From Stegostoma tigrinum (Eukaryota): a stretch of DNA of 64,000 nucleotides. The number at the start of each line of letters is the position of its first letter. Position 1 is the stretch's first letter. The stretch lies in the NCBI RefSeq assembly GCF_030684315.1, contig NC_081376.1, forward strand, positions 46,432,182-46,496,181, in the 5' to 3' direction. Positions 1 to 64,000 of this stretch are shown one piece after another. Under the pieces are notes generated by a model, which did no database searches, was not told where the DNA came from, and saw nothing but the letters and a program-made list of their open reading frames with translations. Position numbers and translations under genes: made by a program.

Positions 1-735
1 GCACCATTTCCACTGCTTTCAGGCAATGTGTTCCACAGTATCTCAACCCTCTGAAAACAATGCTCATCTCTCTCCCAAAATGGTGACCCTTAATTTGAAA
101 ACAATGCCCCCGTTCTGGAAGCTCCCACAGCAGGAAACATCCTTCCCACGTCTATCTTGTCAATAGCATACATGAATCTATGCACTTTAACCAAGTAGCT
201 TCTTTCTTTTCTAAATTACAGTAGAAACTAGCCCAGTTTTTCATCCATTCATCATAGACAATACACTCCTCCCAGGTATCAATGTAGTGAACTTCTGAAC
301 TGCCTCCAAAGTATTATCAACCTTTCTTAAATATGGAGAGCAAAGTTAGGGTATTTAAGATGCGGCCTTGCCGATGCCTTGTATCACGAAAGCATAATGT
401 TGCAACTTGTACGTTCAATTCCTCATAGTAAAAGATAGTATCCCATTGGTCTTCTGTTTACATGCGTACTAACTTTGTGACTCATGCAGTAGGATACGTA
501 AATCCTTTCACAGCTGGGATTTCCTCAGTTATTGTCCTTTTATGTAGTACTCTGGTTTTTCAATTTACCTGCAGTTTATTCCATCTGCCAGAATTTTTGC
601 CCACTGTCAATATTTGTCGCCTGCAAATTTAGCTACTATGTGCCTTTGTTCCTTTCATAAAAGTCATTGATAGAAATCGTAAAATGCCTTGACTCCCCAG
701 CACGAACTCCTATAGTACTCCACTCATCACATCCT
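1..735 (-). mobile_element. Old CR1-like LINE remnant
   Basis: Reverse-complement similarity to CR1 3' ORF2 and UTR wording (agggttgagatactgtggaacacattgcctgaaagcagtgga). Confidence 0.5.
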
Positions 736-910
736 CCCTCTGGTTATTGTAAATACTGCAACTACTTTCAGTAAAATGGAGGAGTTTGTCACTCTGTATC
801 TGTAGAGGCTAAGAAACTACTCTTGGGATAAGACCATTTAGGCATCAAATCTCAGAGACAGAATTTATCCTGTGTGGACTGTTATGTTTTCTTTTAAAAA
901 AGACCCCCTC

Positions 911-932
911 CCCACCACCACCACCACCACCA
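911..932 (+). repeat. (CCA)n microsatellite
   Basis: cccaccaccaccaccaccacca. Confidence 0.7.
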
Positions 933-1059
933 GAGTAGCTTTTGTCCTTTCAAGTCTTTTTGGGATAGCCCAATTATGTGGGTTCCATGTGTTTAATGAC
1001 AGCAGTATTGTGCAGTTTTATTAATACAATACAGATGAAAATAGATTTACTACAAATAT

Positions 1060-1265
1060 AGGGGTAACAAGGTATGGGGTTAGATGAACACAGCAGGCCG
1101 AGCAGGAAAGCTGATGTTTCAGGCCTAGACCCTCCTTTAGAAAAGGTCTAGGCCTGAAACGAAAGCTTTCCTGCTCCTAAGATGCTGCTTGGCTTGCTGT
1201 GTTCTTCCAGCTCCACACCACATTATCTCGGATTCTCCAGCATCTGCAATTCCAATTATCTCTCT
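1060..1265. mobile_element. Short palindromic PLE-derived element
   Basis: Arms gatgaacacagcaggcc...ggcctagacc and ggtctaggcc...ctgtgttc, followed by the tail gattctccagcatctgcaattcc. Confidence 0.75.
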
Positions 1266-2819
1266 TACCCCAAATATAAGCATTTTTAATAAACACATCA
1301 ACTGCGCCACCTGTGAGCATCCAATTTTGGATATTTGAAACTGACTTTTTAGTAAATGGCTCAATAACATGTTTGATTCATCAGTTTACTAACTGTATAT
1401 CAAATAAATTTTAAGCAAAGCCTCTGAATACTTAAATCTATATTTTTTAAAAAAGCTTGATTTTAGTACCATCTTGCCATTGTGATAAATAAAATGAGAC
1501 GTGATCACCTATGTAGACAGAGCCACCTTCCACTGTTGTCTTTTGAACAAGTGCTAAAAATTATGGATGTTTGTTTAGTTCTGGGTGTGACTTGCATTAG
1601 AAATTTGTTTCTCTTGAATTTTGGGTGAATCATGCTGGGAGACCGTGCAACATGGTGGAAATTTTACCTCAATGTTCTTATCACTACTGAAGTGAGCATG
1701 CAGACAGAAGTTATGGATTTCGTAGGTGTGACTGTGCGATGCAGTTTTACTTGGTTTTGACCTTTTGTGGGCTGCTACAAAGTTTTATTTGTGAAAACAG
1801 TCACATTCCGTCTCAGTGAGAGAGTTGTGGGGCGAGAGCCATTGAAATGAGAATTCATTGTTCTAAACGATGACTTGACTCCTTTTGCAACTGCTAGAGT
1901 CAAGGCAATTTTCTTTTACTAATTGATGACGTGAGCATTGGTGACATATTGTCCATCCCCAGTTCCCTTTGAGAAGTGAGACATGACCTGAATACTACAG
2001 CTGCTGCAGTAGCTGCAGCAAATGTGCTGTCAGTGCTGCTAGCTAAGGAAAATTTTGACCCAGAAAAGAAAATGCAAGTGCAGCAGCACATTTCCAAGTC
2101 AAGATGGTGTGTGGCTTGGAGGGGAATTTTCAGATGGCATTGGTCCCATGCGCTGGCTGCCTTTTTTTTGCACCTTTTGTCATATGGGAGGCATGGAGAA
2201 AGAAAGCTGGGGGAGAGGGACCTCCCAGTTGATGCAGGCAGTTTGAGAAGGAGGCAGCAATTCCCCTTCCCCTTCCCCTTCACTGAATGATAACTCACAT
2301 GCTGCACTCAGGGTGCAGGCCTCTCCAGTCACTCTTTTATACAGGTTTGACTAACAAAAGAGGAAAAGACATGAAAGTGGAGTTGAGGCTCTTCCTATAT
2401 CTTCACTTCCCTCTTCCCTTTGAAATCTGGGATGTAAGCAATCCAGACCAGATAAATTACCTTTGATCTTAGCTAGCTCTTCCAGTACCATAGTGAAGTT
2501 ATGGCACAGAAGCAAGTTATTGGAGAGTGTCTGGGCGAGCTGAATAAACCACTCTAATCCCACTTTCCAGCTACTAATCTGTTACAGCATTTCTAATGCA
2601 GATTCACGTTCCTTTTTAAATGGGTTGCTATCTCAAATTAAGCAGCAAGTTCTAGACACCACCATTATCAGGAATGTCATGAACACGATGCAGGGCTGAT
2701 AAAAGGTTGTAGATGTAAATGAAGGAGACCCATGGTATGTCACATCTTAAGGTGCAAAGCGAACTGTGAACAACACTTTGAAGGGGAAAGGGACAAGCCA
2801 AAATAGACTGAATTATTTC

Positions 2820-3105
2820 AGAGATAGTAGGCACTGCAGATGCTGGAGAATCTGAGACAACAAGGCATGGAGCTGGATGAACACAGGCCGAGCAGGAAAG
2901 CTGACATTTCGGGTCTAGACCTTTCTTCAGAAATGGGGGAGGGGAAGGGGGTTCTGAAATAAATAGGGAGAGAAGGGGAGGTGGATAGAAGATGGATAAA
3001 GGAGAAGACAGCTGGAGAGGAGTCAGGTCAAAGAGGTGGAGGTGGATCCAGTAGAGGGGAGTTAGGGAGGGGATAGACCAGTCCAGGGAGGACTGACAGG
3101 TCAAG
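2820..3105 (-). mobile_element. PLE 3' terminal fragment
   Basis: Tail gagatagtaggcactgcagatgctggagaatc, a decayed hammerhead region and a purine-rich UTR, homologous to 57137-57410. Confidence 0.75.
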
Positions 3106-3814
3106 GTTGAGAATGTCCTTGACACTGTCTCCTGCATTTCCTGCAACTCATCAGGGTGTCTGAGGCTGAGAGATGGGGTGAGAGAGGGGTTAGAGTAAAG
3201 GAAAAAGAACAGGCGGAGCAGAGGAGCTCTAGCTGGAGGGTCATACTCCTCCATCTTACTGGATATTGCTCCTGTCTCTGCATGCAAATGCTCCACCCAT
3301 CAATTCAAGGTGCAGAGTAGTGTAGTCAAACCAACTTTGTATTGTGTTATCATAAATTAGCATATGAGTGGGTGAAACATTAGTGAGCTTATCGGTCTGG
3401 ACATGGAATAATGTTTCTTTGGGCATTCATTGACATGGCAGGTGTATTTGGGGCAGACTGAAATGTCAGTGAGGGTTGGGGGTTGTAAGGTGCCTTTAGT
3501 GGCTGAGTAGGTTCCAACTCATCGATCTGCTTGTGGCTTATGTTCCTTGACAAGGCTTGATTTCAGCAGCTTTTGGTTACCAGGAAGATCATGAATCCTA
3601 CTGAGTGGCATAATAGAGTACAGGGATGGTTTGGCATACTTTGTTTAATGCTTTTGGCAAAGACTATTTGCTGGAGTGTTTGCTAGAGTAATCTTAATTT
3701 ATGGAGATTCATTTCAGAAGCTGATATAGATTGCTTAAGTACACAATTAGTGTAAACAATGTAAATAGTTGTACACAGATTTAAGTCCCCAAACTATTCA
3801 ACATGGGACCATCA

Positions 3815-3990
3815 TAGATAACCAAGTGTGGAGAATCCGAGATAACAAGGTGTAGAGCTGGATGAGCACAGCAGGCCAAGCGGCATCAGAGGACCACAAA
3901 AGCTGATGTTTCGGGTCTAGACCCTTCATCCAGCCCCACACTTTGTTATCTCGGATTCACCAGCATCTGCATTTCCCCTTAACTCTTATA
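3815..3990. mobile_element. Short palindromic PLE-derived element with 16-bp TSD
   Basis: caacatgggaccatca at 3799-3814 and 3991-4006 flanks the PLE terminal sequence. Confidence 0.8.
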
Positions 3991-4651
3991 CAACATGGGA
4001 CCATCAGCCTGGTAGCACCTCAGTTTGCTTTTCACTGACACTGAGTTTCAGTGCTCATGCTCATTGGAAATACTGGAGTGACTTGATATGAGCCTACACT
4101 GCAGTGGCATGTTTTATGGATTTGTGAACTTGATTATTTGATTCATTTCCATTGAGATTGTACCAAATAGAGATGAAATTGAGATGTAGGAAAAGCTTAT
4201 ATGAACTGTTTGTGTACCTCTGTTGGACTAACCCATTTAAGCATATTGTCTTGGAGAACCTGTTCCTTCAGTCGACTCATCAGTAAGTGAAAAGCAGCAA
4301 TAAATGCACTTGACTGTCCGAGTGGAAAAGGGCATGTATGTTAATGTTTACGTGGCTTTTTAGCCCTTAGCTATTCTGACCGCCTCTGACAGTTAGTGGG
4401 GACTCAAATCCACCAATCTGATTGCATCCTTATTGCAAATCACGGTGTCTATATTTACATTGGTATAAGCTGCCCAGAAATGGCAGCAAGAACTCAAGGT
4501 TAGAGATTTTTTGATCCATACCTGTTTTCATTTGCATCTTGGTTGTAATCCACCTTGGGTGGGATGTTCTCTGCATTGATTAATCTGATTGTGCTTTCGT
4601 TCGTTGTTCCTTTATTTCTGCTGCTCTACAATTTTTCATTCTTTTCTACAG

Positions 4652-4696
4652 GGGGCAAGGGAAGAAAGTGTCCACTTATTACGGCGTTTCTATAAG
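4652..4696 (+). CDS. CLEC16A: CLEC16A internal coding exon (GAREESVHLLRRFYK)
   Basis: Polypyrimidine tract ending ...ttctacag, then 45 nt, then gtgagg. The peptide matches vertebrate CLEC16A as I recall it (GAREESVHLVRHFYK). Phase 0/0. Confidence 0.9.
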
Positions 4697-5687
4697 GTGA
4701 GGCTGGATTTTTAAAGTGTTTTTAGGCTGTTGTTAGTGCAACGTTCCCAAGTAATGGGGAAACCTTAATGTGCTCAAAATTATTTAGTTGGTTAAACTTA
4801 CAAAAAGCACAGGCAAGCCAGAATCTTTGTGCTGTAGACAAAGAATTTTTTTTTAAAACAGCACTTAAATTTTAAAGTTGTTCTTCCTTGACAATTCTAC
4901 TGCATCAACACATGTTTTAAAGAATGTGGATTCAATGGTTTAATGGTAAATGCATCTCATTAGTTGTCCATCATTTATTATCATTGGGATGTGATTTTTG
5001 ACATTTGATGATCAATTCCATTAAGCCAATAAAAGGTAATTGTCTACAAAGACCATTCCTATATAGTTGGAAAGCACCAATTTGTTTTCTTTTACCATCA
5101 ATGAAAATGAATTATGGACAGAAGTCTCCACTATCTGCAGTGCTTGTCTTGGAAAGGTATAGTAATGTGAAAGCCAAAGGTAATGAATGTTTTACATATG
5201 CTGAAACCTCTACCAAATGTTAACATGTAGATCATTTTCTTAAACCAGAGTTGGAAAGGGAAGTCTTGCTGTCAGATTTGTGTGATTGGTGCCCTGCTGT
5301 TTGGGACAAAAATCGGAGAAATATTGCCATGACTGTGTGGCTTTCATATTTAAGTTTAAAGAAAGTTACTTGTACCAGGTCTTTACCCTGAGGCAAGATT
5401 CCCTTTCTAATGAGAAGCATTTTTACTATTGTTTTGCAATTTATCATCTTGTTATTGGTGTTTCTTGAGTGGATTCCTCTCTCTCAATTTTCACAGTTCA
5501 AGTTTTTCTGCCTGCCTCCTTTTTGTTTTCAATTTATCTTTAAGTCTGCATGCAGGAGAAATCTCTCTCCTTAACCAAACATGCACTCATTCTCATGTGC
5601 AGCTTTGTGCACGTGCACTCTTACTCGTGCATGTGGGCACTTTTTTGTTTCCCTCTCTCTTCCAAAGTGCATGATTCTGTGCATCCA

Positions 5688-5904
5688 AGATAACAAGGTG
5701 TAGAGCTGGATGAACACAGCAGGCTAAGCAGCATCAGAGGAGCAAAAAACTGACATTTCGGGCCTAGACCCTCCTTCAGACCCCAGAAGAAGGGTCTAGA
5801 CCGAAACGTCAGCTTTGCTACTCCTCTGCTGCTTGGTCTGCTGTGTTCATCCAGCTCTACACCTTGTTATCTCAGATTCTCCAGCATCTGCAGTTCCTAC
5901 TATC
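5688..5904. mobile_element. Short palindromic PLE-derived element with 11-bp TSD
   Basis: ctgtgcatcca at 5677-5687 and 5905-5915; internal inverted arms. Confidence 0.8.
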
Positions 5905-6099
5905 CTGTGCATCCATCTGTTTTTTGAAAGTGCTGTCCCCATCACAAACTTCAGATGTTTGGTTTTTGACTGCAGAAATTACGTTATCTCAGGCAAGGTT
6001 AAGCAAGTGTAACTGTCATGGTAACCCAGCTAGTGTGGGCAATGAACCCATTCTTTTGTCCTCACTCTGAATCTCAAATCAACAGTCCAATGAACTGAG

Positions 6100-6247
6100 A
6101 TAATGGGAACTGCAGATGCTGGATAATCCGAGACAACAAAGTGTGGAGCTGGATGAACACAACAGGCCAAGCAGCATCTTCGGACCACAAAAGCTTGCTC
6201 CTAAGATGCTGCTTGGTCTGCTGTGTTCATTCAGCTCCACACTTTAT
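6100..6247. mobile_element. Short palindromic PLE-derived element with ~15-bp TSD
   Basis: gtccaatgaactgag (6085-6099) and gtcccatgaactgag (6248-6262). Confidence 0.75.
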
Positions 6248-6944
6248 GTCCCATGAACTGAGCCACCTGACCCTGCATTTTGCAGAGGGAGTGAAACAAA
6301 GTCAGTGTGGATGCAAATTCAGAGTTAAGCTGGGGATTAACTGGTGGGCTGTTTCAGCAATTAAATGACATTGCAGAGTATGATGAACAGTCAGGTGAAC
6401 ATTTAAGATAGAGGAATGAAGATTTCATTTGAGAGATGAGCAGAACACTGGCATTTGTGTTTCTACCTAAGTGAAAGGAACTGCGGCAGTTCAAGAAGGC
6501 AACTGGAGATGGGCAATAAATTTTGCCCTAGCCAGTGATGTCCACGTTCCAGGAGTTAATGTTTTTAAAAACAAAATGTACAGGGCAAACCGGCTAGTAA
6601 ACAGCGCATTGAGCTACCTACTTTTCATCTGCCACACTCCCAGGTAGTGCATTCCATACACTAACTACTTGCTGAGTTGGGGGAAGAAAAATTCTCACAT
6701 CACCCTTACTTCTGTTGCTCATCAATTTAAATCTATGCCCTTAATTATTTTTACGAAATGTATCCCCCTATCAACTCCATTCTGGTCAGTTGTGATTTTG
6801 TAAACCTCTGTCAAATCTCCTGGTCGCCTCCTTTACCAGGAGAGTAGTTCCAATTACTTCAAACTGTCCTCGTAACTAAAGCTTCTCATTTCTGGAACCG
6901 TATTTGTGCATTGTTTCTGACACATTCACACCTTTCCTATTACA

Positions 6945-7165
6945 GATCATAGATCATGGAATCCCTACAGTGTGGAAACAGACCCTTCGGACCAATAAGT
7001 CCACACTGACCCTCAGAGCATCTCACCCAGGCCCATCCCCCTGTAACCCACCTATCTACGCATCCCTGAACACTACGGGGCAATTTAGCATAGCCAGTCC
7101 ACCTAGCCTGCACATCTTTGCACTGTGGGAGTAAACTGGAGCACGCAGACATGAGAATGTGCATC
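6945..7165 (-). mobile_element. HE1-like V-SINE 3' part, within a minus-strand CR1-like remnant (about 6590-7900)
   Basis: Reverse complement matches the body of 31118-31445 (ctcccacagtgcaaagatgtgcaggctagg...). Confidence 0.75.
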
Positions 7166-9034
7166 TCTGGCACTCGTAACTATACGCAATAGCCCAACAG
7201 TGATCTATGCTCTTGTACTCCCCTATGCCCCTTCGAATAAATCTGAAAATGCAGTATGCTTTATTAACTGCTCACTCCACTTGCACAGATCATTGAAGTT
7301 GGCAGGACATGTATACGTCAAATCCCTATTCTCCTGTACCACCTCTTCCTTGTATTAACTTCAAATGAGCTTCTAACTGAAGTGCGTCACCTCACACTTC
7401 ACTGCATCGAGCATCGTCTGCCACCTGTCCGCCTATTCCATCAACTTGCCAATATCATTTTGGAGTTCCACACCGTCTTCCTCACAGTTTATAATTCTTA
7501 CAAGTTTAGTGTCATTTGCAAAAAATTGAAATTGTTCCTTGCACGCCAAGATCCACGTTATTAATGTACATCAGGAAAAGACAAGGATCCCAATTTTGAC
7601 CCCTAGGGAGCTCCTCTATAAAGGTCCTTGAAGCCTGAAAAATATCATTTGACCATCATGCTCTATTTCCTATTGGTCAAACAATCTTGTATCTGTATCT
7701 CTCTGTTACCATGACCTAGAACATTCATGACAAGTCTATTGTGTGGCACTGTATCAAATGCCTTTAGAAATCCTTGCATTATCACATCAACAGCATTACT
7801 CTTGTCGAGCCTTTGTTACCTCTTCAAGAGAAAACTCCAGTTAATTAGTTAAAGTTAATCAAAAATCGATGCTGAATTTTCCTAACGAATGTGCCTTTTT
7901 CCATGTGACTACTAACTCTCTCACAAATAATGGTTTCTAGAAGCTTCAACTTCATGGAATGTGGACATTTTGGGCCAGGCCAGTATTTACTGTTCCATCC
8001 CTAATTCTTCTGCAGGAAGTAGTGATGAGCTGCCTTCTAAAGCTACTGCAGTCCACGTAGTGTATGTACATCTGTTAAAAGTAATGCCGTTAAGAGAGTG
8101 AGTTCCAAGATTTTGAGATTCCAAGTGGTGGAACGACTATATGGTTCCAAGTCAAGATTGTTTTTCACTTGGTGGGGAACTTTGAGGTGATGGTTTCTGC
8201 TGCCTTTGTCCTTGTAAATGGTAAAGGTCACTGATTTGGAAGATGATGATAAAGAATTCTTGGTGATTTTTTTGCAGTTCATCTGTGGTTGGTCCACACT
8301 TCTGTGGTTGATGGGGTTACCAATCAAATAATGTCAAACTTCTAATTACTGTTGGAACTACACCCATCCAAGCAAGTCAAATGTATTGATCATACTCCTG
8401 ACTTGTGCTTTGTAACTGGCAGGGCAGGCTTTGTTGAGTCTAGAGATGAGTTACTTGCCACAGAATTCCCAGCCTCTGACCTGCTCTTGTATCAACATTA
8501 TTTAGTTCAGTTTCTGGTCGATCGTAACCCCCGGGATGCTAATAGTGCGGGGCTCAGTGAAAGTAATACGATTTGCCAGTAACTATGTTAGTGCTTTGGA
8601 ACACACATATATTGCTCGAAGCAAGCTGTGCTGTTTTAATGACTATCTTGTTTTCTCACTTCCTTACACAAACATTTTAACTGCTTTCTGCATAGCAAAT
8701 TTCATAAATTAACTTCTAGTTTTTTTTTGGGTTGGAATTACTCAGTGTTTCTTTCTTTCTTGTCTAGCCTGTGGTTTGTAGCCAATTCTAAAGTTATTTG
8801 CAAAATATGGCATTGGCTTTTTATTTAGAATCCCAGACATTTGGTTGTTAAAGAAAGACTAATTTGGAAGTCTTCTTGCAATTCCTTCATATAATAGGTT
8901 TATTTATTAAGTAGGCTGACCAAAGTGGAATGCTACTTTCTCGAGACTTTATTTATGTAACAGCAAATTAGCAGCTTTGGTCAGATTTTGCAACATCGTG
9001 ACTCATTGCACGTGAAAGAACTGTTGCTGAGTGA

Positions 9035-9503
9035 AGATACCGAAGTGTGGGGCTGGATGAACACAGGCCAAGCTTAGGAGCACAAAAGCTGATGCTTCGG
9101 GCCTAGACCCTTGACCAGAAAAGGGGGATGGGGAGAGGATTCTGAAATAAATAGGGAGAGGGGGAGGTGGACCAAAGATCAAGAGAGGAGAAGATAGGTA
9201 GGGAGAGAATAGGCCAATCTGGAGAGGATGGACAAGGGGACGAGCTGGGCTGGTTTTGGGATGCAGTGGGGGAAGGGGAGATTTTGAAGCTGGTGAAATC
9301 CACATTGATACCATTAGGCTGCAGGGTTCCCAAGCGGAATATGAGGTGCTGTTCCTGCAACCTTCGGGTGGCATCGTTGTGGTACTGCAGGAGGCCCAGG
9401 ATGGACATGTCTCAGGAATGGGAGGGAGAGTTGAAATGGTTCACGACTGGGAGGTGCAGTTGTTTGTTGTGAAACAAGCGTAGGTGTTCTGCAAAGCGGT
9501 CCA
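9035..9503 (-). mobile_element. PLE 3' fragment with end of GIY-YIG ORF
   Basis: ORF 9103..9408 (...HNDATRRLQEQHLIFRLGTLQPNGINVDF) is homologous to the 57.5-kb element. Confidence 0.85.
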
Positions 9504-9593
9504 AGAGTGACTTTGTTTTGTTATGATCCCAGTTGATGTTACCACTGGGCATGTCTGATCCTGTAATGAAATCTAGCTTGATAGATGCAACAT

Positions 9594-9903
9594 AGATAAT
9601 AGGAACTGCAGATGCTGGAGAATCCGAGATAACAAGGTGTAGAGCTGGATGAACACAGCAGGTCGAGCAGGAATGCTGACCTTCAAGGGCCTAGACCTTG
9701 TTATCTTGGATTCTCCAGCATCTGCCGTTCCTATTATCTCTGACACAATTTTAACCCCACTGCGAAGCCTCTTCTAAGGATGCCTACCCTGAAGAGGTTA
9801 CCCTCCTCCCTCCCCATTTCTGATGAAGGGTCTAGGCCTGAAACTTCACCCTTCCCGCTCTTATGATGTGCTTGACCTGCTGGGTTCATCCAGCTCTACA
9901 CCA
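9594..9903. mobile_element. Rearranged palindromic PLE-derived element with 15-bp TSD
   Basis: tgatagatgcaacat at 9579-9593 and 9904-9918; contains ctgatgaagggtctaggcctgaaac from 9820. Confidence 0.8.
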
Positions 9904-10999
9904 TGATAGATGCAACATGTTTACTTTATATTTAATGTGGTAGCTGTCACTTAAACGTAGACACCCAGGGCCCCAGATTCTGTTTAACAATAAAACACCA
10001 GTAAATCACACAGAAGGAAAAAAGCCCACACTATCTGAGCAGTTTGAAAGATTTTTTAAGCGCACACAGCAAAGCAAAGCTTCATCTATTCCCCAATACT
10101 ATCGCATTAAAGGTCAACTTTACTGCTTTTCCCCAATTCTGACATGGGAACTGTGATGTTCTAAGATCGATATTTGCAACATGAGAATGTTAGACTTTCT
10201 CAACCCTTTAATACTCCACCGATTTTCAATCAAACATTCCAGGCCTAGAAGCTTCGCCAGCTGAATGGCAAGGCCAATGTAACTGAGCTTCCCTGAACTG
10301 CCCCAGTATCCTTTTTTAGGTGACAAACTGTCTGTTTTTTGACCCCCAGGCCAGCCTTGACGAAGACTGTCCTAAAAAGCTTTCAATTTCTGGGTTTTCT
10401 AAGCTGCAGTCCATCGTTGATCATTTTTTTGCTAATCATTCATGGCATTTTGGGAGTTGCTGATTGGACCAGTTTGCCCTTGAGAAGGTGGCAGTAGGGT
10501 TCCTCTTTGCAGTCCGTATAGTGTAGGTTGACCCACAATGTGTCAGGGAGTACTTCCACAACTTTGACACCGCAACAGTGAAGGAATGATGATTGTCAGG
10601 ATGGTGAGCAGCTTGGAGGGAGACTCTCAGGTAGTGGTATTCTATTTATCTGCTACACTGTTCTTCCGGATGGTGTGGTTGTGAATTTGCAAGGAGCAGT
10701 CTAAGGAGGTTTGGTGAATTTCCTGAAGAACTCTTGTTGTGTTGTACCAGCACAAAGGTGATTGACTTCCGACAATCTCAGCCATCCTCCTCTCTGCAGT
10801 GTATGACCCCTAACAAGTGGAGAGGTCCCCCTCACCACCTCCGCCATTCCCACTGCTCATAGTTTTGCTAGGACTCCTTGATGCCTTGCTTCATCAAATG
10901 CGTCAAACACACATCATCTCTGGAGTTCAACTCTTTTGCCCATGTTTGGCCCAACATTTGGCTGAGGTGCCTTGAGCAGCTCACTACACAGAGGCAGGA

Positions 11000-13900
11000 A
11001 AAATAATGAGACAGTAGTAGTGATAGGAAACTTTATTGTAAGGGAAACCAATCAATATTTCTGACCATAAACATGACATCAAGTTGTTATATTGCCTCCT
11101 GCTGACAGGATCAAGAATGTCATTGAGCAGTTGCAGGATGTTTTTGAAGGGAGTAGAAAAACAGTAACAAAACAAAAGTAATGAGGTCCTGCATGCAACA
11201 AATAGAGAGCAAGGAAATAAGTTGTAAAGCAGGACCTCGGATAGTAATGAGACAAAAAAAGACTGCCAATGCTGGAATTCAAGGTAGACAAACAGGAAGA
11301 AAACTGAGGGGCCAGGCAGCATTTGGAGGAATGGCGCAGTCAATGTTTTGGGTATTACCCTTCTTCAAGACTCCAGTTGTAAGCTTGGGTTTGTTCCTTC
11401 TGCCATGTGCTTGTGAGATCAGAAATGGGACAAAAGACTGTTAGAATGTATATCTGGAGGGGTGATGTTAAATTCTTGTGACATTGGGACAATACTGGGG
11501 CAGATGCGTTCTGGACTTGGTGGACGAGTTTCCCCTTATCTGCTACTACGTTCTTAGTAGGTTTACACTAGAATGGCAAGGGGGCTGGGGACCAGAGCGG
11601 GAAAACAAACAAGGAAGTGAAATGTCGAAAAGTAGAAAACTAGAAGGCAAAGGAAACCAGGGCTAGCAGGAAATAGAGCGGCAGTGCAAAAAAGGCCTTT
11701 TTTTAAGAAAAGTGTCTAAAGGTACTATATCTCAATGCAGGAGCATTTGCAAAAAAAAAGACATTAACAGTAAGACCAGCTGTATATGGATTTGATAAAA
11801 TTGTGATTGCCGAGGCCCTTCAATCCAGGCCACCTTGGGAACTGATCATACAAGGGTATTCCATCTTTAGGAAGGACAGACAAAATGTAAAGGAGGCGGC
11901 ATGGAGGTATTGCTTTAAAAAAAAATAAAATCCTGGAATTCCCTCCCAAAGAGCATTGTGGGTCAGCCTACAAGAGGTGGATTACAGTGTTTCAAGAAGG
12001 CAGCTCAGTGCCCCCTTAGCAAGGGCACGTAGGGGTGGGCAATAAACGCTGCTAGCCAACAATGTCCACATTTCATGACTTGATCTTTTCTTGGGAAATA
12101 AGGCAGGGCAAGTGACTGAAGAGCTAGTGGGGGAGCACTTTAGGATCAGTGATCATAATTCTATTGTTTAAAGTGTTATGGAAAAGGATAGACCTTGTCA
12201 GAAAGTTGTGTTTTGGGATAAGGCCAATTTTGATGTATAAAACAGGAGCTTTCAAAAGTTGATTAGAGTAGATTGTTCATAGGCAAAGGAACAACTGGCA
12301 AGTGGAAAGCTTACAAAACTGAGATAACAAGTGTTCAAAGACCATGTTCCTGTGAGAGTGAAGGGGAAAGCTGGTAGAGGTGGGGAACAGTGGATGAATA
12401 AATAAATTGCGGCTGTGGTCAAGAATAAGGTTGCATATAGAAGGTATAGTCAACTGGAATCAAGTGAATCTCTTGAGTATAAGGAGAGGGGGGGGCTTTC
12501 TTAAGAGAGAAATCAGGAGAACAGGAAGTGAATGAGATGGCCTTGGCAGATAAGGTTAAGGATAATCAAACCAGTTTCTACAAGTATATTAAGGGCAAAG
12601 AGCAGCTCGGAAGAGAATAGTGCCCTTTAAAAATCAACAAGGCCGTCAATGTGTTGAGCCACAGGTGTTGAGAGAGATGCTAAGTGAATATTTTTGCTTT
12701 GGTATTTACCGTTGAGAAAGACATGGAGGCAAGGGAGTTTGGGGAAATAAATATTGATGTCTTGAAAACAGTCCACATTGCAGAAGAGCAAGTGCTGGAG
12801 ATTTTAAAAAGGGTAAAGGTAGATAAATCTCTGGAGTTCTTAAGGAGAGTCACTGGACCCGAAACATTAAATCTGATTTCTTGCCACAGGGAGGCATGGT
12901 GACTCAGTGGTTAGCACTGTTACCTCTCAGCACCAGTGACCTGGGTTTGATTCCACTCTCAGGTGTCTGAGTGGAATTTGCATGTTCTCCCCATATCTGC
13001 ATGGGTTTTTCAGGTGCTCCAGTTTCCTCCCACAGTCCAGAGATGTGCAGGTTGTGCATGGGTTGGCCATGCTAAATTATCCATAGTGTTCAGGGATGTG
13101 AGTTTGATGATCATCCATGAGAAATACAGGGTTACAGGGATTGGGTGGGATGTTCTTCAGAGGGTCAGTACAGACTTGTTGGTCCAAAATGACCTGTTTC
13201 TACACGAAGGATTCAGTGGAGAAACTGCTAGACCTGCTAAGATTTTCTAGCAGTTGCTATTTTTGTTTCAGATTTCCAGCATTTCCATTTCTTTATTTGT
13301 TTTGAAAAATCTCTGGGACCTTTATCAAGCATACGGTAGGATATTATGTCAAGCTAGGGAAGAAACTGCAGGGCCTCAGCAGAATTATCAACAGCCATGG
13401 GTGAGTTGCCAGAGGACTGGAGAGTGGCTAATGTTGTGCCTTTATTTAAGAGAGGCTACACGGAGAAGCTTGGGAGCCATAGACTACTGAGTCTGATGTC
13501 AGTGGTAGATAATTGTTGGAGGGGATTCTGAGAGACAGAATTTATATGTATTTAGGGAAGCAAAGACTGATTAGGGATAGTCAGCATGACGTTGTTCATG
13601 GGAAATCGTGTCTCTCAACCTTGATTGAGTTTTTTGAGGAGGTGACCAAGAAGACAGATGAGAACAGAGCGATCGACATTGTCTACATGGGCTTTTCTAA
13701 GGCCTTTGACAAGGTTGCACGTGGTAGACCGGTTAGTAAAGTTAGGTAACATGGGACACAGGGAGAGCGTGCAAATTGGATACAAAGTTGACTTGACGAT
13801 AGGAGACAGAGGAGAGTGTTAAGTGAGTTGTTTTTTGGACTGGAGGCCTGTGACCAGTGCTGTTCCTCAGAGGTCGCTGCTTGCTCCACTGTTGTTCGTC

Positions 13901-14190
13901 ATTTTATATAAATGATTTAGATGAGGAGGAGACGAAGAATGGGTTTGCAAATGACACCAAAATTGATGATATAGTAAATAGTGATCGTTATCTAAGATTA
14001 CAAAAGGATCTTGATCATTTGGGCCAATGGACTGAGGAGTGGCAGATGGAGTTGAATTTAGATAAATGCGAGGTGTCGCATTTTGGTAAGATGAACAAAG
14101 GCAGGACTTAGTTAATGGTAGGGTCTTGTGGATTGTTGTAGAACAGAGAGACCAAGGGGTGCATAATTCTTTGAAATTTGCATCACACAT
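11000..14190 (+). mobile_element. Long degenerate CR1-like LINE (ORF1 esterase remnant, ORF2 EN/RT remnants) with nested insertions
   Basis: Near 11010 a VVIG-x-x-IVR...CLP-like remnant of the SGNH ORF1. RT pieces LEGILRDRIY...HGKSCLSTLIEFFEEVT...FSKAFDKV and YINDLDE...FANDTKI...WQMELNLDKCEVSHFG. Confidence 0.85.
12886..13215 (+). mobile_element. HE1-like V-SINE
   Basis: tRNA-like head ggcatggtgactcagtggttagcact...ggtttgattcc, and V-domain tttgcatgttctccccatatctgcatgggttttt. Confidence 0.8.
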
Positions 14191-15237
14191 TTTTAGTGGA
14201 GGTGATAGTTTATACTTGCACTTTTGCTGTGTAAAAATTGGTATAATAAAATTCATAGTGTATAGAGTTGATTAATTTCAAATTCCAGCAGGAATCTTCA
14301 ACATAATACCAAAATGTAGAAACAGTTATACTAAACATTGTACCTTAGTTGCTAAGCCAACGCTTTCAGTTTAATTTTTAAGGAATTATACTACATGTTT
14401 CAATCCTTTTAAACTCGAGCTGTTTTGTCTGCAGCAAAACGTTTCTTGACCTTTCTTTAAAATTTTGGGAGCAGCATGGATTAAATTTTTCTAACTTTGT
14501 AGCCTGGGATCATCTTTTAAATGTTAAATCTGTTTTCTACTTGCACATGAATCTAAATATTTGAAACGCATTTGAGGCCATTCTACTTCATGATGACTCT
14601 GCTTGTAGCAGGAGAACATTGCATTGTAACCTAGAGCTATGCACATACTTGTGGAGAGATTGATGAGTTCAAAGGTGGGAGGAGCAAAATATATTTAGTC
14701 TCTGGAATTTTGCTAAATTGCCAAGTGGAAGACCAGGGTGGTGTTTGTGATGTTCACGATTGGGTCGATGTCCTTTCCTAGCTATGAGCAAATTACCACC
14801 ACTGGTTTGCTCGTCCTTCAGTGACGTGGTTTTTTTTTCAATAGAGCATTGTGAATTCAGGCGGACAGGACCCAGATTGTTTGTTTGGTTCTGAAGTTTC
14901 AAAGCATAAACTTTGCCTATTGAGATTGCCATGTTGCTTTGCCCCAAAGATGGATGCTGCATTCCATTAGAATTAGAGGTGTGTTCTTGCAGTTAGCAGA
15001 AGGAACACAGCCAGCCACCTTGCACTCTGCAAGGTATTCTAGCGTCCCAGTGAGCAGTGTGAAGAACCATTGTGTTGACACTCAGGATTTATAACCCACT
15101 TGTGGCCTCCATAGTGGCTAAATGGGAGGCCATGCCCAGACTTCTGTAGAATGTTTTGCTGCAACATTTTCCTCAGGAGCCTTGTTTATATAGACAAAGA
15201 GTCTGTCAGCAGAAAGCTGGCTTGCTTACAAAGTGAT

Positions 15238-15418
15238 TGAGATAGTAGGAACTGCAGATGCTGGAGAATCTGAGATAACAAGGTGTCAAGCTGGATGAAC
15301 ACAGCAGGCCAAGCAGCATCAAAGGAGCTGAAGAAGGGTCTAGGCTTGAAAAATCAGCCTACCTGCCCTTTTGCTGCTTAGCCTGCTGTGTTCATCCAAC
15401 TCTACACCCTGTTATCTC
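15238..15418. mobile_element. Short palindromic PLE-derived element
   Basis: Tail plus the arm gctggatgaacacagcaggccaagcagc and its inverted partner gcctgctgtgttcatcc. Confidence 0.75.
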
Positions 15419-17534
15419 TTACTTCCAGATTTAGGATTTCACTGCAAATGGAGTAGATGCCCCACCCGTTTACCGAATTGATTAATTCACCACTCTCATT
15501 ATGGTGTAGATTTCACATGCATTACTTTTGTGTAAAGCAGACAAATAAAAAGGAGTTCACATACATGCTGGAGTCGACTGAGGAGTTGTATAGGCATTCT
15601 TCCAAGTTAGAAAATTGTAAAAACTGTATGAAGACATCATTTGAGAATGAGATTATCTGGGCTCCAGCCATTACTTGGAACTCTGTTTTGGTTTGTGAAA
15701 TTATTTCTCAACTTAACTGCTAGATGGAAAATTTCATTGGACTGAATAATTTGATCTTGGGAAAATAAGGAAAACCCAGTGTGTCTCAATCCTACAACGG
15801 TCCATCCCTGATGAAAGCAGCGATAATAGTTGAGGAGAGGTTTGTGACTGAAGCTATTCTCCCTGGCTTGTAGTAGAAAATGCAAGATAAGTCAATATAA
15901 AGAGACATGTGTATTCATTTGTTCAAAAATTTTGCTGGCCTGCTATACACATACTGTGGGAAGGTTGTTAGAATCTTATAAGAATAGTGACTGAGCAGCA
16001 AGAGAAAGTTAAGATCATTAGAGCCAAAAGCAGTTCGTAAATGATAGATAATGTTCAACAAACCTAATTAAAATTTTGAGCAAATAACTAAAGTAATAAA
16101 CTAGGAAAGGTGTATAGATATAGCTTCTTTTGATATAAATCAATAAATTACATAAACAAGGCTTGTACTTCCTGGAATACAGAAGATAGAGGACTGATTT
16201 AATTGAGGTTCCTATTTAGGATCTTAGGGAAAAAAAATTTGCGAGAGATGTTTCTCTTGGTGGTGGAGCTGAGCACGAGAATAACTATTGAAAGCTATTA
16301 CAAGGTTCCACATAAAATACTGTTAGCTAATGTTAAAGTAAGTGCAATTGAAAGCAGATTATGGAAAAGGTTGTGTGGTAGAATACAAAGTACGATTTGT
16401 GGATATATACTCAAATCTGAAGAAAGTGACAACTGGTATGCATTTTGTGACCTTTTTATTTCAAAATGTTATGCTTCAATAAAAGGAAACTGAGGCAAAG
16501 TTAACTTAATGCCTAGTTTACATATACGAACTAAATAAGATGTCCAGGAAATAATTTTTATCTGATTGCTGTTACTATTTTGGTGTATCTCTTTCTCTGG
16601 AAAGAGCCAATTGTTAAAATGCACACTACTTCATGGAAAATAGATGGTGAATGATTCAGGATCTAGCTGAGACAAGATGAACAGCAACCCCTTGTGTTGT
16701 TCCTCTGAATTCTATGCCCTGACTCTTATGTTCATATTAATTTTAAAATGTAAAGATAAACAATTAAAGGGCAGCATTTCTCTTGCTGCAGTTGATTTGA
16801 AACGGCTTGGCGAATATTTAGGGGGAGACATTGAAAACTGCTGCTATGAGTTAAGTACAGGAAATTATCTTGACACCAGGATAAACCTGAAACTTGAAGT
16901 ATGAGCCCTGGGCCTAATTCTTCCTATGGTAGGAAACTGGACACCCACCCAAAGGCAGCTGGTACCTGTGCAGGCCTTGGGTGTTAGCCGCCTGATAAGT
17001 CCCACAGCAGTGATAGGAGCAGGCCACGATGGACAAACTCACACATGGCAAGTTAGGTGAGTATTCTGCTCCTTGTAGTGTCACAGGAAACCTATGGTCA
17101 CAAATGTAAGTTAAGGTCTAAAACAAGAGAGCCACTGGTGAATCCTGAATGGGAAGGTCTACTGCCTGCTCATAAATGACTCATTGATTTGAAATAAGGA
17201 CTTTTTCCAAACCTCAGGAAACATTATTCAAGGGGTTCAAGCATTGCTTTAGCTGACTTGTGACACATCTTACAAAATGAGCCATGACTTTAATATTATG
17301 TCCAGCTCCTCTGTAGATTTGGTGCAGGGTATCTCGGTTGAAACTTGTTTTATGCCCTTAAAGTTGGTGCAAAGCATCCCCATTTCTAATCTTTGTGTGT
17401 TAATCTGCATCACTGGAGTTCACTTGACCATGTTAGCTTCTGTATTAGCTGAAGCACTATATTGGGATGATATCTTGTGCTATACAGTAGAAAGAAGTTG
17501 ATGCAAAATGTAAAACGCTTGCACATAAAAGCAG

Positions 17535-18124
17535 AGATAACCAGGTGTAGAGCTGGATGAACACAGCAGGCCAAGCAGCATCAGGAGCAGGAAAGCTAAC
17601 GTTTTGGGTCTAGATCTTTCTGCAGAAATGGGGGAGAGGAAGGGCATTCTGAAATAAATAGAGGAGGAGGCAGATGGAAGATCGATAAAGGAGGTTCAAA
17701 ATCTCCCCACCCCTGACCGCATCTCCAAACCAGCCCAGCTCGTCCCCCACCTCCCTAACATGTCTGTCCTTTCTCCCACCTATCTACTCCTCCCACCTCA
17801 ACCCCCACCCCCACCAGCCTCATCCCCGCCCCCGTGACCTTCCCTGGACTGACTAACCCCCGTCCTAACTACCCACCTACACTCACCTTTACTGGCTCCA
17901 TCTCCTCTCCACCTATCTGCTCCTTTTATCTATCCTTCATCCGCCTCCCCCCCACCCCCGGCCCTATTTATTTCAGAATCTCCTTCCTCTTCCCCATTTC
18001 TGAAGAAAGGTCTAGACCTGAAACGTCAGCTTTCTTTCTCTTCTGCTACTTGGCCTGCTGTGTTCATCCAACCGTACACCTTGCTATATCAGATTCTCCA
18101 GCATCTGCAGTTCCTGCTATCTCT
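17535..18124. mobile_element. Fold-back PLE-derived element with 14-bp TSD
   Basis: gcacataaaagcag (17521-17534) and gcatataaaagcag (18125-18138); inverted terminal segment plus C-rich 3' UTR. Confidence 0.8.
18000..18027 (+). ncRNA. Minimal hammerhead ribozyme core variant
   Basis: CUGAAGA-A-AGGUCUAGACCU-GAAACGUC: core intact, and stem II is a perfect palindrome. Confidence 0.55.
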
Positions 18125-18414
18125 GCATATAAAAGCAGTTCTCCAGACTGGTTTTGAAGTAGCAATGTCTACAGTTAAACCTCTGGTACTTCACTTTTTC
18201 AATAGCTTGCCATAGCTCAACCAACGTTGTTATTCCTCTGGCTTGGAGCAGTGATGCCCTTATCTGATTTCCTTTATCACTTCCTTCGTCTGGAGAAAAC
18301 AAAGTTCCAATTCATTCACATTTGTCAGGATTGTATGGAAGTTGTTATTTTGGAGAGAGGGTTTTTTGAAAGTGTTTAACTAAGTTACTTACTTTTTTGT
18401 GCTTTTATCCTTAG

Positions 18415-18465
18415 GGGGAAGAAATTTTCCTTGATATGTTTGAAGATGAATATCGAGCCATGATG
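18415..18465 (+). CDS. CLEC16A: CLEC16A internal coding exon (GEEIFLDMFEDEYRAMM)
   Basis: Acceptor ttttatccttag and donor gtacgt; 51 nt, in frame with the neighbouring exons; recognisable CLEC16A motif GEEIFLDMFEDEY. Confidence 0.95.
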
Positions 18466-18869
18466 GTACGTGATCATCAGAGTAGGGTCATTTTCCAGTT
18501 CAACTCAAGTAGTTTGCTCAGTATACCCTAAATTCTATAATTATGTATTTGCACAGCTTGAACTTAGAAAATCACTTATGTGCTTTCTTAGTGAATTGAT
18601 ACAAGCTTTATGTTTAAGAAATATACAATAATTCATGTGTGTGTTAGGGTACTCTTTTCTTAAAGATGACCATTAGTCAAATGTGTTGCAAGACTGTAGC
18701 CCTAGAATTGCACAAGAACAGAGATTTGAAGTAGATCCTTTTATCAGCCTTCGTACCTTGTTGAAAAATCTAATCATTGTTTTTCAAAGGTGCAAAGAAG
18801 TCTTTAATTGAAAGTATTTGGAGCATCAGTAGTTATTCCTTTAACCAAAGTACATAATGAAAAAGATTT

Positions 18870-19457
18870 CAGATAGTGTAGGGGGAGGGGCTTAGGTTAG
18901 TTCACAGGTTGACGCAACATCGAGGGCCGAAAGTCCTGTTCTGCGCTGTATTGTTCTATGTTCTAGATTATCTATTGTCAATTAGCATGGAATATATTTT
19001 TCAATATCAATATAATTGCTGCACTTAATCTGAAAGTGATTACAAATTTATTTCGGACAATGTTGAGAACAGTGGAATATGAGGAGGCTATTTAACCCCT
19101 TGAGCTTGTTGCAACAATTAATGTGATCATGCTGGTGTGTGACCTAACTCCATAAATCCATTTTTACTCCACATTACTTGATATATCGTTGGTTAACAAA
19201 ATTCTTTCAATTTACTGTTGCAATTGGTCAAATAGTGCCTTGTGGCTTGCCATTCCGAATTTATATCATCTTATATGTGTAAATGTCTTTCCTACATGAG
19301 GGGCATTTAAACAGCCCTTGGATAAGCATATGGATGATGATGGGATAGTGCAGGGGAATGGGCTTAGATTAGTTCACAGGTCGGCGCAACATCGAGGGCC
19401 GAAGGGCCTGTTCTGCGCTGTCTTGTTCTTTGTTCTTTGTTCCATGTTCTATGTTCT
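18870..19457 (+). repeat. Two short 3' tails of one CR1-like subfamily (about 18870-18965 and 19295-19457)
   Basis: Both contain ttagttcacaggt..cgcaacatcgagggccgaa..cctgttctgcgctgt..tgttctatgttcta. Confidence 0.7.
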
Positions 19458-20249
19458 AATTTCACTCTTGTGAGGCCTTCATTTAATTTTGATAATAATG
19501 CCCTGTAGTTCCAGATGCCCAACCAGCAGAACTAGTTTCTCTCTATTTACCCTGTCTGTTCAACATAATATCTTGAAAACATCAATCAAATCACCCCTAT
19601 ACCTTTTAAATTTCAGGAAATACCGCCCTAGTTCTCATAATTCTTTCTCCCACTTTAACCTGTGGGGTCCCCATATAATACTGATTACCACTGTGTCACC
19701 ACCTCCCTTCAGGTTATGTTACTGGACTGGTAAACCAAGACCTCAGGCTAATGTTCTGGAGATACGAGTTTGATCCCACCATGGCAGATGGTGAAATTTG
19801 AATTCACTATAAGCCTGAAATAAAAAGAACAACTGGAGAACGGTTGTAAATTATTGTAAAAACCCACCTTATTTATTAATATCCTTCAGCTAAAATTCAC
19901 AAAGCTGCTTATAGTATTGCAGCTGTGATTCAACTAATGTTTTACATGGGTGAAGTCTGATATCTGCCCTGTTACATTGTACTCCTCACTGAGTACATTA
20001 ATGTGCCATGGTGAACCCACTGACTTGCTGCCCAACCTGGCATGTACTCCAAAAGAGATGGGGTATAAGACAATCAGTAGGCTTTCCACCATGTGGTGTG
20101 TTGAGGCCCTTAACCACCTAAGTATGTGGCAATCCTGGCCTTAGTCTCCCCCTGCTGCCTTAACATGCTGGGCACTGGCAGGCAGGTCAGTGTTGGCATG
20201 GTCTTAGTGGCTGCTATTACTGGGCAAGTCAGACCCCAAAGTGAAATCT

Positions 20250-21064
20250 AGCATGATAGATCATTTTTGTTTTATCAAGGTAATCCTACACTGAAACACA
20301 ACCACACAGTGCTGCAGGTATGGCTTTAACAATAAAGCAGAAGTTCATTATTCAAAGATAAAACAGAATAAACTAAACTGGCTGTTTATAACATGTATTT
20401 TAAAATCTTTCAAATTTGACAAAATATAATCCCATTAATCCCAAAACCCTCCTTTTCAGTATTCTCAGCAGAGAAAATTTCCTTCTGTATCTCATCCAAA
20501 GAGCTTAATTTAACTGTCTCTTTAATTCCTAGTCTTGAGAATCTTGTAGCTGCTTCCTTGAATTTTCACACAACTAAACTTAGACGACTTCAGCTTCAAA
20601 TAACCCCTTTAACTTCAACGAAACAGTTATGGTCTGGAACCTTCAAACTAAATTTACACTTAGGGAGTCTATTTCTTAACAGTTTTAAACTATTCCCTTT
20701 CTTCAGGAACAACTGTACTGCGTATCAGGTTTCAGCCAAAAATTTTGCAAACTGAAATTAAAAAGTTTTCCAAGCTATAGGTGTTTCCCCTAAGTCCAAA
20801 AACAATTGTCAAATCTTCTAACTGAAATTGAACGTGCTGCACTTTTTGCTTCACTTTTAAAAATTCTTCCAATAAGAACAAAACCCCATTACTCTCTGGA
20901 AGTGTCGCTCATACTGTGTTTTAAAAGAAATCATGTGACTACAGAAATGTTCACAAGTTAATCATTAAAATACTTTATAGACCAAAGCTATATGTCAATC
21001 ATTTAAAGTCCAAACCCTAAAATGAGTTATAATAAGTATTGTGTTTAAAATGTATATAAATCAC
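20250..21064 (-). mobile_element. Possible solo LTR
   Basis: Reverse complement starts tgtgattt... and has a polyA-like region near its 3' end. Pattern recognition only; no second copy in the window. Confidence 0.3.
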
Positions 21065-21367
21065 ACTGCTTTCATCACTATTTTTTGACAAGTAGATTTT
21101 TGAAAAGGCGGGAGGGGATTGGGGACATGTCATTTGTGGGTATGTCCAGTGTGCATTGGACCATCTCACTCCCACGAAGCTATCGACAACCACCATTTCT
21201 CCTTACCCAACTTCTAAATCCTGCTTACCCTGCCGCCCCAAACAACATTTGCACTCCCCTTGCACTCTTCCCTGAGGCTGGCTGATTCCTTGCCTCCTTA
21301 AAAGCCCTACATATTTCTCGCCCTGGTGCCATCACTGTGTTCTTAATTTTGTTCTGGACCCACTAGG

Positions 21368-21554
21368 TTATCGAGCTGGTTCGTTGTTGTTCCAAAGATG
21401 TTTCATTACCCTACTGGGTAACATCATCAGTGCAGCCTCTGATGTTACCCAGCAGGGTAATTAAATGTCTGTGGAACAGCAACAGTCCAGCTCGGCGAGC
21501 CAACCAAGCTCAACCTCCACAACCCAAGCTACAAACCTAGCCCAAAACCTTAGA
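21368..21554. mobile_element. Short palindromic element, second hammerhead-bearing family
   Basis: Inverted arms ttaccctactgggtaacatca and tgatgttacccagcagggtaa; TSD-like gacccactagg (21357-21367) and gacgcactagg (21555-21565). Confidence 0.65.
21397..21430 (-). ncRNA. Hammerhead-like core of a second element family
   Basis: Reverse complement reads CUGAUGA-U-GUUACCC(AGUA)GGGUAAU-GAAA-CA-UC, with a 7-bp stem II. Confidence 0.55.
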
Positions 21555-22118
21555 GACGCACTAGGATAAGTAGAACTGATTTGATTGGCTGGTACCTCCT
21601 GAAGGATGAGACTTCCTGGCCATTGAGTACTAGAAGTCAGTTACTTGGGCTGCTTTTAATCTGCCCATGTGTGATATCACTGCAGGATAAACCTTATTAA
21701 AGGCTTACATGTTTGGAACTGCTATGCCGAACACCATGCATATAAAATCTAGCTCAGGATGTGTAGAGAGAAAAATTAGGATAATGTTGACTCTGTAAAT
21801 GTTCCTTTCAGTGTATTAATGATTTTCTGGGATTTCTGCTCTGACGCACAAATTCTTAGAAGTTTGTGCTTACTGTAGGGGAACAGCAGTGAGCTAAAAT
21901 GATTCTTTAGTAAGAATGGTAAATTAAAGATGTCTTTTTGTCAAAATGGCTTCACGTTGAATACGGCCTGGGCTGCTTTTGTCTAATCTCAGTTCTTTGG
22001 AACCAAAGCAGCAGCTGATGGAAACATTTTGATTGGCGGCATCTTTGGAGAGAAAAACAGTAATTGACACGAAAGTTGCTGAAACGTTGTATATTAATTT
22101 CTGCTTTTAATTTCCCAG

Positions 22119-22247
22119 AGCAAACCTCTAAATGTAGAGTACCTGATGATGGATGCATCTATTCTGCTACCTCCTACTGGCACCCCACTAACTGGTATAG
22201 ATTTTGTGAAAAGGCTACCTTGTGGCGATGTGGAGAGAACAAGGCGG
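22119..22247 (+). CDS. CLEC16A: CLEC16A internal coding exon (SKPLNVEYLMMDASILLPPTGTPLTGIDFVKRLPCGDVERTRR)
   Basis: Acceptor tttcccag and donor gtaagc; 129 nt, open frame; near-identical to the CLEC16A peptide. Confidence 0.96.
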
Positions 22248-23854
22248 GTAAGCACAGAATACAGTTGGTAGACTGAACAGTCGAACAACTTGTCTATTCA
22301 GTTTATCTTGACTGCAAGCACTCAACACTTCAAAAGAATAATAAACTCAGTTTGCAATAAGAAGTCTTTCACAATCTTTCAATGTAAATTTCCTCAAGTA
22401 AAGTTAAGTTTTAATTGGGGAGATTGTATTTTAAATGAACAGTACAAGATACTTGGTGAAATTGTTATAACTGTTATGGGAAAGGTCCAGGCAAAGTCAA
22501 ACCCCACTACTCCTCAAGCTGTACTGAAAGTGTAACTGTCTTGTTTAATCACCCAAATGGTTGTCTCAGCTCTCCTTATGGCTATTATCTAGAACAAACT
22601 ATACTTGCCCCAGGTTTCTTCAGTAAACTCAAATAACTTGAATATTAAGAACAAATGTATTCTTCAGGGAAATGGCAAATAGGTTATTAAATAAATTACT
22701 ATGTGGGCTTAAACAATGTCCCCTTAATCCGCATGCATTTGTACACATAAGTCACACAGCCCTGCTGTGATGTACGGATGTGACAAAAAGGCAAAAACGG
22801 AGCATCACTTTTGTAGGTAAAGGATTCAAATTCAGAAGATAGAAGGGGTTGACTTATCAGAATTTCTTTTGAAATCTGACTGTTGACAGTTGTTAAATGA
22901 TGGAGATCTTCAGATCATGTCTCCGATTCGGATGGCAAATGGGAAACACTTGAAACTTTCAATACTCTTTCTTCTAAACTACTTCAGTGACAGAGCTTTT
23001 CAGCCCATTTTTCACCAATTATTTTTCCCTAACTGCCTTTCCTTGCAAGCCTCTACGCCACTGCAACATCTAGGTGTTCCTTAAAATAAATCAACTCTAG
23101 AGGCTGCTGCTAGGCAACTTTTAAGCATGAATCTAAGGGTTTTTTCCAACCTGTTGCAAATATTAAATAAGTGGTCAGAGTTGGCTTTGCTGAAATTGAG
23201 TCCAAGAAGCTTCTAACAGTTAATGGTTCATTTCCTGTAATACTCCTGAAGTTGCCCTATATAATTTCATTGCCTGAACTTGCACACTTATTTGGATAGA
23301 TTGAGTGGAGCACCTGAATGGTGCTGTAAGATGACTATACTTGAGGGTTTGTTTGTGCATCAGCTGTATTTTTCAACAGTGTATGTATTGTTTCAACCAA
23401 ACATTAATCAGTTCACAACTGCATCGAAATCGAGGGTGTACAACGATTTTAGCTCCCTTGGTAAGTCACTTGAGACATTTTCTTGCCCAGCCATTTGCTG
23501 GAAGATGAATCATTCATCATAAGAACGTGTACCACAGGAGCATTGTAGAACAAAGTTTGACACCTAGATAATATGGCTAAATGTTAGGCCAATGAATGCT
23601 GGCTTTGTCAGTAATGCCCACATCCATACTTAAATAACAGAACAAATCACTGTTACAATATAGGTCAATACAGTAGCCAGTACACCCTAAACATGAGCTG
23701 GATTGAGATAATGACTCAAATTTGCTTTTTTTTTAAAAAAAGTTTATTGATGAATAAATGTTGTCATAGACTTGGCAATCGTTCTAATTTTCCTTGAATT
23801 GCGACATGGGGTCTTTTATGTCCAAATAAATGGAGGTGATGGCCTAGTGATATT

Positions 23855-24170
23855 ATAGCTAGACTATTAATTTAGAAACCTAGGTAATCTTCTGAAGACC
23901 TGGGTGTGAATCCCACCACAACAGTGAAATTTGAGTTCAGTAGGAGTCTGGAATTAAACCTGGAATTGAAACTATTATCGATTGTCAGGAAAAACCCATC
24001 TGGCTCACTAATGACCTTTAGGGAAGGAAATCAATTGCTGTTACCTGGTCTGGCCTACATATGACTCCAGATTCTCAGAAATATGGTTGACTCTCAACTG
24101 CCCTCTGGGCACTGAGAGATGGGTAATGAACGATGGCCCAGCCAGAGATACCTACAACCTGTGTATGAAT
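23855..24170 (+). mobile_element. Second tRNA-derived SINE family (relatives at about 19710-19890 and 63845-64000)
   Basis: Head ggcctagtg(g/a)tatta...ctagactattaat...tgggtgtgaatcccacca; shared body gaaatttgagttca...aaaacccatctggctcactaatg. Confidence 0.65.
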
Positions 24171-24299
24171 TTTATTGTGTTAGCGATCTCTGGAACAATG
24201 TGACGTTTCTTCTTTCTTCTTGTAATTTATTACATTAAGTGGATCTAATTTTAAAGCATCGTCAGTATTGAATTGAATTTTTATTTTGCTTTTGTTAAG

Positions 24300-24420
24300 G
24301 CTATCAGGGTTTTCTTTATGCTCCGTTCTTTGTCGCTGCAACTACAAGGTGAGCCAGAAACACAGCTACCACTGACGAGGGACGAGGATCTTATTAAAAC
24401 AGATGATGTGTTAGATCTGA
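24300..24420 (+). CDS. CLEC16A: CLEC16A internal coding exon (AIRVFFMLRSLSLQLQGEPETQLPLTRDEDLIKTDDVLDL)
   Basis: Acceptor ttttgttaag and donor gtaagt; 121 nt ending in phase 1. Confidence 0.96.
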
Positions 24421-26914
24421 GTAAGTATTAAATAGGCTGCTGGTGCTGCTTTTGTATCTCTCAATGGTTATTGAGGGCTGCATTCTTTTTCATTTTAGAA
24501 TTTCTTTGAAAGAGGAGCATTGCAGTTCATGAGCCATGTGAATCTTAATTTCTCGATTTATTGGAAAGTATCCATGTATTTTGTGAAGTTGCACTGTTTT
24601 GTTATACAATATGTACAGGAGAATGTATTGACTATTGACTCCTTAAAGCTGTTATGGTGTAAACCACAGTTAAGAATCTGTGGTAATGACTCTCGGGAAT
24701 AACTGATGCTTAAAATTTCGCCGCTTTAACGTCATGTCTACTTCAAATGTAATGGCTGAAATTATCTTTGTGGCATTTTTTGCTGTAAAGGAATCTATTC
24801 AATATCTTATTTTAAAGTTCACTCAATTATTTATTGTAGGTTTAAGTTACTGAACAAGCTTGGTTGCTTTCAAGGTGGGACTAAGGAAATGCTAAAAGCA
24901 AAATAATATGACTAACTTGGCATCATGGCTATGGTGGTCATGTTGCCTGGGGTTTAGATCTGGGCAGCGAGTGAAAGCCAGAAGGGGTCAGGTGGTGGAA
25001 TGATTTGACAGCAGGGATGGTTGAAATTAGATGGCCATCAAGGTTAGGGTAGTTGCTGCCATTGGGGTTCTGGGTTTTGAATCGAGGTTCCTGGCCATGG
25101 AGACAATAGTCACATTAATTTGGATCCGAGACACATGTTGCAGAAACTCGAGGGGATGTTGCAGAATCCAACAACAGGTGGCACAGAACAAGGGAGTCAA
25201 GATGAGTGAGCGTTGGTGAATGATGGAAGTTCAGACTTAATGTGCGTTCAACCTTGATTGGTATTGATGCTAAAATTCTTGATGTTTATAGTTTGCCAAT
25301 ACCAGCTTCCAAGGACTTGAGTTCCTGCCATTTATGTTCATTGGTTACTGAGTATGTCTTGAAGGAATAACACCTAAAGTCACGTGCATACAATGCATGT
25401 TTGCTGAATTAATTTCCTTCTCAAGTTTGATTTGGTTTTATGAGATTTGTGGCATTTTATCCTCTTCAAAGTATTCTTGAAGTTTAACCAACTTTTAAAA
25501 GAATCACATCTGTCACTGTATTCATAACCAAACTTTGTGTTACTATTGTTAACCACTGTTTTTAATTACTCCTGTTTATAATAGAATAGGCGGGGCATAT
25601 TGATATTTGAATTAGTTAAGTGTTATCTTTTTCTGTTACCACTTGTACTGTTGAATTTTTAACTTCCCATTTATAATATTTGATAGCTGGATTCATACCA
25701 GTGCATTCTTTGCCAGCAACTGGGGGGTAAAAGGAATAAATTTAGAAATATTAATTAATGTGAAGAAAGTAGATGTCCAGCTTCTGTAGGATAATCTTCA
25801 TTTCTTTATGGAATGCTCTACATAAAACATGTGGGACAAATAATATGTGTTGTTGGTATCTTAAAGTTATGCTGATTTGTTTTACTGTTGTATATTTGAT
25901 TGGTTTGCTCTACTGAAGAAACCTAATCCTCAAGCAAAGTTTTGTTGGACAATGTTCCAGGGCCTGTGAAAACAGTGGCCCAGTACCAATGATGATCAAC
26001 ATGTTGATGATTCAGACTAATCCATCAAGCTGCTGTGCTGGCAATTCAATGAGTGGATTGGTGCTGACTTTTGGCCTTTGTGCTATTATTGAGGTCTGTG
26101 CCCATGATATAAACCTACTGTTGTCTTTCTGCTAAGCTCCATGTTTTTGGTTCCTGCTATCACCAGCTTTCATGTTTCCCATCTTGTATACCTATCACTT
26201 CTATCTCTTCCCACACAAGTCGTGTCTAGGTCTTTGATTACTGATTTCTCTCTTTGCACTGCTTTTAGCCTCATTTTGAAGCATATTTTACACTTATGAA
26301 AATGAAGAACTTACAAGAACTTTGGAGGGAAGGAAAGAAAATGGAATAATCTGGTTTTGTTCCTTCTGACTCTTCTTGCAATCCTAAACGTCCTGGGATT
26401 ATATGAATGAAATAGCTATACTTGTTTCTAAGAAATTTTAGAAGCCCCTCAAGGAGAGGTGAATTTTTGATTTGTGAATTTTTTTTATATATAAAGGTGG
26501 GCTAGAACAAACCTTTTAGCTTGTTTCCTGCTCCAGGATACTATTTAATGTTTTATTCAAACAATTCAAAAATACTGTAGCAAAATGAGAAACTTTTTCG
26601 TTGTAAGTTTAAGTTTGAGTAGGTGCTTTTAGTTTTATGATATTAGTCAGGTGTTCCACATGTTCGTTCTTGACATTGGTGTGGGGCATGGTATTGTGCA
26701 TTATAGTGGTTTTCCAGTCTACTTCACCAGCTTTACGGTAAATGACTCAACCACACTACAGTTCAGATAAGAAAGTGGGATGGCTTAACTTGAAATTTTC
26801 TGTGTTGTGGTATTTGGCTTTTTGGTCAGTGGCTAATGGTGTTAAGTGTCTTTTCCAAGTAGCACGTAATAGTCATGAGAGAACAACTGTATTTAATTCA
26901 TTTTAAAAGATTTA

Positions 26915-27255
26915 ATACACAGAATCCCTACGGAGTGGCAACAGGCCAATCGGCCCAAAGAGTCCTTACCACCACCCCCCATGGAACATCTCACCCAACT
27001 CATTCTCCTACCTCTGCATTTCCACGTGCCTAATCCACCCAACCTAAATATCCCTGGACACTACGGGCAATTTAGCATTGCCAAACTATCTACCCTGAGA
27101 CATCTTTTGGACTGTGGGAGGAACCAGAGCACCCAGAGGAAACCCACGCAGATATGGGAAGAATGTGCAAACTCCACACAGGCAGTTGCTGAGGGTGGAA
27201 TTGAACCCGGGTCCCTGGTGCTATGAGGCAGCAGTGCTAACCACTGTGCCTCCCA
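26915..27255 (-). mobile_element. HE1-like V-SINE
   Basis: Reverse complement: ggcacagtggttagcactgctgcctcatagcaccagggacccgggttcaattcc, followed by the V-domain. Confidence 0.85.
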
Positions 27256-27779
27256 ACAAGGCATAATGGTTTGCTAACAATGAGGTATGAGCTAATTTTT
27301 TGTTGCGATGGTGCTCTGTAAGACGGCAAACTTAACAAGAGTGTGTGGGAGAGCAATAGTCTATGAAAGCGCTCCGTTCTACTTCCTTTAATCCAATTTC
27401 CACCTTAGTCCTATCACGGAAACCACTCTGGCCAAAATTGCAAATGCCATGCTCTTGAAAGATTGAATTAGAGTAGAAATCACCATGGTTGTTTGAGTTA
27501 ATATTGTCCTGACGTGAGAAGGACAGTCAGGTAGGATAGTATTTTTGGAGCTGAGGGGGGAAACTAGAGAAAGCGAAGTTCTCTGAATGGAATTTGTATT
27601 CACTGCAAAAATAAGTCAAAAAATCTGTGCATGCAATCATTGCAATGACTAAAATAGACAGTGGTGTTGGAATATGATATGGAGACGTGTGAGGTAATGC
27701 AGTCTGGTCATAAGAGCTTAAAACCGGAATATTCACATTTGTAAATGTTGATGTCAGAGGAACTTTGATCACTCTTACA

Positions 27780-28440
27780 AAGAATGCAAAAAGTTAACAT
27801 GGACGTAAAGTGAGCAGTTAAGAAAACAAAATGTTACATTTTGACCTTTCTCTCAAAAGAATGAGTGTACCGGGATTTTAAAAAAAAGTCTTCCTATAGT
27901 TGTACAGGGATTTGGTGCACCATCACCTTGATACTGTGCAATTTTGATCTCTATGTTCAAGAAAGGGTATGCTTGCATTGGCAGTGCAACTGAAATTGAA
28001 TGGAGTAGTCCCTGGGGTGATGGAGTTATTTTATGGTGGGGAGCTGTGTAAATTGTGCCTGGAGTCTCGGGAACTCAGGCGAATGAAAGGTGATTTATTT
28101 GAAATGTATGAGATTATCAAAGGAATTAGAGTGTCTGAGAGTTTTGCCTTTGATTGAGGAAACCTAGAACAAGTAGGAACAGTCTCAGGATTAGTTCCAA
28201 TTACTTAAAATTAAGATGAGAATTTCTTACACTGAAAAATGTTGAGAATCCTTAGAACTCTGTTTCCCAGAGGGTTGTGCTTGTGCCATCATTAAATTTG
28301 TTCAAGACTGCAGTACATTTTGGTTTCTCAAGGAATTAAGGGATACAGAGAATAGACAGGAGAGTGGTACTGTAGCCCAAGATTGACCATGTTCATATTG
28401 AATGGTGTCGTAGACTCTGCGTTAATAATCTTGTCTTGCT
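27780..28440 (+). mobile_element. Old CR1-like LINE 3' fragment
   Basis: LESRELRRMKGDLFEMYEIIKG resembles the CR1 RRLRGDLIEVYKI motif. Confidence 0.6.
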
Positions 28441-28833
28441 GCTATTTCTTGTGTTCTGAACTCAATAGCTCTGTTCTACCCAGACCACTTAGATTTTTAA
28501 TTAACCCCACACATGCCCCAACAAAAGTGTCATGGTGAAATGGTTTAATTTTGCATTTACGTACAACCTGGGGGCCCATCTGATTTGAAATGAAGCAGAA
28601 TGAGATTTCCAATTGCAGCTGTGTGCTTTGCTTCGAATTTGATTTGATTAGACAATGAAATGTAAAGCCAGAGTCAATGGTGGCATGCAAAACTGCATTG
28701 CGCTTTATAGTCAGAGGTCCACAGCACAAGTCAAGGCCCTTCAGCCTATCAAGTCAACACTGGTGGAGTGGAAAGACTGTGAAAGGTATTTAATTATCTC
28801 TGAACCAAGAACTAAATAGACAATCTTGAATAA

Positions 28834-28935
28834 AGATAACACTGTGTGAAGCTGGATGAACAGAACAGGCCAAGCAGCATCAGAGGAGCAGGAAAGCTTG
28901 ATGTTTCAGGTCGAGACCCTTCCTCAGAAAATCTT
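28834..28935 (-). mobile_element. PLE terminal fragment
   Basis: gctggatgaacagaacaggccaagcagcatc...gacccttcctcag, flanked on both sides by acaatcttgaa. Confidence 0.7.
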
Positions 28936-30194
28936 CAAACAATCTTGAAATAAACTTTACTCGAGTTATGTACTTGACTTTTGTATGGTAACTGCACTAT
29001 TGTGTAAGTACCCTATTAAAGTGCCAATGAACAGAGTGCATGTTGATTATGTAGGACCAGCATCGTCAACAACGTTTGCTTCTGATTAAAATTAAACTTG
29101 CTAGTAAATGTGAGGGCTGGTAGCGAAACCCTTTCTGAACATAGTGCCTCAGTCAGGGCACCAGCAACTGGTGATACCTGGGACTGCTGATTCTCGAGTT
29201 CAGGTGGATAGGGTCCTTACTAAGATTTGGTGACGACTATGTAGAAATACTTCAACGGTGGATGGTGAGGTGTAGCAGTTTGAGTGTGAACAGCTCATAA
29301 CTCTGGGTCATTTCATTTTACAAACACATAATCTGTACAGTACAAGCCTGGCCATGAATTTAAGTTTTTTTCATTCTTCTTTGAAAAGACTCACTGATAT
29401 GTTTCATACACCCATCTGATGATGTATGTTCAAGTTATTGTTATGGCAACATGAGGGCAAATACTGGTGTTTCCATAGTATTGTTTTACAGTAACGAAAC
29501 ATGACAACCTAGGTAAGTGAGTGGGGTAATGAAGTCTGCATTTTGTCATGAGTTCCATTGTGGATATAATTGAACTTCACTTTGGAATAAGCATGGTTTA
29601 CATTCCAATGTTTATCACTTTATTATTATCACTTACACGAGCTGTAAACTCACGTGTATTTGCAGAGAACTGTAGATTTATTCATTCTCCAAATACAAAC
29701 ATAACTGACACAACCAGTATTTATTGCTCATTGCACTTGTCATATAGATGCTGCCATAGTGCTGCAAGGGAGGGAATCCTGGAAATAGATCTTGTAGTGG
29801 TGAAGTATGTCCATGTCAGGATGGTGTGACTTTGAGGGATCACTGAGCTGATACTGTTCCAGTGTGGCTGCCGCTTTGGCCTTCAGAACAGGCAAACTTG
29901 TGCATTTGAGAGGTGCTATTGAAGTAGCCGGAGTGAATTGCTACGGCACGTCTTGAGCTGGCATAAATTGCTGCATTGGGAAGTGGAGTGAATGTTTAAG
30001 GTGCTGGGTTGGATGTCGATCATGCTGTTTCTGAAGGATTTACAATATGTCCTCCACCAACCTTTAATTCTGCTAAATAAATGAGCAAATCTATTGATAT
30101 GGCTGAAATTGCCAGTTTAAGTTCTTCTATTGTAAGCTGTTTTTGAACATACTTCAATTATATCATAGGCAGGATTAAAATAATATATAGGTGC

Positions 30195-31508
30195 CCATTG
30201 TTTGTGATATACCTAAATGATTTGGAGAAAGGTATAGGTGGTCTGATTAGCAAGTTTGCAGATGACACTAAGATTGGTGGAGTAGCAGATAGTGAAGGGG
30301 ACTGTCGGAGAATGCAGCAGAATGTAGATCGATTGGAGAGTTTGGCAGATAGAGGTCAGTCTGGGCAAATGCGAGGTGATGCATTGTGGAAGGTCAAATT
30401 CAAGAGTGAACTATACAGTAAATGGAAAGGTCCTGGGGAAAATTGATGTACAGGGAGATCAGGGTTTTCAGGTCCATTGTTCCCTGAAGGTGGCATCGCC
30501 GGTCAGTAGAGTGGTCAAGAAGGCATATGGCCTGCTTTCCTTCATCGGACCGGGTATTGAGTACGAGAGTTGGCAGGCCATGTTACAGTTGTATAAGACT
30601 TTAGTTCGACCACATTTAGAGTACTATGTACAGTTCTGGTTGCCACATTACCAAAAGGATGTGGATGCTTTGGAGAGGGTGCAGAGGAGGTTCACCAGGA
30701 TGTTGCCTGGTATGGAGGGTGCTAGCTATGAAGAAAGGTTGAGTAGATTAGGATTATTTTCATTAGAAAGATGGAGATTGAGGGGATGACCTGATTGAGG
30801 TCTACAAAATAATGAGGGATATAGACAAGGTGGATAGCAAAAAGCTTTTTCCCCCAGAGTGGGGGACTCAATTACTCGGGGTCATGAGTTCAAAGTGAGA
30901 GGAAGAAAGTTTATGGGAGATATGCGTGGAAAGTTCTTTACGCAGAGGGTGGTGGGTGCCTGGAACGCGTTTCCAGTGGAGGTGGTGGACAGACACGATA
31001 GTGTCTTTTAAGATGTATCTGGACAGGTACATGGATGGGCAGGGAGCAAAGGGCTACAGACCCTTTGAAAATAGATGACAGGTTTAGACAAAGGATCTCA
31101 CCCCGCACCGTGCCGTGGGGTGGCACGGTGGCTCAGTGGTTAGCACTGCAGCTTCACAGCGCCAGGGACCAGGGTTCAATTCCAGCCCCGGCGACTGTCT
31201 GTGCAGAGTTTGCACATTCTCCCCGTGTCTGCGTGGGTTTCCTCCGGGTGCTCCGGTTTTCTCCCACAGTCCAAAGATGTGCAGGCTAGCTGGATTGGCC
31301 ATGCTAAAATGCACATAGTGTTCAGGAGTGTGTGGGTTATAGGGGGATGAGCCTGGTTGGGATGCTGCATGGGGCGGTGTGGACTTGTTGGGCCGAAGGA
31401 CCTGTTTCCACGCCGTGGGGAATCTAATCTAATCTAATCTAATCTCGATTGGTGCAGGCTTCGAGAGGCGAAGGGCCTGTTCGTGTGCTGTAGTTTTCTT
31501 TGTTCTTT
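30195..31508 (+). mobile_element. CR1-like LINE 3' portion (RT C-terminus and UTR)
   Basis: LFVIYLNDL...SKFADDTKIGG; LYKTLVRPHLEYYVQFWLPHYQKDVDALERVQRRFTRMLPG; tail ttttctttgttcttt. Confidence 0.9.
31118..31445 (+). mobile_element. Full-length HE1-like V-SINE inserted in CR1 3' UTR
   Basis: Pol III A/B boxes (tggctcagtgg; ggttcaattcc), V-domain gtttgcacattctccccgtgtctgcgtgggtttcctccgggtgctccgg, and (aatct)n tail. Confidence 0.9.
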
Positions 31509-33859
31509 AAACCAATGTGTTTCTATTTAGTCCTGATATTAATAAGTACCCCATTTATTTTGTAAGTCCAAAATCTTTAAAAAGAATAACTCTTTAATAA
31601 ATATACTTTGCAAAACGTGATTTGAACTGTAGAATAGTCAGTCCTGATCAGGAAGAAGATTCACTTTTTTGAAAAATTGTCACAGTTTACAGGTGCTGTA
31701 TACAAGGTTTCCATTACATTGACTTCAAGTGTTTTGTCCTCTTATTTCAAAAGAATAATACATGAGAACAGAGCTTACTAGTTACTTCAACTTACAATGA
31801 AGGCTGGCATTGACACTCAATACTGAAACCTTATACCTTCACAGTTTTAAAACATGCTCACCTGGTAAATGGGTGAGGTTATTTTTGGAACAAAGGCAGA
31901 ATACTTTCCAGACTTGCTAAAATGGAGCTTCCATCAAAGATTCTCAGATCACTTGGGAAAGCTGTATTTCAACATCTTGGCAGCAACAAATATTTAAAAA
32001 TAAATCTTGCTTTTTTGATTGTAAATGACACTCTTATTTGTCATGCTCTTACTAGTTTGTGCACTTAAAACCCAGGAGGGTGCTGCCTTAATATATATTA
32101 AATATTAGACACAAATACTTGAACTTGAAATAACAGACTTTGACATTATCAGGCAACAAATAACCACAAGGTTTTATGTAGAAAAATTGTACATATTTTG
32201 AATGAGATTTTCCTTTTTCCTAAATTCTGTACAAAGAAAATTAGCTGAAATCACTTGCAAGAAATACAGATCTTTCAGGACAAGACCCCTCCAAGTGGGA
32301 AGATTTCATGTCTTTACAACGTAGTACAAAAATGCAGTTTTAAAGAAAATGTTTGCAGTATTATTAAGTCGGGTATATCTCCCAACATTAGTGACCTCAA
32401 CAGTGGGGTTAATCAACTAAACAACTGAAATACTTGACGTAAAAAAAGGTTGTTGAACCTCATAGCCTTTGCAGTTTGTGTTCTCAGCGATTTCTTTATC
32501 ATGTGGAGTGCATTGAATTGGCTAATACCTGGCACTGGGGTCATTGGGCAGAGGCTGAGATGGATCATCCATTCTGCACTTCTGGCTGTGAACATGCTTA
32601 TATATGCTTCTGTCTTTTGCATGACTTTGTAACAATAGTTAAAAGTCTGCAAAAATATATTCCTTGATGAGTGTAAACTGAACTCAACAAATCCCAGTTT
32701 TCAAGATCAATAATCTGTCACCCAAAAACACCTAGAAATGGATATGAGCACTTGTTATGCATTAGCACTGATGCTTAAAACTGTCATTAGATTTTGCGAG
32801 TGGTATTCTATGTGGAAGTACAACCTAAATTCAGGGAGATTGTCAAGCTGTGAATATTGTATACGCAGTCATTTTCAGAAGTTAGAAAGAACTGAGTTAC
32901 AGCTAATAATTCTGAAGTAAACTTGATATTTTAGAGCCACACTGTGCTGTTCTCATGAGCAAGAAATTGTGCTGTTTAAAATGTAACTTGTTTTTTTTAC
33001 TTATTTTTATTTTTATACTTAAGATTGCCATTTGACTGCACATATAATGCAAAAATATGTTCCATCTTTGACTGCACAAAGGCACTGAATTAGTAACCAA
33101 ATTGCCCGCATGCCGCTTCGCAACCTTTTAAAAATAAACCCAATAGAGTATCCCTTCCAGAACTACTTTGTTTTTAAATGGAATAGGAAAGGTATGGTGT
33201 GATGAAGTAGAATTGCTTTTGTTCATTTCAGTAAAATCTAAAAAGGAAAAAAAAATCCTCATGTGACAAGGAGATCTATTCATTGTGGAAGTGGTTTGCT
33301 GGAACCTGCTTTCATTAACTCGTCTTAATAGCTTACAGACCACAGTTGTTTGTCCTTTGGTGACATTACACAACCTTTTGTAGACATGTCCTGTCCAAAA
33401 GGAGATTCACATTTTAGTATAATAGGATGGCTTGGGGGAATGGTGTGCCTGAGTGTGTTACTATTCTGTGATCTATGCGTTTAATGCTGCAAAAAGAATG
33501 AGGGGGCTTTGCTAACCTAAATTTTATGTGGAGCGGGATGTTAATTTGTCATGGAGTTTTCCCACCTTTTACAACTGTTTGTTCTCTGTTTGACTCCTAA
33601 TATTGAAGGAAAGTAAGTATATCAGGATGATCATCCTTCAGTATTGGCAAACACTGATGTCCCGCTGGTGGCGTGGATATAATGATACTAGGACTGGTGA
33701 GGCACAGATTTAGACCCTGCTACGTTTTTTTTATAAACAGCAGTGGACAGATCCAATTCAAGATGTTTCTGCCACCAAAAAATCTCAGCATTTGGAGAGA
33801 ACAATCAGATTTCTGAAAAACAAATGTGAACTCTACAATACTAGTGCCTTCAGCCAGTC

Positions 33860-35285
33860 CTCCAACCTGGAGTATTGTGCAAAATTTTGGTCCCCTTGCC
33901 TGAGGAGGGTTCATTGCATTGGAGGCAGATGAGAGGAAATTCTCAAAATTGTTTCCAGAGTTGAGGGGTTTGTCTTAAGAAAGAGTGAGCAATTTAGGCA
34001 AAAACTCTCTGAAATTTAGAAGAATGACAAGAAATCGAATTGACCTGTGTTAAAGGGGCTTGACAAAGTAGGCATGGGATGTTTCCTCATGGGGACAATC
34101 TTGAACGAGAGGTTATAATTTTAGGATATCGAGTAGAAGATTAAAGACAGAGGCGAGAGGGAATTATTTCTCTCAAAGGGTTGTGAATATGTGGAATTTT
34201 GTGTGGTGGAAGCTAGGACATTGTCTGATTCCTCCTGAAATGTATTCGAACAAAGTTTTTAATTTGTAGTGGATTGAAGGTTATGAGGAGCAAGCAGGAA
34301 AGTGGAGTTGAGACTGAGATAAGATCAGCTATGGATTGTATTAGATGATGGAGGAGGCTGAATTGCTTACTCCTTCCAACTCGTGCATTAGTACTGACTT
34401 TGTAGTCATTTATGACTGAGACTGTAATTCAAGACTTGGTTTGACATTACATGTGAGGTGACATAAACCTAGATAATGAACATCTAATCTGTTGTGAATG
34501 CTTAAATTGGTGGTGTGATAAATAGTGGGAAGGAAAGCTTTCGACTACAGGACAAACATAATAAATTGGCTGGTCAGATGGGCGACACCATTGCAGTTTT
34601 CATTTAAGTGTGAAAGGTGAGGTGTGATGTATTTTGGGAGTATATATTGAATGTTAGGCCCTAAGGATGTACAAAGGATCAGAGGGACCTTGTGCATATC
34701 CGTAGATCCTTGAAGGCTACCAGACATATTGAGAAAAGTGGTTAAGAAGGCATCCTGGGATATTTGCGTTTATTAGTCAAGATATTGTATAATAGAATGA
34801 AGAGATTCTGGTGGAATTATGTATACTACACTCTTTAAAGGGAAAGATTGCATTAGAGAAGGTATAGAAGAGATAGGCCAGGGTATTGCCTGAGTTGGAG
34901 CAATTCAGCTTTGAAGAGAGACTAGTTACACTAGGGTTATTTTTCCTTATAGCAGAGAAGGCGGAGGGGACATTTGATGTGTACAAAGTGATGAAGGATG
35001 TACAGAAGAAGAATCCTTTCACCTTAGCAGAAGGCTCAATAATCAGGAGGAGAAGGTTTAGAGGCAATTTGAGGTTTAAAAAAAAATTTCTTGCAGAGGT
35101 GTGTGGTTATCTCAAACTAAAAGAGTGCTGGAGCCAGGAACCCTCAAGACTTTGAAGAACTATTTAGAGGAACACGTGAAATGTCACAGCATTTTGAGGT
35201 TTCAGGCCAAGTACTGGCAAATGGGATTAGAGTTGGTGGATGTTTGATGACCAGCATAAATCAATAGGCCAAATGGCTGTAAAAA
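33860..35285 (+). mobile_element. Two adjacent old CR1-like 3' fragments
   Basis: ctggagtattgtgcaaaattttggtcccc (LEYCVQFWSP-like); LEQFSFEERLVTLGLF...DVYKVMK. Confidence 0.6.
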
Positions 35286-35869
35286 TACTTCCTTTCTGAC
35301 TATTTTGAAGTGACAGGAGGTATCACTTGCTGTGGTAGCAAAGATATGAGTGATGATTTCATTAGCAGATGAACTGCAGAGATATGAAGGTGAAAATGAA
35401 GTACACAAAATGGCAATTTTATAGTTTTATGTTTTTGTTCTGGAGGACCAAGCTCTCAATGAATGCATGTTCTCTCTTATGCAGTCTTTACACTTTGTTA
35501 GTATATTTTCCACCAATTTGAAAACATTTGTCCTCAAAATTATCAATTCTTTAATTAAACTGCAAATAGGTATAAAGCCACAATACATTTCTGTTTTTTG
35601 CCTCCGGTAATTATGTGAGCATAAATGAGCAGGTCTAGATGTGCTCACATCTTGTGTTACTCCTCACAAGAAACATGCAGTGTACCTTTTAAGGAACACA
35701 CTCTTGATATCATCAGCATATCATGGCCTAATGGTATAGCAGACTCTGTCTCCATCTTATTGAGTCTTTTTGCAGCATCACCTGCTGAGGAAAGCATGCT
35801 GCAGTACATCTGAATTGCTGCTCCCATACTGTATTAAAAGTTCATTGAATTCTTAAGTACTATGAGACT

Positions 35870-38240
35870 CACATTATATTCATATGTAATGCTAGCCTAC
35901 ATAGGTGTCACATGACAGTTAAAGAATATCTGTCAGTTCTCATGTCATGTCGCAGCATGGTGGCAGTATATTAGTAAGCACCAATAACCACTTATAAAAG
36001 AATGTTCACTGAAAATTAAACAATGATGGATCATTGAGTATTTGGATGACCAAACACACTCAATTTTCTTGAGTTCAAATCTCTTTTATTCTACTTAAAG
36101 TTCAAGACCTATCATGCTAGAAACATTCTATTTAAGGTACGGCAGTTACAAGTCTTCTCAAATTTTAAAACAAAGTCACCAGCTTAAAACGGCTCTCTTA
36201 TAGTCTTACAACTAAAATTGGCAATCAGCTACTCTCAGTTTAAATACGGGGCCTTCCAGTTTTTAGAGTGATTTTAATAGCTTAAGGAAGCTTACCTCTG
36301 TGCAGTGGTCAGTTGGTTTCACTACTTTGATCACCTAATTGAAGGAAACAAACTTTTCACACTTTTTATTAGCGAAAACACTCTGATGGCTGAAGCCTGG
36401 CTAGGCCTTTACTTCTTAAAAGTACAGATTGTACTCAAAAATACTTAAGCCGCATTGTGAAATATAAAGTAAAATAGAAGGAAAAATAAAAGTACAGATC
36501 AATGAATGAGGGGGGAGAAAAAACTAAACAAACCCAACACTACTACAATACAACCAAAGCCACAAACTTTCAGCAAGGAATGGACAGCAAGTGAAGGCTT
36601 CACTAAATTACAGCTATTTAGGCAACAAATGCAGCTTCACTTTGAAGGTCAACCCGTAAATGGTCCTACGATCTATGAAGTACTTGACCATCTTAATGTA
36701 AGATCAATTTCTGGATTAAGAGATTGCAACTCAGACAGAAACCCCAAGAGTCTATTTAAGGTCTTATTGCAGATGCACAGTAAATGATGTGCATGTCAAT
36801 TCTGTGAAGAAGAACTCAGGGGAAGAAATCAGTTTGGTAATTGCCTCTACTCTGACCATAGCCTTTAGGATAAATCTTCTGGGCAAGAAAATAACATTGA
36901 AAATTGTTGAAAGATGTACACCGGCGTCAAGCCATAGTGGCTGGCCAACATGGTTGTAAGCTTTAGGTATAAAAACACTATTGCTACAGCCAGCAAAGTG
37001 TACCACACAAAGATTAGCAAATGTGTTTGTGACACTCATCCAATAGGCCTGTATTTCTTCCCATCTGCCAAGTGCATGGAGCCAAAAGACATTGGGCATC
37101 CATGTGCCAAAAGCGTAGTTTCAAAAGCCAAACTAGTTAATAGAACAAGACCAAAGTGATCATCAAGATGCTACGATACCACAATGCTAAAAGCATGGAA
37201 AGTCATCCAAAATTATGCAAACCTACCAATGAAGTAAATACCAAACAAATCATAAAGCTGCCTTTGGAAGATGACCAAGTCCTTCATCTTCTCAGTCTCA
37301 TGCACCATCTTGATCGTGTAAGACAGTCAGAAGCTTTTACAACCGTTAATGTTGTATATCCCCAAAAGGCAGGTCAGCACAACCTGAAGACCGAAATTGA
37401 TACTACTGCCAACATATTATGACCGTGCATCCTAAAATACATTCCCCAATGACTGCCATTTCATGGTACAGTCTATAAAACACTCTCACATCATATGATG
37501 GATCATTAATTCGCTACAAAGGCATAATCACTGCCAGTAGGCATGTTTACCTTGGATTTTCAAAATCTTCTCCCGGGTAGATGTGAATTGTCCAACAGTG
37601 GCAGGACTGTCAGTACATGCACAATCTTAGCATTGTAACCATTCACAAAATTCAAACCACACTTGGTGGTGAGAATAAAACAGTCAGGGGATTTTCCCAC
37701 TCAAAGACAGGAGAACAAAATAGATACAACACCAGTGACAGGTACAGGACTACCACAACTATGCACCAGACAGTGCAAGTCAGAAATCCAAACATCTGCA
37801 AAGCTGTGCAGTCAGCTAGGCCATATGAAGTCATTGCTGATCATGGTATTATATTGCAAAAGAACAGGATTCAGCTTAGACCAGTGTGCCACATGCCAAT
37901 CTTGCATCTAAGTGTGAGGAAGGAACCTCCAACAGCAATTGTGTAACAATACTGAGTAACAGCATCCAGTAACAAGGCAACCATGTTATCAGCAGTGGAT
38001 AGCATGAGCTGCTTATGACGGGTATGCGATCACCAGATCAGGATGAGTTGTCAGACCGTCCAAACATTATATCAAAGTTTGAATTTTGATAACTTATTGT
38101 CAGTTCATCAAACAGACAAAATGCTTTTATGTGCAACAATATATTATCTGTTTGGGATTTATTTCCTTTGTATAAAGTGGGGGGGTGGTCTGTTAATTTG
38201 TCACAACAGATATGCAATATACCTTTAAGGTACATATTCG
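35870..38240 (+). mobile_element. Internally deleted, degenerate Gypsy-like LTR retrotransposon
   Basis: PBS-like tggtggcag near 35958; zinc-knuckle remnant CQVHGAKRHWASMC near 37067; protease-like LKTEIDTTANIL near 37385; integrase C-terminus-like ARPYEVIADHGIILQKNRIQLRP near 37815; G-rich tract near 38175. Confidence 0.6.
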
Positions 38241-40837
38241 GGATACCATCACCGCATAGGAGATGGCGAAATTTGAATTCAGTTCAATAATCTGGAATGA
38301 AAGTCAGCCTGATGGAGCCATTGTCAACCGTGAAGGGTGGGGACTATGATGTCAGCCACCAAAAGTGGCTCAACCTATTTTAATATCAATATCTCCAACG
38401 TGTTGTGTGGCACTACCACTGTTCTAAATGAGAATTTACTGTCAAACACAGCTAGCAACTCAATACTGGTCATCCAAGAGATGCAGTGGGCCATTCGATG
38501 CAACAGAATTGTATTCAACCCCAATCTGTAACTTCATGCCCTGGCATGTTGCAAACTTTAACATTATTGAACCAGGCTTTATAGTAGAATGCTTGTGGAC
38601 ATGCCAGGAGTAGCACAGGCTATACCAAAAAGTGATGAGTCAACTTGACAAATCTACAGCACCAGACAAATTGCATGCCAAAGAAGCTAAAGCAGCATTA
38701 AAGAGAGATAGTAACTCCACAACCAGTGAATTACATTGAAGTTCTGCAGTCCTGCCTCATCCAGTCATGAATGGTGGTGGATATTTAAACAATTATCACG
38801 AGGAGGAGACTCCATAAATATACTTATCCTCAATGAAGAAGATAGCAGAACTCTGGATCATGGAGTCATAGGTAGGCTCGGACTTCTCTGCCCGGAGCGC
38901 AGGAGACTGTCAGCTGACATTATAGAGGTCTGTAAATATCATGAGCGATGTAGGTAAGGTAGATAGCCTTTTCCCCATGGTAGGGGACTCTCAAACTCAA
39001 TGGCATAAGCTTATGATGAGAGTGGAGAGATACAAAGGGGTCCAGAGGGGCAATTTTCTTTCACACAGAGGGTAGTGAGTGTCTGGAACGGGCCGCCAGA
39101 TGTAGTGGTGGAAGTGAGTAAAATTTTGTCATTTGAGAAACATTTAGACAGGCCTACAGATGGAATATGTATAGAGGGATAGGGATCAAGCGCAGACAAA
39201 TGGAACTAGTTTAATTGTGAAAACTGGGTGGCATAAGTAATTTGGGCCAAAAGCCTGTTTCCATGCCGTAGACCTCAATGACTCTTAAGATACACAGCAC
39301 AACTCAGCAAGGTTTCTCCAACAGCACCTTCTAAACTTCAGTTTCTGCCATGTAGAAGAGCAAGAGCAGCAGATACATGGGAATGCCACCATCTCAAAGT
39401 TGCTTTTCGAGCCACAAACCATCCTGATGGGAACTATATCATTGGGGTCAAAGTTCTGGAACTCCCTTCCTAACAGCACTGGTGGTGCATTACACCACTT
39501 GGACTGTGAATGATTCAAGAAAGCAGCTCACTACCACCTTCTGAAGGTCAATTTGGAATGGACAATAAATGCTGACCAAATCGGTGATATCCACACTCTG
39601 GAGAGAATATATTTTTAAAAATTACATCTGCCACCCATCTCAATCTCAAACCAGTTAAACTCATAATTTGGTGTTTAAAGTTAAAATTCACAACCTGGTC
39701 ATATGTTTCAACCAACTTGGAAAGTAACATTCATTTCAACATTGACGTTCAAAGTACTATCAGTTCATTAAGTACGATGTATCATGGCTGTTCTGGCCTG
39801 TCTTGAATGTAAAATGTACAGCATCATTAAGAGAAAAGGTCCTGACCTGCCTTCAGGATGTACATATCAGAATGATTGCTGCAGTTTTGAGACTAGCAGA
39901 GACATTAAAAAAAAACACAGCCTCTGAGGGATTCAGAGCTAATGGAAAACTTTGCAGTCAGGGTATTCTATACATGGCAGGTTGCCAGGATGGACAAGAA
40001 TGTAAATGGGCAGACATTAACTGCAGCCTGAAATTGTTCATTCTTTTTGAACTGTCTTGCATGAATGCTCATTCACTTGCTTTCTTTGTGTGACAATCTT
40101 CACTCAAATTATTGCCACTCTTTTGGTGCCGGGGCATTCCTGCACCCACCAGTATTTGAATTTAATGTTGTACAACTGAGCCTGCACCCATTTTTTTTTT
40201 AAATTATAGGGCAATTTTCAGTTTGTAATTTTAGAATTGACATTCAGGTCAATACAGTGACTGCTTCAGGGGTCTACCATTCTGATATACTAATGGTGGG
40301 GTGCTGCATAATCTTGCCTTGTTAATTATTAATTTGTTATTGATTTGAATGATGCATCTGCTAGCAGTTATGCTTATGAAGGGATATGCTACCTAACCAG
40401 TGGTTCTCTGACAGCATGCTTGGACAAAATGAAGGGTACACTGGCTGGCTGTCTTCAGTGATGACAATCACTTGCATGTTAATTCCTTGTCCAAACTGCT
40501 TTCCTTAAGCAATAACTCCACATTACTACACATGAAATCCAGAATCAACGTGTGGGATGGCTGGGTATTCAATAAACTCTATTCAGTTCCAACTTGATAC
40601 TGAGGTGGTAGAATCAGCCTCAGAACGAGCATGTTCCTTTTTTCTAAAATTCCTCAAACCTGGCAAGTAAACCTGGATCACAATGTTAGTCTAAATCTGC
40701 ACCATGATGAATCGAAACATGATTAGAAGTCTGTTGTATAGACCTTCCCTGGAAGGGGCACACAATTTGAATAGCTAATGAGAGCATTCTAGGAATAGAC
40801 TCTACAGCTGCTGGATGATGTTAACTAAAAGAACATA

Positions 40838-41743
40838 CCATATATGCTCATATAAAAGTCGAACTTTTTAGGCTATTTTTTAAGGTTAAATTTATGGGGT
40901 CAGCTATAACATGAGATACTACTTTGAGGAGCTGAAATTCAGGGCTACAGGGGAACTGAGCTCAGTTGAGCAGCACCCAAAGGGAGTTTATCACTGGACT
41001 CGCACCTGATTAAACTTTTGTGCCAAGTTCTTCCATTTCCTTCTATTTTCTCTCGTCTACTTCTATTTTATTTTTTAAATTAATGTTTTAAGATTTTATT
41101 TCTGATAATTCTTTTTATCAGACATTTGATTCCCATACTGTCTTAACAATCATTGTAGCCGAGAGAAATTGTCAACATCTGGACGTCCATCCAATCGAAT
41201 CCCACGTGAAGAAATATGGTAATTATAATGAAGCAAATGCATGTAAGCCTATCTTATATAGGAAATAATGGCATAATAAACTTTGTGTCGCACTAATTAT
41301 ATTGCTCATTCGATAATGAACTTAAGAAATCTGTAGCCTAACGTTGGTGTGAATTGTACATCAAAACATATAATAGCACGAGATAATAGGAACTGCCGAT
41401 GCTGGAGAATCTGAGATAACACCGAGCTGGATGAACACAGCAGAAGCAGGCTTCTTCAGAAAGGAGGGCCTAGACCCAAAGCATCAGCTTTCCTGCTCCT
41501 CTGATGCTGCTTGGCCTCCTGTACACCTTGCTATCTCACATAATAGCACAAATAAAGTTTATTTCCTCATTGTAACATTTATGTACAGGATAATACCTTG
41601 ACTCTCAAATGTTGATCTGTTATCTGTGAAGAATTAGGGTCAACTTTTACATGAGGCATTTGGAAAATTTTCTGTTTTTGTTTGGCCAAAAATAGGGGAT
41701 TGACTTTCATGAGATTGACTGACTTTTATTCGAGTATGTATAG
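40838..41743. mobile_element. Non-autonomous Tc1/mariner (Tigger/pogo-like) DNA transposon remnant
   Basis: Left ta|ccatatatgctcatataaaagtcga and right tgacttttattcgagtatgtatag are decayed inverted termini resembling CCGTATATACTCGAGTATAAGTCGA; subterminal repeats of gtcaacttttacatgag type. Confidence 0.65.
41380..41539. mobile_element. Short palindromic PLE-derived element nested in DNA transposon, 10-bp TSD
   Basis: ataatagcac at 41370-41379 and 41540-41549. Confidence 0.75.
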
Positions 41744-43659
41744 AATGTTTCATGGATTCTGACCAGATGCTGAATATTGAACTGGGAGTGTTTATTGTTG
41801 AATCACTGTGCTTTCAACTGGTTAAACTACCATGCAACAGGATATAGATGTGTAAAAGCAACTGAAACAAACACCAAATGCTGGAGAGATTCAGCAGATC
41901 TGCCAACACTTGTGAAGAGTGAAACACAATTGATGTTTGAGTCTGCTTTGTGCAATCGCTACAGTATCAGTCGTCTTCCGAGCCTGTAAGTGTATGTCCC
42001 TCCTATATTACAGAGCATAGCAACAAAATCACTAAAGTGTTCATTATTTAAGGAATTTCTGAACTGGCTGTTCACACATTGGACCATGAAGACAATCCAT
42101 AGTGACAAAATATTTAAGTAAAGTCTAGAGAAATTGGGGCTGTTCAGCATCAAGCGGACCAATTTAGGTACAATATACATAGCTCAATCTTTTTTTATTT
42201 ACTTTTTCACTTGAAATGTAGAGATGCAATACTGCCCAACTCCACCTGCCCTTGAGAAAATGTTGATTGACTGACTTCTTGAACTGCTTTTATCCATGTG
42301 GAAAGATGCATTCATGATAGTGTTAGGGAGGGAATTCCAGGAATTTGACCAGTGATAATGATGGAACAGTGACATCGTGCCAGATCAGGATGTTGTGGCT
42401 TGAATCGGAACTTGCTTGTGTTCTTCTGCATATGCCTCCTTTGTTGCTCTGGGTGACAAGTCATAGCTTGGATCAATTAAGTACAGAGCATCACTTTAAA
42501 ATATACCTGTATATGGGATCCAGCTATATAGGAAAATGTGCAGCAGTTAAGTTTTTCAACAATTTTAGAAATAATTAACTGTCTAAAGAATACCAACATT
42601 TGGAATCATTTTCCAGCAAGCTCAAGTGTGACAAATTTCTATCAGGTGTATTTGGGAGGCTGTCATACGGCATTAGACGGCAGGTTGAAAATTAGGGATA
42701 TATAATTCAAATAATTGTTTAAAGGATGAGGAGAAATTTGAGAATTTCATTTCAGGATTCGAAACTCACTAGATGGTGCATTTAATAAGTTGTTAGCTAT
42801 GAAGTTACAAATAAAGTGCTGGAAATTTTGGATCAGGCAGCTTTTCATTTTACCAAAAGACAGAGGATGGACGAGACGGCCAGCACCTGTGCTGAAAGAT
42901 TCTGATTCTGAATTTGTTCATGTTCAGTTATGGATCTATTAGCTAAATTCAGCCATCTTTCTCCATTTCTGTTCTGTTAAACTGATTTGCTCACCCATCT
43001 ACTAATATTCATGCCCTTCAGGTTATTTTCCGTTTTGAGTTTTTGAATTCTCATGACTTTGCTGGAATGTTTAAAATAGCAGGCTCTTGACCATATACTC
43101 ACTGTTCCATCCATAAACTTATGCTGACTGGTTAACAGATCACAGCCTATTCATCCCTCAGTCATCACAGTCAAAGTCTTCCTCCCCTTCTTCTCACCCT
43201 CAAACCACCTGAGATCAGTTGTAAATGGAGCTAGATTTCAAAGTACCTTCCTTCTAATTATGAGCGATGAATTTGGCTTTTTTTTTTTCAGTTTGAACCA
43301 AACCTTCAGTTCCTTTGACTTGGTGGGTGACTTCTGCATTGTATCTGTTATGGAATTATTCCAATCGGGATATTTCCTGGTCTTTTCTGAGTCAGTTGCT
43401 CTCACCAAGGTGCACTTGATGACTATTATCTCGTTAGAGAGAGGAACAAATTCTTTGCAACGCTTCGGACCACTCGCGAACCTCCCCTGCATGATATAAA
43501 ACTTTGGTCCACCTTCTATGATGGGTGGCGTGCCAATTGTACATATACCAGTGAATACTTCTAAGTGGTACTCCAGTAATTTAATTATGACAAATCTGGT
43601 TGAACCCTAAAGGAATCATTACTCCCATTTGATTACCAGTTTACTGTTCTGATACTGAT

Positions 43660-44330
43660 GTAATTTCTGCCTATCTGCTCTTTTATCCATCTTCCATTCG
43701 CTTCACCATCTCTCTCTCTCTCTCTTTATTTCAGAATCCCCTGCCCCTCCCCCATTTCTGGAGAAGGGTCCAGACCCAAAATTGTATCAGAGATAATAGG
43801 AACTGCACGTGCTGGAGAATCCAAGATAACAGGGTGTGGAGCTGGATGAACACAGCAGGCCAAGCAGCATCTTAGAAGCAGGAAAGCTGACGTTTCAGGC
43901 CTAGACCCTTCATAAGAAATGGGGAAGGAGAAGAGGGTTCTGAAATAAATAAGAAGAGGGGGAAATCAAAGATGGATAGAGGATAGGTGGAGAGGAGACA
44001 GACAAGTTAAAGAGGCGAGAATACCTACTAACCTCATCCTGCCCTCGTGACCTGTCTGTCCTCCCTGGACTGACCTATCTCCTCCCTACTTCCCCACCTA
44101 CACTCATCTTTACTGGCTCCATCCCTGCTTCTTTAACTTGTCTGTCTCCGCTCCACCTATCTTCTCTTCTATCCATCTTCAATCCACCTTCCCCCCCCCT
44201 CTCCCTATTTATTTCAGAACCCTCTTACCCTCCCCCATTTCTGATGAAGGGTCTAGGCCCGAAACCTCAGCTTTCCTGCTCCTCTGCTGCTTGGTCTGCT
44301 ATGTTCAAGTAGCTCTACACTTTGTTATCC
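43660..44330. mobile_element. Cluster of PLE-derived fragments and fold-back
   Basis: Inverted arms at about 43820-44015 and 44120-44330; ctgatgaagggtctaggcccgaaacctc at 44241-44268. Confidence 0.75.
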
Positions 44331-44697
44331 TAGTTTCCTACTGTTGTGTTAAGCTTCTCCATTCTTATTTTTGTTTCATACTTTGCCTTATTGCTTTTGT
44401 TTGACATTGTTCACTTCCATTCCCAATATTATTCTTCACCATTCCCTCTGAAGCGTCTGTGATGTTTATTTAACTTCATCTCTTCTGAATGCGTTTAAGG
44501 TCACATTTACTTGCGTTGATTTTTCCTTGCCATATTTTTATCCTGCACACTTAATGGAATGTTTTATAGCTCACCTTATTACATAATTCATTGCATGATG
44601 TGGTAACTTAGATTGAAAATGTTATCTGTCTTTGGGATTGTAAACCAATTACAACTAAATGAATTGCAAACGAAATGACCTTATCAGTTTCTTTTGT

Positions 44698-44909
44698 ATC
44701 AGAGATAATGGGAACTGCAGATGCTGGAGAATCTGAGATAACAAAGTGTGAAGCTGGATGAACACAGCAGGCCAAGCAGCATCTCAGGAGCACAAAAGCT
44801 GAAGTTTCAGGCCTAGACCCAGATGAAGGATCTAGGCCTGAAACGTCAGCTTTTGTGCTCCTGAGATGCTGCTTGGCCTGCTGTGTTCATCCAGCTTCAC
44901 ACTTTATTA
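44698..44909. mobile_element. Young near-perfect palindromic PLE-derived element
   Basis: Arms of about 75 bp around gacccagatgaaggatctagg; flanked by ttatcagtttctt(t)tgt at 44681-44697 and 44907-44922. Confidence 0.85.
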
Positions 44910-46484
44910 TCAGTTTCTTTGTTCTCTGATTAACTATTCATCTTTTCTTGAGGTTTTTCTGAACTTAGGACTTGGCGGAGAAAAACAGAAGTTAAAGCAT
45001 AAGCAATCTTTCCACCAAATAGTGAAATTCCTAAATGCATTGCGCAAGTCCACATACTTAATTCTGTAGAAAAGGTTGAATAGCCATTGTACTCAGTTTG
45101 CATCATTGACCAATAAGAAAGCCACAAAAGAAAATGTCTGGAACAAATCAGTGCTCTTCATTTTTAGAATTTTCATTACTTCCAATACTGCATGAGTGAT
45201 TATAATTGAAGACATTTCCAGTTAGTAGTATTGAGTTTCTATTATTAGCTTTTTCTGTTTTACGTGAACCCACACTCTGTGGGTGGATGGCAAACACTGC
45301 TGGTGCAGAATGTGTGTAACTATGACTACTAAGAAGCCCTCAAAACGTGGCTAACCAGTAAAGCTTCCACACTTTGTGGGTTGTACCTTACTTCCTGTCT
45401 GGCAGGACAAGTGACTGAGGTTTCATAACTTTGCTTTAAAAACTTTTTGATTACTTTCTGGAAAAATAAGGAAAGCCCAAAATTAGAGTTTTTAAGCCGA
45501 AGCCCCATTATCTCTGAAACTGCCCGTTAATACTTCACCTCCAATGGAGAAGCCAAATAATCTATTATAAGACTTGATTTCAACTGCTTCTGTGCAGGAT
45601 TCCATCAATTAGAGCAAGATTATCTTGTATTATCATCTTTCCACGTATATGACTCTGTTTCCATTCTTGTCCACTTTTTTTTCAATGTACATCGGGTTTC
45701 AGTTGCTGATGCAAAATGTGAAAGAACTCCAAGATCAAGCTTCATTAAATTTGTGTTTTTGAAAACCTGTATAGTTTACTTAAATACATAATTTTTTATT
45801 TGTGAAAAATGTTTGTATATGTATTATGTGTTCAACCCTGATGTAATATGCTTTTACAGTTTATCCTTGGTTGTTGCACCAGTGAAAATCTTGGCAGTGC
45901 TTAGCTGTGGTTCATAATGCAAGTGATATCATTGCTCAGTGCTTTGAGTATAGGAGTTGGGAAGTCATGAGGTTGTGCAGGGCATTGAGGCCTCTTTTGA
46001 AATACTGTGTCCAGTTCTGATCGCCCAGTTATAAGAAGGATATTGTTAAGCTGGAGAGGGTTCAGAATAGATTTGCTGGATATGGAAGGCGAGAGTTAAG
46101 AAAAGGCTGGATAAGTTAGACTCTTTTTCACTGGAGCGTAAGTGGTTGAGAGGTGACCTGATAGAAGTCTACAATGCACCAGGCACAGCTGGGTAAATCC
46201 ATGGGTTGAACATGATCCCCATCTCTTCTTGTCCTCTCGCATTCCAAGTAATGCTACTGGAAAATGTAAAATGGCTGATTTGATTTTTTTTTGGGAAAGT
46301 ATGAGCAAATTGATTGATTGGATGAATAATTTGATAGTGTTCAACACCATTGAAATGTAATGGATCTATTTGACAACATTTAGAATTTAAAAGGATCTCT
46401 GCATTGGACTTTGCAAGTGCCTTTCATATTCTGAATTGCTAAGAAATTGATAAGGTTTCCAAATGTGGCATTTGCCAACTTGTA

Positions 46485-47062
46485 AAGAACAACAAAGAAC
46501 AAAGAAAATTACAGCATGGGAACAGGCCCTTCAGCCCTCCAAGCCTGCGCCGATTGAGATCCTTTGTCCAAACCTGTCATCTGTTTTCTAAGGGCCTGTA
46601 TCCCTTTGCTCCCTGCCCATCCGTGTACCTGTCCAGATACATCTTAAAATACACTATCATGTCTGTGTCCACCATCTCCGCTGGCAATGCGTTCCAGGCA
46701 CCCACCACCCTCTGCAAAAAGAACTTTCCATGCATATCTCCCATAAACTTTACTCCTCTGACTTTGAACTCATGACCCCTAGTAATTGAGTCCCCCACTC
46801 TGTGGAAAAAAACTTCTTGCTATCCACCCTGTCTATACCCCTCATGATTTTGTAGACCACAATCTCCATTTTTCTAATGAAAATAATCCTAATCTACTCA
46901 ACCTTTCTTCATAGCTAGCACCCTCCATACCAGGCAACATCCTGGGTGAACCTGCTCCACACCCTCTCCAAAGCATCCACATCCTTTTTGGTAATGTGGT
47001 GACCAGAACTGTACACAGTATTCCAAATGTGGCCAAACCAAAGTCTTATACAACTGTAACAT
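46485..47062 (-). mobile_element. CR1-like LINE 3' end, same subfamily as 30195-31508
   Basis: RMLPGMEGASYEERLSRLGLFSLE and FFLQRVVGAWNALP; (ttctttg) tail. Confidence 0.9.
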
Positions 47063-48229
47063 AAAGTTTTTGTCTTCTCATCTCTGATACTGACAGTACC
47101 CTTTCTATCATCTAGAGTGTCCTAAAGGATCTGTTGCTAGCTTTTCATTATTTCTTTTTCCCCTTGCTGATTTGTCATTCTTGTCCTCCTCCTTCCATCT
47201 CCCATTATCCAATTCCTCCAAATTTCTTGTTCTTCATTCTGTTAAAAAATACAGTATTTCTAATTCTGCAGCATGTCTTTTGAATGTGATCATCTTTTTC
47301 TAGGAATCTGACATACAGTTTCCATTGTTCCAGTTATTTAAAAACTGGAGGGCAACTGGTGCTGATAAATGAATCACAACCTGCTCTATGGCAATGATCC
47401 TGCTTGTGTGAGATGCCCTTATTGTAACAGTTATTAGATTGTATTTTAGTCAATTTGGAAATAATTGATTAGCTACTAGCAACCCCCATATTCCATGATT
47501 TTTTTTTAAACTGCTGTACAATTTGTTTTCTCTTTTTTAACGTGATGGGGATGTAGTAGTGAGCCAAACCATAAAGACCAAATGCCAAACCACACCCGTT
47601 TAACAATTGTATTCTAGGAACAAGTGTAAACTTCTCCCTAAAAGGCCTTTTAAGTTTCCTGTTCTCGACTAATTGAGTCATCAGAACATTCAGTAAATCA
47701 TATCTAATTCTACAGTTCTAATTTAGGTGATCTCCAAAGTTAAAGTAAAATCTGCTCTTTAAAAACTCTCAAATGGTTTGTATCCTTGAATGAGAGCAAT
47801 AAACGAGAGCAAGTACATTTTTATTATCGGAATTTAGCATCTGTTTACTCAGACTGGTATTAATTATTCAGGGACCATTTGAGGTATGAGTGTCTGTTCT
47901 TGGATTATAGCACAAAAACATTGTCTACTCTGATCCAGTTATTAATATCCCTTTCTTTCGTTACTAGCAGTAATGATTAATTTGCTTTATTTGGCACAAT
48001 TCAAATTATCTGTTGGTTGGGGTGACCATCGCGATTGTAAGATTGAATGAAAGAAGAACTTGGATCTTTTTCAAACTCTGGTTCTCCTAATGCATTCTCA
48101 CAGCTAGTTAAGTGCCTTTAAAAGGTACTGTGAGAAGCATGGATATAACTTCTGAAAAGATCAGTCCCACACACAGCCTTCACCCAAGCACAGGCACATT
48201 TAACACTCCTCAGTATTGTCTTTCAGTCA

Positions 48230-50130
48230 GAAGTCACATGACACCAGCTTATAGTCCTACAGGTTTATTTGAAACCATAAGGATTTAAGTGTTCCTCCTT
48301 TTGTTGGTGAAGTGAAGAGAAGCTCACAGGCACAGAATTTATGGGCAGAGAGATCAAAAGATCATACAAATGGTGTGAGTGGAGTGTCGACAGGCTGACT
48401 AAGTCTTTGTAGGTGATCAAAAGTGTCAGATGGTCTGAGTAAACCATCAATAGCTGAATAGCAAGTGAAGAGATGACCGATAATTTGTTTGCAGCCGAGA
48501 TAATTACAAAAAATTTTAAAATAAGATGGTGCTGGAGACAAACCAAATGGCTGGAATAACATGATAGGTGTAAGAGTCGCATGCTGAGAGTCTATTCAAA
48601 GTAACAAGTAATCCAAAACTATACAAACTAATTATGGTAGAGAGGTCATAACTTGTTATCAAGGTAATGGTGTCAAAACAGGACAGTGAGGAGGATTTTA
48701 CAAATACAGAACAGTATAGTGGGGTTACACGTAGTGCAACGGGAACCCAAGATCACGCTTGAGACCATCTTCATGGATACAGAAATTGGCTATCAGTTTC
48801 TGCTCAGCAATTCTGTGTTGTCTGTCTCGAAGGCTGCCTTGGGGAACGCTTACCCAAAGATCGGAGGCTGAATATCCTTGACAGCTGAAGTGTTCCCTGA
48901 CTGGGAGGGAATATCCCTGTCAGACTATTGTTGGGCACTGTCCATTCATCCGTTGTTCTAGGTCTGACCAATATACCATGCCAAAGGGAATCCTTGCCTG
49001 CAGCGTGTGAGGTAGATAACATTGGCTGAGTCACATGAGTATCTGCCTTGTACGTGGTGGGTGGTGTCATGGTAGTATCCATGCCGATGAGTTGACATGG
49101 CTTGCAGAGGTTACCGTGGCAGGGTTGTGTGGTGTTGCGGTCATGTTGTCCTGAAGGCTAGATAGTTCGCTGCAAGTGATGGCTCTGCTTAAAGTTTGGC
49201 GGTTGTTTGAAGGTGAGAAGTGGAGGTGTAGGGATAATCTTGGTGAGATGTCCACATCATTGATGACATGTTGAAGGCTGCGAAGAACATGGTGTAGTTT
49301 CTTCTCTCTGTGGAAGTGCTGGACGACAAAGGGTACTGTCTTGGTCACATCCTTTGCCTATTGAGGAGGCCGTTGCAATTTTTTTACTGTGGCACATCAC
49401 AATCGGGGATCAATGAGTTAAGCACTGTATCCCATTCTTATGAGGGTGTCTTTCAGCATCTTTAGGTGTCCATTGCTTTCCTCACCGTCTGAACAGATTC
49501 TCTATATGTGCAGGTCTTGTCTGTAGGGATGGCTACTTTTAACATGTTTAGGGTGGAAACTAGAAAAGTGCTGCATTGTGACGTTATCCAGCGGCTTGTG
49601 GTAGAGTGAGGTACTGAGGTGTCCGGTAATTAATTTAATTCTGAAGAGTAGTCCATGGTAAGTCTGATAATGGGATGAAATTTGTTGATATTGTTGTGTA
49701 GTCATTTTAGTGATTCCTCACCGTAATTACTGAGGAAGAACATGTTGATGTATCTGGTCTACAGTGTTAATTGGGGGTCCTGTGCAGCAAAGAAGTGTTG
49801 CTCAAACTTGTGCATAAAAATATAGGAATATTGGGGTGCAAATTTGATCCCTATGGCTGTTTTATGTACCTGGATGAAGAACTGGTTTCCGAAGGTGAAG
49901 TAGTTGTGTTTGGGGTTGAACTGAATGAGTTGTTGGGTGGCGTCTGGAAATTGGCAGTTGTTGGTGTTGAGTACTGATGCTGTTGTGGGGGTTGCTGGTG
50001 TACAGTGCCAAAACGGCCTTTGTGATGAGGAGTGTTCCTGGTTCAACTGATCCATGGGTGCTGAATTTCAGTAAGACGTCTGTAGTGTCATGACAGAAAC
50101 TGGGGTGGGGGGGTGTGGTTCCTTGTACAC
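48230..50130 (-). mobile_element. Degenerate Penelope-like element of a different family (RT remnants)
   Basis: Minus-strand ORF pieces: NYFTFGNQFFIQVHKTAIGIKFAPQYSYIFM (PLE RT GxAMGxxxAPxYAxIFM-like), LSTSLYHKPLDN...FSSFHPKHVK (thumb), VPFVVQHF, and a Cys-rich linker. Many stops and frameshifts. Confidence 0.8.
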
Positions 50131-51613
50131 TGATGGGCCAAAGGCTACCACCTGTGCAGCACTTCTGTGATTCTGTAATTCTTTCAGTTTAGCATGCTGT
50201 AATTATGGCTAATGATGCCTTCTGTATATTGGAGTGACCAAACATTTGTTCTGTTCTGTCCTCGAGCATTGCCTTGAGTTTCTGGTTGCTTGTCCTTTTA
50301 AATTCTCCCTTCCTCCCATGCTGACCTTTCTTATTCTGTCCCACCTATTGGTGAAACTTCACATGAGCTCAAGGAACAGCATCTTTCAACTTAACGTTGA
50401 CAGCTTTCTAGACCTAACATTGATTCCAACAGCTTCAGATCATAACCTCCACATCCATAATCTTGCTTATGTTTTGCTGGATGAGTCTTCATCTTATATA
50501 TTTTTTTTCTTTCCCTTCATATTGTATTTAGATGGATTTTGTGTAACAATTTCCATCTCGTTTGGATGTAATTTTTGTTTCTTCACTGTGCCCAATACCA
50601 CTCATTTTGGCTGTTGTATCACAAAATCTTATGTTATTTAATCTTAAGATCCAAGTCTCCTCAATGTCTCAGATCTTTGGTCGTCTTGCCACCTTCCTCT
50701 TCTACGTCCTCAAAAAGACTCCAACACTTAGTTTCTTTTCAGTTCTAATAACTAGTCATTGACCTGAAATGTTAATTCTGTTTTTCTCCATAGATGCTGC
50801 TTGACCTGCTGAGTTTTTCCAGTCCTTTTTTTTTTGCTCTTATTTCAGAGTTCCAGCATCTGAGGTACTTCACTTTTTGTATGAAGCTGGTTATTCAGGC
50901 CTCCGAGGGTCAGTAAATAAATTAAATATTGATACTCCCCATTGCACCCTGACTAAAAACACTACTGATCTGTTAATAGTATGAAATTAATCTGGCCTGA
51001 AACTGTTAATCCCATAACAAGTAATTTGTGCCAAATTGACTGTGTCCCTAAGGCATGCAGACCAAAAAAAAGTCAGGAGTTGCATTCCTGACTATCAATG
51101 ACAGCTGACGAGTGTGCTTGTGTATGTGAATCATACCATGAACATCTGGTTGAATCGACAGAGACACAACTGTTTAGGCTCAGATCGTGAAGCAGAAGGC
51201 TGTTCTATATAGCTCATTATACTTCACGAATTGCATTGTTATGAAGACATTATGCAAAATATTAATTAATGTTGCTATTGACTGTCCTGAACTTTTTTAA
51301 AAGAATGTGTTCTAAAGTAAAGGGCACTGACTAGAGTAAAAATGTTACATTTGCACAGGTCACAGGTTTGGAGAGAGGTCACACGGCATGGTTTGTGTGT
51401 GTGTAAAATATATTGGTTTTTGAATGCACAATTTGCCATGGGGTGACAGGTTTTGTCCCCAGTCTTGAATTCTCTGAAACCCCTCTAATTAAAATTTGAT
51501 AGTTGACAACATGGACTGCAGTTGGCAGCTTTCCAAAGGAGAAGTCAGATTCTACTGCTTCCAGAGAGAGAAAACCATGCCAACTGTAACTGATCCAGGA
51601 AGAAATCCCAGTG

Positions 51614-51736
51614 CTAAGAAGGATCTAGGCACGAAATGTCAGCCTTCCTGCCCCTCTGACACTGGCCTGCTGCGTTCATGCAGCTGTACACCTTGTTATC
51701 TCAGATTCTCCAGCATCTGCAGTTCCTACTATCTCT
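51614..51736 (+). mobile_element. PLE terminal fragment
   Basis: aagaaggatctaggcacgaaatgtcagc...cagattctccagcatctgcagttcctactatctc, flanked by gaaatccca. Confidence 0.7.
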
Positions 51737-52334
51737 GAAATCCCATGCAGTAGGTTTCGTGGAAAGAAATTTTGTCAATAAATGAGCATTTTAGATCAAC
51801 CGTGATTTTTCTTCTAAATTTCAGTTTCTTAATCAAATAGCTTCTTTAAGAAAATCAATCTTTCAAGCTTGCTGAGCATTGTTGTTCTTTTTCCAAGAAG
51901 GGCACTTGGATATATTTGCAGATTTTAAGCCTTTTGTTCATAATATTTGCATCTTTAGTTGATCAAGTTTGTGTTAAAACAAACTTAAGGAATCTAGCTG
52001 ACTGGTTTCTGATATTGGCTATGTACAGTCCTGTGTGCATATAACTGGCAATATAGTCTTTCTTTTAAAACCAAACTTTGTCTGATTTCAATATTGGTCA
52101 CCGTGGAAGTCTACCTAACTGGGTAATAACAGAATTCTTTGTGGGAAAGAAGCAAGGTTCATAACTTTTGCACTTTCTTGATTTTTAATCCTGGGCCTTA
52201 GACAGCGTGTCCTTTATACTAACTCTGGAGTAATTCATTTATCAGAGTAAAAGCTATAGGTCTAATTAATTATTTTTATTGTTTTCCTACATAGTTCAGG
52301 GCAATCTCATTATGAATTGCTTCCAATTTTTGTT

Positions 52335-53782
52335 TTCACTAACTGGTGAGCTATCGGAAAAGTGGAGGTTGTCTAACATGGCGTCACTAATTAAGGAAGG
52401 TGGTAAGGAAAAGCCGGGGAACTGTAGACTGATGAGCTTAACGTCAGTGGTGGGCATGTTGTTGAAGGGAATCCTAAGGGACAGGATTTACATTTATTTG
52501 GAAAGGCAAGGACTAATTTAGGGATAGTCAACATGACTTTGTGCATGGGAAACCTTGTCTCACAAACTTGGTTGAGTCTTTTGAAGAAGTAACGAAGAGG
52601 ATTGAGGGAAGATGGTGGACATGATCCATGTGGACTTCCTTAAGGCATTTGACAAGATTCCTCATGGTGGACTGGTTAGCAAGGTGAGATCACATGGAAT
52701 ACAGGGAGAACTAACCATTTGGATACAGAACTGGCACAAAGGTAAAAGATACCAGGTGGCACTCTGCTTTCAGACGGGAGGCCTGTGACCAGCGGTGTGC
52801 CTCAAGGATCGGTGTTGGGTCCACTGCTTTTCATCATGTCATATAAATGATTTGGATGTGAACATAGGAGGAATGGTTAGTAAGTTTGCAGATGACATTA
52901 AATTGGCAGTGTGGTGGACAGTAAAGGACGTTCTCTCAGTGCAACAAGATCTTGATCAGGTGAGCCTATGGGCTCAGGAGTGGCAGGTGGCGTTTAATTT
53001 AGATAAATGTGAGGCGTTGCATTTTGGAAAGGCAAATCTGCGCAGGATTTATACACTTAACAGTAAGGTCCTTGAAAGTGTTGCTGAACAAAGACACCTC
53101 GGAGTCCAGGTTCATCGTTCCTTGAAAGTGGAGTCACAGGTAGATAGGAAAATGAAAAAAGCATTTGGTACGCTTGCCTTTATTAGTCAATGCATTGAGT
53201 ATAGAAGTTGGGAGGTCATGTGGCTATATGGGACATTGGCTAGGCCGCTTTTTGAATACTGTGTGTGATTCTGGTCTCCCTGCTATAGGAAGGATGATGT
53301 TAAACTTGAAAGGTTCAGAAAAGATTTACAAGGATGTTGCCAGGGTTGTAGGGCTTGAGCTATAGGGAGAAGGTGAATAGCCTGGGCCTATTTTCCCTGG
53401 AGCATCGTAGACTGAGGGGTGATATTAGAGAGGTTCATAAAATCTTGGGGGGGCTTGGATAGGGTAAATAGACAAAGTCTTTTCCCCAGGGTGAGGCAGT
53501 CCAAAACTAGAGGCCGTAGGTTTAAGGTGAGAGGGGAAAGTTTAAAAAGGACCCAAGGGCAACTTTTTCATGCAGAGGTGGTGTGCGTATGGAATAAGTT
53601 GCCAGAGGAAGTGGTGGAGGCTGGTACAATTATAACATTTATAAGGCATTGGATAGGCATTGAATACAAAGGGTTTAGAGGTATATGGGCCAAATGCTGG
53701 CAAATGGTACTAGATTTATCTAGGAGAACTTGTTGGCTTGTGTGATTTCGACCAAAGGGTCTGTCCCCGTGCTGTACATCTC
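52335..53782 (+). mobile_element. CR1-like LINE RT region to 3' end
   Basis: KPGNCRLMSLTSVVG; HINDLDVNIGGMVSKFADDIK; tail tctatgactcta. Confidence 0.88.
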
Positions 53783-53960
53783 TATGACTCTATAACTGAA
53801 CTGGAAAGGTAACCTGTACTGGAATATATTAAAAGCAATTAATTTTCATATTTTTGTTTGTCATTGTTAAGATAACCAATGATATTTTGAAACCTCTTTA
53901 ATTTCTACTCACTTATGTAAACTAATCAAGTGAGATACACTGTTAATTCTATTCTTTCAG

Positions 53961-54112
53961 ACAACAGCGACTTAATTGCTTGCACTGTAGTAACTAAAGA
54001 TGGCAATCAGATGCATCGATTCCTGGCTGTAGACGTTTATCAGATGAGTTTGGTTGAACCAGAGAGCAAACGACTTGGCTGGGGAGTGGTGAAATTTGCA
54101 GGCTTGCTTCAG
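53961..54112 (+). CDS. CLEC16A: CLEC16A internal coding exon (NNSDLIACTVVTKDGNQMHRFLAVDVYQMSLVEPESKRLGWGVVKFAGLLQ)
   Basis: Acceptor attctttcag and donor gtaaga; 152 nt. The first 2 nt complete the phase-1 codon (A+AC = Asn) from the previous exon. Lies within ORF 53930..54124. Confidence 0.96.
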
Positions 54113-54349
54113 GTAAGAAGCTAAATTTCAGCATATAAGATTTTCTGCTTCTTTGATTCCAACATTTAAATTTGATAAATTGAAACCTGATGTGTATCTT
54201 TACAAATCATTTGGATCTGTGCTGTTGCAATAATGTAGTACCATCTTAGTTGGAACTAAATTCTTAGATTTGTATGGTGGGACATATAAAATGTTTCGGA
54301 AACAAGAATACGAACTTCACATAATGAAATGTTAAACTGATATTTTAGC

Positions 54350-55232
54350 AGGGAGTAGAGTTGCAAGTAGACAGGATAGTGAAGGTGGTGTTTGATATGT
54401 TTGCATTTATTGATCAGTGCATTGAGTATAGAAGTTGGGAGGTCATATTACAGGTGTACAGGACATTGGTTCGACCACTTTTGGAATACTGTGCAATTCT
54501 GGTCTCCCTGCTATAGATATGATGTTGTGAAACTTGAAAGGGTTCAGAAAAGATTTACAAGAATGCAGCCAGGGTTGGAGAGTTCAAACTGCAGGGAGAG
54601 GCTGGGTAGACTGGGTAAAAACTGAAAGACTTGCAGGTGCTGTAAATCAGAAACTAAGTAGAAATTGCTGGAAAAGCTCAGCAGTTCTGGCAGCATCTGT
54701 GGAGAGATATCAGATTTAACATTTTGGGTAGAGTGGCCCTTCCTCAGAACTGTTAACTCGGATGTCTTTCCGCAGATCATCTGAGCTTTTCCAGCAATTT
54801 CTATTTTTGTCTCTGAAAAGGCTGGGGCTATCTTTCCTGGAGTGTTTAGAGGCTGAGGAAAAGTTTTATTATAGAAAAGTTTACAAAATCATGAGGGGCA
54901 TAGATTGGGTGAATAGCCAAGGTGTTTTCGCCAGGGTAGTGAGGTCCACAACTAGAATGCATAGGTTTAAGGTGACAGGGAAAAGATTTAAAAGGGACCG
55001 AAGGGGCAGCAGTTTTATGCAGAGGGTGGTGTGTGTATGGAATGAGGTGCCAGAGGAAATGATGGAGTCTGGTATAATTACAAGATTTAAAAGGCATCTG
55101 GATGGGTATACAAGTAGGAAAGGTTTGGACGGATATGGGCTAAGTGCTGGCAAATGGGACTAGATTGATTTGGGATATCTGTTTGGCATGGATTGGTTGG
55201 ACCGAAAGGGTCTGTCTCCATGCTGTATGACT
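54350..55232 (+). mobile_element. CR1-like LINE 3' fragment, interrupted by a palindromic element
   Basis: QFWSPCYRYDVVKLERVQKRFTRM; FMQRVVCVWNEVPEE...FKRHLDGY. Confidence 0.85.
54618..54815. mobile_element. Palindromic element of a third PLE-like family inserted in CR1
   Basis: Arms agaaattgctggaaaagctcag and ctgagcttttccagcaatttct. Related sequences occur at about 12835-13306, 41860-41945, 50740-50880 and 61262-61345. Confidence 0.6.
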
Positions 55233-56048
55233 CGCTTTGCTATATTTTGCAAGGGCAGCAAGTTATAACTTCCCATTAAATTTCTCACATGTTTATGCGC
55301 TTTCACCTTAGCCACCCAAAAATACACACTTGTGAATCTACATTGAGATGTCATATGCATATTATATCTCATTTTAATTGCATATTCTAAATGAAATTAG
55401 ACTCTTTCTTTGGGGGTCACTTTTCATCTAATGACCAAAACAGCTAACAATTAACATTACAGTATAAATGTGCAGTCAGTGTCTCTGCAGTCTTCTGGAA
55501 TTCACTCTAGGTCATTGCTGTCTAGATCTTCTACCTGACTATTTTCACACCTGTGATTTTGACCAGTTGATCATCGTACGTGGTCGTGGAGGAACAATAG
55601 AGAGGAAAGACAGAAATTGGCGTTTCTGATCTTTACTGGGGCTTTTAATTAGCTTTACCAAGTTGTATTGGGCATGCAGTCCAAAGCCCTTTCCATTTTA
55701 CAGAAAAACATTTATAGTTTAAATCTGTTCTGTTCATTTTATATAACCTGGCTTACATAGCGTGTTCATTGCACGTAGGGACTTCATAAAAATTGTGGAT
55801 CAGTATTATGATTTTTTGTTAGATCACCTGAATAAGTTGATCTAGATTAAGTGTGATCTATTTGCAGTTCAGTTCAAGCTTCTACAGTTGTAACCCATTG
55901 ATGATAATGTCAGTTTGAGAAAGATACACCACATACAATAAAGTCTGTGTTGTGTTTGATATTCCATAGGGAACACTTTTCAAGTTGTTGAAATATGGCA
56001 TTAAATTCTCAAAGTGTACAATGATTGTATTTGTTTTTATTTGAACAG

Positions 56049-56253
56049 GACATGCAGGTGATGGGGGTGGAAGATGACAGTAGAGCTTTAAACATCATCA
56101 TTCATAAGCCTGCATCTAACCCTCATGCCAGGCCCTTCCCTATCCTCCAGGCTACATTCATCTTTGCTGATCACATCCGCTGCATCATTGCAAAACAGCG
56201 ATTAGCAAAGGGCCGTATTCAAGCACGACGTATGAAGATGCAAAGAATAGCAG
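56049..56253 (+). CDS. CLEC16A: CLEC16A internal coding exon (DMQVMGVEDDSRALNIIIHKP...RLAKGRIQARRMKMQRIA)
   Basis: Acceptor tttgaacag and donor gtaatt; 205 nt; within ORF 56025..56285; matches the conserved CLEC16A C-terminal region. Confidence 0.96.
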
Positions 56254-56626
56254 GTAATTATAATTTTCTCAGCGTGCTTTACTAGGTTGTTCATCCAGTA
56301 TTTCCAGCTTAACTGATGGAATTTTACTTAGAATTAATTAATTCTAATTTAGCCATAAAATGTTGCATTAATCTCTCCAAAACCCTATTTTAATCCACGA
56401 TCCTTGCGTAGGTTGTGGGATGAATTAAGCTTTTTAATTTAGGAAACAAGGTAATTAGTCACATACAAAGTCATTATCTATTAGCCTCGTGTTTTAATAG
56501 AATGCTTTTTGTGCAATAGTTGGTGCTACTGTAAATTTTTGGCAACTGAAATATACAGCAAAGGAAGTGATTTACATCTATGTAACATTGTTTATTAACT
56601 CAGCTCCCAAGAAACATTCTTACACA

Positions 56627-56896
56627 TAGCAGCGGGATGTTGATAATTTGCATTTAAAGTCCTGTAGAGGTTATATCAGATCTTATTAGGATAAAGAATT
56701 TTGATATCTAACACATTATTTTATTAGCAATAGGTGTTGTGTGTGCTGCCACCATTTCTTCCAAGCATGTGGATTCTTCAGGGGCTTTCCATGGTCAAGT
56801 GTTTATGTGGGTAGGAATCAATTAGTCTAATGAGAAAAGATGTGGAATAATTTTGATCAGTTAATTGCACCCTTATAACTATTTACAGGTTACAAG
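56627..56896 (+). repeat. Inverted repeat, left copy (partner 61002-61261)
   Basis: Read-out alignment: gataatttgcatttaaagtcctgtagaggttatatcagatctta...ccatggtcaagtgtttatgtgggtaggaatcaattagtc...ctatttacaggtta is the reverse complement of 61002-61261. Confidence 0.92.
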
Positions 56897-57235
56897 AATA
56901 GGATCTACATTACAAAAACTTCTGGGGAGCACCTAGCTTTGGGTGTCTACCACAATGTCCTACTTCTCATAACATAGCCACAGTGGGTGGTTATTTTCTT
57001 TCCAAATACAAATACTTGCCAAACTGCCCATTTAGCTCAGTGACTGGGAATTGTTAACACAATGATACGTTGCATTGTTTTGAAACAGTGGAATGAAAAA
57101 TATGCAATAAGTACAAAAGCATCTAAACTGAGAAGAGAGATAATGGGAACTGCAGATGCTGGAGATTCCAAGATAATAAAATGTGAGGCTGGATGAACAC
57201 AGCAGGCCAAGCAGCATCTCAGGAGCACAAAAGCT

Positions 57236-57263
57236 GACGTTTCAGGCCTAGACCCTTCATCAG
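57236..57263 (-). ncRNA. Minimal hammerhead ribozyme core (copy on the element's own sense strand)
   Basis: Reverse complement reads ctgatgaagggtctaggcctgaaacgtc; stem II is closed by a G-U pair. Confidence 0.6.
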
Positions 57264-57482
57264 AGAGGGGGATGGGGGGAGGGAACTGGAATAAATAGGG
57301 AGAGAGGGGGAGGCGGACCGAAGATGGAGAGTAGATAGGTGGAGAGAGTGTAGGTGGGGAGGTAGGGAGGGGATAGGTCAGTCCAGGGAAGACGGACAGG
57401 TCAAGGAGGTGGGATGAGGTTAGTAGGTAGCTGGGGGTGCGGCTTGGGGTGGGAGGAAGGGATGGGTGAGAGGAAGAACCGG

Positions 57483-58352
57483 TTAGGGAGGCAGAGACAG
57501 GTTGGCCTGGGTTTGGGATGCAGTGGGTGGGGGGGAAGAGCTGGGCTGGTTGTGTGGTGCAGTGGGGGGAGGGGATGAACTGGGCTGGTTCAGGGATGCA
57601 GTAGGGGAAGGGGAGATTTTGAAACTGGTGAAGTCCACATTGATACCATATGGCTGCAGGGTTCCCAGGCGGAATATGAGTTGCTGTTCCTGCAACCTTC
57701 GGGTGGCATCATTGTGGCAGTGCAGGAGGCCCATGATGGACATGTCATCAAGAGAATGGGAGGGGGAGTGGAAATGGTTTGCGACTGGGAGGTGCAGTTG
57801 TTTGTTGCGAACTGAGCGGAGGTGTTCTGCAAAGCGGTCCCCAAGCCTCCGCTTGGTTTCCCCAATGTAGAGGAAGCCGCACCGGGTACAGTGGATGCAG
57901 TATACCACATTGGCAGATGTGCAGGTGAACCTCTGCTTAATGTGGAATATCATCTTGGGGCCTGGGATGGGGGTGAGGGAGGAGGTGTGGGGACAAGTGT
58001 AGCATTTCCTGCGGTTGCAGGGGAAGGTGCCGGGTGTGGTGGGGTTGGAGGGCAGTGTGGAGCGAACAAGGGAGTCACGGAGAGAGTGGTCTCTCCGGAA
58101 AGCAGACAGGGAAGGGGATGGAAAAATGTCTTGGGTGGTGGGGTCGGATTGTAAATGGCGGAAGTGTCGGAGGATAATGCGTTGTATCCGGAGGTTGGTA
58201 GGGTGGTGTGTGAGAACGAGGGGGATCCTCTTGGGGCGGTTGTGGCGGGGGCGGGGTGTGAGGGATGTGTCGTGGGAAATGCGGGAGACGCGGTCAAGGG
58301 CGTTCTCGATCACCGTGGGGGGAAAGTTGCGGTCCTTAAAGAACTTGGACAT
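57483..58352 (-). pseudogene. Penelope-like RT-thumb/GIY-YIG endonuclease ORF fragment (289 aa)
   Basis: From the ORF track: VVY...YIG motif with Cys/His zinc ligands. The RT core is missing and there is an in-frame TAA just upstream. Confidence 0.85.
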
Positions 58353-58494
58353 CTGGGATGTGCGGGAGTGGAATGTCTTATCGTGGGAGCAGATGCGGCG
58401 GAGGCGGAGGAATTGGGAATAGGGGATGGAATTTTAGCAGGAGGGTGGGTGGGAGGAGGTGTATTCTAGGTGGCTGTGGGAGTCAGTGGGCTTG

Positions 58495-59049
58495 ACACCC
58501 GGCACCTTCCCCTGCAACCGCAGGAAATGCTACACTTGTCCCCACACCTCCTCCCTCACCCCCATCCCAGGCCCCAAGATGACATTCCACATTAAGCAGA
58601 GGTTCACCTGCACATCTGCCAATGTGGTATACTGCATCCACTGTACCCGGTGCGGCTTCCTCTACATTGGGGAAACCAAGCGGAGGCTTGGGGACCGCTT
58701 TGCAGAACACCTCCGCTCAGTTCGCAACAAACAACTGCACCTCCCAGTCGCAAACCATTTCCACTCCCCCTCCCATTCTCTTGATGACATGTCCATCATG
58801 GGCCTCCTGCACTGCCACAATGATGCCACCCGAAGGTTGCAGGAACAGCAACTCATATTCCGCCTGGGAACCCTGCAGCCATATGGTATCAATGTGGACT
58901 TCACCAGTTTCAAAATCTCCCCTTCCCCTACTGCATCCCTAAACCAGCCCAGTTCATCCCCTCCCCCCACTGCACCACACAACCAGCCCAGCTCTTCCCC
59001 CCCACCCACTGCATCCCAAAACCAGTCCAACCTGTCTCTGCCTCCCTAA
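58495..59049 (+). pseudogene. Inverted duplicate of the GIY-YIG endonuclease coding segment
   Basis: ORF 58459..59049 is nearly identical to the C-terminal part of 57483..58352 (e.g. KMTFH vs KMIFH). Confidence 0.85.
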
Positions 59050-59273
59050 CCGGTTCTTCCTCTCACCCATCCCTTCCTCCCACCCCAAGCCGCACCCCCA
59101 GCTACCTACTAACCTCATCCCACCTCCTTGACCTGTCCGTCTTCCCTGGACTGACCTATCCCCTCCCTACCTCCCCACCTACACTCTCTCCACCTATCTT
59201 CTTTACTCTCCATCTTCGGTCCGCCTCCCCCTCTCTCCCTATTTATTCCAGTTCCCTCCCCCCATCCCCCTCT

Positions 59274-59301
59274 CTGATGAAGGGTCTAGGCCCGAAACGT
59301 C
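59274..59301 (+). ncRNA. Minimal type I hammerhead ribozyme core in PLE terminal repeat
   Basis: CUGAUGA-A-GGG(UCUAGG)CCC-GAAA-CG-UC: conserved core, stem II, palindromic ACGU stem III, GUC cleavage triplet. Stem I is only about 2 bp locally. Confidence 0.7.
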
Positions 59302-59394
59302 AGCTTTTGTGCTCCTGAGATGCTGCTTGGCCTGCTGTGTTCATCCAGCCTCACATTTTATTAAACTGAGAAGATACTGCATATTATCTTACAA

Positions 59395-59603
59395 TAATAT
59401 GGTGTAGAGCTGGATGAACACAGCAGGCCAAGCCGCATCAGAGGAGCAGGAAAGCTGATGTTTTGGGTTGGGATCCTTCTTCAGAAAAATGGTCCTAATC
59501 CGAAACATCAGCTTTCCTGCTGCTCTGCTGCCTGGCCTGCTGTGTTCCTCCAGCTCCACACCTTGTTATCTCAGACTCCAGCATCTGCAATTCCTACTGT
59601 CTC
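59395..59603. mobile_element. Older palindromic PLE-derived element next to the large fold-back
   Basis: Arms ggtgtagagctggatgaacacagcaggcc and ggcctgctgtgttcctccagctccacacc, plus tail. Confidence 0.75.
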
Positions 59604-61001
59604 TGCATAATGTCTTTGTCTATCTATACTAGATAGTAGTTTGCGTCTGTAATTACATGGATCTGGATTGGCAGAGGGGACCTATGTGAAAAAGACACTG
59701 CCCCAGGCCACATGTGATTTCTGCCTGTCACAAGTGATTTTTGACTGTGGTCAGTCCAACTTTACAATATTTTAGCATTGGTGATACTGGAATAACCATT
59801 TCTTCAGATTCAATTGGGGTTAGCACATGTTATTTTCAAATAAACATGAACTGGAAGTATCCATGTGAATTTCATGTACTTCAGAAATTTTAAAAATCCT
59901 CAATGCAAGTTTTTGTTTAATAATTTGAGAATCCTCAAATGCCGCCCTTGGAACTTGACTGGAAGTACAAAGTAATACATCCACCCAGTTGTGTTTCAGT
60001 ATACTCTTTGGTGGTTATAACCAGATTTGTTGGTGTGACCACAGTTTATAGTTGAAGAAAGCTTATAAAGAAATACACACCTTTTCCTTATGTAACCATT
60101 GTGAATTACAGTTCCACATGTAAAATAGCTTGACGTATTTAACGTGTTTTCAATTTTTTTATCTATTATTGTGAATGAGATAGTCTTTCGCACTTCTGTT
60201 CTGCTCGTTTCCACATTAAATTTCAAATGTTGCATAGGAACATAGCAAAATTCTAGATGATGTTATAGCAGTATTGGCTTCAATTCCTCAATTTGCACTT
60301 GTAAATTCATTCAGTTAATCCTTAGTTATTCAAGATCAAGTTACTTATGTTGAAATAAGTTGTACAGGCAATTGTATGCATTTGTTTTATTGACTAGAAA
60401 GAATGAAATAAAATAAAAAACTGAAACTCACAAAGAAACAGCCCTCTTACAACATGACCTGCTGTTCCAAACAAATACTTTGTACCAATTTCACAAAAGA
60501 CCCATTAGTCACTTCTAAGAAACATTTCAGTTTTGATTGTCATAACTATCTGACATGTCCATTACTGTTGAAGTAGAACTGACTATAGCAGAAAAGTCTA
60601 ATTGCTTTAAAACCATATTTAGAAGTAGTATTAGACAATTGTTATTTAACTAGGAAAATTAATTTTTAAAAAACTCTTGCGTAGCAAATTGCTACGAGAA
60701 GAGGCATTATTTTGGCACCAGGCTACAGGCTAGTGTGGTCTAGTCTAGAATCAAAGGACATGGTAGCTTGCTTTTCTGCTTCAAAGGTATGGATTGTGAG
60801 GTGGGTGTGATCAAGAGGGACAGGTAGGGCTGTCTATGGCTTTCACTGACCAATCATCACCTGCTTTTCAAGTTTCCTCAATTGTTAATTGGCCACTTAA
60901 GGTCTCAGTTGGAGAAGTGGGAAGTTGAAGCTTGGGTTTTAATTCCTGTGGTGGCAGAAAAAGAGAATGTGCCTCTTTGATGCCAGTCCACACGCTTTTG
61001 A

Positions 61002-61261
61002 CTTATAACCTGTAAATAGTTACAGGGTTGTAATTAACTGATTAAAATTATTCCACGTCTTTTCTCATTCGACTAATTGATTCCTACCCACATAAACACT
61101 TGACCATGGACAGCCCCACATGCTTGGAAGAAATGGTGGCAGCACACACGACACCTATTGCTAATAAAATAATGTGCTGGATATCAAAATTCTTTATCCT
61201 AGTAAGATCTGATATAACCTCTACAGGACTTTAAATGCAAATTATCAAAATCTCGTTGCTA
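61002..61261 (-). repeat. Inverted repeat, right copy (partner 56627-56896)
   Basis: Same alignment; scattered substitutions and one indel of about 10 nt. Confidence 0.92.
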
Positions 61262-62252
61262 CATGCTGCCAGATCTCCTGAGCTTGTCCAGCAACTTCTG
61301 TTTTTGTTCCTGATTTGCAGCATCCGCAGTTCTTTCAGTTTTTATACAGAATTCCCCCTAGTCCTCTGCATCCAGTGTATCATTCTCTGCCACCTTCTAC
61401 CAATTACAATCTGACCCCACAACCAAAAAGATACTTCTCTCCCAACCCCAATCTGCCTTTTGTAAGGACTGCTCACTCCACGACTCCCTTGTCCACTCCA
61501 CACCCCCCCCCCCCCAAACACCCGACACCCTTCCGTGCAACCGCAGGAAGTGCCACATTTGCCTGTACATCTCTTCTGACCACCACCGCCCCTCCCCTCC
61601 AAAGTAAGGCTTTCATATCTGACAGGGGTTTCCCTGTACATCCACCAACTTGGTCTACTATATCCATTGCTCCCAGTATGGTCTCCTGCCCATTGGTGAG
61701 ACCAAGTGTAGACTCAGAGACCATTTTGTCGAGGACCTGCACTCTGTACGTGACAAATGACAACACTTACCAGTTGCCAACCATTTTAACTCCCCCTCCC
61801 ACTCCCTGGGTGACATATCCATCCTGGGCCACCTCTAGTGTCACAATGACACCGTTCATAAACTGGAGGAGCACATTCTGCCTTGGGAGCCTACATTCCA
61901 ATGACATCAATGCAGAATTCACCAGTTTCAAAATCTCCCCTCCCCCAGCCTCATCCCACGTCCAACCCTCCTTCATCCCTCCCTCCCTCATCCCTGCCTC
62001 CTTGACCTGCCACAGCCTGTCCATCTTCTCTCCCACTTATCCACCCCTTCCCACTGACTAATCCCAACCACTGTCTATCTGCATTCACCTATCACCAATC
62101 CACCTACCTTCCCAGCCCCACTCCTCCTCTCTATTTCCCAGCTCTCTTTTCCCTTCCCATTTCTGAAGAAGGGTCCCAACTCAAAACGTCAACTTTCCTG
62201 CATCTCTGCTGTCTGGCTTGCTGTGTTCCTCCAGTTCCACATTATTGTTTCA
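61262..62252 (+). mobile_element. Degenerate Penelope-like 3' fragment
   Basis: Frameshifted homology to the GIY-YIG region (ccttccgtgcaaccgcaggaagtgc; ...INAEFTSFKISPPP), C-rich UTR, and terminal ttctgaagaagggtcccaactcaaaacgtc. Confidence 0.8.
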
Positions 62253-64000
62253 GTTCTTCACGCTCTGTGCCGTTAACTGAAACTTATGGAACAATTGCTT
62301 GAAATCACTAATTGCAATCAAAAGGCAGAAATGCATTCCTTGTAATGGAACTAGCATAAGTTTCTAGTTCACATTGTTGTTTTCATCACATTCTTTATGA
62401 TGAATATATAGTCCACTTGTTTGTATTCAGGAATGCGACTTTGCCACTAGCTGCTAGAAACAAAAATTCCCTCCCCACGTCAGTTCCATTCCAGACAGCC
62501 AGTTTTGAAATATTTTTACATGGCAAGCAACTTTGAGGTAATTCTGGTGACTGAATAAAGTTTTTGCAATGCATTAAATAAACTACGTTAAATAAACAGG
62601 AGAGATGCAAATAAATGACGCACTTACTCAAATATCTGGAACCCCTCATTCATACAAGTGACTGTGCTTAATTTGCTTTTAAAGTTGACCTATCTCAATT
62701 ATACTAGCAATGCCTGTGAAATGGTGCAGTTTGACAGTTTTGAAACTGGATTTACACTTAAAGTTTTGAGCAGTTTTCTGAATGTTACAAGGATTCTTGT
62801 AGCTTATGGAAGGCTGATGAAAGATAATATTGTCTTAAAATTGTCGAAGTGAACACTGTCATTTTTGTGAGCTTGTCTTTAAAATTCACATCTGTAATGT
62901 CACATTTTCTTGTTTCAGATTAGTTAAGGCCCTGTCCTTATCTGTTTTACGTGTGGTTATTTTCTCCTTTCTAAATTATCAATCTGTTTAAGGAAAACCT
63001 GAACCAAACAAGGTCAGGATTAGAAACTCCACTCACCAATTCCCCCAACTTAGATGTGCAGTTTTTGTCACTTCAGGCATTTATCCAAATTCCTTTTAAA
63101 AGCCACAAAAGAATCTGCCTCCTCCACATGCCCTGGTCATGTTTTTTTAAGGTCCTAGCTCTGTCTTTCACTGTGTCTATCCAGGCGCCTCTTGATTTTG
63201 AATACTTATATCTGCTCTCAACCTTCTGTCTATTGATCTCAATCCCAGTTTCTCTGATCCACCCAGAAGTGTCTCATGTCTGGAATTAAACAATGTATCA
63301 TTCTGCAAAATGCAAATCAACAGCTTTTAGAAACTGGACAGAATTCAGGTTGGTTATAATGTGGAGCAAGAAATTCTGAAATATATTTACATGCATACAG
63401 TAAATGTGTCAGGGAAGTGCCAGTTAAGATTAACTCAGTATCTTGGAAACTGCAGGTGATCCCAGGTTCTTGGTTGCAATCCCATCTGTTTTTCTGTTCA
63501 TTACATGAAGGCCATGCTTGCCTTCACCCTGAGAGCTGACCCCTTCCAGCGGCCACCATTGTGGACTGACTACCCCTGTGAATGCTCCTTTCAAATGCTG
63601 GTCCTGGATTTCTGCATTAACCTGTGCCTCATATTAATCTCAATTCCTCCTCACACTCTTCCCACAGAGTTACTTCAGATGACCTTGAGCTAGAATCCAG
63701 CCTTGCCCTGGCTTCAAGCTACAGTCCACCCTCAGACATATTTTCAAATCACACTGGTCAGAAATGTTAGTACATACCTCAGGAGCAGATGTGGCGTGAA
63801 CCTGGGTCTGCTCACTCAGAGGTAGGGACATTACCATTGCACCAGGAGGCCTAGTGGTATTACCACTGGACTGTTAATCCAGAGACCCACAACTTTCTGG
63901 GAACCCTGGCTCAAATCCCGCCACGGTAGATGGTGGAGTTGGAATTCAATAAAAATATTTGAAACTAAGAATCTAATGATAACCAAAAATCCATTGCTGA

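Follow-up and report, generated by a model that had tools for sequence, protein, structure and literature searches.

The window, i.e., the whole 64,000-nt stretch of Stegostoma tigrinum DNA that was analysed, lies within CLEC16A, since it holds six exons of this gene on the + strand (Pfam PF19439, E-value 3e-45), which correspond to amino acids 587–821 of the 1054-aa shark orthologue (Table 1). The hammerhead copies described below are intronic in CLEC16A, as the preliminary description had placed them, presumably including those outside the outermost exons identified. Introns of sharks have been reported before to contain Penelope-like repeats (whale shark preprint 10.1101/443036).

A young, 5′-truncated, inverted insertion composed of two head-to-head arms (57137–59361) was found in a CLEC16A intron. 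The arms agree at 858 of 863 aligned bases, with one 5-nt indel. A zinc-finger-like linker of the CX2-5CxxC type is present as CX4CxxC in both arms, the GIY-YIG domain (PF01541) scores 20–21 bits (cut-off 22.6, i.e., below threshold), the RT thumb of the − arm contains an in-frame stop at 58436–58434, and the insertion itself is without an RT core. The encoded piece shares 94% identity with a Stegostoma tigrinum protein and 61% with a Chiloscyllium one, and many of its 114 homologues carry RVT_1 and also GIY-YIG; these identities point to a carpet shark as host. With a C-terminal GIY-YIG, an inverted partner, a one-sided tail, and a target-site duplication (TSD), this is an EN+ Penelope-like element (PLE). 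The linker, the inverted partner, and the one-sided tail are marks of Neptune/Nematis-type PLEs (PMC8557442, PMC3846280), and the linker together with the host group suggests a Neptune-like Penelope. Positions within the element are given relative to C3 of the hammerhead core (C3 = 0), so that the predicted cut falls between +27 and +28 and A1.1 is +28.

Table 1. Coordinates of features in the window (positions of the 64,000-nt stretch; arm starts relative to C3)
Feature	Position	Strand	Remarks
CLEC16A coding exon, upstream of the motif	56049–56252	+	
Other CLEC16A exons	4649–4696, 18415–18471, 22119–22250, 24297–24425, 53960–54112	+	
Left TSD, 13 nt	57124–57136	+	
− arm, tail-bearing	57137–58494	−	RT thumb, linker, GIY-YIG, hammerhead, tail
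Tail, ~36 nt	57137–57173	−	on one arm only (arm comparison)
Twin hammerhead, antisense to host transcript	57236–57263	−	core intact, G10.1–U11.1 (CpG decay)
+ arm, without tail	58495–59361	+	linker (CX4CxxC), remnant of GIY-YIG, 3′ region rich in C/T, hammerhead and a further 60 nt
Minimal type I hammerhead core, C3 to C17	59274–59301	+	sequence match, structural descriptor
Right TSD, 13 nt	59362–59374	+	identical to left
Older short hairpin	59391–59602		arms start ~−3 and +6
Young short hairpin	44695–44907		13-nt TSD; arms start ~+2 and +8
Short hairpin	5688–5901		arms start −1 and 0
Short hairpin	6100–6247		arm with tail begins at precisely A1.1 (+28, the predicted cut site), other at +36
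Short hairpin	1061–1264		arms start ~−3 and +8
Short hairpin	3815–3986		6-nt microhomology; arms start +2 and ~+65
Three-piece insertion	9594–9903		ends −22, +78, +7
Short hairpin	15239–15420		no clear TSD; arms start 0 and +37
Short hairpin	41380–41536		internal deletions; arms start +3 and −2
Single arm	51615–51736	+	TSD; 5′ end +3
Single arm	28835–28932	−	TSD; 5′ end ~−4
Hammerhead copy	18000–18027	+	core and palindrome intact, A10.1–U11.1; in inverted insertion 17534–18123
Hammerhead copy	44241–44268	+	invariant core intact, palindrome broken (16.2 G>C)
Hammerhead copy, older subfamily	62163–62190	+	G12>A; 3′ of decayed PLE ORF remnant 61395–61983
Second-family minimal hammerhead	21397–21430	−	7-bp stem II; apex of hairpin 21371–21554, arms start ~−6 and +4
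Third-family minimal hammerhead, decayed	54718–54747	−	3-bp stem I; apex of hairpin 54647–54816, arms start −3 and ~+24

A profile search of the window returned 34 arms of the motif's family and a related family, 33 of which were aligned; two third-family arms were left out of the statistics. TSDs of 12–20 nt were present at 13 of 17 tested loci, and short copies at 11 of 17, most insertions being hairpins or single arms of 120–220 nt. None of the 34 arms forms part of head-to-tail units that each carry a complete ribozyme, and the partial tandem at 9594–9903 is without a second full core. About 60 nt of element sequence from past the tail (9741–9800) were captured in this partial tandem, which is consistent with reverse transcription starting inside the RNA; shorter traces of such sequence were seen at 43780–43790. 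Complementarity to the 59274 copy amounts to 76% in the left arm of the hairpin at 59391–59602. Near +43, a 3-nt indel recurs between the two arms of 43789–44336, 5688–5901, 59391–59602, and 15239–15420, and the arms of 43789–44336 differ at subfamily-type bases as well; arm differences within one locus would stem either from recurrent slippage or from two RNA templates per insertion event.

Two further hammerhead families in the window keep the core and the pairing with different stem sequences. The second, an unrelated PLE family (hairpin 21371–21554), has a perfect core and a long AC-rich tail, and the third (54647–54816 and 50759–50868) has a longer loop II and a decayed core. Further decayed PLE RT/endonuclease remnants lie at 49241–50104(−), 61395–61983(+), and 9250–9513(−). 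The frames 30328–30789 and 52789–53268 (+) are presumably CR1-type LINE RT remnants, judged by look; a weak RVT_1 match was obtained for 52789–53268 only.

Upstream of the hammerhead in the + arm, a 148-nt AG-free pyrimidine tract (59102–59251) with a branch-point-like TACTAAC at 59107–59113 is followed by an AG at −24, which is possibly the 3′ splice site of a pLTR intron and also a cryptic CLEC16A acceptor. The tract could be compositional; arm 9801 starts at −22, and in D. virilis a splice site lies 5 nt before the hammerhead. The inverted arms within 57137–59602 are expected to form ~860 bp of near-perfect double strand in CLEC16A pre-mRNA, likely a substrate for A-to-I editing or small-RNA production.

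Hammerhead structure, decay, and the host transcript

The 28-nt motif was located by direct sequence match at 59274–59301(+), with letters exactly as first noted, and the core boxes, the linker, and the GIY-YIG remnant upstream bear out its identification as a type I hammerhead of the minimal kind, located in a shark PLE's terminal repeat. The boxes CUGAUGA, GAAA, and UC correspond to CUGANGA/GAAA/UH in type I order. One extra unpaired A stands between A9 and 10.1, stem II comprises 4 bp beginning with G10.1–C11.1 and closed by a CUAG loop, and the 3′ half of the core runs from G12 to A15.1 followed by C15.2, G16.2, U16.1, and C17. Stem I is formed by 59272–59273 with 59302–59303 (2 bp, U2.1–A1.1 and C2.2–G1.2), and stem III consists of an ACGU palindrome at 15.2–16.2, the monomer being without helix III; the ACGU stem III, the extra A, and the 2-bp stem I all agree with the preliminary description. 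Cleavage is predicted between 59301 and 59302. Across 16 copies, helix I pairing is retained in 87.5% of cells (U–A; C–G or U–G). The segment 59282–59293 of stem II is a 12-nt near-palindrome for which an intermolecular duplex is possible (−25 kcal/mol), i.e., another possible dimer interface.

At up to 3 mismatches the 28-nt motif occurs seven times in the window versus 0 times in 100 shuffles, and a relaxed structural descriptor with 0 core mismatches returned seven distinct sites versus 0–1 in 10 Markov controls, six of the seven belonging to the motif's own family and one being 21430(−). The Rfam search for Hammerhead_1 that had been proposed as a check gave no hammerhead family among 18 matches to the window at E ≤ 1, as is expected for a minimal variant; the short hairpin insertions matched only miRNA-precursor models below threshold. 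Loose motif matches at 31644, 51105, 22987, 22397, 47684, and 3154 were judged to be chance. A 21-nt family pattern had 0 matches in viral contigs, and its occurrence in one metagenome contig was rejected as due to chance, since only 22 nt matched and nothing else of the element was alongside.

All copies that had been listed before are present (57263−, 18000+, 44241+, 9820+, 2930−, 28927−, 62163+), most of them in a damaged state. Among the 17 arms in the window that span 0 to +27, the 11 invariant bases are kept in 8, these bases and the CG palindrome in 3, and G10.1–C11.1 as well in just 1, the copy at 59274; the 15.2–16.2 palindrome is lost in 44241, 9820, 28927, and 2930. A core no more conserved than its flanks across young genomic copies had been named in the preliminary description as a point against the ribozyme; non-CpG core positions were conserved in 206 of 224 cases versus 1467 of 1665 in the 3′ flank (p = 0.09), a comparison that is ill-posed because inserted copies decay neutrally. 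The four CpG positions were conserved in 67 of 98 cases. Contigs of sequencing run X1 (see below) show the same decay, the variants listed including G12>A at 11%, C15.2>T at 12%, and G16.2>A at 17% of summed depth, and C11.1 holds 77% of the depth. Covariation within the family did not exceed that in shuffles (one pair changed on both sides; 422 of 500 shuffles as high), nor was there any beyond shuffles for the rod fold described next. Such a pattern of decay is expected of dead copies derived from a functional master, and it neither proves nor refutes catalysis.

For the lone 59274 motif, a rod (CUGAUG/CGUCAG) is predicted at −11.4 kcal/mol versus −3.6 kcal/mol for the active-like monomer, with pair probabilities above 0.96, so that the doubt raised earlier about monomer activity appears justified; in the dimer, the inactive form is predicted at −38 versus −5.5 for the active one. 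Within the pre-mRNA, 35 of 36 bases across the motif are predicted to pair with the 99% antisense twin upstream, or alternatively the motif would pair with the inverted arm that follows 30 nt further on (z −14). In the preliminary description, cleavage of the CLEC16A intron by intact + strand copies was considered possible. Intact sense copies would then cut the pre-mRNA in cis, or as dimers formed with further intronic copies or with transcripts of the element, and affect the host gene, for which speak the intact sense copy at 59274 and the 11 invariant bases kept in five + strand copies (9820, 15328, 18000, 44241, 59274). Such cleavage is nevertheless very improbable, because of the rod fold, the inactive dimer, and the pairing with twin or neighbour, and because only 1 of 17 copies is complete, CpG decay being dominant, and that one is predicted to be buried in double-stranded RNA. 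In addition, the sense copies closest to it, at distances of 2.9 kb and 15 kb, carry damage, the insertion is young and without a sign of selection, and monomers were inactive in PMC4209133. The intronic copies are likely inert relics, whereas the motif itself is real and correctly named.

Ends and junctions at the ribozyme

The 5′ ends of 31 arms from 17 loci were curated by hand to within some bases, with approximate values for long arms; for the young − arm, −1170 was used in place of the true end near −1230, with no effect on the clustering test. Nearly half of the arms (15 of 31) have their 5′ end between −6 and +9. None ends within +10 to +27, three lie at +28, +36, and +37, and one falls between −22 and −7. 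Among the 26 arms reaching +9, 15 stop within 16 nt, i.e., 5% per nt versus 0.3% per nt elsewhere (binomial p = 6e-14). The −6 to +9 interval was chosen after the data had been seen, and paired arms are not independent; p is 1e-12 when the choice of interval is allowed for, and per locus the count is 10 of 16 (p = 2e-7). Every hairpin junction in the window is different, and the short hairpins of the two unrelated PLE families also have arm starts around the ribozyme (Table 1). Truncated copies thus mostly start at the upstream edge of the ribozyme and a few start exactly at the predicted cut site, which is the unusual part of this element and is absent from the preliminary description. The literature search returned no report of PLE hammerheads as sites where 5′ ends cluster and none on shark PLE hammerheads, Repbase and Dfam being outside its scope.

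Breakpoints were surveyed by aligning contigs of four out of 22 sequencing runs (X1, X5, X9, X14) to 56950–57510; three bisulfite runs were set aside, since converted reads would fail to align to such a C/G-rich region. X1, for which 194,825 contigs aligned, may be the source sample, with breakpoints from other loci, and is undercounted; X5 comes from another sample and study, and both X5 and X14 were excluded as expression evidence, their type being uncertain. Since a subfamily difference at −2 causes ends at −1 to −4 to collapse on 57264, some longer copies may be clipped there. Among the loose ends listed for X1, the largest is the tail-less 3′ end at 57171 (930 contigs), and the top 5′ end is −1 (57264; 823 contigs, median of 255 unaligned letters, flank agreement 0.37). 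The X5 loose ends listed include −1 (26 contigs) and +5 (15 contigs), while 57264 is absent among the six matches listed for each of X9 and X14. Tandem joints, among those listed, restart at +5 (12 contigs), −2, and −4.

At the predicted cut site, 4 of 11 X1 filler junctions among the matches listed start at 57235 (= A1.1). In two of these the filler is the natural tail continuation, so the downstream unit starts exactly at A1.1. One further joint (4 contigs) begins at C17, and one arm in the window, 6195(−), begins at A1.1 (n = 1). Among the six X1 loose ends listed 57235 is absent, and a 57235 loose end in X14 (17 contigs) was rejected as a truncation, since it continues as ribozyme sequence and so represents an indel variant. 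The best reading of these junctions is that cleaved RNA starting at A1.1 was probably copied into DNA on occasion; RT stalling at the foot of the rod would also yield ends around +28 to +30.

Comparison with known elements and alternative explanations

The 59274 motif is another instance of the class of minimal PLE hammerheads defined by the same features in PMC4209133 (Cervera and de la Pena 2014), where monomers were inactive and dimers weak. The metazoan motifs described there share the core, the base between 9 and 10.1, G10.1–C11.1, the palindromic 15.2–16.2, and the absence of loop 3, as well as a place downstream of RT-EN within the 3′ repeat, the dispersal of truncated copies, and pairs on opposite strands 100–700 bp apart; closest in design is the Acropora digitifera Neptune motif (Fig. 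S3 therein). With its 2-bp stem I, the shark motif lies at the short end of that set, which includes other 2-bp cases (e.g., D. virilis, Culex, Oikopleura), and it differs in the near-palindromic stem II. Cartilaginous fish are absent among the 56 motifs in the supplement excerpts, and the excerpts of that paper make no mention of 5′ ends that cluster at the motif. In PAc (Poseidon of Anolis carolinensis; Frangieh 2024, PMC11167929), cleavage needs the element protein. The main template there is uncleaved RNA, extension takes place on both target strands, and the hammerhead lies upstream of two RT start sites whose spacing equals the tail, three features presumably shared by the shark element. 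The CX2-5CxxC linker (Neptune/Nematis type), in contrast, is a feature of the shark element, the ATG in its core opens 13 codons only, and some of its genomic junctions start at the cut site, whereas no PAc RNA reads end there in the excerpts of that report.

EN+ PLEs (Craig 2021, PMC8557442; Arkhipova 2013, PMC3846280) likewise show 5′ truncation, an inverted 5′-truncated partner, TSDs, a one-sided tail of 30–40 nt, and palindromes at inverted junctions, whereas most insertions here are 120–220-nt hairpins or single arms ending at the ribozyme. Non-LTR retrozymes (Li 2026, preprint 10.64898/2026.07.22.740005; PMC7761336), for which one chondrichthyan case is given, are similarly short, non-coding, pLTR-derived, and hammerhead-bearing. 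They form head-to-tail arrays with a complete ribozyme per unit, in contrast to the head-to-head pairs or single arms seen here, whose core is often incomplete, and by the head-to-tail arrangement the shark motif is not a non-LTR retrozyme.

The reading that we favour, with a rough probability of 0.72, is that of a minimal type I hammerhead in a Neptune-like pseudo-LTR that acts in the element's own RNP, where most templates stay uncleaved and the ribozyme edge forms a boundary. Hammerhead action would likely be confined to this RNA–protein particle. By analogy with PAc, cleavage would be slow and aided by a second copy and by the element protein. The element RT may start at two sites ~90 and ~125 nt downstream of C3, as suggested by the two 3′ ends observed and again in line with PAc, and reverse transcription would be primed at nicks in the two target strands, so that the arms come to lie head to head inside one target duplication. 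Uncleaved RNA would be the usual template, and copying would often end at the 5′ edge of the ribozyme, be it an RNA end, an exonuclease stop, or a protein or structure boundary. A few bases may be lost when the arms join, and cleaved RNA starting at A1.1 would be copied now and then. More tentatively, and on balance doubtful, the folded or protein-bound 5′ edge may set the template end across several unrelated families, yielding many ribozyme-capped hairpins along with some cDNAs that start at the scissile bond.

The short copies (11 of 17 loci) are plentiful enough to suggest a non-autonomous, SINE- or MITE-like derivative, amplified from a single short master or a small number of them whose transcription begins immediately 5′ of the core; the 5′ clustering would then be inherited. 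The highest summed depth lies downstream of the core in all four runs, which fits such an origin, depth not being a copy number. It is nevertheless unlikely, given that every hairpin junction in the window differs, that the hairpins each have their own TSD, that short arms bear variants of several subfamilies, and that the same boundary recurs in two unrelated families; a linear short master RNA would merge with the reading of the edge as an RNA end. Stalling of the RT on the rod hairpin (0 to +29), with +28 as its 3′ foot and −6 to +9 as the zone of drop-off or fold-back, would dispense with cleavage altogether and is of a similarly low likelihood. The rod is the predicted fold and +28 sits 2 bp inside its foot, but cDNA hairpins are weak (−1.4 to −6.6 kcal/mol), U7 and G16.2 of the rod do not pair in 12 of the 16 copies, ends are missing from +10 to +27 in the window, and the joints listed include +28 and neither +29 nor +30. 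Moreover, the tail-less arm is longer at its 5′ side in most hairpins and the reverse holds in others, which a single folded-back cDNA cannot produce; as either arm may be longer and the cDNA hairpins are weak, single-cDNA fold-back was rejected as the hairpin source.

That the motif is non-catalytic, a hammerhead that has degenerated and is retained for protein binding or as a structural part of PLE RNA, would agree with the 2-bp stem I, the rod fold, the mostly uncleaved templates, and the Naiad PLEs that thrive without a hammerhead (PMC8557442). We regard it as improbable, because most copies of the family carry the catalytic base at every catalytic position and these bases are kept across three families, cleavage of the anole motif in the presence of protein, with C3/G8 rescue, is documented (PMC11167929), and junctions were found at A1.1. 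Long palindromes are unstable, and long inverted insertions such as 57137–59361 exist, so that short hairpins might arise through post-insertion deletion of palindrome middles, or through selection against long intronic inserts. Deletion is contradicted by the single arms with TSDs (51615, 28835) and, among the loose ends listed, the 823 X1 contigs with unrelated flanks, all of which share the boundary, and selection would spread the ends over the whole downstream part, whereas +10 to +27 is empty; we give this origin hardly any credence.

Implications for shark Penelope-like elements

The motif adds sharks to the published list of minimal PLE hammerheads and tells little about CLEC16A, the idea of host-intron cleavage being improbable. 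If the proposed copying of cleaved RNA is true, cDNA starts at the scissile bond would provide, for the first time, an in vivo trace of a minimal PLE hammerhead cutting its RNA, and shark Penelope insertions would constitute a fossil record of minimal hammerhead action in the germ line. Should 5′ ends peak genome-wide at the ribozyme edge and at the cut site, both the occurrence and the timing of cleavage in retrotransposition would become testable from DNA, and such a test based on DNA alone would be applicable to any PLE-rich genome.
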